Source: Candidatus Parcubacteria bacterium (GTDB lineage Bacteria > Patescibacteriota > Minisyncoccia > Phycocordibacterales > UBA2100). Taken from it: DNA of 43,927 nt. Below, one piece after another: positions 1 to 43,927 of the stretch. The notes below the pieces were generated by a model that saw nothing but the letters and a program-made list of their open reading frames with translations, had not been told where the DNA came from and did not search any database. Each line of letters begins with the position of its first letter. The first letter of the stretch is position 1. The position numbers and the translations under genes are program-made. The stretch is from assembly GCA_039798465.1 (NCBI GenBank), contig JBDKGA010000002.1, positions 1 through 43,927 on the forward strand. The letters run 5' to 3'.

Positions 1-37
1 GAGGAAAGTGTTGGGCTTGTGTAGCAGCAGAGGGCGG

Positions 38-66
38 TTGAATAAGGGGTGTTTTTGGGCTATCCT
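38..66 (+). promoter_or_regulatory. sigma70-like promoter for tRNA-Gln
   Basis: TTGAAT (38-43), 17-nt spacer, TATCCT (61-66), 10 nt upstream of the tRNA 5' end. Confidence 0.5.
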
Positions 67-76
67 GTGCGGACAT

Positions 77-147
77 TGCCAGATCGTCTAATGGTAGGAC
101 TACTCCCTCTGGAGGAGTGTATCTTGGTTCGAATCCAAGTCTGGCAA
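77..147 (+). tRNA. tRNA-Gln (anticodon CTG), CCA not encoded
   Basis: Acceptor stem TGCCAGA/TCTGGCA, D arm GTCT-AATGGT-AGGAC, anticodon arm ACTCC-CTCTGGA-GGAGT, T arm CTTGG-TTCGAAT-CCAAG. Confidence 0.95.
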
Positions 148-389
148 CAAAAACAACGAGACGAACGCATGCGTTCGGCGACTATGTTTTTGCAGCCAGA
201 CTTGGATTCGAAAACTCGCAGCCGGGACCCGTTCAGCAGAATGGGTGGCGAGAGTCGGCTCGAAACCGTTTTACTGCGACGGCAGTAAAACGAGTTGAGA
301 GGAATCCAAGTCTTGCGGCCCTAGCAATTTTCGAGCGACGGCGAGAAAATATGTGGAGGGCGAATCCATACCTTGGATTCGAAAAGTCG
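128..389. repeat. structured tract of tRNA-3'-end-derived inverted and direct repeats plus hairpins
   Basis: 195-212 is the exact 18-bp reverse complement of tRNA 128-145; palindrome 162-177; 11-bp stem 267-277/282-292; GAATCCAAGTCT recurs at 302-313; CTTGGATTCGAAAA at 201-214 and 372-385. Confidence 0.85.
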
Positions 390-442
390 AAGCAGGTACT
401 GCAGATGAGGTACTGAGAGTGTTTCTATCAAAAACGGCTTGG

Positions 443-724
443 CTACGTGCCAAGCCGCCTTTTGCCTTCGGGGGAAAGCACATACGTTTTCCCGTCCCCG
501 CCTTGTTCGAGCTGAATCAGGCTCGGATACTTTTTGAGCTCCCCCATGCACTTGGCGATTATCTTGTAGTGCAGTTCCCAAATACCATCGAGTTCCGGGT
601 TTTTCCAGTAGGTGATTAGGAGCGCGCCCCCGTCTCTATGCTGGAAGATTTTTGCGTCGTGCCAGTAGGCCTGGTTTTCGTTGAATTTTCTGAGTACAGA
701 CCGTGTGCGTCTGAGTAGCTTCAT
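443..724 (-). CDS. hypothetical protein (93 aa), possible winged-helix-like C-terminus
   Basis: ATG at 724 preceded on the minus strand by AAAGGAGG (strong SD, 8-nt spacer); ends ...KTYVLSPEGKRRL. Confidence 0.55.
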   Translation of the reverse strand: MKLLRRTRSVLRKFNENQAYWHDAKIFQHRDGGALLITYWKNPELDGIWELHYKIIAKCMGELKKYPSLIQLEQGGDGKTYVLSPEGKRRLGT

Positions 725-843
725 GTCGAAACCCTCCTTTAGACATCCTGGTGTTGAACATACCACAGGTTACAAACTCTTCAAGCAAGGGGCTTCCGGG
801 AGTTTTCCATTGCGCATCCTCTCCCAGCAGGTACTATTGATTC

Positions 844-1206
844 ATGCACAACCCCTACATGAGCGCGCTTACAGCTATCGGATACATCGGCCTGGTCGTT
901 CTTTTCTTTGCGGGTATTGCGCACTTCTTTGGCGATGCACCCGATGTCGAATTCTTGGCGCCGCTCATCATGCTCTCTCTCCTCGTGCTCTCTGTCGCGA
1001 CAATGGGCTTTCTCTTTTTCTACCGCCCACTCACGCTTGTTCTCGATGGCGCGCGCGCAGACGCCGTGCAGTATTTTGCTCGCATGGCAGGTACCTTTGC
1101 GGTAGGTATCGTCCTTTTTATCGCGATTGCGGGATTCATACGATTCAACATCATCGGCGGTGATGCGTATTGCGAAGACGAGAAAGGGGAGATGGTGCGG
1201 TGCTAG
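844..1206 (+). CDS. hypothetical membrane protein (about 3 TM)
   Basis: Three hydrophobic segments; TACTAT -10-like hexamer 6 nt before the ATG. Confidence 0.7.
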   Translation: MHNPYMSALTAIGYIGLVVLFFAGIAHFFGDAPDVEFLAPLIMLSLLVLSVATMGFLFFYRPLTLVLDGARADAVQYFARMAGTFAVGIVLFIAIAGFIRFNIIGGDAYCEDEKGEMVRC

Positions 1207-1215
1207 AATTTTTCT

Positions 1216-1647
1216 ATGGCCGAACTCAAGACCAAGGCGACAAAGGCAAGTGTGAGCGCTTTTTTGAAGAAGGTGCCCGATGTGCGCAAGCGCGCAGACT
1301 GTCTCGAGCTCCTCAAAATATTTGAAGCTACTACTGGCGAGAAGCCAGTGATGTGGGGGAGCGCTATTGTGGGATTCGGCACGTATCATTACGAATCTGA
1401 GCGCAGTGCACAGAAGGGCGATTGGCCGCTCACAGCGTTTTCGCCGCGTGCACAAAATATCACCATCTACATCATGCCCGGCTTTGGTGAATACCAAGAC
1501 ATCATGAAAGGATTGGGTGCCTACAAAACAGGAATGTCGTGTCTCTACATAAAGAAACTGGCAGACATCGATACGCGATTGCTCACCAAGCTCATCAAGC
1601 GCTCTGTTGCAGACATGCGCAAGAAGTACCCCGCTGCCGAAAGGTAA
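1216..1647 (+). CDS. DUF1801 (YdhG-like) domain protein
   Basis: MAELKTK...MWGxAIVGFGxYHY...AFSPR...SCLYIKKLADID family signature. Confidence 0.85.
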   Translation: MAELKTKATKASVSAFLKKVPDVRKRADCLELLKIFEATTGEKPVMWGSAIVGFGTYHYESERSAQKGDWPLTAFSPRAQNITIYIMPGFGEYQDIMKGLGAYKTGMSCLYIKKLADIDTRLLTKLIKRSVADMRKKYPAAER

Positions 1648-1706
1648 ATAGTACAGAGCGCTCCCGAGGCTCATCAGAATAATCGGACTGTGCTATAGTC
1701 TCGGCC

Positions 1707-2372
1707 ATGACAAACTCGCGCTCCTACACACTCATCACCGCACTTTTTGCGGTAGTGCTCGTTGTTTCAAACGTAGCCGCGTCAAAGGTGACGAGCTTTT
1801 GGGGTCTCACACTTGATGCGGGGACGGTCCTCTTTCCGCTCTCGTATATATTTGGCGATGTACTCACCGAAGTATACGGTTACGCCGCGAGTCGCCGTGT
1901 GATATGGATTGGTTTTGCGAGCACGTTTCTTGCCGCGGCCACGTTTATGATTGTTGGCGCTTTGCCTCCGGCTCCGGAGTGGGGGAATCAGGCAGCCTAC
2001 GAATCCATTCTCGGTCTCACCCCGCGCATTGTGTGCGCGAGCCTCGTTGCGTTCCTCATCGGTGAATTTGCAAACAGCTACGTGCTCGCGCGCATGAAGG
2101 TAGCCATGGCAGGCAAGTACTTGTGGATGCGCACTGTAGGCTCAACTCTTGTGGGCGAACTACTCGACACGAGTGTGTTTACTATTGTTGCCTTTTGGGG
2201 TGTGTTTCCCGACAACATCATTCTCCCGATGATTATTTCTATGTACCTTTTCAAGGTAGCGATAGAGGCGGTGTTTACCCCCGTCACCTACGCGGTGGTG
2301 CGATATCTCAAGAAACACGAAGGGGTAGATGTGTACGATCGGGATACCAATTTTAATCCGTTTCGAGTATAA
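1707..2372 (+). CDS. yhhQ: queuosine precursor transporter (YhhQ/Vut_1, DUF165)
   Basis: SNVAASK, FPLSYIFGDVLTEVYG, PRIVCASL, RTVGSTLVGELLDT motifs; multi-TM. Confidence 0.9.
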   Translation: MTNSRSYTLITALFAVVLVVSNVAASKVTSFWGLTLDAGTVLFPLSYIFGDVLTEVYGYAASRRVIWIGFASTFLAAATFMIVGALPPAPEWGNQAAYESILGLTPRIVCASLVAFLIGEFANSYVLARMKVAMAGKYLWMRTVGSTLVGELLDTSVFTIVAFWGVFPDNIILPMIISMYLFKVAIEAVFTPVTYAVVRYLKKHEGVDVYDRDTNFNPFRV

Positions 2373-2381
2373 ATTATTGAT

Positions 2382-3110
2382 ATGCCGCGCACTGTTGCGG
2401 AGACGCCAGAATATATTGTGCTCGATAAACCTGCGGGGCTCATTGTGCACAGCGATGGTCGCACGGTAGAACCAAGTGTTGCTGAGTGGCTTGCCGCACA
2501 GTATCCCGACACGTGCGCAGTGGGGGAGCCGTGGGTTTCTCCGCAAGGCGAAGTGGTGCGTGTGTGTGGCTTGGTGCATCGGCTCGACAGAACTACGAGT
2601 GGCGTGCTCGTGGCGGCGCGCACCGCAGCGCTGTACACGCATCTCAAACATGAATTCAAGGCGCGTCGTGTTGAAAAGGTATATCGCGCGATTGTGCACG
2701 GGCACGTGCAAGATGAGACTGGTCGCATTGTCGCAGAGATTGCTCGCTCCAGTGCGGCGCCCAAACGCTGGTATGCAAAACCGTGCGATGAATCATACGT
2801 GCGTGCTGCAATCACCGAGTGGCGTGTACTCGTGCGCGGGGAGAGTCGAGAAGGTGAACCGTATTCATACCTCGAGCTTGTGCCCAAGACGGGGCGCACA
2901 CATCAGATACGCGTACATCTTTCCTCGATAGGACACCCTATCGTCGGTGATCACCTCTACGCGCCCGAGCGAGCGCCGATACTTGGATTTACGCGCTCGG
3001 CACTGCATGCATTTTCTGTGGCGTTTGTGCTCCCGAGCGGGGAGCGGGTATTGTATGAAGCACCACTGCCCACGGATTTTCATGATGCTACGCTTCGTAG
3101 TCCGGCATGA
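2382..3110 (+). CDS. RluA/RluD-family pseudouridine synthase
   Basis: DKPAGLIVH, VHRLDRTTSG (catalytic Asp), TGRTHQIRVH, GHPIVGD, LHA motifs. Confidence 0.93.
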   Translation: MPRTVAETPEYIVLDKPAGLIVHSDGRTVEPSVAEWLAAQYPDTCAVGEPWVSPQGEVVRVCGLVHRLDRTTSGVLVAARTAALYTHLKHEFKARRVEKVYRAIVHGHVQDETGRIVAEIARSSAAPKRWYAKPCDESYVRAAITEWRVLVRGESREGEPYSYLELVPKTGRTHQIRVHLSSIGHPIVGDHLYAPERAPILGFTRSALHAFSVAFVLPSGERVLYEAPLPTDFHDATLRSPA

Positions 3111-3147
3111 TTGGCACGCACCTTGAAAGAGCGATACACTAAGCTAA

Positions 3148-3591
3148 ATGTCACGATTTCCATACCGCGGTGCGACACATCTGTTTCTCCTCCGTGAAGG
3201 AGAGATTCTTCTTTCTCGCCGGTTCAACACCGGATTCATGGACGGATACTACAGTGTGCCAGCGGGGCATATAGATGGCGGTGAAACTGCGCGAGAATGT
3301 ATCGTGCGTGAATCCCGCGAAGAGATAGGTATTGAGGTGCGGTCCACCGATCTTGAAATGGTGCATGTGATGCACCGGTACAGCGACGAAGAGATTATTT
3401 ATATAGACTTTTTTGTAACCACTCGTGAGTATGCGGGCGAGATACGTAATTGTGAGCCAGAAAAGTGTGACGAACTTTCGTGGCACCCGCTCGATGCGCT
3501 ACCCGAAAATACGATTCCGTACATCCGTCGGGCAATTGAAGCCGTGCAGCGCAAAGAATTGTATTCAGAATTTGGGTGGGAGAAGAGATAG
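3148..3591 (+). CDS. Nudix hydrolase
   Basis: Nudix box GHIDGGETARECIVRESREEIG; EPEKCDEL motif. Confidence 0.9.
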   Translation: MSRFPYRGATHLFLLREGEILLSRRFNTGFMDGYYSVPAGHIDGGETARECIVRESREEIGIEVRSTDLEMVHVMHRYSDEEIIYIDFFVTTREYAGEIRNCEPEKCDELSWHPLDALPENTIPYIRRAIEAVQRKELYSEFGWEKR

Positions 3592-3668
3592 CGCATAATG
3601 TCTTGGCGAATGCACAACGTCCTTATCCACTAGTGCATGGGGGAGATATAAGCTATTATGCATAACAT

Positions 3669-4109
3669 ATGAACAACACATACATTGTAGCGATTATTAT
3701 TCTTTTGGGCCTTGGAGGTTATTGGATGTACACCGGTCAATCGGCTGCCCCTGCTGCCGTGACAGAAGGCCCCACCATCTCTGCGCCGATGCCAGCCGCA
3801 CCGACTACTGAAACTCCTGCAGCCGCTCCCACTACACAAGCACCAGAAACTCCCGCGCAGCCCGCTCCGACAGGTATTACCATGGCAGAGGTTGCAAAAC
3901 ACTCCACCGAAAAAGATTGCTGGACTGTCGTTTCGGGCAAGGTCTATGATGTTACCTCGGTGGTAAGTACTCACCCAGCGGGTCCCAAGGCAATTCTTGC
4001 TTCATGTGGCAAAGACGGCACCCAAGGATTCCAGCGCATGGATAGTCGCGCACAGGCGGGCGCTATGCAGCAAATGGCTACTCTCTTCAAGGGAGACCTT
4101 GTGCAGTAG
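3669..4109 (+). CDS. membrane-anchored cytochrome b5-like heme/steroid-binding domain protein
   Basis: N-terminal TM, Pro/Ala/Thr linker, then EVAKH...DCWTVVSGKVYDVT...HPAG...GKDGT. Confidence 0.85.
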   Translation: MNNTYIVAIIILLGLGGYWMYTGQSAAPAAVTEGPTISAPMPAAPTTETPAAAPTTQAPETPAQPAPTGITMAEVAKHSTEKDCWTVVSGKVYDVTSVVSTHPAGPKAILASCGKDGTQGFQRMDSRAQAGAMQQMATLFKGDLVQ

Positions 4110-4112
4110 TCT

Positions 4113-4529
4113 ATGCTTGCGTGGCTGCACATCGGTATCATTGTCGTTACTGTGTGTGTGGTGCTCTACGCAGATCATCACGCGTTTCGCTACCTTTTGG
4201 GGCGTGAGCGCGTGCTTGATAAATCCGCCACGTTGCGTCTGCACCACATGGTGTGGGCGCTTTTGGTAGGCATGCTCGTCACAGGCACCGCACTTGTGTG
4301 GCAGGGGTGGGCATACTACTTCTCGATTCCTGAATTCAAGCTCAAGCTCTTTTTTGTGGCGGTGCTTGTAGTGAATTCATTCGTAATTACCTCCATTATG
4401 CACGCGGCTTTTGAAACACCGTTTGCCGAGCTTCCACGTTCTCGCCAGGCGAGCTTTGTGCTCTCGGGAGCCGCTTCGACCCTTGGATGGTTAGGTGCTA
4501 TCGCGACGGCGCTGTATCTCTTTTGGTAA
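4113..4529 (+). CDS. hypothetical 4-TM membrane protein
   Basis: Four hydrophobic helices, several His; starts 3 nt after the b5 gene stop. Confidence 0.75.
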   Translation: MLAWLHIGIIVVTVCVVLYADHHAFRYLLGRERVLDKSATLRLHHMVWALLVGMLVTGTALVWQGWAYYFSIPEFKLKLFFVAVLVVNSFVITSIMHAAFETPFAELPRSRQASFVLSGAASTLGWLGAIATALYLFW

Positions 4530-4574
4530 TCGTCCGTTAGATGAAATCTGGTGCAAATGTGTTACCGTATCCGT

Positions 4575-4904
4575 ATGAAGAAAACTATCTTTCTCGCAAT
4601 ACTTATCATTGTCCTCGCACTCGGGGCGTATTTTGGTGTCGCCATACTTACGCGCGAGGCGCGTGCATCGGTAGCACAGTCCCGTGGTGAGGCGTTTATC
4701 CATCAACTCTACGCCGAATATTCTATTCTTGGCAAAAGCTGCCAGGGTGAAGACACCGATGGTGATGCGTATGTCTCGTGCGATTTCCGCATTACGAGCA
4801 CTGCGCAAGAAGAGCGCGTCGTGCACCTACAGTGTCCTACCATGTGGAAGTCACTTTTGGGTAATACGTGCAAAGAGAGCCGCGCACTGGTAACACCACA
4901 ATAG
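4575..4904 (+). CDS. secreted or membrane-anchored Cys-containing hypothetical protein
   Basis: MKK plus hydrophobic N-terminus; CQGEDTDGDAYVSC; four Cys; start chosen from TG-T-TACCGT 6 nt upstream. Confidence 0.7.
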   Translation: MKKTIFLAILIIVLALGAYFGVAILTREARASVAQSRGEAFIHQLYAEYSILGKSCQGEDTDGDAYVSCDFRITSTAQEERVVHLQCPTMWKSLLGNTCKESRALVTPQ

Positions 4905-4907
4905 TAT

Positions 4908-5423
4908 ATGGCGCGCCGTGAGGTGCTCGTACACGACACGATGCAAAAGGGGTATCGCTATACCTGCACCGCGCCGGTGGGTAAAGATTTTGATCCCGAG
5001 TTTCGCCCCGATCTCACTCCCGCGGAAATGCTCGCGCTCGGTATCTTCGGCGGTGTCTATATGCGCGATTGCACACAAGAATTTCCGCGCTCGTGGTTTG
5101 TGCATGCTCGTATGCAGAAAAAAGGTGAGGACCCGAGTGCCGCACTCAATCATTTTGGTGTTTTTGCTAGCCAGCCGCTTTCTGAGTGGAGGCGCAAGGG
5201 CTGGATACATCCCGATGATCCGCGCGGCTGGTTTCAGTGGTACTGCCGCTACTACATAGGGCGTCGTGTGCCTGCCGAAGATGTGCGCCAGATAAAACGA
5301 TGGAAAGCAATCCGGCGACATATTGGCCAGCTCAAAAAGCATTGTGCGGCGGGTGATTACTCGTGTCGCCCGGTACAGCGCCAAGCGCTTTTGCACTGGG
5401 CCTACGATAGTCGAAAGCTATAA
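4908..5423 (+). CDS. conserved hypothetical protein (DPRGWFQWYCRYY family)
   Basis: LTPxEML.LG.FGG.Y, DPRGWFQWYCRYYxGRR, RQALLHWAYD conserved-looking motifs. Confidence 0.8.
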   Translation: MARREVLVHDTMQKGYRYTCTAPVGKDFDPEFRPDLTPAEMLALGIFGGVYMRDCTQEFPRSWFVHARMQKKGEDPSAALNHFGVFASQPLSEWRRKGWIHPDDPRGWFQWYCRYYIGRRVPAEDVRQIKRWKAIRRHIGQLKKHCAAGDYSCRPVQRQALLHWAYDSRKL

Positions 5424-5430
5424 TGTACTC

Positions 5431-5739
5431 ATGACTGCTCGCACGATTACCGTTGCATCAAAAGTATTTCTTTGGCCGGGGCAGCAGGCGGCGTGGCACT
5501 TTTTGCACGTGCCCGCAAAAGAATCCGAAGCAATAAAAAAGAAACATGGCGCACATGCACGGGGCTGGGGCTCGCTCAGAGTGCGCGCCACGATAGGGAA
5601 GACGAGTTGGGATACCTCGATATTTCCCGACAAAAAATCGGGCACATATCTTTTGCCGCTCAAACTTTCGGTGCGCCGCGCCGAAGGAATTGCTGCAAAT
5701 GATAGGGTGCGAGTCTCACTCGAGATTCGTGTGCCGTAG
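5431..5739 (+). CDS. DUF1905 domain protein
   Basis: WHF...GWGSLRVRATIG.T.W.TSIFPD...YLLPLK..VR; TATAAT 6 nt before ATG 5431. Confidence 0.85.
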   Translation: MTARTITVASKVFLWPGQQAAWHFLHVPAKESEAIKKKHGAHARGWGSLRVRATIGKTSWDTSIFPDKKSGTYLLPLKLSVRRAEGIAANDRVRVSLEIRVP

Positions 5740-5778
5740 TACTAGAGGCGCGGGCCATGCTCTGCTATACTCTCGTGC

Positions 5779-6489
5779 ATGTCTGAAATACTTCATCCTG
5801 AATCGCAATCATCTTCTCACGCAAGCATGAGCAATTGGCTACGCGCGGCGGTGCTTGGTGCAAACGACGGCATCGTATCGGTCGCCGCACTTGTGGTGGG
5901 TGTTGCTGGTGCCACTGAGCACGTGGGCACACTCCTCATTACCGGTGTGGCTGGTATGATATCGGGCTCGCTCTCGATGGCGGCGGGGGAATATGTTTCG
6001 GTGAGTAGTCAGCGTGATATCGAAGAGGTGCTCGTAAACAAAGAGCGCCGCGAGCTCGAAGAAAATCCTGCAGGCGAGCTCGAAGAACTCACGCGCATTT
6101 ACGAGAGCAAGGGGGTTTCGCGCCACACGGCAGAAGTGGTTGCACGCGAACTTACCGAGCATGACGCACTTGCGGCACACCTCGAGGCCGAGCTCAAAAT
6201 GGAAAAAGACGAATTCACCAATCCCTGGCACGCCGCGTTTGCATCAGGCTTTTCATTTATTGCGGGCGCCATTATTCCCGTGCTTGCTATCACGCTTCCG
6301 CCGAGCGATGTGCGCGTGCCCGTTACCTTTGCTGCGGTTGGTCTCGCGCTTGCGCTCACGGGCTTTTTGAGTGCCAAGGTAAGCGACGCTCCTCTTTGGA
6401 CGGTAACACTGCGTGTGGTCACTGGCGGTATCGTGGCGATGATTGTGACATTTGGCATTGGTATGCTGTTTGGTGTAGCGACGGCGTAG
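5779..6489 (+). CDS. VIT1/CCC1 family Fe2+/Mn2+ transporter
   Basis: LRAAVLGANDGIVS and SMAAGEYVSVSSQRD signatures. Confidence 0.93.
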   Translation: MSEILHPESQSSSHASMSNWLRAAVLGANDGIVSVAALVVGVAGATEHVGTLLITGVAGMISGSLSMAAGEYVSVSSQRDIEEVLVNKERRELEENPAGELEELTRIYESKGVSRHTAEVVARELTEHDALAAHLEAELKMEKDEFTNPWHAAFASGFSFIAGAIIPVLAITLPPSDVRVPVTFAAVGLALALTGFLSAKVSDAPLWTVTLRVVTGGIVAMIVTFGIGMLFGVATA

Positions 6490-6492
6490 TGT

Positions 6493-7080
6493 ATGCACAT
6501 ACAGCGCCCACAATCCCGCCAGCCGATTCCGCCGGAAGCAAAGCGCGTGTTTGAGGGCGTACTATTCGATGTATACCAGTGGGAACAAACAATGTTTGAT
6601 GGCTCGCATGCGACATTCGAACGACTCACGCGCCCCGATACGGTCGGCGTGATTCCTGTGTTGCCCGATGGTCGCCTCGTGATAGTAAAAGAAGAGCAGC
6701 CGGGGGCGGGAAGCTTTGTCGGTATTTTGGGCGGACGCGTCGAAGACGGCGAAGAGCCCGACGTGGCCGCGCTGCGAGAATTGCGTGAAGAAAGTGGCTA
6801 CGATGCACAATCAATCACGCTCTGGGATGCGCAGCAGCCGGTCGCAAAGCTCGATTGGGCGGTGTACACCTTTATTGCAAAAGGGGTGAGCAGGGCGGGG
6901 GAGCAGCTGCTCGATGCGGGCGAAAAGGTAGAGCTGCTCACGGTATCGCTCGACGAGCTCATCGAGCTCGTGGCACAGGGTGCGTGCTCTGCGCGCGAAG
7001 TCGCGCCGCAGTTTATCGAGGCAAAATGGAATCCCGCAAAGCGCGAAGAGTTGCAAAAGCTTTTTGCTCCCACTGCATGA
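6493..7080 (+). CDS. Nudix hydrolase (ADP-ribose pyrophosphatase-like)
   Basis: GGRVEDGEEPDVAALRELREESG Nudix box; LDAGE motif. Confidence 0.88.
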   Translation: MHIQRPQSRQPIPPEAKRVFEGVLFDVYQWEQTMFDGSHATFERLTRPDTVGVIPVLPDGRLVIVKEEQPGAGSFVGILGGRVEDGEEPDVAALRELREESGYDAQSITLWDAQQPVAKLDWAVYTFIAKGVSRAGEQLLDAGEKVELLTVSLDELIELVAQGACSAREVAPQFIEAKWNPAKREELQKLFAPTA

Positions 7081-7181
7081 ACAATTCTCGCGGCTTTTCG
7101 CAGCTATCGTTTATCGTGGGCGGTGCCTGCGTGATTGTTTTGATAGGTATCGCGGGGTTTGTGATAGGGGTGGTGGTGTAG
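7077..7181 (+). CDS. small hydrophobic peptide (34 aa) with prepilin-like N-terminus
   Basis: ATGA overlap with the Nudix stop; MNNSRG-FSQLSFIV followed by a hydrophobic run. Confidence 0.35.
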   Translation: MNNSRGFSQLSFIVGGACVIVLIGIAGFVIGVVV

Positions 7182-7223
7182 CGTCCCGCTTGCAGAGAGA
7201 AAAAAGAGCGCTAGACTGGGCTC

Positions 7224-7460
7224 ATGAAAGACTCATGCCAGAGCTGTTTGATGCCATTTAAAAACGACACGGGCGTGCGCGAAGATCCGCGCTACTGCAG
7301 CCTGTGCTATCGCGACGGGAAGTTTTGCTACGAGGGCGACCTCAAAGGATTCCAAAAGGTGTGCTACGAATCCATGCGCAAGCAGGGGATGAACCCCCTC
7401 GTCGCCCGCGTGTTTGCCTGGTCTACCCGCTTTGCCCCGCGGTGGAAGAAGGCTGCGTAG
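7224..7460 (+). CDS. putative zinc-ribbon protein (Zn_ribbon_2-like)
   Basis: CQSCLMP...YCSLCY.DG.F...PRWK. Confidence 0.8.
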   Translation: MKDSCQSCLMPFKNDTGVREDPRYCSLCYRDGKFCYEGDLKGFQKVCYESMRKQGMNPLVARVFAWSTRFAPRWKKAA

Positions 7461-7512
7461 TAGGACACATTTCCGATCTTGATCTCCGTGAGTGCCATGG
7501 GACAATGAGCCC

Positions 7513-8475
7513 ATGACGCAGGCCGATATCACGCGAGTTTTGATAGCAGAATTCGATATCAATGCCATCTATGCTCGTTACCTCGCAACACGAGTAGCAG
7601 CCTCAAATCCCATCTCAGACGCCAAAAAGATTCTCGACGAAAAGCCGGCTCCTTTTGTGAAATGGGTGGGTGGAAAACGACAGCTTTTGAAGCAATTTCG
7701 TAAGCTCGGTTTGTACCCGCCAGATGGATTCGACCCAGAAAAAAACACCTACTTTGAGCCGTTTGTAGGTGGCGGCGCGGTATTCTTCGATTTGCTCCCC
7801 GAGAGGGCGGCGCTTTCGGATATGAACAAAGAATTGGTGACGACATACAAGATTATCCAAACAAATGTCGAGGCACTGATTCGTTCGCTGGGAAAGCATA
7901 CCTACAGCAAAACTCATTTTCTCAAGATTCGCGCTCTTGATACCAACACGCTTTCGGATGTGGAAATTGCCTCACGTTTTATCTATCTCAATCGCTCCTG
8001 CTTCAACGGCCTCTACCGGGTAAATTCGAAAGGGCAATTCAACGTCCCGTTTGGCGCATACAAGAACCCCCGCATTTGTGATGCTACCAATCTGCGCCGC
8101 GTTTCTCGAGCGCTCAAGCATGTGACGATTCGGCACGAGGATTATAGCCACGTACTCAAGCGCGCCAAGAAAGGGGATTTTGTGTACTTTGATCCGCCGT
8201 ATCACCCGCTCTCGGCAACAGCCTCGTTTACCTCGTACACTGCACATGGCTTTTCTGCCGCAGACCAAATAAAACTCCGCGACACATTTCTCGCGCTACA
8301 CAAGCGCGGCTGCTACGTAATGCTCTCAAACTCGAGCGCGCCGTTTATAAAAAAGATTTATGGAGAAATCAAAGACAAAAAAATCCGCGTCACTGAAATC
8401 AAAGCCAATCGCAACGTGAATTCTCAGGCGAAGGGGAGAGGGGAAGTGAAAGAGATTTTGGCCGTTAATTATTAG
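7513..8475 (+). CDS. Dam/DpnM-family (D12 class) DNA adenine methyltransferase
   Basis: KWVGGKRQL, YFEPFVGGGAV, FNGLYRVN, FVYFDPPY, MLSNS. Confidence 0.93.
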   Translation: MTQADITRVLIAEFDINAIYARYLATRVAASNPISDAKKILDEKPAPFVKWVGGKRQLLKQFRKLGLYPPDGFDPEKNTYFEPFVGGGAVFFDLLPERAALSDMNKELVTTYKIIQTNVEALIRSLGKHTYSKTHFLKIRALDTNTLSDVEIASRFIYLNRSCFNGLYRVNSKGQFNVPFGAYKNPRICDATNLRRVSRALKHVTIRHEDYSHVLKRAKKGDFVYFDPPYHPLSATASFTSYTAHGFSAADQIKLRDTFLALHKRGCYVMLSNSSAPFIKKIYGEIKDKKIRVTEIKANRNVNSQAKGRGEVKEILAVNY

Positions 8476-8479
8476 AAAC

Positions 8480-9292
8480 ATGACGGATAGAAAAACAAAG
8501 TGGAAGGAAGAAGCGTGGGAAGCACTCCTCGTGCAGAAGTGGGATACTCGTGGCGCAGCCTGTTCCGTTGAATATTCAGTGGAAGACCTTAATTCGATTC
8601 TTTCTAAATATACAAAGTCTGGTCAAGGCGAAATACGTATTTTCCATTCTGGTTCAACAAAAGTTTTTGCTTTAAAAAAACGAGGGGTAGTTAAGATTCC
8701 TATTTCACGAACACAGTGGAAATTGGTCCAAGCCCCGAAACCACTAGAATTCAAAGAGCCCCAGGAAGGAGGCATCTTCTCTCCTCAGAACGAATTGACC
8801 GAAGGAATGGTTGCGGGGATTGTAGATACTCTTGAAACTAAATCAAATCCTGGAGAAACTACACTTTTAGCGATTGCAAAGCATACCGGTCTCATTAGGG
8901 ATTTCTACACCCTCACAGAAAATGGTGTTTTGTTTACGGGGGGTAGACAAAAGGCAAAGGTAACAGTGCACGTAAATGGCGACATGATGGATATGTCGAA
9001 AGCGCAAATTGAGATAGACGGGGGCTTTGAGTGGCCTATGGATGTAGTGATTGCCGAAATGAAGAGTTCGTTCAAACAAACTGATTTCGATACCAATCAG
9101 GCATTGTTGCCAATGTTAAAATGGAAGAAGTTGTTGCCCCAGAAGACTGTGCACTCTCTGGTCTTGTTAGCAGAGACTCATCAAAACAATATTGAATATT
9201 GGGCGTATGATATTGGTGAGAGCGGTGCCGGGCTTGGTGCAGAAATACTAAAAAGTAAGAAATATATCATTGAATTAAATCATGCACATTGA
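8480..9292 (+). CDS. putative type II restriction endonuclease (PD-(D/E)xK-like)
   Basis: Lies between two MTases, visibly AT-richer; QIEIDGGFE...IAEMK catalytic-like motif. Confidence 0.65.
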   Translation: MTDRKTKWKEEAWEALLVQKWDTRGAACSVEYSVEDLNSILSKYTKSGQGEIRIFHSGSTKVFALKKRGVVKIPISRTQWKLVQAPKPLEFKEPQEGGIFSPQNELTEGMVAGIVDTLETKSNPGETTLLAIAKHTGLIRDFYTLTENGVLFTGGRQKAKVTVHVNGDMMDMSKAQIEIDGGFEWPMDVVIAEMKSSFKQTDFDTNQALLPMLKWKKLLPQKTVHSLVLLAETHQNNIEYWAYDIGESGAGLGAEILKSKKYIIELNHAH

Positions 9293-10016
9293 GCCGATTG
9301 ATTTTGATTTGGAATGCACATCGGTGTGGGCGTTTCCGCGGCGGGGGAATTGGGCCACGCATACCTCTGACTGGCGGGGGAATTGGGCTCCCGAGGTTGC
9401 CCGTAATCTCATACTCCGATATTCAAAAGAAGGCGACGCACTCCTCGATCCAATGATAGGCGGCGGCACTACTGCAATCGAGGCAAAGCTCCTCAATCGC
9501 AACATTATTTATTCCGACGTAAATCCAAAGGCACTCGAGCGCACCAAAAAAGCTCTTGATTTTGAGGTCCCGCACAAGGTGTGGCACAAGGGCTACAAGT
9601 GGGACGCTCGTAAACTCGATAAGCTCGAAAGTGGGATTATCGATTTTGCGCTCACACATCCGCCGTATGCGGACATCATCAAATACAGCGAAGGAGAGAT
9701 AGAAGAAGACTTATCGAATATTCACGATATCGATACGTTTGTCGAAGAAATGGGGCAGGTGGCGCGGGAAATGCACCGCGTACTCAAGCCGGGGAAATTT
9801 TGCGCAATTCTCATTGGCGATACTCGCCGCAAGACCATGTATCAGCCACTTGCGTTTAAAGTAATGCAACAGTTTCTCGATAGTGGATTCCAGCTGAAAG
9901 AAAATATAATCAAGCGGCAGTTTAACTGCAAAGCCACGGGCTTCTGGGTTACCAAGTCGAAGCAGAGTAATTTTTTACTCATCATGCACGAGCATTTGTT
10001 TGTGTTTCAAAAATAA
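9282..10016 (+). CDS. N6/N4 DNA methyltransferase (TRM11-like SAM-dependent MTase)
   Basis: VWAFPRRGNWATH, LLDPMIGGGTT (motif I), THPPY (motif IV), HEHLFVF. Confidence 0.85.
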   Translation: MHIEPIDFDLECTSVWAFPRRGNWATHTSDWRGNWAPEVARNLILRYSKEGDALLDPMIGGGTTAIEAKLLNRNIIYSDVNPKALERTKKALDFEVPHKVWHKGYKWDARKLDKLESGIIDFALTHPPYADIIKYSEGEIEEDLSNIHDIDTFVEEMGQVAREMHRVLKPGKFCAILIGDTRRKTMYQPLAFKVMQQFLDSGFQLKENIIKRQFNCKATGFWVTKSKQSNFLLIMHEHLFVFQK

Positions 10017-10017
10017 T

Positions 10018-10360
10018 ATGTCCACGACGCAAGCGACTATCGATTTTTTGCTCGACCAGGTAGAGGGGGCGGGGGAGGTGCGGGCGCGAAAGATGTTTGG
10101 GGAGTATGCGCTGTATTGCGATAGCAAAGTGGTGGCGCTCGTATGCGACGACACGCTCTTCATCAAGCTCACCGAAGAGGGCAAAGAGTATGTGGGCACA
10201 CGCTACGCAGAAGGCGCGCCGTATCCCGGGCGCCAAGCCGTGGATGAAAATACCCGAGGAGGTGCTCGATGATCGCGAGTGGCTCTCGGAGCTTGTACGC
10301 CTCACCGCCGAGGCGCTCCCGAAGCCTGCTCCCAAGAAAAAACGTGCGAAGCGGCGATAG
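10018..10360 (+). pseudogene. TfoX/Sxy N-terminal domain protein with a 1-nt insertion frameshift
   Basis: RKMFGEYALY...LVCDDTLFIK...APYPG in one frame continues as AKPWMKIPEEVLDDREWL in another; extra base in TATCCCGGGCGCCAAG (about 10228-10231). Confidence 0.8.
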
Positions 10361-10393
10361 TTTGATGTGGAGGCAATCTGCTACACTTAGTCC

Positions 10394-10867
10394 ATGCAAT
10401 CACGCTACGTATCTTTAGTCGCTTCCATCCTCCTCGCACTCGGTGCGGGCGCGGTGGGGAGCGTGTTTACCATGAGCGAAATCCCGACGTGGTACGCGAG
10501 CCTCGTACAGCCATGGATAGCGCCGCCCAATTGGGTGTTTGGCCCCGTGTGGACTACGCTCTATATCTTGATGGGTACCGCAGCGTGGATAGTCTACACA
10601 CAAGAAAAGAATGCAGCGCGGCGGCATGAATCGCTCGCACTCTATGCGCTGCAGCTCGCGCTCAATACGCTGTGGTCTATCATCTTTTTCTCACTCCACG
10701 CACTCGGGCTCGCGCTCGCAGAGATTATGCTCATGTGGCTTGCTATCGCAGCTACTATGTGGGCATTTGCACGCACATCGCGCACCGCCGCGTGGCTTTT
10801 GGCGCCGTATCTTGCGTGGGTATCTTTTGCAACGTATCTCAACTATTTGTACTGGATGCTCAATTAG
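10394..10867 (+). CDS. tspO: TspO/MBR tryptophan-rich sensory protein
   Basis: WYASL..P..APPNWVFGPVWTTLY, LNTLWS..FF, PYLAWVSFATYLN. Confidence 0.93.
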   Translation: MQSRYVSLVASILLALGAGAVGSVFTMSEIPTWYASLVQPWIAPPNWVFGPVWTTLYILMGTAAWIVYTQEKNAARRHESLALYALQLALNTLWSIIFFSLHALGLALAEIMLMWLAIAATMWAFARTSRTAAWLLAPYLAWVSFATYLNYLYWMLN

Positions 10868-10888
10868 TGAATGCGTTATACTAGGCTG

Positions 10889-11896
10889 ATGGCCACAAAG
10901 CCTACAAAGAAGGCTCCGCAAGGGGTTGTTGTGTATCAAGCAAAAAACGGAGCAATAGAGCTGCGGGGCGATACTTCGCGCGAGACGGTGTGGGCGACGC
11001 AGGCGGACATGGCTCGGATATTTGGCGTTACTCCACAGAACATTACACTGCACCTCAAAAATATCTACAAGGAAAAGGAGCTCGACGAGAGGGCAACTTG
11101 TAAGGAATCCTTACAAGTTCAGAAGGAAGGGAAACGAGAGGTTACCCGCCAGGTAAAGGAGTACAACCTCGACGCAATGATTGCTGTCGGCTATCGCGTT
11201 GGTTCTGTTGTTGGTACTCGATTCCGCCAGTGGGCCACCAAGACCCTCCGCGAGCACATTACCCGCGGCTACACCATCAACCGCTCTGTTGTCGCAAAGA
11301 ATATGGATGCATTTTTGCGCACCGCTGAGGAAATGAAGGCACTGCTTCCAAAAAATCGCGCACTCGGCGACGAGGGCGTGCTTGAGCTCGTATCTTTCTT
11401 TGCCAACACTTGGCTTTCGCTCGATGCCTATGACAAGGAGGCTTTTGCCAAAGGCCGCACTACAAAGAAAAAAATCGCACTTACCGCCGAAACATTTTTG
11501 CGCGACGTTGCAGTACTCAAAAATGAATTAATCAAAAAGGGTGAGGCTACTGAGCTCTTTGCTGCAGAGCGTAGTCGCGAGGCGATAGAGGGAATCATTG
11601 GCAATGTGATGCAGGGATTTGGCGGAGTAGATGTGTACCCGAGTGTCGAAGAAAAGGCTGCACACCTTCTCTATTTTGTCGTGAAGAACCATCCGTTTGT
11701 GGATGGCAATAAGCGCACGGGCGCGTACGCGTTTGTGTGGTTTTTGGCGCGCGCAAAAATATTGGACCGCGAGCGAATATCACCGAGCGCGCTCACGGCT
11801 CTCACGCTCCTGGTGGCCGAGAGTGATCCGAAAGACAAAGACCGCCTCATCGGACTCATTACGATGCTCCTCGGACTACCCAAAAGTGCTCGGTAG
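10889..11896 (+). CDS. RhuM-Fic/Doc fusion protein
   Basis: RhuM motifs ETVWATQ, YNLDAMIAVGYRV, FRQWAT; Fic motif HPFVDGNKRTG; TATACT 6 nt before ATG 10889. Confidence 0.9.
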   Translation: MATKPTKKAPQGVVVYQAKNGAIELRGDTSRETVWATQADMARIFGVTPQNITLHLKNIYKEKELDERATCKESLQVQKEGKREVTRQVKEYNLDAMIAVGYRVGSVVGTRFRQWATKTLREHITRGYTINRSVVAKNMDAFLRTAEEMKALLPKNRALGDEGVLELVSFFANTWLSLDAYDKEAFAKGRTTKKKIALTAETFLRDVAVLKNELIKKGEATELFAAERSREAIEGIIGNVMQGFGGVDVYPSVEEKAAHLLYFVVKNHPFVDGNKRTGAYAFVWFLARAKILDRERISPSALTALTLLVAESDPKDKDRLIGLITMLLGLPKSAR

Positions 11897-11929
11897 CCAG
11901 TAGCCCCTCCTATTTGCTACACTGCCCCC

Positions 11930-12796
11930 ATGGAAACCGCACCCGCTATACGCTACACCGTTATTCTCTTCTACAAATTCTTTGCGGTAGAGAATCCTGC
12001 TGCTTTTCGTGATGACCAGCGTGCGCTTGCTGAAGCCTGCAATCTCAAGGGCCGTATGCTTGTCGCGACCGAAGGCGTCAATGCTACCTTTGAGGGAACA
12101 GATGCTGATGTAGAGCGATACAAAGCCGCGCTCAAGCGTATTCCCGCGCTCGCCGATATGCTCATCAAAGAGAGCGCTGGTACCGGAAAAGCGTTTCGGA
12201 AGCTCGAGGTAAAGGTGCGGCCCGAGGTGGTGACGCTCGGTGCGGGAGCATTTGATGTAGCACAGGAAACTGCGCCGACACTCGAATCGGCAGAACTCGA
12301 GCGCATGTATGAACGCGGGGATGATTTTGTCGTGCTCGATTTGCGCAACGACTATGAGATTGCGGTGGGGAAGTTTGATAAGACGATAGACCCAGCGCTG
12401 CACAACTTCCGTGATTTGCCGGCCAAGCTTCCGGAGCTCGCCCATCTCAAAGACAAGAAGGTGGTCACCGTGTGCACGGGCGGCATTCGCTGCGAAAAGG
12501 CCACCTGCCTTTTGAAACGCGAAGGATTCACCGACGTGGTCCAGCTCAAAGACGGTATTCATACGTACATGCAACAGTACCCCGGCAAACATTTTCGCGG
12601 GTCGCTCTTTGTGTTTGATAACCGCATCACCACAACGGTCGTGGATACGCCACAGCGAGACATTATCGGCACCTGTGCGTTTTGCGGAGCACGTACCGAA
12701 GACTTTTACAACGACGACACGGTGCGTCCTTCGCGCAAGGTTATTTGTTGCCGCAGTTGTATTGGAGTACAGCAGGAAGTGTTGCGCACGACGTAA
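11930..12796 (+). CDS. trhO: rhodanese-related tRNA uridine(34) hydroxylase TrhO (YceA/UPF0176)
   Basis: LFYKF, GRMLVATEGVNAT, D.RNDYE..VGKF, CTGGIRCEKA, GSLFVFDNR. Confidence 0.88.
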   Translation: METAPAIRYTVILFYKFFAVENPAAFRDDQRALAEACNLKGRMLVATEGVNATFEGTDADVERYKAALKRIPALADMLIKESAGTGKAFRKLEVKVRPEVVTLGAGAFDVAQETAPTLESAELERMYERGDDFVVLDLRNDYEIAVGKFDKTIDPALHNFRDLPAKLPELAHLKDKKVVTVCTGGIRCEKATCLLKREGFTDVVQLKDGIHTYMQQYPGKHFRGSLFVFDNRITTTVVDTPQRDIIGTCAFCGARTEDFYNDDTVRPSRKVICCRSCIGVQQEVLRTT

Positions 12797-12802
12797 TCGA
12801 TC

Positions 12803-13150
12803 ATGCGCGGTAAGCGGCGAGAGTATTTGAAGTACAAAGAGGGCGCGCGTGCACTCGTGCACGCGCGCATTGCGCACTACGTCTCGCTCGGTGAGATAGC
12901 GCCCAAGGCGGTACGTATACGTAATAGCAAAACACGGTGGGGCAGCTGCTCGATAAAGGGGAATCTCAATTTTCATTACAAGCTTGTGCTGCTGCCGCCA
13001 GAGCTTGCCGAGTATGTGATTGTGCATGAGCTCTGCCACCTGCGCGAGCTCAATCATTCGGCACGTTTTTGGGCGCACGTAGCAGTACATGTGCCTGACT
13101 ACCAGGCAAAACGTAAAGCACTCCACGCACAGGGGCGGCTCCTGCGTTAG
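12803..13150 (+). CDS. M48/YgjP (DUF45) metallopeptidase-like protein
   Basis: KTRWGSCS, YVIVHELCHL, NHSARFW. Confidence 0.88.
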   Translation: MRGKRREYLKYKEGARALVHARIAHYVSLGEIAPKAVRIRNSKTRWGSCSIKGNLNFHYKLVLLPPELAEYVIVHELCHLRELNHSARFWAHVAVHVPDYQAKRKALHAQGRLLR

Positions 13151-13176
13151 GCTGTGAGGTAGTGTATTATCTGCCC

Positions 13177-13707
13177 ATGCGTCGCATACTCCTGTATATA
13201 TTTGTAGCGTTTCTCATCGTTATACCAATGCGACTCTTTGTGGCGCAGCCATTTATTGTCTCGGGCGGTTCTATGCAGCCACTCCTGCAGCCCAAAGATT
13301 ATCTCGTGGTGGACGAGGTGTCGTATCGGTATCGTGCACCAGAACGAGGTGAGGTAATCGTGTTTCGCTACCCACTTGATCCGGATCAAATATTTGTGAA
13401 GCGTGTTGCTGGTCTGCCGGGCGAAACCATTGAAATTGTAAATGGTGCGGTGCGGGTGAGTGGACCGTTTGGCACGACAACCCTCGACGAGCCATACAAA
13501 ACACCAGATACTAATCCTGAAAAAAATCAGCGCATCGTATTACACGATGATGAATATTTTGTGCTCGGCGACAATCGGACGGCGAGCGCTGATTCACGCG
13601 TGTGGGGGCCGCTCATGAAGCGATTTATCATTGGGCGCGCTGCAATCCGACTCTTTCCGCTTCCGCGCGCAGAACTCAATCCGGGTGTTTTTGTGCACGC
13701 ACAGTAA
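13177..13707 (+). CDS. lepB: signal peptidase I
   Basis: SGGSMQP (Ser), FVKRVAGLPGE (Lys), GDNRTASADSR. Confidence 0.93.
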   Translation: MRRILLYIFVAFLIVIPMRLFVAQPFIVSGGSMQPLLQPKDYLVVDEVSYRYRAPERGEVIVFRYPLDPDQIFVKRVAGLPGETIEIVNGAVRVSGPFGTTTLDEPYKTPDTNPEKNQRIVLHDDEYFVLGDNRTASADSRVWGPLMKRFIIGRAAIRLFPLPRAELNPGVFVHAQ

Positions 13708-13786
13708 TTGCGTGCGATATCCACACAACAGTGCGCGTTTAAAGAGGGAAGTGTGCGCGCGTGGCGTATACTAATGATACGCACAT

Positions 13787-14275
13787 ATGTCTACGTTCCT
13801 TGATCGTCTCAAAAAGAAAGACCTCGTTCCAACGACGCCCGAGGATGTAAAAAAAGCGCAAGTCGCAACGCAAACCACGCAGAGCGCACAGGCAAATCCG
13901 CCATCGGTTACTGCTGCCGAGCAACTCAAGGTAGATATTCATCAGACACAAGACGCAATAATTATTTATGCGCAGATAGCGGGGGCGAGTGTCAACGACT
14001 ACAGCGTTACTATCGAAGGAGATAGCGACGTGGTAACGATAAAAGGCGAGCGCAAGAAGCCAAACGGTGATTTGCTCGCGCATCCTGGCATCGAGGGCAA
14101 GGAGCAAGTGTTATCTGAGTGTTCGTGGGGCAAGTTTTATCGTCAGATAATTCTGCCGGCGGCGGTCGACGCTAGCAAAACACAGGCAAAGATGCGTGAA
14201 GGAGTGCTTATGCTACTCCTTCCGCTAAAAGAGCACGCCGACACCGGTGTTCGTATCCAGGTGGAGATGGCGTGA
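13787..14275 (+). CDS. Hsp20/alpha-crystallin family protein
   Basis: VDIHQT, IKGER, ECSWGKFYRQIILP, A.MREGVL.L.LP. Confidence 0.9.
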   Translation: MSTFLDRLKKKDLVPTTPEDVKKAQVATQTTQSAQANPPSVTAAEQLKVDIHQTQDAIIIYAQIAGASVNDYSVTIEGDSDVVTIKGERKKPNGDLLAHPGIEGKEQVLSECSWGKFYRQIILPAAVDASKTQAKMREGVLMLLLPLKEHADTGVRIQVEMA

Positions 14276-14301
14276 TAGCGCGCGAGTGCGCGCTCTTCTC
14301 C

Positions 14302-15771
14302 ATGAAGACTCGTCGAATAGGAATCCGAACCCTCTCACTGTGTGCGTGCATTTTTTTGTGTGCACCAGGCGCTGTTGCCGCAGCGACGCTTTCATTTACT
14401 CCGAGCGCAGGAGAGTTTGTGGCGGGGAAGAACTTTACCGTCAAGGTGTCGATTGACCCTGGTACCGATAAAGTAAACGCAGCCGATGGCACGGTGTCGT
14501 TTGATTCCTCGGTGCTTTCTGTGACGAGTGTTTCTAAAGACGGCTCTGCGTTTTCGCTCTGGACCGCTGATCCGAGTTTTTCAAATGCCGATGGGACAGT
14601 GGTCTTTAGCGGTGGAACACCGACTGCATTTTCAAACAAAGGGACTGTTGTTTCCATTGTATTTAAAGCAAAAAAACCAGGTTCTGCGGCGGTATCTTTT
14701 TCTAAAGGCTCGATACTGGCAGCCGATGGAAAGGGGACCGATGTATATACGCCAGGAGAGAGTGCCACATTTGTCATTACTGACGCACCAGCGGCGCCAC
14801 CGCCCGCAGCAGAACCGGAGCCAACCTCTGAGGCGATTGGCACGCTCCCCATCGCGCCGGTCGTCACTTCTTCAACGCACGGTAAGCCCGAAAATTGGTA
14901 CGGCACCTCTACTGCAATGTTTGCCTGGAAGCCCACCAACGACGTCCTTTCGGTGCGCACGGTGTTTAGTCAGAATCCGGAAGACAAGCCAACACAAGTG
15001 TTGCCGCTTGCCTCTACCACACAGACCGTTGTGGGTGTCGCCGATGGTGAATGGTATTTTATCGCCCAATACAAAAATGATTCGGGATGGGGGCCGGTGG
15101 GTAAATTGCAGATACACGTAGACACCACAGCGCCGAGCGAATTTGACGTTGCGCTCGCGTCTCCCACGTCCGGCACCGATGTGCCAAAACTTTCTTTTAA
15201 GGCAGAAGATGCTCTCTCGGGAGTCGATAGGTATGAAATTTTGTTTAACGGAACGGCGGTTGGTTCGGTAAAAGTTAAAGATATCCCCGATGGACTTTTT
15301 GTTATTCCACCACAGGAGGGCGGAGACACCGAAGTGAAGATAAAAGCATTTGATAAAGCTGGCAATGTGCGTGAGGCAGTGCGGCGACTCACGCTTCCCA
15401 AGGTAGAAAAACCAGTTGCCGAAGGTGATGCTCCTAAGCAAAGCTCAAACTGGGTGGAGCATGCGCTTGTAGTCTTACTCGCACTCCTCCTGGGTGGGGC
15501 AGTGGCGTGGAATATGCGATTACGCAAAGAGCGCGACGCTGAACAAGCGCGTATCTTGGTGCGCGTGGTTGAGGTGCGCGAAAAGAACGATCGTATTTTT
15601 ACCGCGATGCGAGAAGAATTTGAACAAATGGTCCAAGACTTCGACGAAAAACCGCAGCTCACGCCGCAAGAACGCGATCTGCTCGAAGGTATCAAGGAGG
15701 TGCTGGAAATCTCAGAAGGGTTGCTAGATTCGAGCCTCGAAGAGCTCAAAAAAGAAGTTCGCGGAAAATAA
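14302..15771 (+). CDS. cohesin-domain plus Ig-like membrane-anchored surface protein with cytoplasmic helical tail
   Basis: Signal peptide ending AVAA; cohesin-like FTVKVSID..VNAADGTVSFD..FSLW..DP..GGTP; Ig-like DTTAP..SGVDRYEI..DKAGN; C-terminal TM. Alternative GTG start at 14272. Confidence 0.8.
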   Translation: MKTRRIGIRTLSLCACIFLCAPGAVAAATLSFTPSAGEFVAGKNFTVKVSIDPGTDKVNAADGTVSFDSSVLSVTSVSKDGSAFSLWTADPSFSNADGTVVFSGGTPTAFSNKGTVVSIVFKAKKPGSAAVSFSKGSILAADGKGTDVYTPGESATFVITDAPAAPPPAAEPEPTSEAIGTLPIAPVVTSSTHGKPENWYGTSTAMFAWKPTNDVLSVRTVFSQNPEDKPTQVLPLASTTQTVVGVADGEWYFIAQYKNDSGWGPVGKLQIHVDTTAPSEFDVALASPTSGTDVPKLSFKAEDALSGVDRYEILFNGTAVGSVKVKDIPDGLFVIPPQEGGDTEVKIKAFDKAGNVREAVRRLTLPKVEKPVAEGDAPKQSSNWVEHALVVLLALLLGGAVAWNMRLRKERDAEQARILVRVVEVREKNDRIFTAMREEFEQMVQDFDEKPQLTPQERDLLEGIKEVLEISEGLLDSSLEELKKEVRGK

Positions 15772-15987
15772 ACATTTTGTCTGATTTCGTGCGTCCTCGA
15801 CGCGTTTTTGGGCCGCTACATGCGCGCTAAAAAAGCAGGAGGGAATGTTGCAGTTTTTTGTGAAGAAGTTCTCCACATTTTTGAGGTTTTAAGGGCTTTT
15901 TTGGTGATTTTGAGTGCGCGAATAATGATAGAATAAAGAGGCAAAAGACGCGGCGAAAAAGAGCGGCGTTTTTGTGCGTGCGGCTCC

Positions 15988-18900
15988 ATGAAATATTTCA
16001 TGCAAACTCGATTTTTTCTTCATCGCAAACCGGTCACACTCATCGTTTTGAGTATTCTTGCGCTCGTGCTCGTTGGGTGGCTCACGCGTGGTTTTGTCCG
16101 AGCGTATGTCGAAGTAAAGCGTGCACACATTTTTGCAACAGACGTATCGGCGGTTGGATGGGAAGAGTCCACGCATGCGCTCGCGCTTGATTTGCCAGCA
16201 GATGCGCCGTACATAAACTTTTCTCGCGAGAACAGTGCATACATTGCGATTGGCGAGATTACCGAACCAACACCTGTCCCCGCCGTTACGACGCCACCCG
16301 AGCCCGGAGAAGCACCAGAGATGCAGCCCGAAGAAACACCAGTCTCAGAAGTTCCTGTCGAACCTACCGATAGTGCCCCGGTAGAAACACCGCCGACCCC
16401 GTCAGAGACACCCGCTTCTGACACGGCTCCCAGTTCTCCCGAAGCTCCTGCTGTACCTCCGGTGGAAATTCCCGCTGCGCCCGCACCGACCGATGCGGCA
16501 CCGACGAGCTTGGAGCGTTTAGAACTATTTGTGGAACATGTCACAGATGCAATTCTTGCACGCACGGCAACCGTTGCTTTTGCTACCACTAGTAGCGAGA
16601 GCACTGTTGCTTCGAGTAGTGATGAAATAATTGCCTCGACTACACCGCCCGTCTCTGAGCCGTCTGTTGCCGACGCCTCGACGTGCGCAGTCTTGGGGCG
16701 GCCGTGTCACACTATCGAACTCAGTGGTTTCTCTGTTTCTGGATCGCTCACCGATAAAAAGTTTCGCGGTGCGTATGTAAACTTTTCTTTTGCGGGACTT
16801 GCCGCAGAGGATGCATTTCCAGAAACAAAACTCGTTGTGCGCTATTACCACAATGGCCAATGGCGCCACGCAGGGGAAGTGTTCATCAACAAAGAGCTTT
16901 CGAATGCGGGCAATGGCGACTATTTTTCGAGTAAGCTCGATGAGATACAGGTGTGGAATGATTTGGCGGATGTGCGCGTCATGCTCGAGTATGAGCGTGA
17001 TGCCGAGAGCGGACCGGCGCGCTTGTATCTCGATGCAGCGTGGATAGATGCTGAGTATCAGGAGCGCGCGCAAGATGTCATGCTTGGCGATGCTCCTGCT
17101 CCGGAAGACGCCCCAGAAAATGTTTCATTTGCCGAAAGTGCAGAAGGTGGCGACCGCGCTCGCTCGCTCACGGTGGGTGACGGCTCTCAGTTGCGTTTTG
17201 TGTATACCGGTAAGCCAGAACCAGATTCACTCTCGATGCGTCTTGATAGAAATGTCTACACTCCTGAGGTAGGCGCCACCAGCACGTATGCGTATCTCAG
17301 TATCACCAACACTACCGACGAGGTCGATAATTTCTCTCTCATAGCTGCGTTCCCCGAAGGTGATACGGTACAAGAAATTGCGCAGTTTATGCGCAATGTG
17401 CCACAAACGAACATTGTTCCCGTGTACGACGACGTGTCGTACTTTTGTGCTGCGGGGTGGGCGAGTGCCACTTCATCGGAAGCTGTATCTGCAGAGCATA
17501 TTTGTCTTGAGACAGGAGATGTGCGTTCGTGCGCGACAGTGAGTGATACCAAAGAAAACTGCAGTGTATCGCATGTGGTGGTGGCCTCAACAACAGAAAC
17601 GCGATATGTGAGCGACTGGGTGCCGCTTGATCTTTCTGAGGAAACTTCTGCTGCGGTGCCGGTGCCGCCTGGGTATCGCGCTACGAAAATTACGGCGCGA
17701 ACGCTCGAAATACTTCCTGGCCAAACCATTTACCTGCGTGCACTCCTTGTCCCAGTGCCAGGTGCTGCGGCACGATTTATGCTTTTTGCCGCCGGAGGAC
17801 TCGAAGGAGATATCGATTCCTCACAACTACGCTTAGAAAAAGATTGGCCAGAAGTAGGGAAATCAGGCAAGCGTGCCATAAAAAAAGCAGAGCTTGCGCG
17901 TGCGCGCTTGAGTGAACAAATTTCCACACGTGTCGAATTTGAAGCTGGCGAAAAACCAGAATTCCGTATGCGATTCCGTTCGCAACGCCCAATCCTCATG
18001 CGCTTGCGCGATACTATCACCGGGCGACAGCCAGAATTTGCCGTAGAGCGCGCAGTGCTTTTGCGTGCCGACGGTTCGCGCGAAGAGGTGCCAGTGGATG
18101 TTTCTTTTGATCAAAACGGCGAGTGGACACTCAAGCTCGACGAAGCGCCGCGCGCGTTTCGACCAGGTCGCTACACGATGGATATTGCTCTTCGCGAAGG
18201 GGAGAGCACTTACACTGACTCACTCGAATTTTATTGGGGCGTGCTTGCGGTAAACACCGACAAACAACCGTACACTCCCGGAGACACCGCACATCTCGCA
18301 CTTGCGGCACTCGACGATGAGGGAGACACGATTTGTGATGCGCACCTGGCACTCTCCATCACTGCCCCCTCTGGTGCAGTTGCCGAGGTGCCGGTTTCGC
18401 CGGGAGGTAACTGTGGCCACAACAATGTGACAAATATTCCCGACTACGTGGCGGATTATCCGGTGATTGAAGAAGGAACTTATCGGATGACACTCACACG
18501 ACTCGACGATGCAGGCGCGGTGATGACGAGTATTGCTGATACGTTTGTGGTAGACGCGAACTCTCGTTTTTCTATTACACGCAGCGGTCCCACTCGTATT
18601 TATCCTCCCTCGCCATATACCATGCGCATGCGAGTGCACGCGACGCATGCATTTGATGGCACCGTGCGCGAAGCGGTGCCTGAAGGCTTTGCCATACTCG
18701 ATGCGGGAGGCGCAGAAATAGTCCGTGAGGTGGGTGTTGTGTATTTGGTGTGGCACCTTACGCTCGGCGACGGTGAATCACAGGAAGTGAGTTATATGTT
18801 TAAGGCACCCGATGTGAGCCCGTACCTCTTCCGTGTGGGTGCTGCAACACTAATCGAAAACGACGTACCAGTCTTTACCGAGCCGCGTAGTTGGCAAATT

Positions 18901-21900
18901 GCTTCTGATGCACTCGCTATCGCGACGGGTGTTGCGTGGCTTGCGGGCGATCGCACTACCAACAGCACCGAACTCAACGATGCCACCACATATCCGTTTT
19001 CGTGGAACCTCGATAGTGATTACGATTCGACATATTTTACACACTCTACTACCACAAACTCAGAGCGACTCACGGTAAATGTGGCGGGAGATTACTTGGT
19101 AGCTCTCACACTCCCGATGGAACGTACCGATACCAACAACCGCCGTACCCGTATCGAAGCCGAAGTTCGCGTGAATGGCGCAAAGCAGCAAGTGGGCGTG
19201 AGTCGTTCCTCGTACATAAGAAACGCAACCAGTCACAGTGAATCATCCGATCACCTCACCGTACTACTTCGCAATTTGCAGGCAGGGGATTATATCGATG
19301 TTGCAACACATGCGGTGACTACCACAAACGTAAACGATGACATTATCGTTTCGGGTCGAGCTACGCTCTACGCCGAATACATGAGCTCCTCGCAAACCAT
19401 TTTTTCTGCAACAGCCACGACCACTGCTGCTGGTACCGATATGAATCCAGCGACCGCCTCGAAAGTATTATGGTACGACGACAGAAAAGATACTGGCTAC
19501 ACCCACAACAATGGCTCTTCGCCAGAAAATATTACGATTGCTTCGACGGGGTACTACCTGGTGTTTGTAAACATGCCGCTTAGTGGCTCGGTGTCTGATG
19601 CAAACGTGCGTGGGCGCGTACTCGTAAACGGGGTCGTTGCCCCGGGCGGACATTTTAAGCAGGGATACATTGAAAACGCCGGCGGTGACACAACATCGTC
19701 TTTGCATTGGAGTGGTATGGTGGAGGCCACTACCTCAAACTCGGTACTCTCGTTTGACGTGCAAGCCGAAGCAGCAACTGGAGCCATCACTGTCGGCTCC
19801 GACGTGGGCTCGCTCGTTATTCAGCAGCTCCCGCCCGCTGATATATACGTCGGGCGCGCGACGAGTACTGTCTCGGGTGGTAGCAACTGGAACACTGCAG
19901 CGGTAACCACTGCTCGATGGCAAACCGATTACACGATGGATACGGCATCGTTCACACATTCAACCACTACGAATCCACATGAGATTACTGTCGACAAGGC
20001 TGGTGACTATTTGGCAGTATTCAACGATACCCGCACGGCCGCGATAAGCCGCACAAACCAAATAGTGACACTCACCGTCAATAGTGTGGATAGGTCAGGT
20101 GCCGAAACAAAAACGCACTACATACGCAATACTGCGGGGCATGCCGAAAGTTCTGGCGGCATGACATTTCTCTTGCGTGACCTTGCCGCCAATGACGTGA
20201 TTACAGTAACGACAGTACAAGAAGCAAATGCAGGCACTGTGCCCGAAGACCAGGGCGCGATATTGGTCTTGTGGCGCAAAGAGGCGCAGAGTGCGTACTT
20301 GCAGCACACACAGCGATGGTACGTAAACACTAATGCTGCGACAACCACCGATCCGTGGCCAGCGGGTGCAAGTGATTTGGATGAAGGCGATAGTATGACC
20401 ACCGGTACTTCTATCAAGTCGGGTGATGTCACACGCCTGCGTCTGGCGCTGCAGGTGAATGCAAACACTGCTGCAAGTACTGATGCGTTTAAATTACAAT
20501 ACGCGGCCGGTTCGGTATGTTCACCAGCGCTTTCGTGGAGTGATGTGGGCGCTGCGGGAAGCGGATCGATATGGCGCGGATATGACAATGCGGGCGCGAC
20601 GGCTGGCTCACGAATCTCGCTTACCAACAAACTGCTTTCGGTTTCAACAACGACGCAAACGTACGAAGAACAGAATCCATCGGCAAACGCTCCTGCCGCA
20701 CTCTTTTCAGGGGAAAGTGCGGAATGGGATTGGGTGTTGCAAAACAACGGTGCTGCGGCGGGAACCGAATACTGTTTCCGTGCCGTTTCTTCGGCAGGAC
20801 AAGTGCTCAAAGACTATCTCGACTACCCACAAGTGACGACCAACGGCACTCCCTCTGTGCCCGCGCTTACCAAGTTGTTCGACAACGAAAAAACAGCGAG
20901 CACCACACCGTGGTTTGAATTCACTGGCTCAGACCCAAATGGTGAGGATATACACTACCAGATTCAAATTTCGACAGATTCGACCTTTACCACGACAGTC
21001 GTAGATAAAGATTCGGTGACGGATTTCTCTCTCTTTTCAAACATAAATACTCCTGCCGATAAAGCTCCCTTTAACAGCGACGAAACCATCCGCTTTGTGC
21101 CAGGGAGTGCGCTCTCCAACAACACTACGTACTGGTGGCGTGTGCGAGCAAAAGACCAAAACGGCACAAATACATGGAGCAGTTGGTCGACGGGGCGCAG
21201 CTTTACGACCGACACGACAGTCATCGTTTCGACATGGTTCCAGACAACGCAAGCACAATTTGATATCGACGCGCTTACTAATACACAAACAACATCGACC
21301 GGCGGCGGTACAGTGGAGCTTTCGGGCCTGAATACAAGCGGTACCATATATTCACCGACTATCGACTATGACGACAAAACGATAGGAAATTCGTGGGGGA
21401 GTGTATCGTGGACCGACACCGAAGTGGGGGGCACTTTGCTTTACCAAGTAGAATATTTTGCATCTACGAGCGCGTGGGTGTTGGTCGAAAATAGTCAGAT
21501 CGCGGGAAACTCTACCGGTACCACTACTCCGCCAATCAATCTCACTGGCTTGGATACCGACACATACAACCAGATACGCGTGAAAGCGTCTTTCTCTAAG
21601 ACGAGCGCAACACCTGTACTGTCTGATTGGACAGTCGCATGGGGACTGTCGGTCGCGGTTCCGACACTGACGAAGCTCTTCGATAATGAAAAAACAGGAA
21701 CCACAACACCTTCCTTTGAATTTATATCAAGCGATCCGCAGAGCAACGATTTGGTGTATCAGATCGAGTGGTCGACCGATGCTACGTTTGCAACTGGCGT
21801 GACGACGCGTACCTCGGACACAGATGCAGGATTTGTTAACACAATTTCTGGCGGAGACACGTCGCCCTTTACACACAACAACACGATACGATTCACCGTG

Positions 21901-24900
21901 CAAAATGCCGATGCGCTCAGTAATGGTACGACCTATTGGTGGCGTGTGCGAGCAAAAGATCCGCTCGGGGGCAACGCGTATTCCCTGCGGTCTGATCCGC
22001 GCAGTTTTACCGTTGATACAAGCGTGACGGTGTCTACGTGGTTTCAAACTAGCACCGAACAATTTACAAATACTACACTCAATCGCGCGTTAGCGAGTGG
22101 TGGCGGTGTTACGGCGTCAAGTGATACGGGAAAGATAGCTATTTATCGCGAAGCAACAGCGGCTGATGCGATTACTACGACAACCTTTTCGCATAATTTT
22201 GATACGACTGTACGCCAGGATGATATTTACAGCATGACAGCAAGTACTAGTGTCAATTTAAAAAAGGGACACTACGTAGTTCTGTATGGTGCACGTTTTG
22301 ATTCCACTGGTGGCACTAACCGCTCCGAAATACAGTCGTATCTCGACCTAGCGGGAACAGCACTTCCTGCGGGGTGGTCGCAGGCATTTATTCGTCGCAC
22401 AACCCCCGCAAACGAAGGCCTCACATCGGGCGGTGCTATCGTGTATGCCTCGTCGGATAGTCAGGCGCTTTCGGTCAAAACATTCCGCACCGATACAAAC
22501 CCAGCAGCGACCGCACAGCGTGCTGCCAATACTGCGGGCCTGCAATTGATTCGCCTAGATGATGGCTGGGAATATATTCGCCTCAGCAAAACAGGCAAGC
22601 AGACAGGTCCTACCTCGGCAAGCTGGGCAACAGTAACCTACGACCGCCAAGATGAACTCGATACTACTGCGTTTGCACATACCACTGGCTCTGGAAACAT
22701 CACACTCAAATCCCCAGGCCATTATTTGGTTTTTGCGAATACCTACGGCTCACTTGCTTCGGGTTCAACAGTCGAAACAATGGTTAAAGGTAGGCTCTCT
22801 CTCGGTGGAGCCGAAATAGAGGGGAGTTACTCGACGGTGTATATGCGCGGCAACTCAAATACCAACGGTGCATACCAAGGTGCGGTTGCTATCGGTATGA
22901 TTATTCAATCCACCACCACCAATCAAATCCTTTCGGTGCAGCTGGCACGTGCACTGGGTACAGCTGCGTGGACAATCAATTCCAATCAAGCAGGTACCTA
23001 TATAGATCGCTCGGCGATTACGGTGGTTAAGCTACCAGAAGGTGATTTCGCGCGCGCGATGAGTACCACGACACCCAACATGAACCCGACTGCACTCACT
23101 GGGTTTGTGTGGAATGATGAAGCCGAAGAAGATGCGTCGTTTTCACATTCGACCACCACCAACAACAGTCGCGTTACGACGCTGATTGCGGGCGACTACC
23201 TTTTCCTATCGGCGCTTCATGGGCAGGGGACAAACATTGCGAACGCCTATTACAACCAAGGGTGGCGCAAAAATGGCGGCACACTCTTGCAGTATGGGCA
23301 GGGCGGTGCCTACAGTAGCAACAACACCACGTCGGATATTGGTAACTGGTCGGGTAATATTTTCCCGAGCATGATAAATGGCGATTACGCCGAATTGGTT
23401 GTGCAAGCAATAGGAACGACTGGCACGGTACCAGCCGATAAAAAAGGCATTCAGGGCGTGCGCATTTCGTCACTTTCTGAAGCAGACCCCAATGTGCCCA
23501 CCGTGGAATCAAACGATATCGTGTTTACTGACGGCTCGGGCCCTAAGTGGGCCACCGTATCATGGGCAACAACAACCCCGGGCTCCACCTCCATAAAAGT
23601 ACAGGTACTGTATGCCACCACCACTGGCTATGCATTAGTGCCCGATGCTGCACTTCCCGGAAACAGCACTGGCTTTACCATGTGGCCTATAGACATTAGT
23701 AACCTTAATCGCCTGACGTATCCGATATTGCGGCTGCGTGCGACACTCACCTGTGCTGGCGGTCTGTGTCCGTCGCTCAATGATTGGACCCTCAAGTGGT
23801 CTGCCGGTATTACCATCTCGGGTACTGCTCAGCAATTCGATCAGACAACGAACGTAACGAGTGGCACGGTTGCTGTTGCAGTAAATGGGGTACTGCAAGT
23901 AGGGAAGACAGGCACCATATCGGGCGGGACATGGTCTATTCCAAATGTGACCGCATTTACCGACGACATTATTACTGTGTTTGTAAGCGGGGCTGCGGAC
24001 ACCAATGAGGCTGTTGCGATTACAAAGTATACGACCTCGGGAGATATTACTGGCATGAAGCTCTACGAGCGGCACGTGACGCTTGGTTCGGCAGATAATC
24101 CGACGGTTACGAATGCAAACATCGGTCAGTATGATAATTCTGTCTCGGGCAATGAAGATATTTTCTACGACGTAGATGCAGGGAACGACCTCACCCTGTG
24201 CTCTATCGCTGGCTGTTTTGATTCGCGCCTCCTCATATTGGCTGATGCGACATATCGCCCCGATAGTGCATCGAGCGGAAACGTGACAGTGCGTCACTTT
24301 CAAAATCAAGGAACTTTTGTTGCCGACGGCAATACCATTTCGCTTTCCGGTTCGTGGCGCAACAGTAGTGTGTTTACGCCGGGCACTTCATCTGTCGTAT
24401 TTACGGCAACCTCTACCACCGAAACGGTGAATTCGATTGGTGCCTCTGCCGCAGCTTTTAGTACCATTACGTTTGGCTCTGCTGCTAGTACTGCTACGTG
24501 GAATTTGTCGAGCCCGCTTTATGCATCGAGCACACTCTCTATCAATCAGGGAACGCTCGCGCAAAATGGCGCGAACCCTATCCTTCTCTCAAGTAATCTC
24601 ACTATTGGGACAAACGGTACCTACACCAAAGGGACAGCGACGACCACATTTATGGGCAGTGGTTCGAGTACGTGGACCGACAATTCGGCATCTAAGCAAG
24701 ACATGGGCACTGTGCTTATCGACGGCAGTGCCAAAACTATTTTGATGGGCTCAAACATCAAGGCAACCGACATAACCATCGGTGCCGATGACACGTTGAA
24801 TGCCAGTGCAAATCGCACACTCGAAGTGAAGGGTAATTTCACCAACAACAACGCTTTTGTGGCGCAGAGCGGTGCAGTAACCTTTACCGCCACGACTGCC

Positions 24901-27900
24901 GGTAAAATTATCACACCAGGAAGCTCTTCGTTCTATGACATCTCGTTTAATGGTGTAGGTGGAAATTGGTCATTCAACACTTCTGCACTTACGGTTTCAA
25001 ATGATTTTACTATTACGACAGGCACAGTGACACTGCCCGCGGCGACAAGCACGATTGGTGGTTCATTCCAAAATGTTGGCGGTACCTTTATGCACAATAA
25101 TGGCACCTTGCTCTTTACGACAGGTGCAAGCAAAACGATACGAGCAGGTGGATCAGACTTCTACGATGTGACATTTAACGGCACTGGTTCGTGGAATATG
25201 ACTGATACCACTGCGACAACAACTCGACACTTTACTATCACCACTGGAACTCCCACGCTTCCTAGCGGCACACTCGCTATTGGTGGATCATTTTTCAAAA
25301 ATGGCGGCTCGTTCAATCCGGGAAGCGGCACGTTACGATTTACTGCCGCGAGTGCACAAACGATAAAACTGGGCGGCACTTCTGCGGCGCATATGACATT
25401 TGCAGGGGCCGGGTCGTGGAGTTTCGCGAGCGGAAGTGCCACAACGACTGGCACAGTTCGATTCGAAAGCGGAAGCGTTGCGCTACCGACACCAGCGTTT
25501 GCAATCGGCGGGTCTTTAGTCTCCGCAGGCGGAACGTTTTCGCACAACAACGGATTAGTACGATTTGTCTCGACCGCAACGGGCAACACCATAGACCCGG
25601 GCCTCTCTCTGTTTTACGATATCGAATTTAATAGCAGTACTGGTGGTTGGACACTCGCGGGTAGCGCAACGAGCACGCGACATGCCTCACTTGTTGCTGC
25701 GTCTGCGTTTACACTTGCATCGAGTAAGACTCTCGAAGTGGGCGGAACATTCTCCAATCTCGTAGGGGGCGCGTCTACCACGTGGGCTGGCAGTACGCTC
25801 TATCTCAATTCCGGTACGAGCTACACCATCAATACGAAATCTGCAGGAGGGGATACATATGGCACTCTGGCACTCAATGACGCCACAAAAGTAAAGACAT
25901 GGAACTCTTCAGCAACAGTAACCACCGTACCTGCTAGTGCGTCACTCTATTCGCAAAATCATGCTGCGGTAAATGGCAACCTCTACGTATGGGGAACATA
26001 TACAAATACAGGAGATGAGTACTGGGCCTACGCAAATGATTTTGACGGCACGGTACTGGGTAGTCCGCGCGCTGTTGCCGTGCGTATTGCAAACAACGCG
26101 AGTGTGTCGGTCTCAAGCGGCACGTGGCGTATGCTTGGAAGCGCGGGCGCAACTACAACGATAGACAATCAGGGCTCTGGCTCGTACACACTGGGATTGT
26201 CGGGAGGTACGCTCAATGCGCAGTACTACTCGATTCGCAACATGGGCGCTACAGGATTTTCTTTCTCAGGCACGCCGACTGTTTCTTCTCTTTCAGACGG
26301 AGATGTGGAGCTTGCGGTGAATGGTGGCACCATATTCTCGATTGCCTCGACAGTAATCACTCAAAATCCGGCGTTGCAAATTCAGCGTATGCGCGTGGCA
26401 ACTAGTACCGCTATCGGTGGATTCAATGCAACCGTGACCGGTACGCCCACTTCGTACTGGTGGTTTAGAAATCATACTGGCAATCTTGCGAGTGAAAATT
26501 TTGATAGCGATCCGGGTGGCAACCCTGGGTACGTACGATGGGATGATTCCGGATATGACATAAGCATTTCGGGACATGTGTATGCCGACCATGGAGTAAC
26601 GACAGTTGGCAGCCCGCTCTGTGACGGTTCTACGCCAGTTGTAAAATTGGTCGTTAATCGCGGCGCCACCTACACCGCTAGCTGTAATGGCTCTGGCCTT
26701 TTCAATTTCCCCAGTGTTACATTTTCTGGGGACGTAACATTGACGGCGTTTCTCGATACCAATGGTGGCAGGCGGGCGGTCACGGTAACTCGTACGCCGA
26801 CTGCAGCAATCAGTAATCTCGACTTGTATGAAAACGCGGTCGTTGTTCGTCACGAAGATGTCTCGGCCATTTCGATTGCTCAGCTTGCGTGGTATGACTC
26901 CTCGCGCGATAGCGATGTACCCTTTACCGCCGCAACGAGCACTACCGATACGCTCACCGTACATCCGGCGAACGAGCTCTTTGTGTGGAGCGGAAAAACA
27001 TTTGCTCCTGCAGGCAATGTGACACTGAGTTCTGGTGGGGTGGGAGGTGCGTACGATGGACGCCTCTTTATTGCGTCTTCGGGTTCGTTCATTGCTGCGG
27101 GCACACAATCGCACTCAATTGGTGGTGGGTGGTATGTGGGTACGAGCAGTACGTTTAGTACCGCGAGCACCACCATTACGCTTTCCGCAACAACGAGCAG
27201 TAAATCACTATACTCTGCTGTACCTCTTTCGTTCCATGATTTGACTATGAATGGTAGCGGAGGAGCGTGGTCGCTCGACAGCATGACAGCGGCCACGACC
27301 ACCGTGTGGCATGCTCTCTCGGTCTCGGCTGGAACCATGACGGGCGCTGGTGGTGCGGTGGTAAAAACCGGGGGCATTACGGGAAGCGGCACTGTATCTA
27401 TGACGGGCGGAGCAGTGGTGCTAGAGGGAACTGCAGCATTGAGCAACACCGTGCCGTGGCAGTTCTACGATCTCACGCTCGGTGTGGGAAGTAGTGGTGC
27501 TCTAACAAAGAGCGGCACCGCGACAACAACTGTTTCGCGCACTCTCTCTGTAGGAAGTGGGTACACACTCAATGCGGGCAGTGGCCCGTGGGTACTTGCC
27601 GGTGCGGGGACGCCGTTCATTGTTACTGGCACATTCAATGCTGATACGGCACCGTTTTGGTATACGGCTTCCAGCGCAACCAATGTGCGTGATACTACCT
27701 ACGCCGCACTCAACCTTGCTCCATCTGCTGCGGGTACTCCGACGTACACCATTCTTGGCGGTACGTTTGCGACAAATAATCTTACTATCGGCGGCGCAAA
27801 CCCGGTTGTGGTAAACGCGACCGTAAATGATCCGGCGGTGTCTGTTGGTGGTACGTTCCTCGTGAACAGTGGCTCAACGTTTGTTGCATCAAACGTTGGC

Positions 27901-30900
27901 GCGTTTGATGTTGCGGGTTCGTGGAATATGCTGGGCACCTTTACACACTCTTCGGGTGCAGTGCGATTTACTGCCAGTAGCGGAGGCAACACTATTGCGC
28001 CCGGCACCTTTCCTTTCTATGACGTGGAATTCGCCGGTGCCTCGGGTGGATGGACTATTGCCTCGCATGCGACATCGACCCGAAATACCACACTGACTGC
28101 CGCATCGAGCTTTACACTTTCACCGAATACAGTTCTTGCTGTCGGCGGCACGTTCTCAAATCTTGTTGGTGGTGCAGCCACTACCTGGACCGACAGTATT
28201 CTCTCTCTTACCTCGGGTACTACGTATTCGCTCAATACCAAGAGCGTGAGCGGAGATACGTATGGAACTCTCGCGCTTTCTAATGCGACGAAGTTGAGTA
28301 TGTGGAATTCATCGGCAGCGACCACGACGGTACCCGCGACTTCGTCACTCTATTCACAAGATCATTCGGGAACCGATGGTGCGCTCTATATTTGGGGGGC
28401 TTATACACGTTCGACCGGCTCTGATTATTGGAGTTATGCCACCGACTTTGATGGCACCGATATTTCAGGTACACCACGTGCAGTAGATGTGCGGATTGCG
28501 AGCAGCTCATCTATCACGCTGAGCAGTGGCCTTCTCGATATTATCGGTGCTGCCGGTGCGACAACGACGATTCGCAATCAGGGCAATGGCTTTTATTCGC
28601 TCGCTGTTTCTGGCGGGACGCTCACGGCTGCGTTTTATTCTGTGAGAGATACAGACGCGCAGGGTCTTGCGCTTTCGGGTTCACCAACCATCACCTCGCT
28701 TTCTGACGGTGATTTTGAGCTCTCATACCCCGATGGATCGCTCATTACCACGACTGCAAGTGTTATTACGGCGAACCCGCTCAAGATTATTCAGCGCGTG
28801 CGCTTTGCTACCACGACACCGATTGGTGGATACAACGCACTCACTACCGGCTCGACGGCGAGTTCATGGAAGTTTAATCTACACTACGGCAACTTGGCAG
28901 GAGAAGCGTTCGATAGTGATCCGACAGGGGACCCGGGCTACTTACGCTGGGATGATAGTGCGCTCTCGATTACGGTGGCTGGCCACGTGTATTCCGACGA
29001 AGGCACGAGTGTAAGCAGTGTGTGTGGTACGCCGGCGCAGGTGGTGCGTCTCAAGGTACAAGGTGCTGGCACGTATACCTCGTCGTGTGACGGTGCCGGG
29101 GCCTTTGCTATTGTTGGTGTTACGTTTAACCCCGGCGATACACTCACGCTGTTCCTCGATGGTGTCGCAGCGCGCGCAGCAAATATTTCGGCAGATCCAG
29201 TTTCGAATATTGGCGATATGGATTTGTATGAAAACCGCGTGATTGTTCGCCACGAAGACACGGCACCGCTCACCATCGCCAAAATGGCACAGTATGATTC
29301 TGATCAGGATGCCGACATTCCATTCAATGCGACCGATGCTGCCACGGATACACTGGTGCTACCACCTGATACAAAGCTCATTGTGTGGACAGGTAAAACA
29401 TTTGCTCCTGCGGGCAACATGACACTCAATTCTGGCGGTTCGGGGACAAGCTACGATGGAACGCTTGAGCTCAAAAATAATGCAACTTTCTCGGCAGCAG
29501 GCACGCAGTCGCATAGCATTGGCGGCAGCTTGGTAGTAGGAACGGGTGCCAGTATTGCACCAGCTAGTTCGACGTTTACCTTTACCGCAACCACTACAGG
29601 GAAAACACTCGCCTTTGGTCCCGAAGGCTTGTACAACACCGTGTTTAATGGCGTTGGCGGAAACTGGTCGTTTACTGCAGCGACCGCTACGACCACAAAC
29701 GATTTCACTATTACGAATGGCACCGTGACGATGCCAACAGCCACCACAACAATTGGCGGCTCGTTCTCAAATGCGGGCACCTTTATGCACAACAACGGCA
29801 CGGTGGTATTTTCTTCGAGTGCAACAGGGAAGACTATTCAGTCGGGTGCTTCAGCGTTTTACAACACGACCTTCGACGGGGCCGGTAGCTGGTCGTTTAG
29901 TGGTGCGATAGCAACATCTTCTCGTGACGTGCTCATTTCGCGTGGCTCGGTAACACTGCCATCTTCGCTCTTTGTGATTGGAGGATCATTTATCACCGCA
30001 ACAACCAGTGGCGGATTTTCTGCAGGAACAAATACGGTGAAATTTACTGCTGCCTCAGCGGGCAAATCAATTCAGGTTGCTACATCAACCTTCTACAATC
30101 TCTCATTTGATGGTGTGGGCGGGGAGTGGACATTCCTCGACGCGCGCGCAACCACGACGCGTGATTTTGTCATCGTACATGGCTCAACTACATTGCCGAG
30201 TACTCAGCTTGCAGTTGGCGCTTCGTTTATCAATGCGGATACATTTACGAGTGGTGCCGGTATGGTAAAACTGACCGCGACCACTACCGGTAAGACAGTG
30301 CAAGTAAACGGCTCACCGTTTTACGATGTTCTTTTTGATAGCACTGCCGGCGGGTGGACGCTCACTGATGCTGCCACCTCCACGCACGACACGACGCTCT
30401 CACGCGCGGCCGCGTTTACTGTTTCTTCGGGACAGCGGTTGTCTGTGGGCGGTACGTTTACAAACGCGGTGGGCGGTGCTGCAACGACGTGGGCCGGTAG
30501 TACGCTCTATCTGTATTCGGGGACCAATTACACTGCAAATGCAAAAACAATTTCAGATACGTACGGCACTCTGGCGCTCGGTCCTACAACCCACGTGCGT
30601 CTTTGGAATTCTTCTGCTGCAAGTGTTTCAGTGCCCACAACAGCGTCTCTCTATTCGCAAGACCATGCGGGCGCTGATGGTGCACTTGCGGTGTGGGGAG
30701 ATTACACGCGATCGTCCGGTACCGATTATTGGAGCTATGCGACAGACTTCGACGGCGTTGCGCTCGGGGGTAGCTCACGTCAGGTGCAAGTCACGATTGC
30801 ATCGAGCTCTGTCGTTACCTTCCAATCGGGCGGATCTCTCCAGATGGTGGGCGGCACTGCAGCAACCACGACTGTTGCAAATCAAGGCAGTGGTTTTTAC

Positions 30901-33540
30901 TCGCTTGCTATTACGGGAGGGATACTCAATGCGAGCCGCTACTCATTGCGCAATATGTTTAGCGCCGGTCTCGATATAAGCGGTTCTCCAGTAATTACCT
31001 CATTGAGTAATGGCGATCTCGAGCTCTCGTATCCGGGCGGTTCGCTCATTACGGTCGCGGGCAGTGCGATCGATGCAAACGCGAGCCAAACATTCACTGG
31101 TATGCGCTTTGCAACATCTACCGGTATTACTGGGTACAACGTAACGCGTACGGGAAGTCCGGTGAGTGCCTGGTCGTTCTCAAACTACCACGGCAATTTT
31201 GGCGGGGAAGGCTACGATAGTGACGGGGGAGACGCCTGCGGCTCGATTCGCTGGAGTGATTCCGCGTGTCTCTTTGTAAGTCAGGAACATTTCCGCTGGC
31301 GCAATGATGACGGCGGCGTGGGTGCGCCGGCGGCTGAGTGGTACGACGTGAATTGGTCGAAACGCAAACGCATTACCGTCAATAATCCAAACGTATCAAG
31401 TTATACCAATGTGCCGGTCAAAATTGTCGTTGATTACGACGGTGACATGCGCAGTGATTTCGCCGATTTGCGCTTTACCGATGCCTCGGGCACCACTACG
31501 CTCAGTTTCTGGAGCGAGAAATCCATCACCGCGGCTTCGACGACGGTATGGGTGAAGGTGCCGAGTCTCTTGGGTGCGAGTTCTGCCGTTATCTATGCGT
31601 ACTACGGTAATTCTGGTGCCTCGAGTGTCGAGAGTGGCAGCAATACATTTACCTTCTTCGAAGATTTCGAGGGCGGTAGTCTCGGAAGTTACTCGGGCAA
31701 TACCTCGCTCTTTACCGTGGGAACTACCTTCAATCACAATCATACCTATGGTCTTGATGCGGGGAGCAACTTCGATCAACAAACGACGAATGGTATTTAT
31801 CGCACGGGATCACTCTTCGCGCAGGGAAGCACGATTCGATTCTTCCAGTACGTAGACGCCACCCAAGAAGATGAGCCTTGTACGCTATTTGGCGCGCAAG
31901 CTTCTGGACAAAATTACGCGGTCTGTCTCGATAGGTATCCAAACGACAAGGTCATCATTGCAAAAAATGTTACCTCAAACGATGGAAGTGGTTCTGTGCT
32001 CTCGTCAACCACAGTTACGTACACCACCGGTTGGTACGAAGTGGTTGTTGATTGGCTTTCCTCAAACCTTATCGATGTGAAAGTGTACGACAGTCTTGGT
32101 GCGCTCTTTGCAAATGCGACCACGTCGGATAGTACGTACACCTCTGGCGGAATGGGCTTCTCGTTCTGGTTTATGCACGGCGGTTGGGATTTCTACACCG
32201 CTCGTCCGTATGTCGCGAGTACTCCCACCTACACATTTGGTTTGGAACAAGTATCGGGTGGTGCCTCCTGGCAAGCCGCAGAAGACACTAACATCACTGG
32301 CGTCGTCGTTGGTTCTCTCCAACGTGTTCGCTTCTCGATACAAAATACTGGTGCCACCATTGCAAGTAGGAACTTCAAATTACAGGTTGCTCCTATCGGG
32401 TCTTCGCTCAGCTGCGAAGCAGTACCACATGTGAATTACTCGGACGTGCCCACGGAAACTGCTGGATGTGGTAGTGCTGCCGCGTGTATGACCACTTCTG
32501 CGCAATTTACTGATCAGGCTGCACTTGCCGATTTGCTATCGGTCCCGGCGGGCATGTCGTATGCGACTGGCACCGCGTCGGAAGATCCATCAAACCAAAG
32601 TAGCGCCCTTACCGTAAACAGCAACACCGCAACCGAAGTCGAATACGCGTTTAAATTTACCAATCAGGCTTCGGCGAGTGCCTACTGTTTGCGCTCTACC
32701 GACGGGGGGACGAGCTTCGATAACTACCAGCACGTTGCGCAAGCAACACTGCTCCACGCACCGTTCCTTTCTTCGCTCATGTTCAACAATGATAGCCCCA
32801 TTGCACTTACTGAAGGGGCAACAACGACGGTTTCGGCAACTGCTACAGTCACCGACTACAACGGCTACACCGATATTGCTTTTGCTACGTCCACCTACTT
32901 CCGTTCGGGTGTGGGGAGTATGTGTAGTGCTAGTGACAATAGCTGCTATCGTGTGGCGTCTACTTCGTGTTTATTCTCGAGCTGTTCGGGTAATTCATGT
33001 ACACTCTCGTGCCGCGCGAATATTCAATACATCGCAGACCCGACAGATACCGGTACATACGCCGCAGAAGATTGGCTGGCACAGCTCCGTGTGCAAGATT
33101 CAACGGGACTCTCGGGCGCGGCAACATCGAGCGGAGTCGAATTGCTTACTCTGTACGGTCTCCGCATCGACACGCCCGCGATTGATTTTGGCGATCTTTC
33201 TGCAGGTGCCGATACGGGGTCATTTAACGCCCAGACCACCATGGTAAATACGGGCAACACGCCTATCGGTATACAAGTGGCGGGTACCGATCTCACCGGA
33301 ACTTCGAGCTCGATACCGGTAGGGGAGCAGAAGTATGCGACCTCCACGTTTGCATACGGTAGTTGCAGTATCTGTCAGTTCCTTACCGGTTCGGCAACAA
33401 ACGTAGATATCAGTCTCGCAAAACCAACTTCGACGACTACACCAGTGACTGATGAGCTGTATTGGGGCATCAATGTCCCAACCGGCACACGTGCAACAAC
33501 TCATCAGGGTACTAATACCTTTATTGCTACGTCGCCATAA
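15988..33540 (+). CDS. giant (5850 aa) multidomain cell-surface/adhesin-like protein with DUF2341
   Basis: Single 17.5-kb ORF; N-terminal TM, Pro-rich linker, FN3-like YWWRVRAKD repeats, beta-helix-like repeats, DUF2341-like motif (DFADLRFTD..W..VWVKVP..IYAYYGN). Confidence 0.92.
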   Translation: MKYFMQTRFFLHRKPVTLIVLSILALVLVGWLTRGFVRAYVEVKRAHIFATDVSAVGWEESTHALALDLPADAPYINFSRENSAYIAIGEITEPTPVPAVTTPPEPGEAPEMQPEETPVSEVPVEPTDSAPVETPPTPSETPASDTAPSSPEAPAVPPVEIPAAPAPTDAAPTSLERLELFVEHVTDAILARTATVAFATTSSESTVASSSDEIIASTTPPVSEPSVADASTCAVLGRPCHTIELSGFSVSGSLTDKKFRGAYVNFSFAGLAAEDAFPETKLVVRYYHNGQWRHAGEVFINKELSNAGNGDYFSSKLDEIQVWNDLADVRVMLEYERDAESGPARLYLDAAWIDAEYQERAQDVMLGDAPAPEDAPENVSFAESAEGGDRARSLTVGDGSQLRFVYTGKPEPDSLSMRLDRNVYTPEVGATSTYAYLSITNTTDEVDNFSLIAAFPEGDTVQEIAQFMRNVPQTNIVPVYDDVSYFCAAGWASATSSEAVSAEHICLETGDVRSCATVSDTKENCSVSHVVVASTTETRYVSDWVPLDLSEETSAAVPVPPGYRATKITARTLEILPGQTIYLRALLVPVPGAAARFMLFAAGGLEGDIDSSQLRLEKDWPEVGKSGKRAIKKAELARARLSEQISTRVEFEAGEKPEFRMRFRSQRPILMRLRDTITGRQPEFAVERAVLLRADGSREEVPVDVSFDQNGEWTLKLDEAPRAFRPGRYTMDIALREGESTYTDSLEFYWGVLAVNTDKQPYTPGDTAHLALAALDDEGDTICDAHLALSITAPSGAVAEVPVSPGGNCGHNNVTNIPDYVADYPVIEEGTYRMTLTRLDDAGAVMTSIADTFVVDANSRFSITRSGPTRIYPPSPYTMRMRVHATHAFDGTVREAVPEGFAILDAGGAEIVREVGVVYLVWHLTLGDGESQEVSYMFKAPDVSPYLFRVGAATLIENDVPVFTEPRSWQIASDALAIATGVAWLAGDRTTNSTELNDATTYPFSWNLDSDYDSTYFTHSTTTNSERLTVNVAGDYLVALTLPMERTDTNNRRTRIEAEVRVNGAKQQVGVSRSSYIRNATSHSESSDHLTVLLRNLQAGDYIDVATHAVTTTNVNDDIIVSGRATLYAEYMSSSQTIFSATATTTAAGTDMNPATASKVLWYDDRKDTGYTHNNGSSPENITIASTGYYLVFVNMPLSGSVSDANVRGRVLVNGVVAPGGHFKQGYIENAGGDTTSSLHWSGMVEATTSNSVLSFDVQAEAATGAITVGSDVGSLVIQQLPPADIYVGRATSTVSGGSNWNTAAVTTARWQTDYTMDTASFTHSTTTNPHEITVDKAGDYLAVFNDTRTAAISRTNQIVTLTVNSVDRSGAETKTHYIRNTAGHAESSGGMTFLLRDLAANDVITVTTVQEANAGTVPEDQGAILVLWRKEAQSAYLQHTQRWYVNTNAATTTDPWPAGASDLDEGDSMTTGTSIKSGDVTRLRLALQVNANTAASTDAFKLQYAAGSVCSPALSWSDVGAAGSGSIWRGYDNAGATAGSRISLTNKLLSVSTTTQTYEEQNPSANAPAALFSGESAEWDWVLQNNGAAAGTEYCFRAVSSAGQVLKDYLDYPQVTTNGTPSVPALTKLFDNEKTASTTPWFEFTGSDPNGEDIHYQIQISTDSTFTTTVVDKDSVTDFSLFSNINTPADKAPFNSDETIRFVPGSALSNNTTYWWRVRAKDQNGTNTWSSWSTGRSFTTDTTVIVSTWFQTTQAQFDIDALTNTQTTSTGGGTVELSGLNTSGTIYSPTIDYDDKTIGNSWGSVSWTDTEVGGTLLYQVEYFASTSAWVLVENSQIAGNSTGTTTPPINLTGLDTDTYNQIRVKASFSKTSATPVLSDWTVAWGLSVAVPTLTKLFDNEKTGTTTPSFEFISSDPQSNDLVYQIEWSTDATFATGVTTRTSDTDAGFVNTISGGDTSPFTHNNTIRFTVQNADALSNGTTYWWRVRAKDPLGGNAYSLRSDPRSFTVDTSVTVSTWFQTSTEQFTNTTLNRALASGGGVTASSDTGKIAIYREATAADAITTTTFSHNFDTTVRQDDIYSMTASTSVNLKKGHYVVLYGARFDSTGGTNRSEIQSYLDLAGTALPAGWSQAFIRRTTPANEGLTSGGAIVYASSDSQALSVKTFRTDTNPAATAQRAANTAGLQLIRLDDGWEYIRLSKTGKQTGPTSASWATVTYDRQDELDTTAFAHTTGSGNITLKSPGHYLVFANTYGSLASGSTVETMVKGRLSLGGAEIEGSYSTVYMRGNSNTNGAYQGAVAIGMIIQSTTTNQILSVQLARALGTAAWTINSNQAGTYIDRSAITVVKLPEGDFARAMSTTTPNMNPTALTGFVWNDEAEEDASFSHSTTTNNSRVTTLIAGDYLFLSALHGQGTNIANAYYNQGWRKNGGTLLQYGQGGAYSSNNTTSDIGNWSGNIFPSMINGDYAELVVQAIGTTGTVPADKKGIQGVRISSLSEADPNVPTVESNDIVFTDGSGPKWATVSWATTTPGSTSIKVQVLYATTTGYALVPDAALPGNSTGFTMWPIDISNLNRLTYPILRLRATLTCAGGLCPSLNDWTLKWSAGITISGTAQQFDQTTNVTSGTVAVAVNGVLQVGKTGTISGGTWSIPNVTAFTDDIITVFVSGAADTNEAVAITKYTTSGDITGMKLYERHVTLGSADNPTVTNANIGQYDNSVSGNEDIFYDVDAGNDLTLCSIAGCFDSRLLILADATYRPDSASSGNVTVRHFQNQGTFVADGNTISLSGSWRNSSVFTPGTSSVVFTATSTTETVNSIGASAAAFSTITFGSAASTATWNLSSPLYASSTLSINQGTLAQNGANPILLSSNLTIGTNGTYTKGTATTTFMGSGSSTWTDNSASKQDMGTVLIDGSAKTILMGSNIKATDITIGADDTLNASANRTLEVKGNFTNNNAFVAQSGAVTFTATTAGKIITPGSSSFYDISFNGVGGNWSFNTSALTVSNDFTITTGTVTLPAATSTIGGSFQNVGGTFMHNNGTLLFTTGASKTIRAGGSDFYDVTFNGTGSWNMTDTTATTTRHFTITTGTPTLPSGTLAIGGSFFKNGGSFNPGSGTLRFTAASAQTIKLGGTSAAHMTFAGAGSWSFASGSATTTGTVRFESGSVALPTPAFAIGGSLVSAGGTFSHNNGLVRFVSTATGNTIDPGLSLFYDIEFNSSTGGWTLAGSATSTRHASLVAASAFTLASSKTLEVGGTFSNLVGGASTTWAGSTLYLNSGTSYTINTKSAGGDTYGTLALNDATKVKTWNSSATVTTVPASASLYSQNHAAVNGNLYVWGTYTNTGDEYWAYANDFDGTVLGSPRAVAVRIANNASVSVSSGTWRMLGSAGATTTIDNQGSGSYTLGLSGGTLNAQYYSIRNMGATGFSFSGTPTVSSLSDGDVELAVNGGTIFSIASTVITQNPALQIQRMRVATSTAIGGFNATVTGTPTSYWWFRNHTGNLASENFDSDPGGNPGYVRWDDSGYDISISGHVYADHGVTTVGSPLCDGSTPVVKLVVNRGATYTASCNGSGLFNFPSVTFSGDVTLTAFLDTNGGRRAVTVTRTPTAAISNLDLYENAVVVRHEDVSAISIAQLAWYDSSRDSDVPFTAATSTTDTLTVHPANELFVWSGKTFAPAGNVTLSSGGVGGAYDGRLFIASSGSFIAAGTQSHSIGGGWYVGTSSTFSTASTTITLSATTSSKSLYSAVPLSFHDLTMNGSGGAWSLDSMTAATTTVWHALSVSAGTMTGAGGAVVKTGGITGSGTVSMTGGAVVLEGTAALSNTVPWQFYDLTLGVGSSGALTKSGTATTTVSRTLSVGSGYTLNAGSGPWVLAGAGTPFIVTGTFNADTAPFWYTASSATNVRDTTYAALNLAPSAAGTPTYTILGGTFATNNLTIGGANPVVVNATVNDPAVSVGGTFLVNSGSTFVASNVGAFDVAGSWNMLGTFTHSSGAVRFTASSGGNTIAPGTFPFYDVEFAGASGGWTIASHATSTRNTTLTAASSFTLSPNTVLAVGGTFSNLVGGAATTWTDSILSLTSGTTYSLNTKSVSGDTYGTLALSNATKLSMWNSSAATTTVPATSSLYSQDHSGTDGALYIWGAYTRSTGSDYWSYATDFDGTDISGTPRAVDVRIASSSSITLSSGLLDIIGAAGATTTIRNQGNGFYSLAVSGGTLTAAFYSVRDTDAQGLALSGSPTITSLSDGDFELSYPDGSLITTTASVITANPLKIIQRVRFATTTPIGGYNALTTGSTASSWKFNLHYGNLAGEAFDSDPTGDPGYLRWDDSALSITVAGHVYSDEGTSVSSVCGTPAQVVRLKVQGAGTYTSSCDGAGAFAIVGVTFNPGDTLTLFLDGVAARAANISADPVSNIGDMDLYENRVIVRHEDTAPLTIAKMAQYDSDQDADIPFNATDAATDTLVLPPDTKLIVWTGKTFAPAGNMTLNSGGSGTSYDGTLELKNNATFSAAGTQSHSIGGSLVVGTGASIAPASSTFTFTATTTGKTLAFGPEGLYNTVFNGVGGNWSFTAATATTTNDFTITNGTVTMPTATTTIGGSFSNAGTFMHNNGTVVFSSSATGKTIQSGASAFYNTTFDGAGSWSFSGAIATSSRDVLISRGSVTLPSSLFVIGGSFITATTSGGFSAGTNTVKFTAASAGKSIQVATSTFYNLSFDGVGGEWTFLDARATTTRDFVIVHGSTTLPSTQLAVGASFINADTFTSGAGMVKLTATTTGKTVQVNGSPFYDVLFDSTAGGWTLTDAATSTHDTTLSRAAAFTVSSGQRLSVGGTFTNAVGGAATTWAGSTLYLYSGTNYTANAKTISDTYGTLALGPTTHVRLWNSSAASVSVPTTASLYSQDHAGADGALAVWGDYTRSSGTDYWSYATDFDGVALGGSSRQVQVTIASSSVVTFQSGGSLQMVGGTAATTTVANQGSGFYSLAITGGILNASRYSLRNMFSAGLDISGSPVITSLSNGDLELSYPGGSLITVAGSAIDANASQTFTGMRFATSTGITGYNVTRTGSPVSAWSFSNYHGNFGGEGYDSDGGDACGSIRWSDSACLFVSQEHFRWRNDDGGVGAPAAEWYDVNWSKRKRITVNNPNVSSYTNVPVKIVVDYDGDMRSDFADLRFTDASGTTTLSFWSEKSITAASTTVWVKVPSLLGASSAVIYAYYGNSGASSVESGSNTFTFFEDFEGGSLGSYSGNTSLFTVGTTFNHNHTYGLDAGSNFDQQTTNGIYRTGSLFAQGSTIRFFQYVDATQEDEPCTLFGAQASGQNYAVCLDRYPNDKVIIAKNVTSNDGSGSVLSSTTVTYTTGWYEVVVDWLSSNLIDVKVYDSLGALFANATTSDSTYTSGGMGFSFWFMHGGWDFYTARPYVASTPTYTFGLEQVSGGASWQAAEDTNITGVVVGSLQRVRFSIQNTGATIASRNFKLQVAPIGSSLSCEAVPHVNYSDVPTETAGCGSAAACMTTSAQFTDQAALADLLSVPAGMSYATGTASEDPSNQSSALTVNSNTATEVEYAFKFTNQASASAYCLRSTDGGTSFDNYQHVAQATLLHAPFLSSLMFNNDSPIALTEGATTTVSATATVTDYNGYTDIAFATSTYFRSGVGSMCSASDNSCYRVASTSCLFSSCSGNSCTLSCRANIQYIADPTDTGTYAAEDWLAQLRVQDSTGLSGAATSSGVELLTLYGLRIDTPAIDFGDLSAGADTGSFNAQTTMVNTGNTPIGIQVAGTDLTGTSSSIPVGEQKYATSTFAYGSCSICQFLTGSATNVDISLAKPTSTTTPVTDELYWGINVPTGTRATTHQGTNTFIATSP
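23809..31270 (+). repeat. three tandem intragenic mega-repeats of about 770-920 aa (beta-helix-like)
   Basis: Units begin ITISG/ISISG/ITVAG and end GNLASENFDSD..RWDDS / GNLAGEAFDSD..RWDDS / GNFGGEGYDSD..RWSDS; boundaries approximate. Confidence 0.8.
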
Positions 33541-33576
33541 CACACCACTGCCTGCTTATCATTCATTACCATAGTT

Positions 33577-34230
33577 ATGTCTCGCAAATTAATATCCATC
33601 AGTATTGTGCTCGTGTGTATCGCCCTCGGCTATGTGTGGTATGCCTCGACGCAAGCACTTGCGGCAGACGCTCGCAAATATGCGGATGCCTACAAAGCAC
33701 TTTCGGACGCCGCATTTTTGCCGGGAGCAGCAGCGAATCCTGTGCGCTCTGCCGCCAATCGAGCGCTCGTCGAAGTACTTACCGGCACCTTGTCTCCTGC
33801 AGAACGCATCGAACGAGCGCGTGACGGTCAATCGCTCCTCAAAGATATTGAACTGGAAATAGACGCGATTCCTGATGTGCGCGCCGCTGCAGACAGCGCA
33901 CGCGAACGCTTGGTGGCGCGGCAGTACACCGTGGGCGGCTTGTGGCATGCGAAGCGCCTGCGTGACATTGGAGGACTTGCTGCAGAGCAGGGAGTTCTCG
34001 TTGAGGATATTCGGGGGCTTTCCTATGGTGCGAATTACCACACCGACAAAATATTTTCGCGCGTCATTGCTGACACGGGCGTGCTCGACAGTGCGTTTGT
34101 AGCGACTCTCAATGCCGAGATTCCTCAGGTGGAGGAGCAATTTAACCGCAGATCGAATCTCTATGCCGATTTGCAGCAAGTTGATTACAAAATGGAGACT
34201 CTCCTAGCGAGCTTGGGTGTGCCACGATAA
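33577..34230 (+). CDS. hypothetical protein, N-terminal TM plus helical domain
   Basis: 217-aa ORF co-oriented with the locus, hydrophobic N-terminus. Confidence 0.75.
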   Translation: MSRKLISISIVLVCIALGYVWYASTQALAADARKYADAYKALSDAAFLPGAAANPVRSAANRALVEVLTGTLSPAERIERARDGQSLLKDIELEIDAIPDVRAAADSARERLVARQYTVGGLWHAKRLRDIGGLAAEQGVLVEDIRGLSYGANYHTDKIFSRVIADTGVLDSAFVATLNAEIPQVEEQFNRRSNLYADLQQVDYKMETLLASLGVPR

Positions 34231-34269
34231 AACGATTGCGGCATCGTGCGCGAGAGGTACAATATTCGC

Positions 34270-34566
34270 ATGGAAACATCACGGCGTGTTGGCGGGCTAG
34301 CTCGCTGGGGAGATTATGTGCTCGACGCTGCGCTGCGGCGGCTTGCTCTCATGTGGAGACATGTCGATATATTTGTTGGAGGCACCTTGTTTGCAATCGG
34401 TGTGCTTGGGTTTGAGTCCGGTAAATATTGCGATGGAAATACCGCGGACTATCTTTCGTGTACGCGCCCGGCGGTGTACTACTATTATTCTGCATTCGAT
34501 ATCGTTCTCGTTGTTGTGGGAATATGGTTTATAACAGTCTGGTGTGTGCGCGGTATGCGCGAGTAG
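34270..34566 (+). CDS. small 2-TM protein with a Cys-bounded loop
   Basis: TM-CDGNTADYLSC-TM; TACAAT 6 nt before ATG 34270. Confidence 0.65.
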   Translation: METSRRVGGLARWGDYVLDAALRRLALMWRHVDIFVGGTLFAIGVLGFESGKYCDGNTADYLSCTRPAVYYYYSAFDIVLVVVGIWFITVWCVRGMRE

Positions 34567-34611
34567 GATAACTCAGCTACAGTGCACGCAGGAATGATAG
34601 AATTTGTGTAT

Positions 34612-36048
34612 ATGGCGCGTGCAACAGTGAGCACACGAGTTCTTTTTGCTGTGGCCGCGGGTGCCGCAGTGTTCGCGCTGCGTGTATATGCAGCCGAAAT
34701 AAGTGATGTCACGATAGGGGATGTTACCGATAGTTCTGCTGCGGTAAGCTGGAAGACGGATGTCGAAACAGATGCGACCATCAATTATGGTCTCGATTCT
34801 TCAGTCGGCACCGTGCGCTATCCTCTGTTTGATAAAAAGTCGCATTTGCTCACGATTCAAAATTTGGATCCCGCAACGACCTACCACTTTCGGGTTGTTT
34901 CTACCGATGCACAAGGGAACAAGAGCGCGACTGCGGGGTTTGTGTTTACCACAGCAAATAATCAACAGGCCGTTGCTAACAAAGTTATAAAAGATTTAGA
35001 GAAAGTAACCGACCCCACTGAGCTCACGCGCGTCGTGCAAAAGGTGCAAGAACAAGCGGCCGACGTCATACGACCACCTTCGATTATTGGCAGTCCAAAG
35101 GTGGAGGTAACTTCTGACTCGGCTACTATTTCTTGGAGTTCAGATCGTCCTTCGGGTTCGATGGTTGCCTACGTGGTTGATGCTGACTACCAAGAGGGGG
35201 CATCCGACCCCTATGGTGAGGTGCAGGGAAGTCCCAATGAAGCTGTCACCAAGCATCGCGTCACGATTGAGGGACTCGAGCCCGCGACCATATATCACTT
35301 TCAGGTGTCATCGGCGGATACCGTCGGGCTCACCGGAAAAAGCGAAGACGATACGTTTCGCACCAAATCTGTACTGCCCGATGTAGAGGGGGTGCGCGTA
35401 TCGCGCGTGCAAGAAGATTCGGCAGTGGTGAGCTGGAATACGGGAAGCGTGCTCGCCAAGGGTCGTGTCGAGTACAAAAATATGCGCACCAATGTTGCGC
35501 GCACTATCGGAGATCCGATTCTTACTCCCACACACTCGGTGCAGATTACTGGCCTTGAATTTGGTACTCGCTATACAGCACAAGTCTTTGCCACCAACTC
35601 GGTTGGTGAAGAGGCATCGAGTAAGCCATTTTCTTTTGTGACTATTCGCGACGTGGTTCCACCAGCTATATCAAAGGTAAGTAATGAATCTACGCTGTTC
35701 CCGGGCGAAGACACAAAGGTGCAAACGATTATCTCCTTTGAAACTGATGAGCCCACGCTGTGTCAGGTATCCTACACGCAAGGCTTAGTGATACAAGAAG
35801 GTCCCAACGGCGGAACGGCTTCGATGCCCAAAGAAACAAATCCGCTCACCGACCATACGCAAGTGATTGTGGGCTTTGCTCCCGCTACGGTGTATAAATT
35901 TTGGGTAGATTGCGAAGATGAGACCGGCAACGCCTCGCGCTCCGAAGACTTCGTGCTCATTACGCCAATAAAAGAAAAGAACATCATCGATATTATTCTC
36001 GAGAACTTCCAGGGTACGTTTGGCTGGGTAAACAAAATCGGCAAATAG
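34612..36048 (+). CDS. secreted fibronectin type III (purple-acid-phosphatase-N-like) repeat protein
   Basis: Signal peptide ..VYA; four repeats with SA.VSW...H...I..L.P.T.Y.F.V...D..GN. Confidence 0.85.
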   Translation: MARATVSTRVLFAVAAGAAVFALRVYAAEISDVTIGDVTDSSAAVSWKTDVETDATINYGLDSSVGTVRYPLFDKKSHLLTIQNLDPATTYHFRVVSTDAQGNKSATAGFVFTTANNQQAVANKVIKDLEKVTDPTELTRVVQKVQEQAADVIRPPSIIGSPKVEVTSDSATISWSSDRPSGSMVAYVVDADYQEGASDPYGEVQGSPNEAVTKHRVTIEGLEPATIYHFQVSSADTVGLTGKSEDDTFRTKSVLPDVEGVRVSRVQEDSAVVSWNTGSVLAKGRVEYKNMRTNVARTIGDPILTPTHSVQITGLEFGTRYTAQVFATNSVGEEASSKPFSFVTIRDVVPPAISKVSNESTLFPGEDTKVQTIISFETDEPTLCQVSYTQGLVIQEGPNGGTASMPKETNPLTDHTQVIVGFAPATVYKFWVDCEDETGNASRSEDFVLITPIKEKNIIDIILENFQGTFGWVNKIGK

Positions 36049-36049
36049 T

Positions 36050-37396
36050 ATGGCAAAAACATCCGTACAAGCAGATGACCTCGTGATTACCTACAACAAG
36101 GGGAAGTCTAACGAATTCAACGCACTCTCGCACATCAACGCCGAGATATTTCCGCGCGAGTACATCATCCTCTTTGGGCCCTCTGGCTGCGGAAAATCGA
36201 CACTCCTCTATACGATTCTGGGCGGTAACGTGCCGGACAGTGGCCACATGTATGTAAACGGGGAAGATATCTATGCGTATACACCAGCAGAACTCAATCG
36301 CTACCAGCAGTCGGTGATAGGTATTGTGTACCAGCAGTTCAATCTCATTATGTCGATTTCGGTTCTCGACAACGTGGCTTTGCCGCAGCTCTTTCTCAAC
36401 AAAGCGCCTGCCGAGCGCAATGAACGTGCGCGAGTACTCTTGCGCCGATTCGGTATCCCTGACCGTCTTGAAGATAAGTTGCCGATGATGATGTCGGGTG
36501 GCCAGCAGCAGCGTGTCGCGGTTGCTCGCGCGCTCGTGAACGATCCGGAAATTTTGCTCGCCGACGAGCCGGTGGGTAACCTCGACTCTATTTCGGCGGA
36601 GCACGTTATGGAATCATTTCGTGAGATTAATGAAGGAGATCGCAAGACCGTTGTGCTGGTGACTCACGATGCGAAGTATTTGCCCTACGCGCACCGGGTA
36701 TTTTATATGCGCGATGGTATTTTGCGCCGCATTGCGGTCAACCCCGAAAAGCCACAGATAAAGCGCGTTAAGCCCGGCGAAACCATCGTGACGGAAATTG
36801 AACAGCTGACGCGTATGTATCCGTATGCCGAACCGGTCGAGCTCAAAGTGAAATCAATTGTGAATTTTGCAACACAGACCATAGGCTTTCGTCAGATAGA
36901 GCATCTCGAAAAAGGAATACTCGACGTGTTGAGAGGCTCACTCGACGAATCCATGTTTGCGGCATTTCTCATGAAGCCGCGTCCACATGGCGGGGTAGGG
37001 CTTCACGAAGAGGAAGCTCGCGATATGACGCGGCGCGTATTTTCTCTCATGCGCTATTCGGCAGATGTACAACGATTTCGTGCAGAGATGCATCAAGACG
37101 GTATGTTTATGCACCAGCAGAAGTACGTAGAGCGCGTACTCGAATATTTGAAAGAAGAGGTGGGGCTTACCCCTAGCAAAGACCAGGAAAAGGTACTCAA
37201 GCTTGCTGTCGCAGACCGTATGGGAGGCATTATCACGCGTGATGAATTTGCTGATAAGCTCACTCTTCCGCTTAAGCTCGGTGGACTTGCGTTTACCGAC
37301 GATATTTCATTTTTGATAGCGCGGCATCTCGAAAAGCTTATCGCGCAAGGAGGTTTTCTTATCCAAAGAAACGAACTCGAAGGAGCTCACTCATAA
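36050..37396 (+). CDS. ABC transporter ATP-binding protein (LolD/MacB type) with long C-terminal extension
   Basis: GPSGCGKST, MSGGQQQRVAVARAL, ILLADEP.GNLD, VTHD. Confidence 0.92.
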   Translation: MAKTSVQADDLVITYNKGKSNEFNALSHINAEIFPREYIILFGPSGCGKSTLLYTILGGNVPDSGHMYVNGEDIYAYTPAELNRYQQSVIGIVYQQFNLIMSISVLDNVALPQLFLNKAPAERNERARVLLRRFGIPDRLEDKLPMMMSGGQQQRVAVARALVNDPEILLADEPVGNLDSISAEHVMESFREINEGDRKTVVLVTHDAKYLPYAHRVFYMRDGILRRIAVNPEKPQIKRVKPGETIVTEIEQLTRMYPYAEPVELKVKSIVNFATQTIGFRQIEHLEKGILDVLRGSLDESMFAAFLMKPRPHGGVGLHEEEARDMTRRVFSLMRYSADVQRFRAEMHQDGMFMHQQKYVERVLEYLKEEVGLTPSKDQEKVLKLAVADRMGGIITRDEFADKLTLPLKLGGLAFTDDISFLIARHLEKLIAQGGFLIQRNELEGAHS

Positions 37397-37398
37397 TT

Positions 37399-38607
37399 AT
37401 GCGACTACCCGACATTGCAATGCTCAGTACGCGTATGTTTAAGACGAACCCGTCGCGTACGTGGCTCACGATTTTGGGTATGGGTGTGGGCACGGGGGCA
37501 GTGGTGGCGCTTGTGGGACTTGGGTTTGGTTTGCAGGGAATTATTCTCGAGCGCATCGTCTTTGGCGAGACACTGCTTTCGCTCAACGTCGCAAATCCGC
37601 CGTCTCATGCGGTGGTGCTTGATCCGGCTACTGTTGATGATTTGGCACGCAATGTGCAAGTGAAAGATGTTTCTCCGATGGTGACATTCCCCGCGCTCGT
37701 TACCTACGAAGGGCTAACCGGCAATGCGAATCTCCAAGGACTCAAGCCGTCGTACTTTCTCTATACTGGCGGTAAGGCGGTGGTTGGTGAACTTTTTTCT
37801 GATAAAACCACTGTCGAAGATAGGGACGCGGTTATCATCACCGCGGCACTTCTCAAGCTCTATGGCGTCGAGAATCCTCAGGATGCGCTCGGGAAGACTC
37901 TCAAGTTTCGTGTGTTGGTTCCGCAAGAGGGAAGCGATGCGCAGACCGAAGTGTCTATCGACAAAGAATATCGCATCAAAGGCGTGAGCGCGGACGAGGG
38001 GACACTTGCCGCCATAGTCACGCTTGATGAATTTACCTCTCGATTTTCAGTGCCGTTTTACGAACGCGTTCAGGTGCGCGTGAAAGATAGTAAGAATCTG
38101 GTTCCGGTACAAGATGAGATTATCGCAAAGGGGTTCACCGTGACGGCGCTTTCTAAAACAGTAGAGCAAGCCAACAAAATTTTCCAAGGTATTCAAGCAG
38201 TGCTTGCTGTGTTTGGTGGCATCGCACTCACGGTTTCGGCAATCGGTATGTTCAATACAATGACGGTGACACTTCTTGAGCGCACAGCCGAAATCGGCGT
38301 CATGCGTACTATTGGCGCCTCATCTCTCGATATTGTGGTGTTGTTCGTGGCAGAGGCGGTAATTGTGGGTCTACTAGGTGGGGTAGTAGGTATTCTCCTG
38401 GGGGTGGGGATAGGAGTTGTTGTAAACGGCTTTTTGGGGGCTGTCGCGAGCAAATTTGGCGGGGAGGCAGTGGGTATTTTCCGCTACCCCGCGCCATTCC
38501 TACTCTTTATTGCAACGTTTTCGGGGGCGGTGGGTTTTCTGACTGGCTTGTTCCCGGCCCGCCGCGCAGCAAAAATTAACCCGCTCGACGCCATCCGCTA
38601 CAAGTAG
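37399..38607 (+). CDS. ABC transporter permease (MacB periplasmic core plus FtsX domain)
   Basis: RTWLTILGMGVG, NTMTVTLLERTAEIGVMRTIGA, PARRAAKINPLDAIRY. Confidence 0.93.
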   Translation: MRLPDIAMLSTRMFKTNPSRTWLTILGMGVGTGAVVALVGLGFGLQGIILERIVFGETLLSLNVANPPSHAVVLDPATVDDLARNVQVKDVSPMVTFPALVTYEGLTGNANLQGLKPSYFLYTGGKAVVGELFSDKTTVEDRDAVIITAALLKLYGVENPQDALGKTLKFRVLVPQEGSDAQTEVSIDKEYRIKGVSADEGTLAAIVTLDEFTSRFSVPFYERVQVRVKDSKNLVPVQDEIIAKGFTVTALSKTVEQANKIFQGIQAVLAVFGGIALTVSAIGMFNTMTVTLLERTAEIGVMRTIGASSLDIVVLFVAEAVIVGLLGGVVGILLGVGIGVVVNGFLGAVASKFGGEAVGIFRYPAPFLLFIATFSGAVGFLTGLFPARRAAKINPLDAIRYK

Positions 38608-38634
38608 CTTCTTGAGGCTTTGTATACAGCGTGG

Positions 38635-38643
38635 TTATCCACA
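38635..38643 (+). promoter_or_regulatory. perfect DnaA-box consensus
   Basis: TTATCCACA in the intergenic gap, about 30 nt upstream of the -10 element TACTAT (38673-38678). Confidence 0.5.
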
Positions 38644-38684
38644 TTTAGCGCCAAAAAATGGCCATTCGGTGGTACTATTCGCCT

Positions 38685-40571
38685 ATGTATAGCGTGGGTG
38701 ATTTCCGTCATATCGTAAAGCGCACACGCGGCTCTATAGAGAGACTTTTTGCGGATGTAGATACTCGCGCGGGTAAGGTGACACTGGTCACCGTACTTGG
38801 AGGAGCGGTGTTTCTTGCTGTTTTTTCGTTTGCGTCGTTCGAATTTCGGGTTCCTACTGTTAGTGCGGATGATGTCACTACGTCGGTGCGCGTACTGAAC
38901 ACACCGCCAGTCTGGACAATAGATGCGCAGGAAGAATACGAATCATCCATCACTATTCCGACTAACGTTGGCACTAGTAGTCAATGGATTGCTACGGGCA
39001 CCGACTCAAACGGAGAAGATTACTACCTCTTGATTTGCAAGACAGGTAGTGCGCCAACTCCTCACTCAAACGCAGTGCCGACCTGCAACGGCGGTATCTC
39101 AAATACCTGGGCAACGTCTGCGGCCACACCAAGTGGCACCCAGGCCCGTGCTTCAACGACCACTCTCGAAGCATTTCCTGAATCAAACGCCTGGTTTGCG
39201 TGGGTTTGCGATGGCAACGGCTCGCTCGCTCAATGCAACGCAACGAGCAAGCAGGGGACAGGAAGCACCGCTTCGCCGTTTATCGTAAATCATCCGCCTG
39301 TGTTCAACAGTATTGCAAACAACGGGCCCGTGAACCCTGGTGCTGTCATTACCTGGACTAGTAATGCGATAGATACCGATACACTTACCACAAACACAAC
39401 GCGCCTTCTGGTATGTAAGGCCGCAGATTTTTCTGCAGTCACCGGCGCCTGTGGAGTGGGTGGTACATGGGCTACCAGCACCCTGCAAGCTTCCAATCCT
39501 GCAACATCAACAACAATATCGATTCCCTACCAGGACAAAACATACAACGCTTACGTATATGTGGTAGACGCGTTTGGTTTAGGCGCCACCTCAACACGCC
39601 AGTCAAGCAACTCTACCTTTGCGGTAAACAATATCGCTCCCACACTCAACGCGGCGACTATCAGCCTTGTTGATCCTCGCACAAGCGGTAACCTCACGCT
39701 CTTTAATCCCGCTGCAACGTCTGGTCCTTTCTACGTGCAATTTCAAGTCAACGATGACAACAGCTGCCAAAACTCACTGAGCACGAACGAAATAGCTTCT
39801 TCTATAGCAAACATATACCGTTCGGGAGTTACTCAGGCTTCGTGTCAGCTCAATACCGACTACAACTCCAATAGTTGCTACCCAGCCGCCTCTGTAAATA
39901 GCAGCATCACCTGCACACAAGACGTCGCGTCGTGTTCTGGTCCGACTGACAGTACCGCCACCTGGACCTGTAGCTTCCCGCTCTGGTACAACGCTGACCC
40001 GACCGATGCAAGTACACCCTGGACTGCAGAAAATTGGCTCGCATCGGTGCGTGTGACAGACGACAATGGCCTCACGAGCACGCTTACCGAGGGCTCTACC
40101 GGCAATGAAGTAGTAAGTTTCTTGGCGTTTGATGTGCCGCAGGCAAGTGTGTACTTTGGTGCTTTGCAGCCGGGCGATCAAACCGATCCGCTCGCGACTA
40201 CCACGAGCATGCTCGCGCAAGGCAATATTGGCCTCGACCAGGATATATACGGCGATACCATGTGTACCACTTGGACCTCTCCCGACTCCTGTGATTCAAA
40301 CGGCATTAGTGTCACCAACGACATCACCATCGCAAATCAAAAAGTTGCGACCTCCTCTGTTGCCTATGCATCAGCTGCCGCGTTTACACTCTCTGGCTCA
40401 ACGACCCCCACATCATTCTCGATAAACATTCCCAAGACTACCGCGACTTCGGCACCGCAGCAGAAAGACACCTACTGGGGTATCAACATTCCGGGAACAC
40501 TTACGGTAGCGGGTGATTATCGCGGACAGGACACCATTACTGCTAAAAAGAGCGCGATAGCATTCTGGTAG
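38685..40571 (+). CDS. secreted Cys/Thr-rich Ig-like protein sharing its C-terminal module with the giant protein
   Basis: N-terminal TM/signal; ADPTD..AENWLA and YWGINIP motifs also in the giant protein; start set by TG-G-TACTAT 6 nt before ATG 38685 (ORF track gives 38658). Confidence 0.8.
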   Translation: MYSVGDFRHIVKRTRGSIERLFADVDTRAGKVTLVTVLGGAVFLAVFSFASFEFRVPTVSADDVTTSVRVLNTPPVWTIDAQEEYESSITIPTNVGTSSQWIATGTDSNGEDYYLLICKTGSAPTPHSNAVPTCNGGISNTWATSAATPSGTQARASTTTLEAFPESNAWFAWVCDGNGSLAQCNATSKQGTGSTASPFIVNHPPVFNSIANNGPVNPGAVITWTSNAIDTDTLTTNTTRLLVCKAADFSAVTGACGVGGTWATSTLQASNPATSTTISIPYQDKTYNAYVYVVDAFGLGATSTRQSSNSTFAVNNIAPTLNAATISLVDPRTSGNLTLFNPAATSGPFYVQFQVNDDNSCQNSLSTNEIASSIANIYRSGVTQASCQLNTDYNSNSCYPAASVNSSITCTQDVASCSGPTDSTATWTCSFPLWYNADPTDASTPWTAENWLASVRVTDDNGLTSTLTEGSTGNEVVSFLAFDVPQASVYFGALQPGDQTDPLATTTSMLAQGNIGLDQDIYGDTMCTTWTSPDSCDSNGISVTNDITIANQKVATSSVAYASAAAFTLSGSTTPTSFSINIPKTTATSAPQQKDTYWGINIPGTLTVAGDYRGQDTITAKKSAIAFW

Positions 40572-40612
40572 TCCTGGCCGTGCTCGTGCATCGCGCTCGA
40601 GCGCTCATCTCT

Positions 40613-41629
40613 ATGAACTACCAGCGCGTTACAACTGAAACAAAGCAAAACAGACACAGGTTTGCGGGCTTTTTTCGCGCTGCGTATTTTGTGTTGTTTG
40701 GTGTTGTATTTTTTGCTAACGCTGGTGTGGCGCATGCCGGATTTGGTATCACGCCGCCGTATGTAACAAACGACAGGCTCACGAGGGGGACTACCTTTGA
40801 GCAGCGTATTACGTTGGTACGCTCGGATCCGGTCGATGATTTGAAAGTGCAAATCACCAAGAATATTCCCGGCATCGAGTCGTGGTTTGAAATAGATAGA
40901 GGGAATGAGTTCATAATGCCAAAAGGCACTACACAAATGCCCATTGTGGTTACGGTGCATGTGCCCCAGGATGCGGAATACAAAGTGTATACCGGTGCTA
41001 TACGTATACGCACCTCTTCGGCGGATGTGTCTTCGGGTGGAGGTGTCTCTATCGCGCTTGGTGCGCAGATAGATGTGTCCCTCACGGTGGTTGATAAGAT
41101 ATACGATTTCAACGTTCGCCGCATTCGGCTTATCGACTTGGAAGAAGGGTTCAGAAAGTGGAGCTTGTTCTTCCCGGGCAAGATTCGTTTTTTCATGACG
41201 ATAGAAAATACGGGTAACACCGAATTTGGCCCCACAAAAGTACAGATGGATATTTATGATATCGACAAGGCAACATTGCTCGAAAGTATCGCCAACACAA
41301 ACAAGATAGATACGATTGCACCTTTTGCGATAAAGGAAGTGTTGGCAGAACTCCCTACGCGCGTGCCGGCCGGTCGCTACATTGCTAAGTACACAATCTT
41401 TAAGAACAATGACATTGCGCAGCAAAATGAAGTAAATCTCAGTATTTCTGCTCTCGGCGCAGTGCCAGGGTATGAGGGATATGGTTTTGATGGACTCAAT
41501 CTTGCCGACAAGATAAAGGTCGCACTGGTGATTGCGCTTCCGCTGATAGCACTCATTCTGGTTATTGTTGGGCTGGTTATGCGTCGTCGCAGGATGAGAG
41601 CGTCCTATGGAACAGTCGCGCAACAATAG
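40613..41629 (+). CDS. DUF916/DUF3324 (WxL-interacting)-like two-Ig-domain membrane-anchored protein
   Basis: Signal ending AHA; FGITPP..., IENTGNT..., GRYIAKYTI; C-terminal TM followed by RRRR. Confidence 0.65.
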   Translation: MNYQRVTTETKQNRHRFAGFFRAAYFVLFGVVFFANAGVAHAGFGITPPYVTNDRLTRGTTFEQRITLVRSDPVDDLKVQITKNIPGIESWFEIDRGNEFIMPKGTTQMPIVVTVHVPQDAEYKVYTGAIRIRTSSADVSSGGGVSIALGAQIDVSLTVVDKIYDFNVRRIRLIDLEEGFRKWSLFFPGKIRFFMTIENTGNTEFGPTKVQMDIYDIDKATLLESIANTNKIDTIAPFAIKEVLAELPTRVPAGRYIAKYTIFKNNDIAQQNEVNLSISALGAVPGYEGYGFDGLNLADKIKVALVIALPLIALILVIVGLVMRRRRMRASYGTVAQQ

Positions 41630-42785
41630 CCTGGAGCGTGTAGGGGAGCGATATCATGTGTCGCTCGTAGTGGGTGCCACAATTTTTTCTGCATTACTTG
41701 TCATGTGGGCCTCACTTGGTTTGCGGCACATCGAGGCAACCGATGTCACGACGCTCATCACCGTTTCAATTTGTAATGACGGCATCGTGGGCGCTGGTGA
41801 GACCTGCGACAATGGTCTTGGCAATAATCTTGGTTTATACGCTTCATCTACCGCAGATAGAACATGCGGCGTAGATTGTTTTTCCTACGGACCATATTGT
41901 GGTGATGGTGTGCTTCAAGTGCGCTTTGGTGAGCAATGTGATGACGGAAACAACGCGACCGGGGATTTGTGCACGCCGCTGTGTCAGGCAGTTCCATCTG
42001 CGCCTCCTCCGGGTAGCGGTGCGCCTTCGGTAGGAAGTACGCCGTTTATACCAAATGCGACACCAGGCTTCCTTCCTTCAGACAAAGAGACTCGCGTTGT
42101 GTTGCGCGGGAAAGCATTTCCGGGGAGCCTCGTGTCGATTCTTCTCGATGGGAAAGAACTGGGCACGGCTACCGCAGATTCCAATGCTGATTTTTTGTTT
42201 AGTACTGTTGCGGTTACGCCCGGCACGGCCACCTTTGGTTTCTCGGCAAAAGACCCGCAGGGAGTTGGTTCCATAACCACCTCAGTGGTTTTTGAAATCG
42301 TGCAGAGCGCTATTACCACCGTTGCCAATATTTTCTTGCCGCCCACTGTGACGGTGTCTCCCTTGCGTGTAGACCCGGGGAGTCTCTTTACTATATCGGG
42401 GCACACCGTACCGCGCGCGACTGTTTCCATCGACATCCGCCCAGGGCCACAGCAAGTACTCACAGCTGAAGCTGATGCTCGTGGGGTATGGTCTTTGCAG
42501 GTTGATAGTACGTCACTCGCCAAAGGATTGCATACGGCCAAGGCATCATTTCAGCTATCGCCGCTCGTAAAAAGTGGCTACGGCAAGGCGATAAGTTTTT
42601 CGATTGGCACTGATGCCGCTCGTGGTCGGTCGCCAGACCTCAATCATGATGGAAAGGTGAACCTTGTAGACTTCTCTATTTTCCTCACTTCGTGGAATAC
42701 CGATGACTCAGAACCTGATTTCAACGAAGACAACAAGGTAAACCTTGCCGACTTTAGTATCATGTTATTCGCATGGACAGGATAG
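41607..42785 (+). CDS. Myxococcus Cys-rich repeat (DUF4215-like) plus Ig-like plus C-terminal dockerin protein
   Basis: CGDGVLQ..GEQCDDGN...C...C; duplicated DLNHDGKVNLVDFSI / DFNEDNKVNLADFSI. Confidence 0.85.
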   Translation: MEQSRNNSLERVGERYHVSLVVGATIFSALLVMWASLGLRHIEATDVTTLITVSICNDGIVGAGETCDNGLGNNLGLYASSTADRTCGVDCFSYGPYCGDGVLQVRFGEQCDDGNNATGDLCTPLCQAVPSAPPPGSGAPSVGSTPFIPNATPGFLPSDKETRVVLRGKAFPGSLVSILLDGKELGTATADSNADFLFSTVAVTPGTATFGFSAKDPQGVGSITTSVVFEIVQSAITTVANIFLPPTVTVSPLRVDPGSLFTISGHTVPRATVSIDIRPGPQQVLTAEADARGVWSLQVDSTSLAKGLHTAKASFQLSPLVKSGYGKAISFSIGTDAARGRSPDLNHDGKVNLVDFSIFLTSWNTDDSEPDFNEDNKVNLADFSIMLFAWTG

Positions 42786-42817
42786 TCCCTCACTATTTAT
42801 CAGCTATACTTATGGGT

Positions 42818-43741
42818 ATGAATCGCATTAGCTTCACGTTTCTTGCCGCGGTGATGTTCGTGTATCCAGGGGCTGCGCACGCTGCATCACTCTCTATCGA
42901 AACTGATACCGGTGCGTATGGAATAGGCGATACATTTATAGCAACTGTTCGCATCGACAATGGTGACGCCTGCATCAACGCGGCAGAGGTACAGGTAGAA
43001 TATCCGATTGGCACGCTGCGCGCGGTAGATTTTAGTCGAGGTGATTCGATATTCAGTTTGTGGATTCAAGATCCACAACTCGATACAGAGCGAGGTGTTG
43101 TTTCTTTTGCAGGTGGTACACCGGGAGGATACTGCGGTCGTGTTCAAGGCGATCCGTCACAAAGCAATATTCTCGGGAAGATTGTATTTTCAGTTGTGGG
43201 ACCAGACACGGGGACTACTGCTCTCACATTTTCCCCTGCGTCGCGAGTCTACTTGCACGACGGACTGGGAAGTGTCGCGTCCGTGGAATTTAAAGGCGCA
43301 TCACTCAGTGTCGAGGATAAGCCAACGCTCACCAAGAACCCGTGGCTCGAAGCAGTGAAGTCTGATGCTACACCACCAGAATCCTTTGTACTCCAGGTGC
43401 GTTCTGATAGAGAAGTGTTTAATGGCAAGTACTATATTGTTTTTTCTACAACCGACAAACAGAGTGGGCTTGATCATTACGAAATAGCAGAGGGTGGCGC
43501 GTGGAAACGCATTACTTCGCCATACGTCGTAAAGCCTCGTGCGCTCGACGATGGCGTGCAGGTGAGAGCGGTGGATAAGGCCGGTAATGTGCGTGTCGGC
43601 GATTTTGACCCTCAAGCAATTCCGCCCCGCCAGTACACGTACACCGAAATGATTTCATACGGTCTCTTCTTCGCCATGGCGTTTGTAGCGGTACTCATCC
43701 GTTTGTACATGGCTCGTCGTGATCGTCGGGCACGCGAATAA
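42818..43741 (+). CDS. cohesin-domain plus Ig-like membrane-anchored protein
   Basis: TATACT 7 nt before ATG 42818; signal ending AHA; INAAEV..FSLW..DP..GGTP; SGLDHYEI..DKAGN; C-terminal TM. Confidence 0.8.
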   Translation: MNRISFTFLAAVMFVYPGAAHAASLSIETDTGAYGIGDTFIATVRIDNGDACINAAEVQVEYPIGTLRAVDFSRGDSIFSLWIQDPQLDTERGVVSFAGGTPGGYCGRVQGDPSQSNILGKIVFSVVGPDTGTTALTFSPASRVYLHDGLGSVASVEFKGASLSVEDKPTLTKNPWLEAVKSDATPPESFVLQVRSDREVFNGKYYIVFSTTDKQSGLDHYEIAEGGAWKRITSPYVVKPRALDDGVQVRAVDKAGNVRVGDFDPQAIPPRQYTYTEMISYGLFFAMAFVAVLIRLYMARRDRRARE

Positions 43742-43744
43742 TCT

Positions 43745-43927
43745 ATGAGGGCATATGCGACGATGATAGTGGCACTTGGTATGCCTTTTGTTGCGCACGC
43801 AGAAGTGGCGCTCTTCTTTTCTCCTGCGCAAGGCTCGTATGAAGTAGGGAAGGCGTTTGAACTTTCGGTGCGAGCAGATGCCTCGGGGCATTTGGTAAAT
43901 GCGGCTGAGGGTGAGATACAATTCGAT
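43745..43927 (+). CDS. third cohesin-domain protein (partial, runs off the window)
   Basis: Manual translation MRAYATMIVALGMPFVAHA-EVALFFSPAQGSYEVGKAFELSVRADASGHLVNAAEGEIQFD matches the N-termini of the other two cohesins; not in the ORF track. Confidence 0.75.
   Translation, partial: MRAYATMIVALGMPFVAHAEVALFFSPAQGSYEVGKAFELSVRADASGHLVNAAEGEIQFD

Follow-up and report, generated by a model that had tools for sequence, protein, structure and literature searches.

The closest described systems are the Elr/WxL chaperone-pilin pilus of Enterococcus faecalis (2026 preprint; Sleutel et al., bioRxiv 10.64898/2026.10.17.759780), which the accessible parts of that preprint report to be confined to the Bacillota, and the Pam pilus of Ca. 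Mycosynbacter amalyticus (2026 preprint; Troman et al., PMC13278184), which is reported, in the parts accessible, mainly in Saccharimonadia and Microgenomatia. The window analysed here, i.e. the whole stretch of 43,927 nt from an ultra-small bacterium of the Patescibacteria, Candidatus Parcubacteria (contig JBDKGA010000002.1, GCA_039798465.1, positions 1-43,927, forward strand), encodes a system that fails the WxL Pfam tests and that, by analogy, is best read as sharing the working principle of both pili. We consider it probable that an unannotated module of two domains, found at the C-termini of two of its secreted proteins, is the acceptor socket of a pilus that is assembled by a chaperone, without an usher, through donor-strand exchange, in which a medium protein would build the shaft, a giant protein the tip, a membrane-bound partner would serve as chaperone and a dockerin protein as terminator, held by membrane cohesins.

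Organisation of the locus

The following features were assigned:

14272..15771, +, cohesin protein with a membrane helix, directly 5' of the giant gene (PF00963, 35.5 bits, above the cut-off)
15988..33540, +, giant secreted protein, 5,850 aa in a single open frame; proposed tip adhesin (acceptor only)
32758..33537, +, module of the giant protein, D1 about 32758-33135 and D2 about 33136-33537 (AlphaFold2 model, domain ranges 1-131 and 130-260)
33577..38607, +, accessory block of five genes (217-aa helical protein, 106-aa membrane protein and the next three)
34582-36048, +, FN3 protein
36050-37396, +, ABC ATPase
37399-38607, +, MacB-type permease
38685..40571, +, medium protein, 628 aa (637 from 38658), with signal, donor-like strand and domains N1, N2, D1 and D2; proposed shaft pilin
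38874..38897, +, spare N-terminal amphipathic strand of the medium protein (637-aa numbering, residues 73-80); proposed donor strand
39630..40568, +, module of the medium protein, D1 about 39630-40106 and D2 about 40107-40568 (BLASTP and profile match)
40512..40544, +, last strand of the medium D2 (residues 619-629); proposed groove edge of the acceptor
40613..41629 (or from 40580), +, partner with signal, two beta-sandwich domains and a membrane helix at the C-terminus; proposed chaperone
41607..42785, +, dockerin protein, 392 aa, with signal, donor-like strand, Cys-rich repeats, Ig domains and C-terminal dockerin; proposed terminator
41745-41768, +, donor-like strand of the dockerin protein
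about 42636-42764, +, its C-terminal dockerin
42773..43741, +, cohesin-like protein that ends in a membrane helix; proposed membrane anchor
43745..43927, +, first part of another cohesin-like gene (cohesin profile match), cut by the contig end and continuing on contig C34

The contig end overlaps the reverse complement of C34 by 121 exactly matching bases. The longest open frame of the medium gene begins at 38658; since close database relatives are 628 aa long, the start at 38685 chosen in the preliminary description fits. That description had placed the system at 32758..41629, and while its module start was borne out, the system reaches further, to the dockerin and cohesin genes at 41607-43927 and 14272-15771. 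A MacB-type permease lies 5' of the partner in 20 of the 31 loci with room for it and is thus common there, but not core.

Comparison with described systems

As far as the accessible parts of the Elr preprint describe that pilus, the proposed system shares with it an N-terminal donor strand and a C-terminal acceptor domain without its last strand, tips with variable payload that carry the acceptor at the C-terminus, a two-domain chaperone with a C-terminal membrane helix, a donor-only terminator and rare module-first payload proteins. In contrast to Elr, the window's proteins match neither PF13731 nor PF06030 nor PF11797, the acceptor, at about 135-155 aa, follows a Cys-rich D1 in those relatives that were examined, the shaft subunit has four domains instead of one, the donor pattern is V/A-x-T/S-x-V/I-x-V/I instead of S/T-x-G/A-x-V/I-x-F, the tip protein comprises 5,850 aa, and the terminator ends in a dockerin instead of LPxTG. 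Compared by description, again from the accessible parts, the Pam pilus likewise belongs to a CPR bacterium and likewise has multi-domain disulfide-bearing pilins, an Ig domain that is truncated at the C-terminal end of the protein, PapD-like chaperones anchored in the membrane, a donor-only terminator and no usher. However, its donor is an internal linker between two domains, whereas the proposed donor here is a spare strand at the mature N-terminus; moreover, the Pam tip is one small domain and PamR is anchored by its own membrane helix, both unlike the present system. The words 'dockerin', 'cohesin', 'WxL' and 'Paceibacteria' do not occur in the accessible text of the Pam paper (PMC13278184).

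The chaperone-usher pili (FimC/PapD/Caf1M/CfaA with FimA, CfaB) share the fold of partner domain 1, and CfaE-CfaB and CfaB-CfaB fusions are among the Foldseek matches of the module; in contrast to these pili, the locus contains no usher gene, and the proposed chaperone is membrane-tethered and has no PapD_N Pfam match. Cohesin-dockerin pairing anchors cellulosomes, with their enzyme cargo. The dockerin found here similarly has two EF-hand-like loops and lies beside membrane-anchored cohesins, but there is no enzyme cargo and the dockerin protein has a donor-like strand.

The shared C-terminal module

The ends of the giant and the medium protein had been described as aligning motif by motif, and every motif listed was recovered in both at the positions given. 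When the end of the giant was compared by BLASTP with the 637/628-aa protein, 83/253 residues were identical (33%, E 7e-20), with the module starting at 32758 and 39630, respectively. A profile of the medium protein's N-terminal part matched that protein alone genome-wide; thus, at that sensitivity, the N-terminal parts are unrelated, as had been stated. In 148/150 relatives the end of D2 lies no more than 20 residues from the C-terminus, which confirms the C-terminal position, and the payloads preceding the module differ among relatives (DUF2341/LamG, RCC1 repeats, PKD, Listeria-Bacteroides repeats). The giant itself has matches to DUF2341 and Ig/TNF-like domains and begins with a hydrophobic stretch, with an A-x-A-like end in homologs, that we judged by eye to be a cleavable signal. 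N1 and N2 of the medium protein are homologous repeats (hhalign 98%), and no transmembrane stretch besides the signal was found in 35/35 medium homologs.

In the AlphaFold2 model (giant module, pLDDT 96), the module consists of two beta-sandwiches, of which D1 is complete, Cys-rich and Ig-like, while D2 appears to be a sandwich without its final strand: in structural matches D2 spans 6fvi 1671-1777, stopping short of the 1797 reached by the partner's complete domain (6fvi 1675-1797), so that the last strand would be missing. Remote homology of D2 to WxL domains, alignable end to end, is weakly suggested by a match to the profile of WxL proteins from Patescibacteria (123 columns, 93%, E 2.7e-7; nine control domains reached at most 33% and 56 columns); other alignments lower this match to 24% (E 8e-4), and a shallower profile to 14%. 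The last strand of the medium D2 (residues 619-629) aligns with that of WxL domains. None of 67 D2 sequences matched WxL in Pfam. When the two-domain model was compared widely with known structures, neither a WxL chain nor a pilin chain was among the 50 best matches; D2 itself matched best to an ASH domain (Z 8.5) and to a GH123 domain (Z 8.4).

The membrane-bound partner

The next gene had been likened to WxL-interacting proteins. Two beta-sandwich domains (pLDDT 91), an invariant N-x-G-N motif and a hydrophobic C-terminal helix with a basic tail (membrane helix in 32/32 homologs) agree with this, as does the WxLIP/PapD fold; PF06030 and PF11797 gave no match, so that 'DUF916-like' is valid by fold, not by family. 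Both domains align with WxLIP 9i1y (Z 12.2, 220 aligned, rmsd 15.3), and domain 1 superposes on FimC, SfaE, Caf1M and PapD with an rmsd of 2.5-3.3 (FimC: Z 11.6-12.0, rmsd 2.5), although ASH/MSP domains, which are not chaperones, match equally well. On this modelled fold, the neighbour is likely a membrane-anchored chaperone, which corrects the earlier anchor reading: a chaperone is the better reading than a passive anchor. The linkage of the module to a DUF916-like gene also held, the partner lying within 300 nt of 33/34 medium genes and within 10 kb of 60/72 module genes. Among 301 genomes, 13 had the module (E<=1e-20), 12 the partner (E<=1e-18) and 11 both, with profiles built from those same loci and 20 loci fetched as close relatives.

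A spare strand and its covariation

The 628-aa protein and the dockerin protein carry the same spare amphipathic strand just after the signal peptide, which is absent from the giant, where no donor motif was found after the signal. With a motif defined after the sequences were seen, it occurs in 36/37 medium (3.8 expected from shuffles), 18/25 dockerin (2.8, Thr invariant), 3/72 large (4.3), 1/18 FN3 (2.0), 6/56 cohesin (5.3) and 0/35 partner proteins (2.7), and in 119/120 of a larger medium set; the strict motif fits only 4/14 module-first proteins.

Donor-strand exchange predicts that this strand covaries with the last strand of D2. In MI-APC analysis of 141 medium homologs, the two pair best (rank 1/538 antiparallel registers), the four top registers all lie on the D2 last strand, the reciprocal rank is 1/529, 14/14 subsamples give rank 1, and only 1/124 other 8-mers prefer the D2 last strand. 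A second method ranked those registers 5th, 14th and 30th. When donors were exchanged among near relatives, the ranks stayed at 1-10, with a lower score (0.49-0.76 vs 1.03). Independent events are few, with 2-3 shared branches behind each covarying pair; one of five tests gave no signal, and the residue classes were picked after inspection.

Proposed assembly and alternatives

The C-terminal position (148/150), the linkage (33/34), the WxLIP/PapD fold and the covarying strand lend support to the earlier suggestions of a WxL/csc analogy, a polymerisation domain and shaft and tip roles, the 628-aa protein likely being the shaft and the 5,850-aa protein the tip. All parts would be exported by their signal peptides, with cleavage judged by eye. 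The missing strand of D2 would leave a groove alongside the C-terminal strand, as the model and the remote WxL homology suggest, and the chaperone's long strand (107-117), which follows a disordered loop (99-103), would fill it, as judged from the fold and from ElrE/PamC. The giant, having a socket without a spare strand, could only be first in the fibre, at the tip; the dockerin protein, having a spare strand without a socket, could only be last, its dockerin binding the neighbouring membrane cohesins in a clip that would take the place of ElrB's sortase anchor or PamR's membrane helix. Such a pilus likely would serve to capture a host or surface by holding a very large adhesin away from the cell.

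It is improbable, in our judgement, that the module is instead a fibre-free display tag, each module protein binding the membrane partner one to one, as in the anchor role suggested for WxLIP ahead of the Elr work, and the dockerin-cohesin genes forming a separate scaffold. Genomes do have as many as 5-6 module genes for a single partner gene, a clear spare strand is missing from some module-first proteins, and WxLIP has been proposed, in the accessible part of one study, to bind and stabilise WxL (Hassan et al., PMC10599100); but a tag leaves unexplained why the spare strand is conserved on medium and dockerin proteins only and why it covaries with the module's last strand. Covariation is blind to intra- versus inter-chain contact, and four-domain 60-kDa subunits are big for a shaft, so strand exchange might yield only a short stalk, with one medium protein linking the giant to the dockerin protein, or a monomer closed by its own strand. 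We give this no better chance than the tag: with a lone linker, there is no reason why the donor should covary with the groove of its own family, self-closure would have to bridge four tandem domains, and Pam pilins of 39-55 kDa do polymerise according to the accessible text (Troman et al., PMC13278184).

The dockerin end of the proposed pilus draws on a Dockerin_1 score of 22.7 bits, just under the cut-off of 22.9 (24.8 bits in homolog L066), and on the cohesin-like protein at 42773..43741, which has no Pfam cohesin match of its own and shares 32% identity (E 5e-17) with the Pfam-positive cohesin encoded from 14272. The dockerin protein lacks a detectable module and LPxTG, and 22/22 homologs have no membrane helix. 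The dockerin gene is not next in 10 of the 32 partner loci with room, so this anchor is not universal, and 4/4 tested partners from such loci have a Pfam SH3_3 tail; the genome, moreover, encodes a sortase. A chaperone that stays bound as base anchor, helped by the SH3 tail in some lineages, with the dockerin-protein strand serving its own fold or another partner, would accommodate this, yet we regard it as the least likely of the readings. LPxTG is absent from all operon proteins, the dockerin-protein strand is retained where the following domain differs (L068, L097), and its first residue tracks the medium pocket residue in 24/24 paired loci: a pocket Phe goes with A/S/T (6/6, about two lineages) and other pockets with V/I/L (18/18). 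The giants have Phe at this position even where the medium donor begins with Val, as in the window.

The shared C-terminal module

Two frames of the window encode proteins that end in the same region, here called the module, which consists of the domains D1 and D2:

15988-33540, giant protein, 5,850 aa, ends in the module
38658/38685-40571, medium protein, 637/628 aa (longer and shorter start), ends in the module

The C-terminal regions of the giant and the medium share 83 identities over 253 positions (E 7e-20) and are thus homologous, a value that rules out chance similarity, and every motif named for the two proteins in the preliminary description is present in both. A profile search of the whole genome, 706 kb in size, located no further copy of the module. 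When 1.84 billion cluster representatives were searched, 1,314 proteins scored at E<=0.001; in 148 of the best 150 of these 1,314, which were analysed, the module ends at most 20 residues from the C-terminus, so that the proposed C-terminal position holds and a random internal domain is ruled out. An S-layer or wall-binding repeat is likewise ruled out by the single terminal copy. Of the two exceptions, one has a Kelch region after the module, while in the other the module comes first and is followed by DUF2341/LamG. Within the same best 150, eight proteins have other domains inserted in the second half of the module, and one has a partial duplicate. Module carriers extend from stand-alone proteins of about 280 aa up to 7,622 aa, and their payloads are unrelated.

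The module is patchily distributed: in the phylum, 16 of 401 and 14 of 301 genomes have it, and in the order 7 of 151. The named relatives of the medium gene are Patescibacteria records, several of them tagged Paceibacteria or Adlerbacteria. The closest Atlas clusters are without names and include archaeal members, and the range of the module may therefore extend into archaea; the named Atlas neighbours, WxL (0.77-0.78) and SCPU (0.78), are leads only. No covering family was found for the module in Pfam, NCBIfam and PDB sequence searches, and no description of the family in the open-access literature searched. A weak match to the GH123 N-terminal domain in 11 of 48 module sequences stems from the last two strands, and a metagenome scan with the stand-alone protein P0149 gave no match. 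A divergent cluster at L087:6664-10914 (genome G213) encodes a dockerin protein, a cohesin and three proteins of 761 aa (with a weak D2 match), 170 aa (with a similar ending) and 202 aa, and possibly represents another subfamily.

Structural modeling of the module (pLDDT 96) yielded two beta-sandwiches, D1 (residues 1-131) and D2 (130-260). The structural matches of D1 are generic Ig folds (Z 8-9), whereas the best listed matches of D2 are the ASH/PapD-like domain of CEP192 (6fvi; Z 8.5, rmsd 2.6, 99 aligned) and a GH123 domain (Z 8.4). Searches with the two-domain model returned lists filled by generic Ig folds, with no WxL chain among the top 50 matches. The alignment of D2 stops at 6fvi residue 1777, compared to 1797 for the complete domain 1 of the partner, the membrane-anchored neighbour of the medium, and about one strand thus appears to be absent from D2. 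Judged from the range ends of the alignments to 6fvi and WxL, this indirectly supports a model in which D2 lacks its last strand. An hhalign comparison of a profile built from 142 D2 sequences with one of 33 WxL-like Patescibacteria proteins, 21 of which match PF13731, gave an end-to-end alignment of 123 columns (93%, E 2.7e-7). None of nine control domains exceeded 33% and 56 columns, but the D2-WxL pairing itself fell to 24% and 14% with other alignments. PF13731 matched none of 67 D2 sequences at E<=0.5 and nothing in the genome. Given the end-to-end alignment, its fall with other alignments and the failure of PF13731, D2 is WxL-like and may well be a remote relative, but stands outside the WxL family.

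The membrane-anchored partner

The model of the partner ectodomain (pLDDT 91) shows two sandwiches, with a disordered loop followed by a long strand that closes domain 1, an arrangement like that of the F1-G1 loop and the G1 donor strand in pilus chaperones. The partner aligns with WxLIP of E. faecium (9i1y) over both domains (Z 12.2, 220 aligned), the rmsd of 15.3 being due to a different hinge, and its domain 1 aligns with FimC, SfaE, Caf1M and PapD (Z 10-12, rmsd 2.5-3.3), although ASH and MSP domains score equally. A C-terminal membrane helix is present in 32 of 32 complete homologs. Neither PF06030 nor PF11797 matches the partner of the window; among 34 homologs, PF11797 was found in two (best E 1.3e-4), and PF06030 was absent among the matches listed (25 of 32 families).

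The linkage to a DUF916-like gene that had been proposed is well borne out, as 33 of 34 medium genes have a two-domain partner of WxLIP/PapD fold with a C-terminal membrane helix at a distance of at most 300 nt, and 60 of 72 module genes have one within 10 kb, 20 of the compared loci having been picked as close relatives. Module genes without a near partner are mostly extra copies in partner-bearing genomes or lie at contig ends; in genome G353, a stand-alone module has no partner within 18 kb. Among 301 genomes, module and partner occur together in 11, the module only in two (both cut by contig ends) and a weak partner only in one, a test that is partly circular since the profiles were built from the same loci. 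In the loci L051, L055, L057, L059, L063 and L064, the partner carries a C-terminal SH3 domain and is accompanied by two to five module genes, with no adjoining dockerin gene.

A spare strand and its predicted acceptor

In the medium, nine residues lie between the signal peptide and the first domain. The domains N1 and N2, which precede D1, are homologous (98%, hhalign), and as N1, N2 and D1 each begin at an N-x-x-P turn behind the last strand of the preceding domain, the first strand of the protein (residues 73-80 in the 637-aa frame) belongs to no domain. A corresponding pattern, V/A/I/L-x-T/S-x-V/I/L/M-x-V/I/L, which was defined after the sequences had been viewed, stands directly behind the signal peptide in 36 of 37 medium, 18 of 25 dockerin and 4 of 14 module-first proteins, but in 3 of 72 large carriers; in FN3, cohesin and partner proteins it is about as frequent as expected by chance, and 119 of 120 medium homologs fetched later have it. 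This distribution suggests that the medium carries both donor and acceptor, the giant the acceptor only, and the dockerin protein, encoded by the gene next to the partner, the donor only. A weight matrix derived from the medium donors was too narrow and was discarded (at 8 bits, it recovered 8 of 25 dockerin and 1 of 14 module-first proteins). The module-bearing proteins P0044, P0051, P0053, P0054, P0055, P0057, P0084 and P0125 carry their payload (LamG, DUF2341, propellers) inside D2 and not ahead of the module; some proteins of this kind begin with a spare strand, too, and might be incorporated along the length of the shaft.

Covariation was determined by MI-APC in 141 medium sequences (effective number 111). 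The even registers i+j 696-702, all on the last strand of D2, are the top four of 538 antiparallel registers for the spare strand, and reciprocally the spare strand is the best partner of this last strand (1 of 529). The result was stable in 14 of 14 subsamples and under three weightings, the covarying columns are without gaps, and only 1 of 124 other 8-mers preferred the last strand of D2. The pairs are physically sensible, with V73/I627 changing to A/F, V77/I611 to I or L/V, and R78 pairing with D620. Plausible neighbours were recovered for four of seven control strands. An inverse-covariance method, in contrast, placed the registers of the spare strand lower, at ranks 5, 14 and 30. When donors were swapped among the ten nearest relatives, ranks 1-10 were retained at scores of 0.49-0.76 compared to 1.03. 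On the tree, each pair shares two to three branches; four tests placed the pairs among the top 0-2.5% of comparable columns, while one gave nothing. In 24 paired loci, the first residue of the dockerin strand is small in 6 of 6 with Phe627 and large in 18 of 18 others, where the six loci represent about two lineages and giants have Phe at that position regardless. Thus, motif and covariation, with few independent events, indirectly support an antiparallel pairing of the spare strand with the last strand of D2, by a signal that is alike for contacts inside one chain and between chains. A complex prediction of the medium module with residues 45-89 of the dockerin protein scored 0.12 against a mark of 0.32 and counts neither way.

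Proposed anchoring to the cell

In 22 of 32 loci with room, the dockerin gene comes directly after that of the partner, and behind it lie cohesin-like genes, of which 42 of 56 encode membrane helices. A later membrane helix was found in none of 35 medium and none of 22 dockerin proteins, and LPxTG was absent from the last 60 residues in every protein class examined. As the signal of the giant looks cleavable in homologs by eye, the giant would have to be anchored by something else. Where the dockerin gene is missing from partner loci, an SH3 domain is present at the end of the partner (4 of 4 tested), and in the L054 lineage a downstream protein has, by eye, a donor-like start and a membrane helix of its own. 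The chaperone-dockerin fusion seen in locus L097 is only apparent and results from a run of N. Elsewhere (region of G000 contig C6:8187-8906, locus L102), the genome encodes a sortase that exceeds the Pfam cut-off; the proteins of the operon in the window lack LPxTG. On contig C34 (17261-17986, opposite strand), a 241-aa protein that is kept in related loci combines a cohesin-like domain with a dockerin-like C-terminal end; it is a possible adaptor scaffoldin.

A proposed usher-less pilus and its alternatives

Considering the shared terminal module, the conserved gene order, the fold and membrane helix of the partner, the distribution of the spare strand, and the dockerin and cohesin domains, we regard it as rather likely that the locus encodes an usher-less strand-exchange pilus, in which the giant would form the tip, the medium the shaft, the partner the chaperone, and the dockerin protein a terminator held by cohesins. 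By analogy to the published Elr and Pam pili, from which the criteria for the pilus tests were drawn, the chaperone would fill the acceptor groove and the subunits would then polymerise; the order of tip and terminator, the anchoring of dockerin to cohesin and an adhesive function are likewise proposed after these two systems. The preliminary description had also considered that both module proteins might dock on the anchor. Docking without a fibre, which would leave the spare strand of the medium and dockerin proteins unexplained, we consider unlikely. A comparably low probability applies to a strand exchange that results in a short stalk or in self-closure, a reading to which the covariation lends itself as well as to a polymer. 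A pilus without a dockerin terminator, as the loci lacking the dockerin gene might suggest, appears even less probable.

Comparison with known pili

Strand-exchange chemistry as such is already known. A recent preprint demonstrates by cryo-EM the polymerisation of WxL proteins through donor-strand exchange, identifies the DUF916/DUF3324 protein as a membrane chaperone, and models a tip with acceptor only and an LPxTG terminator with donor only; among RefSeq proteomes, it finds the system in Bacillota only (Sleutel et al., bioRxiv 10.64898/2026.10.17.759780). The 'Pam' pili of CPR bacteria have been solved and use the same chemistry, with membrane chaperones and a donor-only, membrane-anchored terminator (Troman et al., PMC13278184). 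The subunits of WxL/Elr pili match PF13731 above the gathering score, as their chaperone does PF06030 and PF11797, whereas the proteins of the window match none of these; their terminator bears LPxTG and is anchored by sortase, while the system of the window is without LPxTG. Pam donates an internal linker that joins its N- and C-terminal domains; the spare strand of the medium, in contrast, is located at the N-terminus of the mature protein and precedes N1. The structure searches returned no Pam entry, and NCBIfam gave no match. Chaperone-usher pili have an outer-membrane usher and a soluble PapD_N chaperone, whereas the neighbours of the locus include no usher and the putative chaperone has a membrane helix. 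Membership of the WxL or chaperone-usher families is accordingly rejected by the Pfam tests, the absent usher and the membrane-tethered chaperone, and the module family fails, judged by the description of Pam, the internal-linker test of that system as well. A cohesin-dockerin pair as a pilus anchor was not found in the open-access literature searched.

It might be speculated, as a possibility falling a little short of probable, that a third family of usher-less strand-exchange pili exists beside Elr/WxL and Pam, in which four-domain shafts raise an adhesin of 5,000-7,600 residues, any module-ended protein is swappable as tip, and a donor strand fused to dockerin plugs into membrane cohesins. 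If true, this would explain the display of giant proteins by Patescibacteria and would add to the two systems of strand-exchange pili with membrane chaperones that were described in 2026. The outcome is a parts list with testable roles, which matters for how host-dependent Patescibacteria grip their hosts and how giants without a membrane or wall anchor stay on the cell; a unit of 260 residues by which any payload is joined to a fibre would, in addition, be useful as a tool for display.

At the Pfam level, WxL clusters with small and large WxL-ended genes are present in Patescibacteria as well (e.g. L076, L100, L101, L103-L110). PF06030 exceeds the cut-off in 93 of 401 and PF13731 in 10 of 401 genomes of the phylum, often in adjoining genes; this bears on the statement that the system is confined to Bacillota, where the rule of the preprint requires PF11797 as well and the present tally rests on PF06030 and PF13731. 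One of the tallies of the phylum includes a genome marked as unpublished (G154), and none of the conclusions depends on that genome by itself.

Neighbouring genes and a second cluster

Between giant and medium (window 33577-38607) lie genes for a helical protein of 217 aa, a 106-aa membrane protein that has two helices and a conserved Cys pair, an FN3 protein, and an ABC transporter of the MacB type with a long extension at its C-terminus. The block is present in many Paceibacteria loci; missing in 11 of 31 loci, the ABC/MacB block is ruled out as a core part. Contig C34 continues the window with a 121-base overlap and contains, on the reverse strand at 1-8112, about 10-18 kb downstream, a second pilus-like cluster. 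It encodes three DUF916-like membrane proteins, one of which exceeds the PF06030 cut-off, and a pilin-like protein of 385 aa that has two domains and at least 1,699 homologs. A relative of 440 aa and a truncated protein of the dockerin family are also present; the N-terminal domain of the latter shares 33% identity with that of the 385-aa pilin. D2 has no detectable kinship to this second pilin-like family (hhalign 1.5%); the layout of Pam, as described, resembles this cluster, a likeness by description. Further along C34 (10567-16384), a 1,775-aa tail-fibre-like protein behind a small helix-turn-helix membrane protein is kept beside the locus in many relatives. Finally, window 7492-10016 encodes a Dam-like adenine methylase, a 270-aa unknown protein and a second methylase at a lower GC content (46%), and by eye looks like an acquired restriction-modification cassette.
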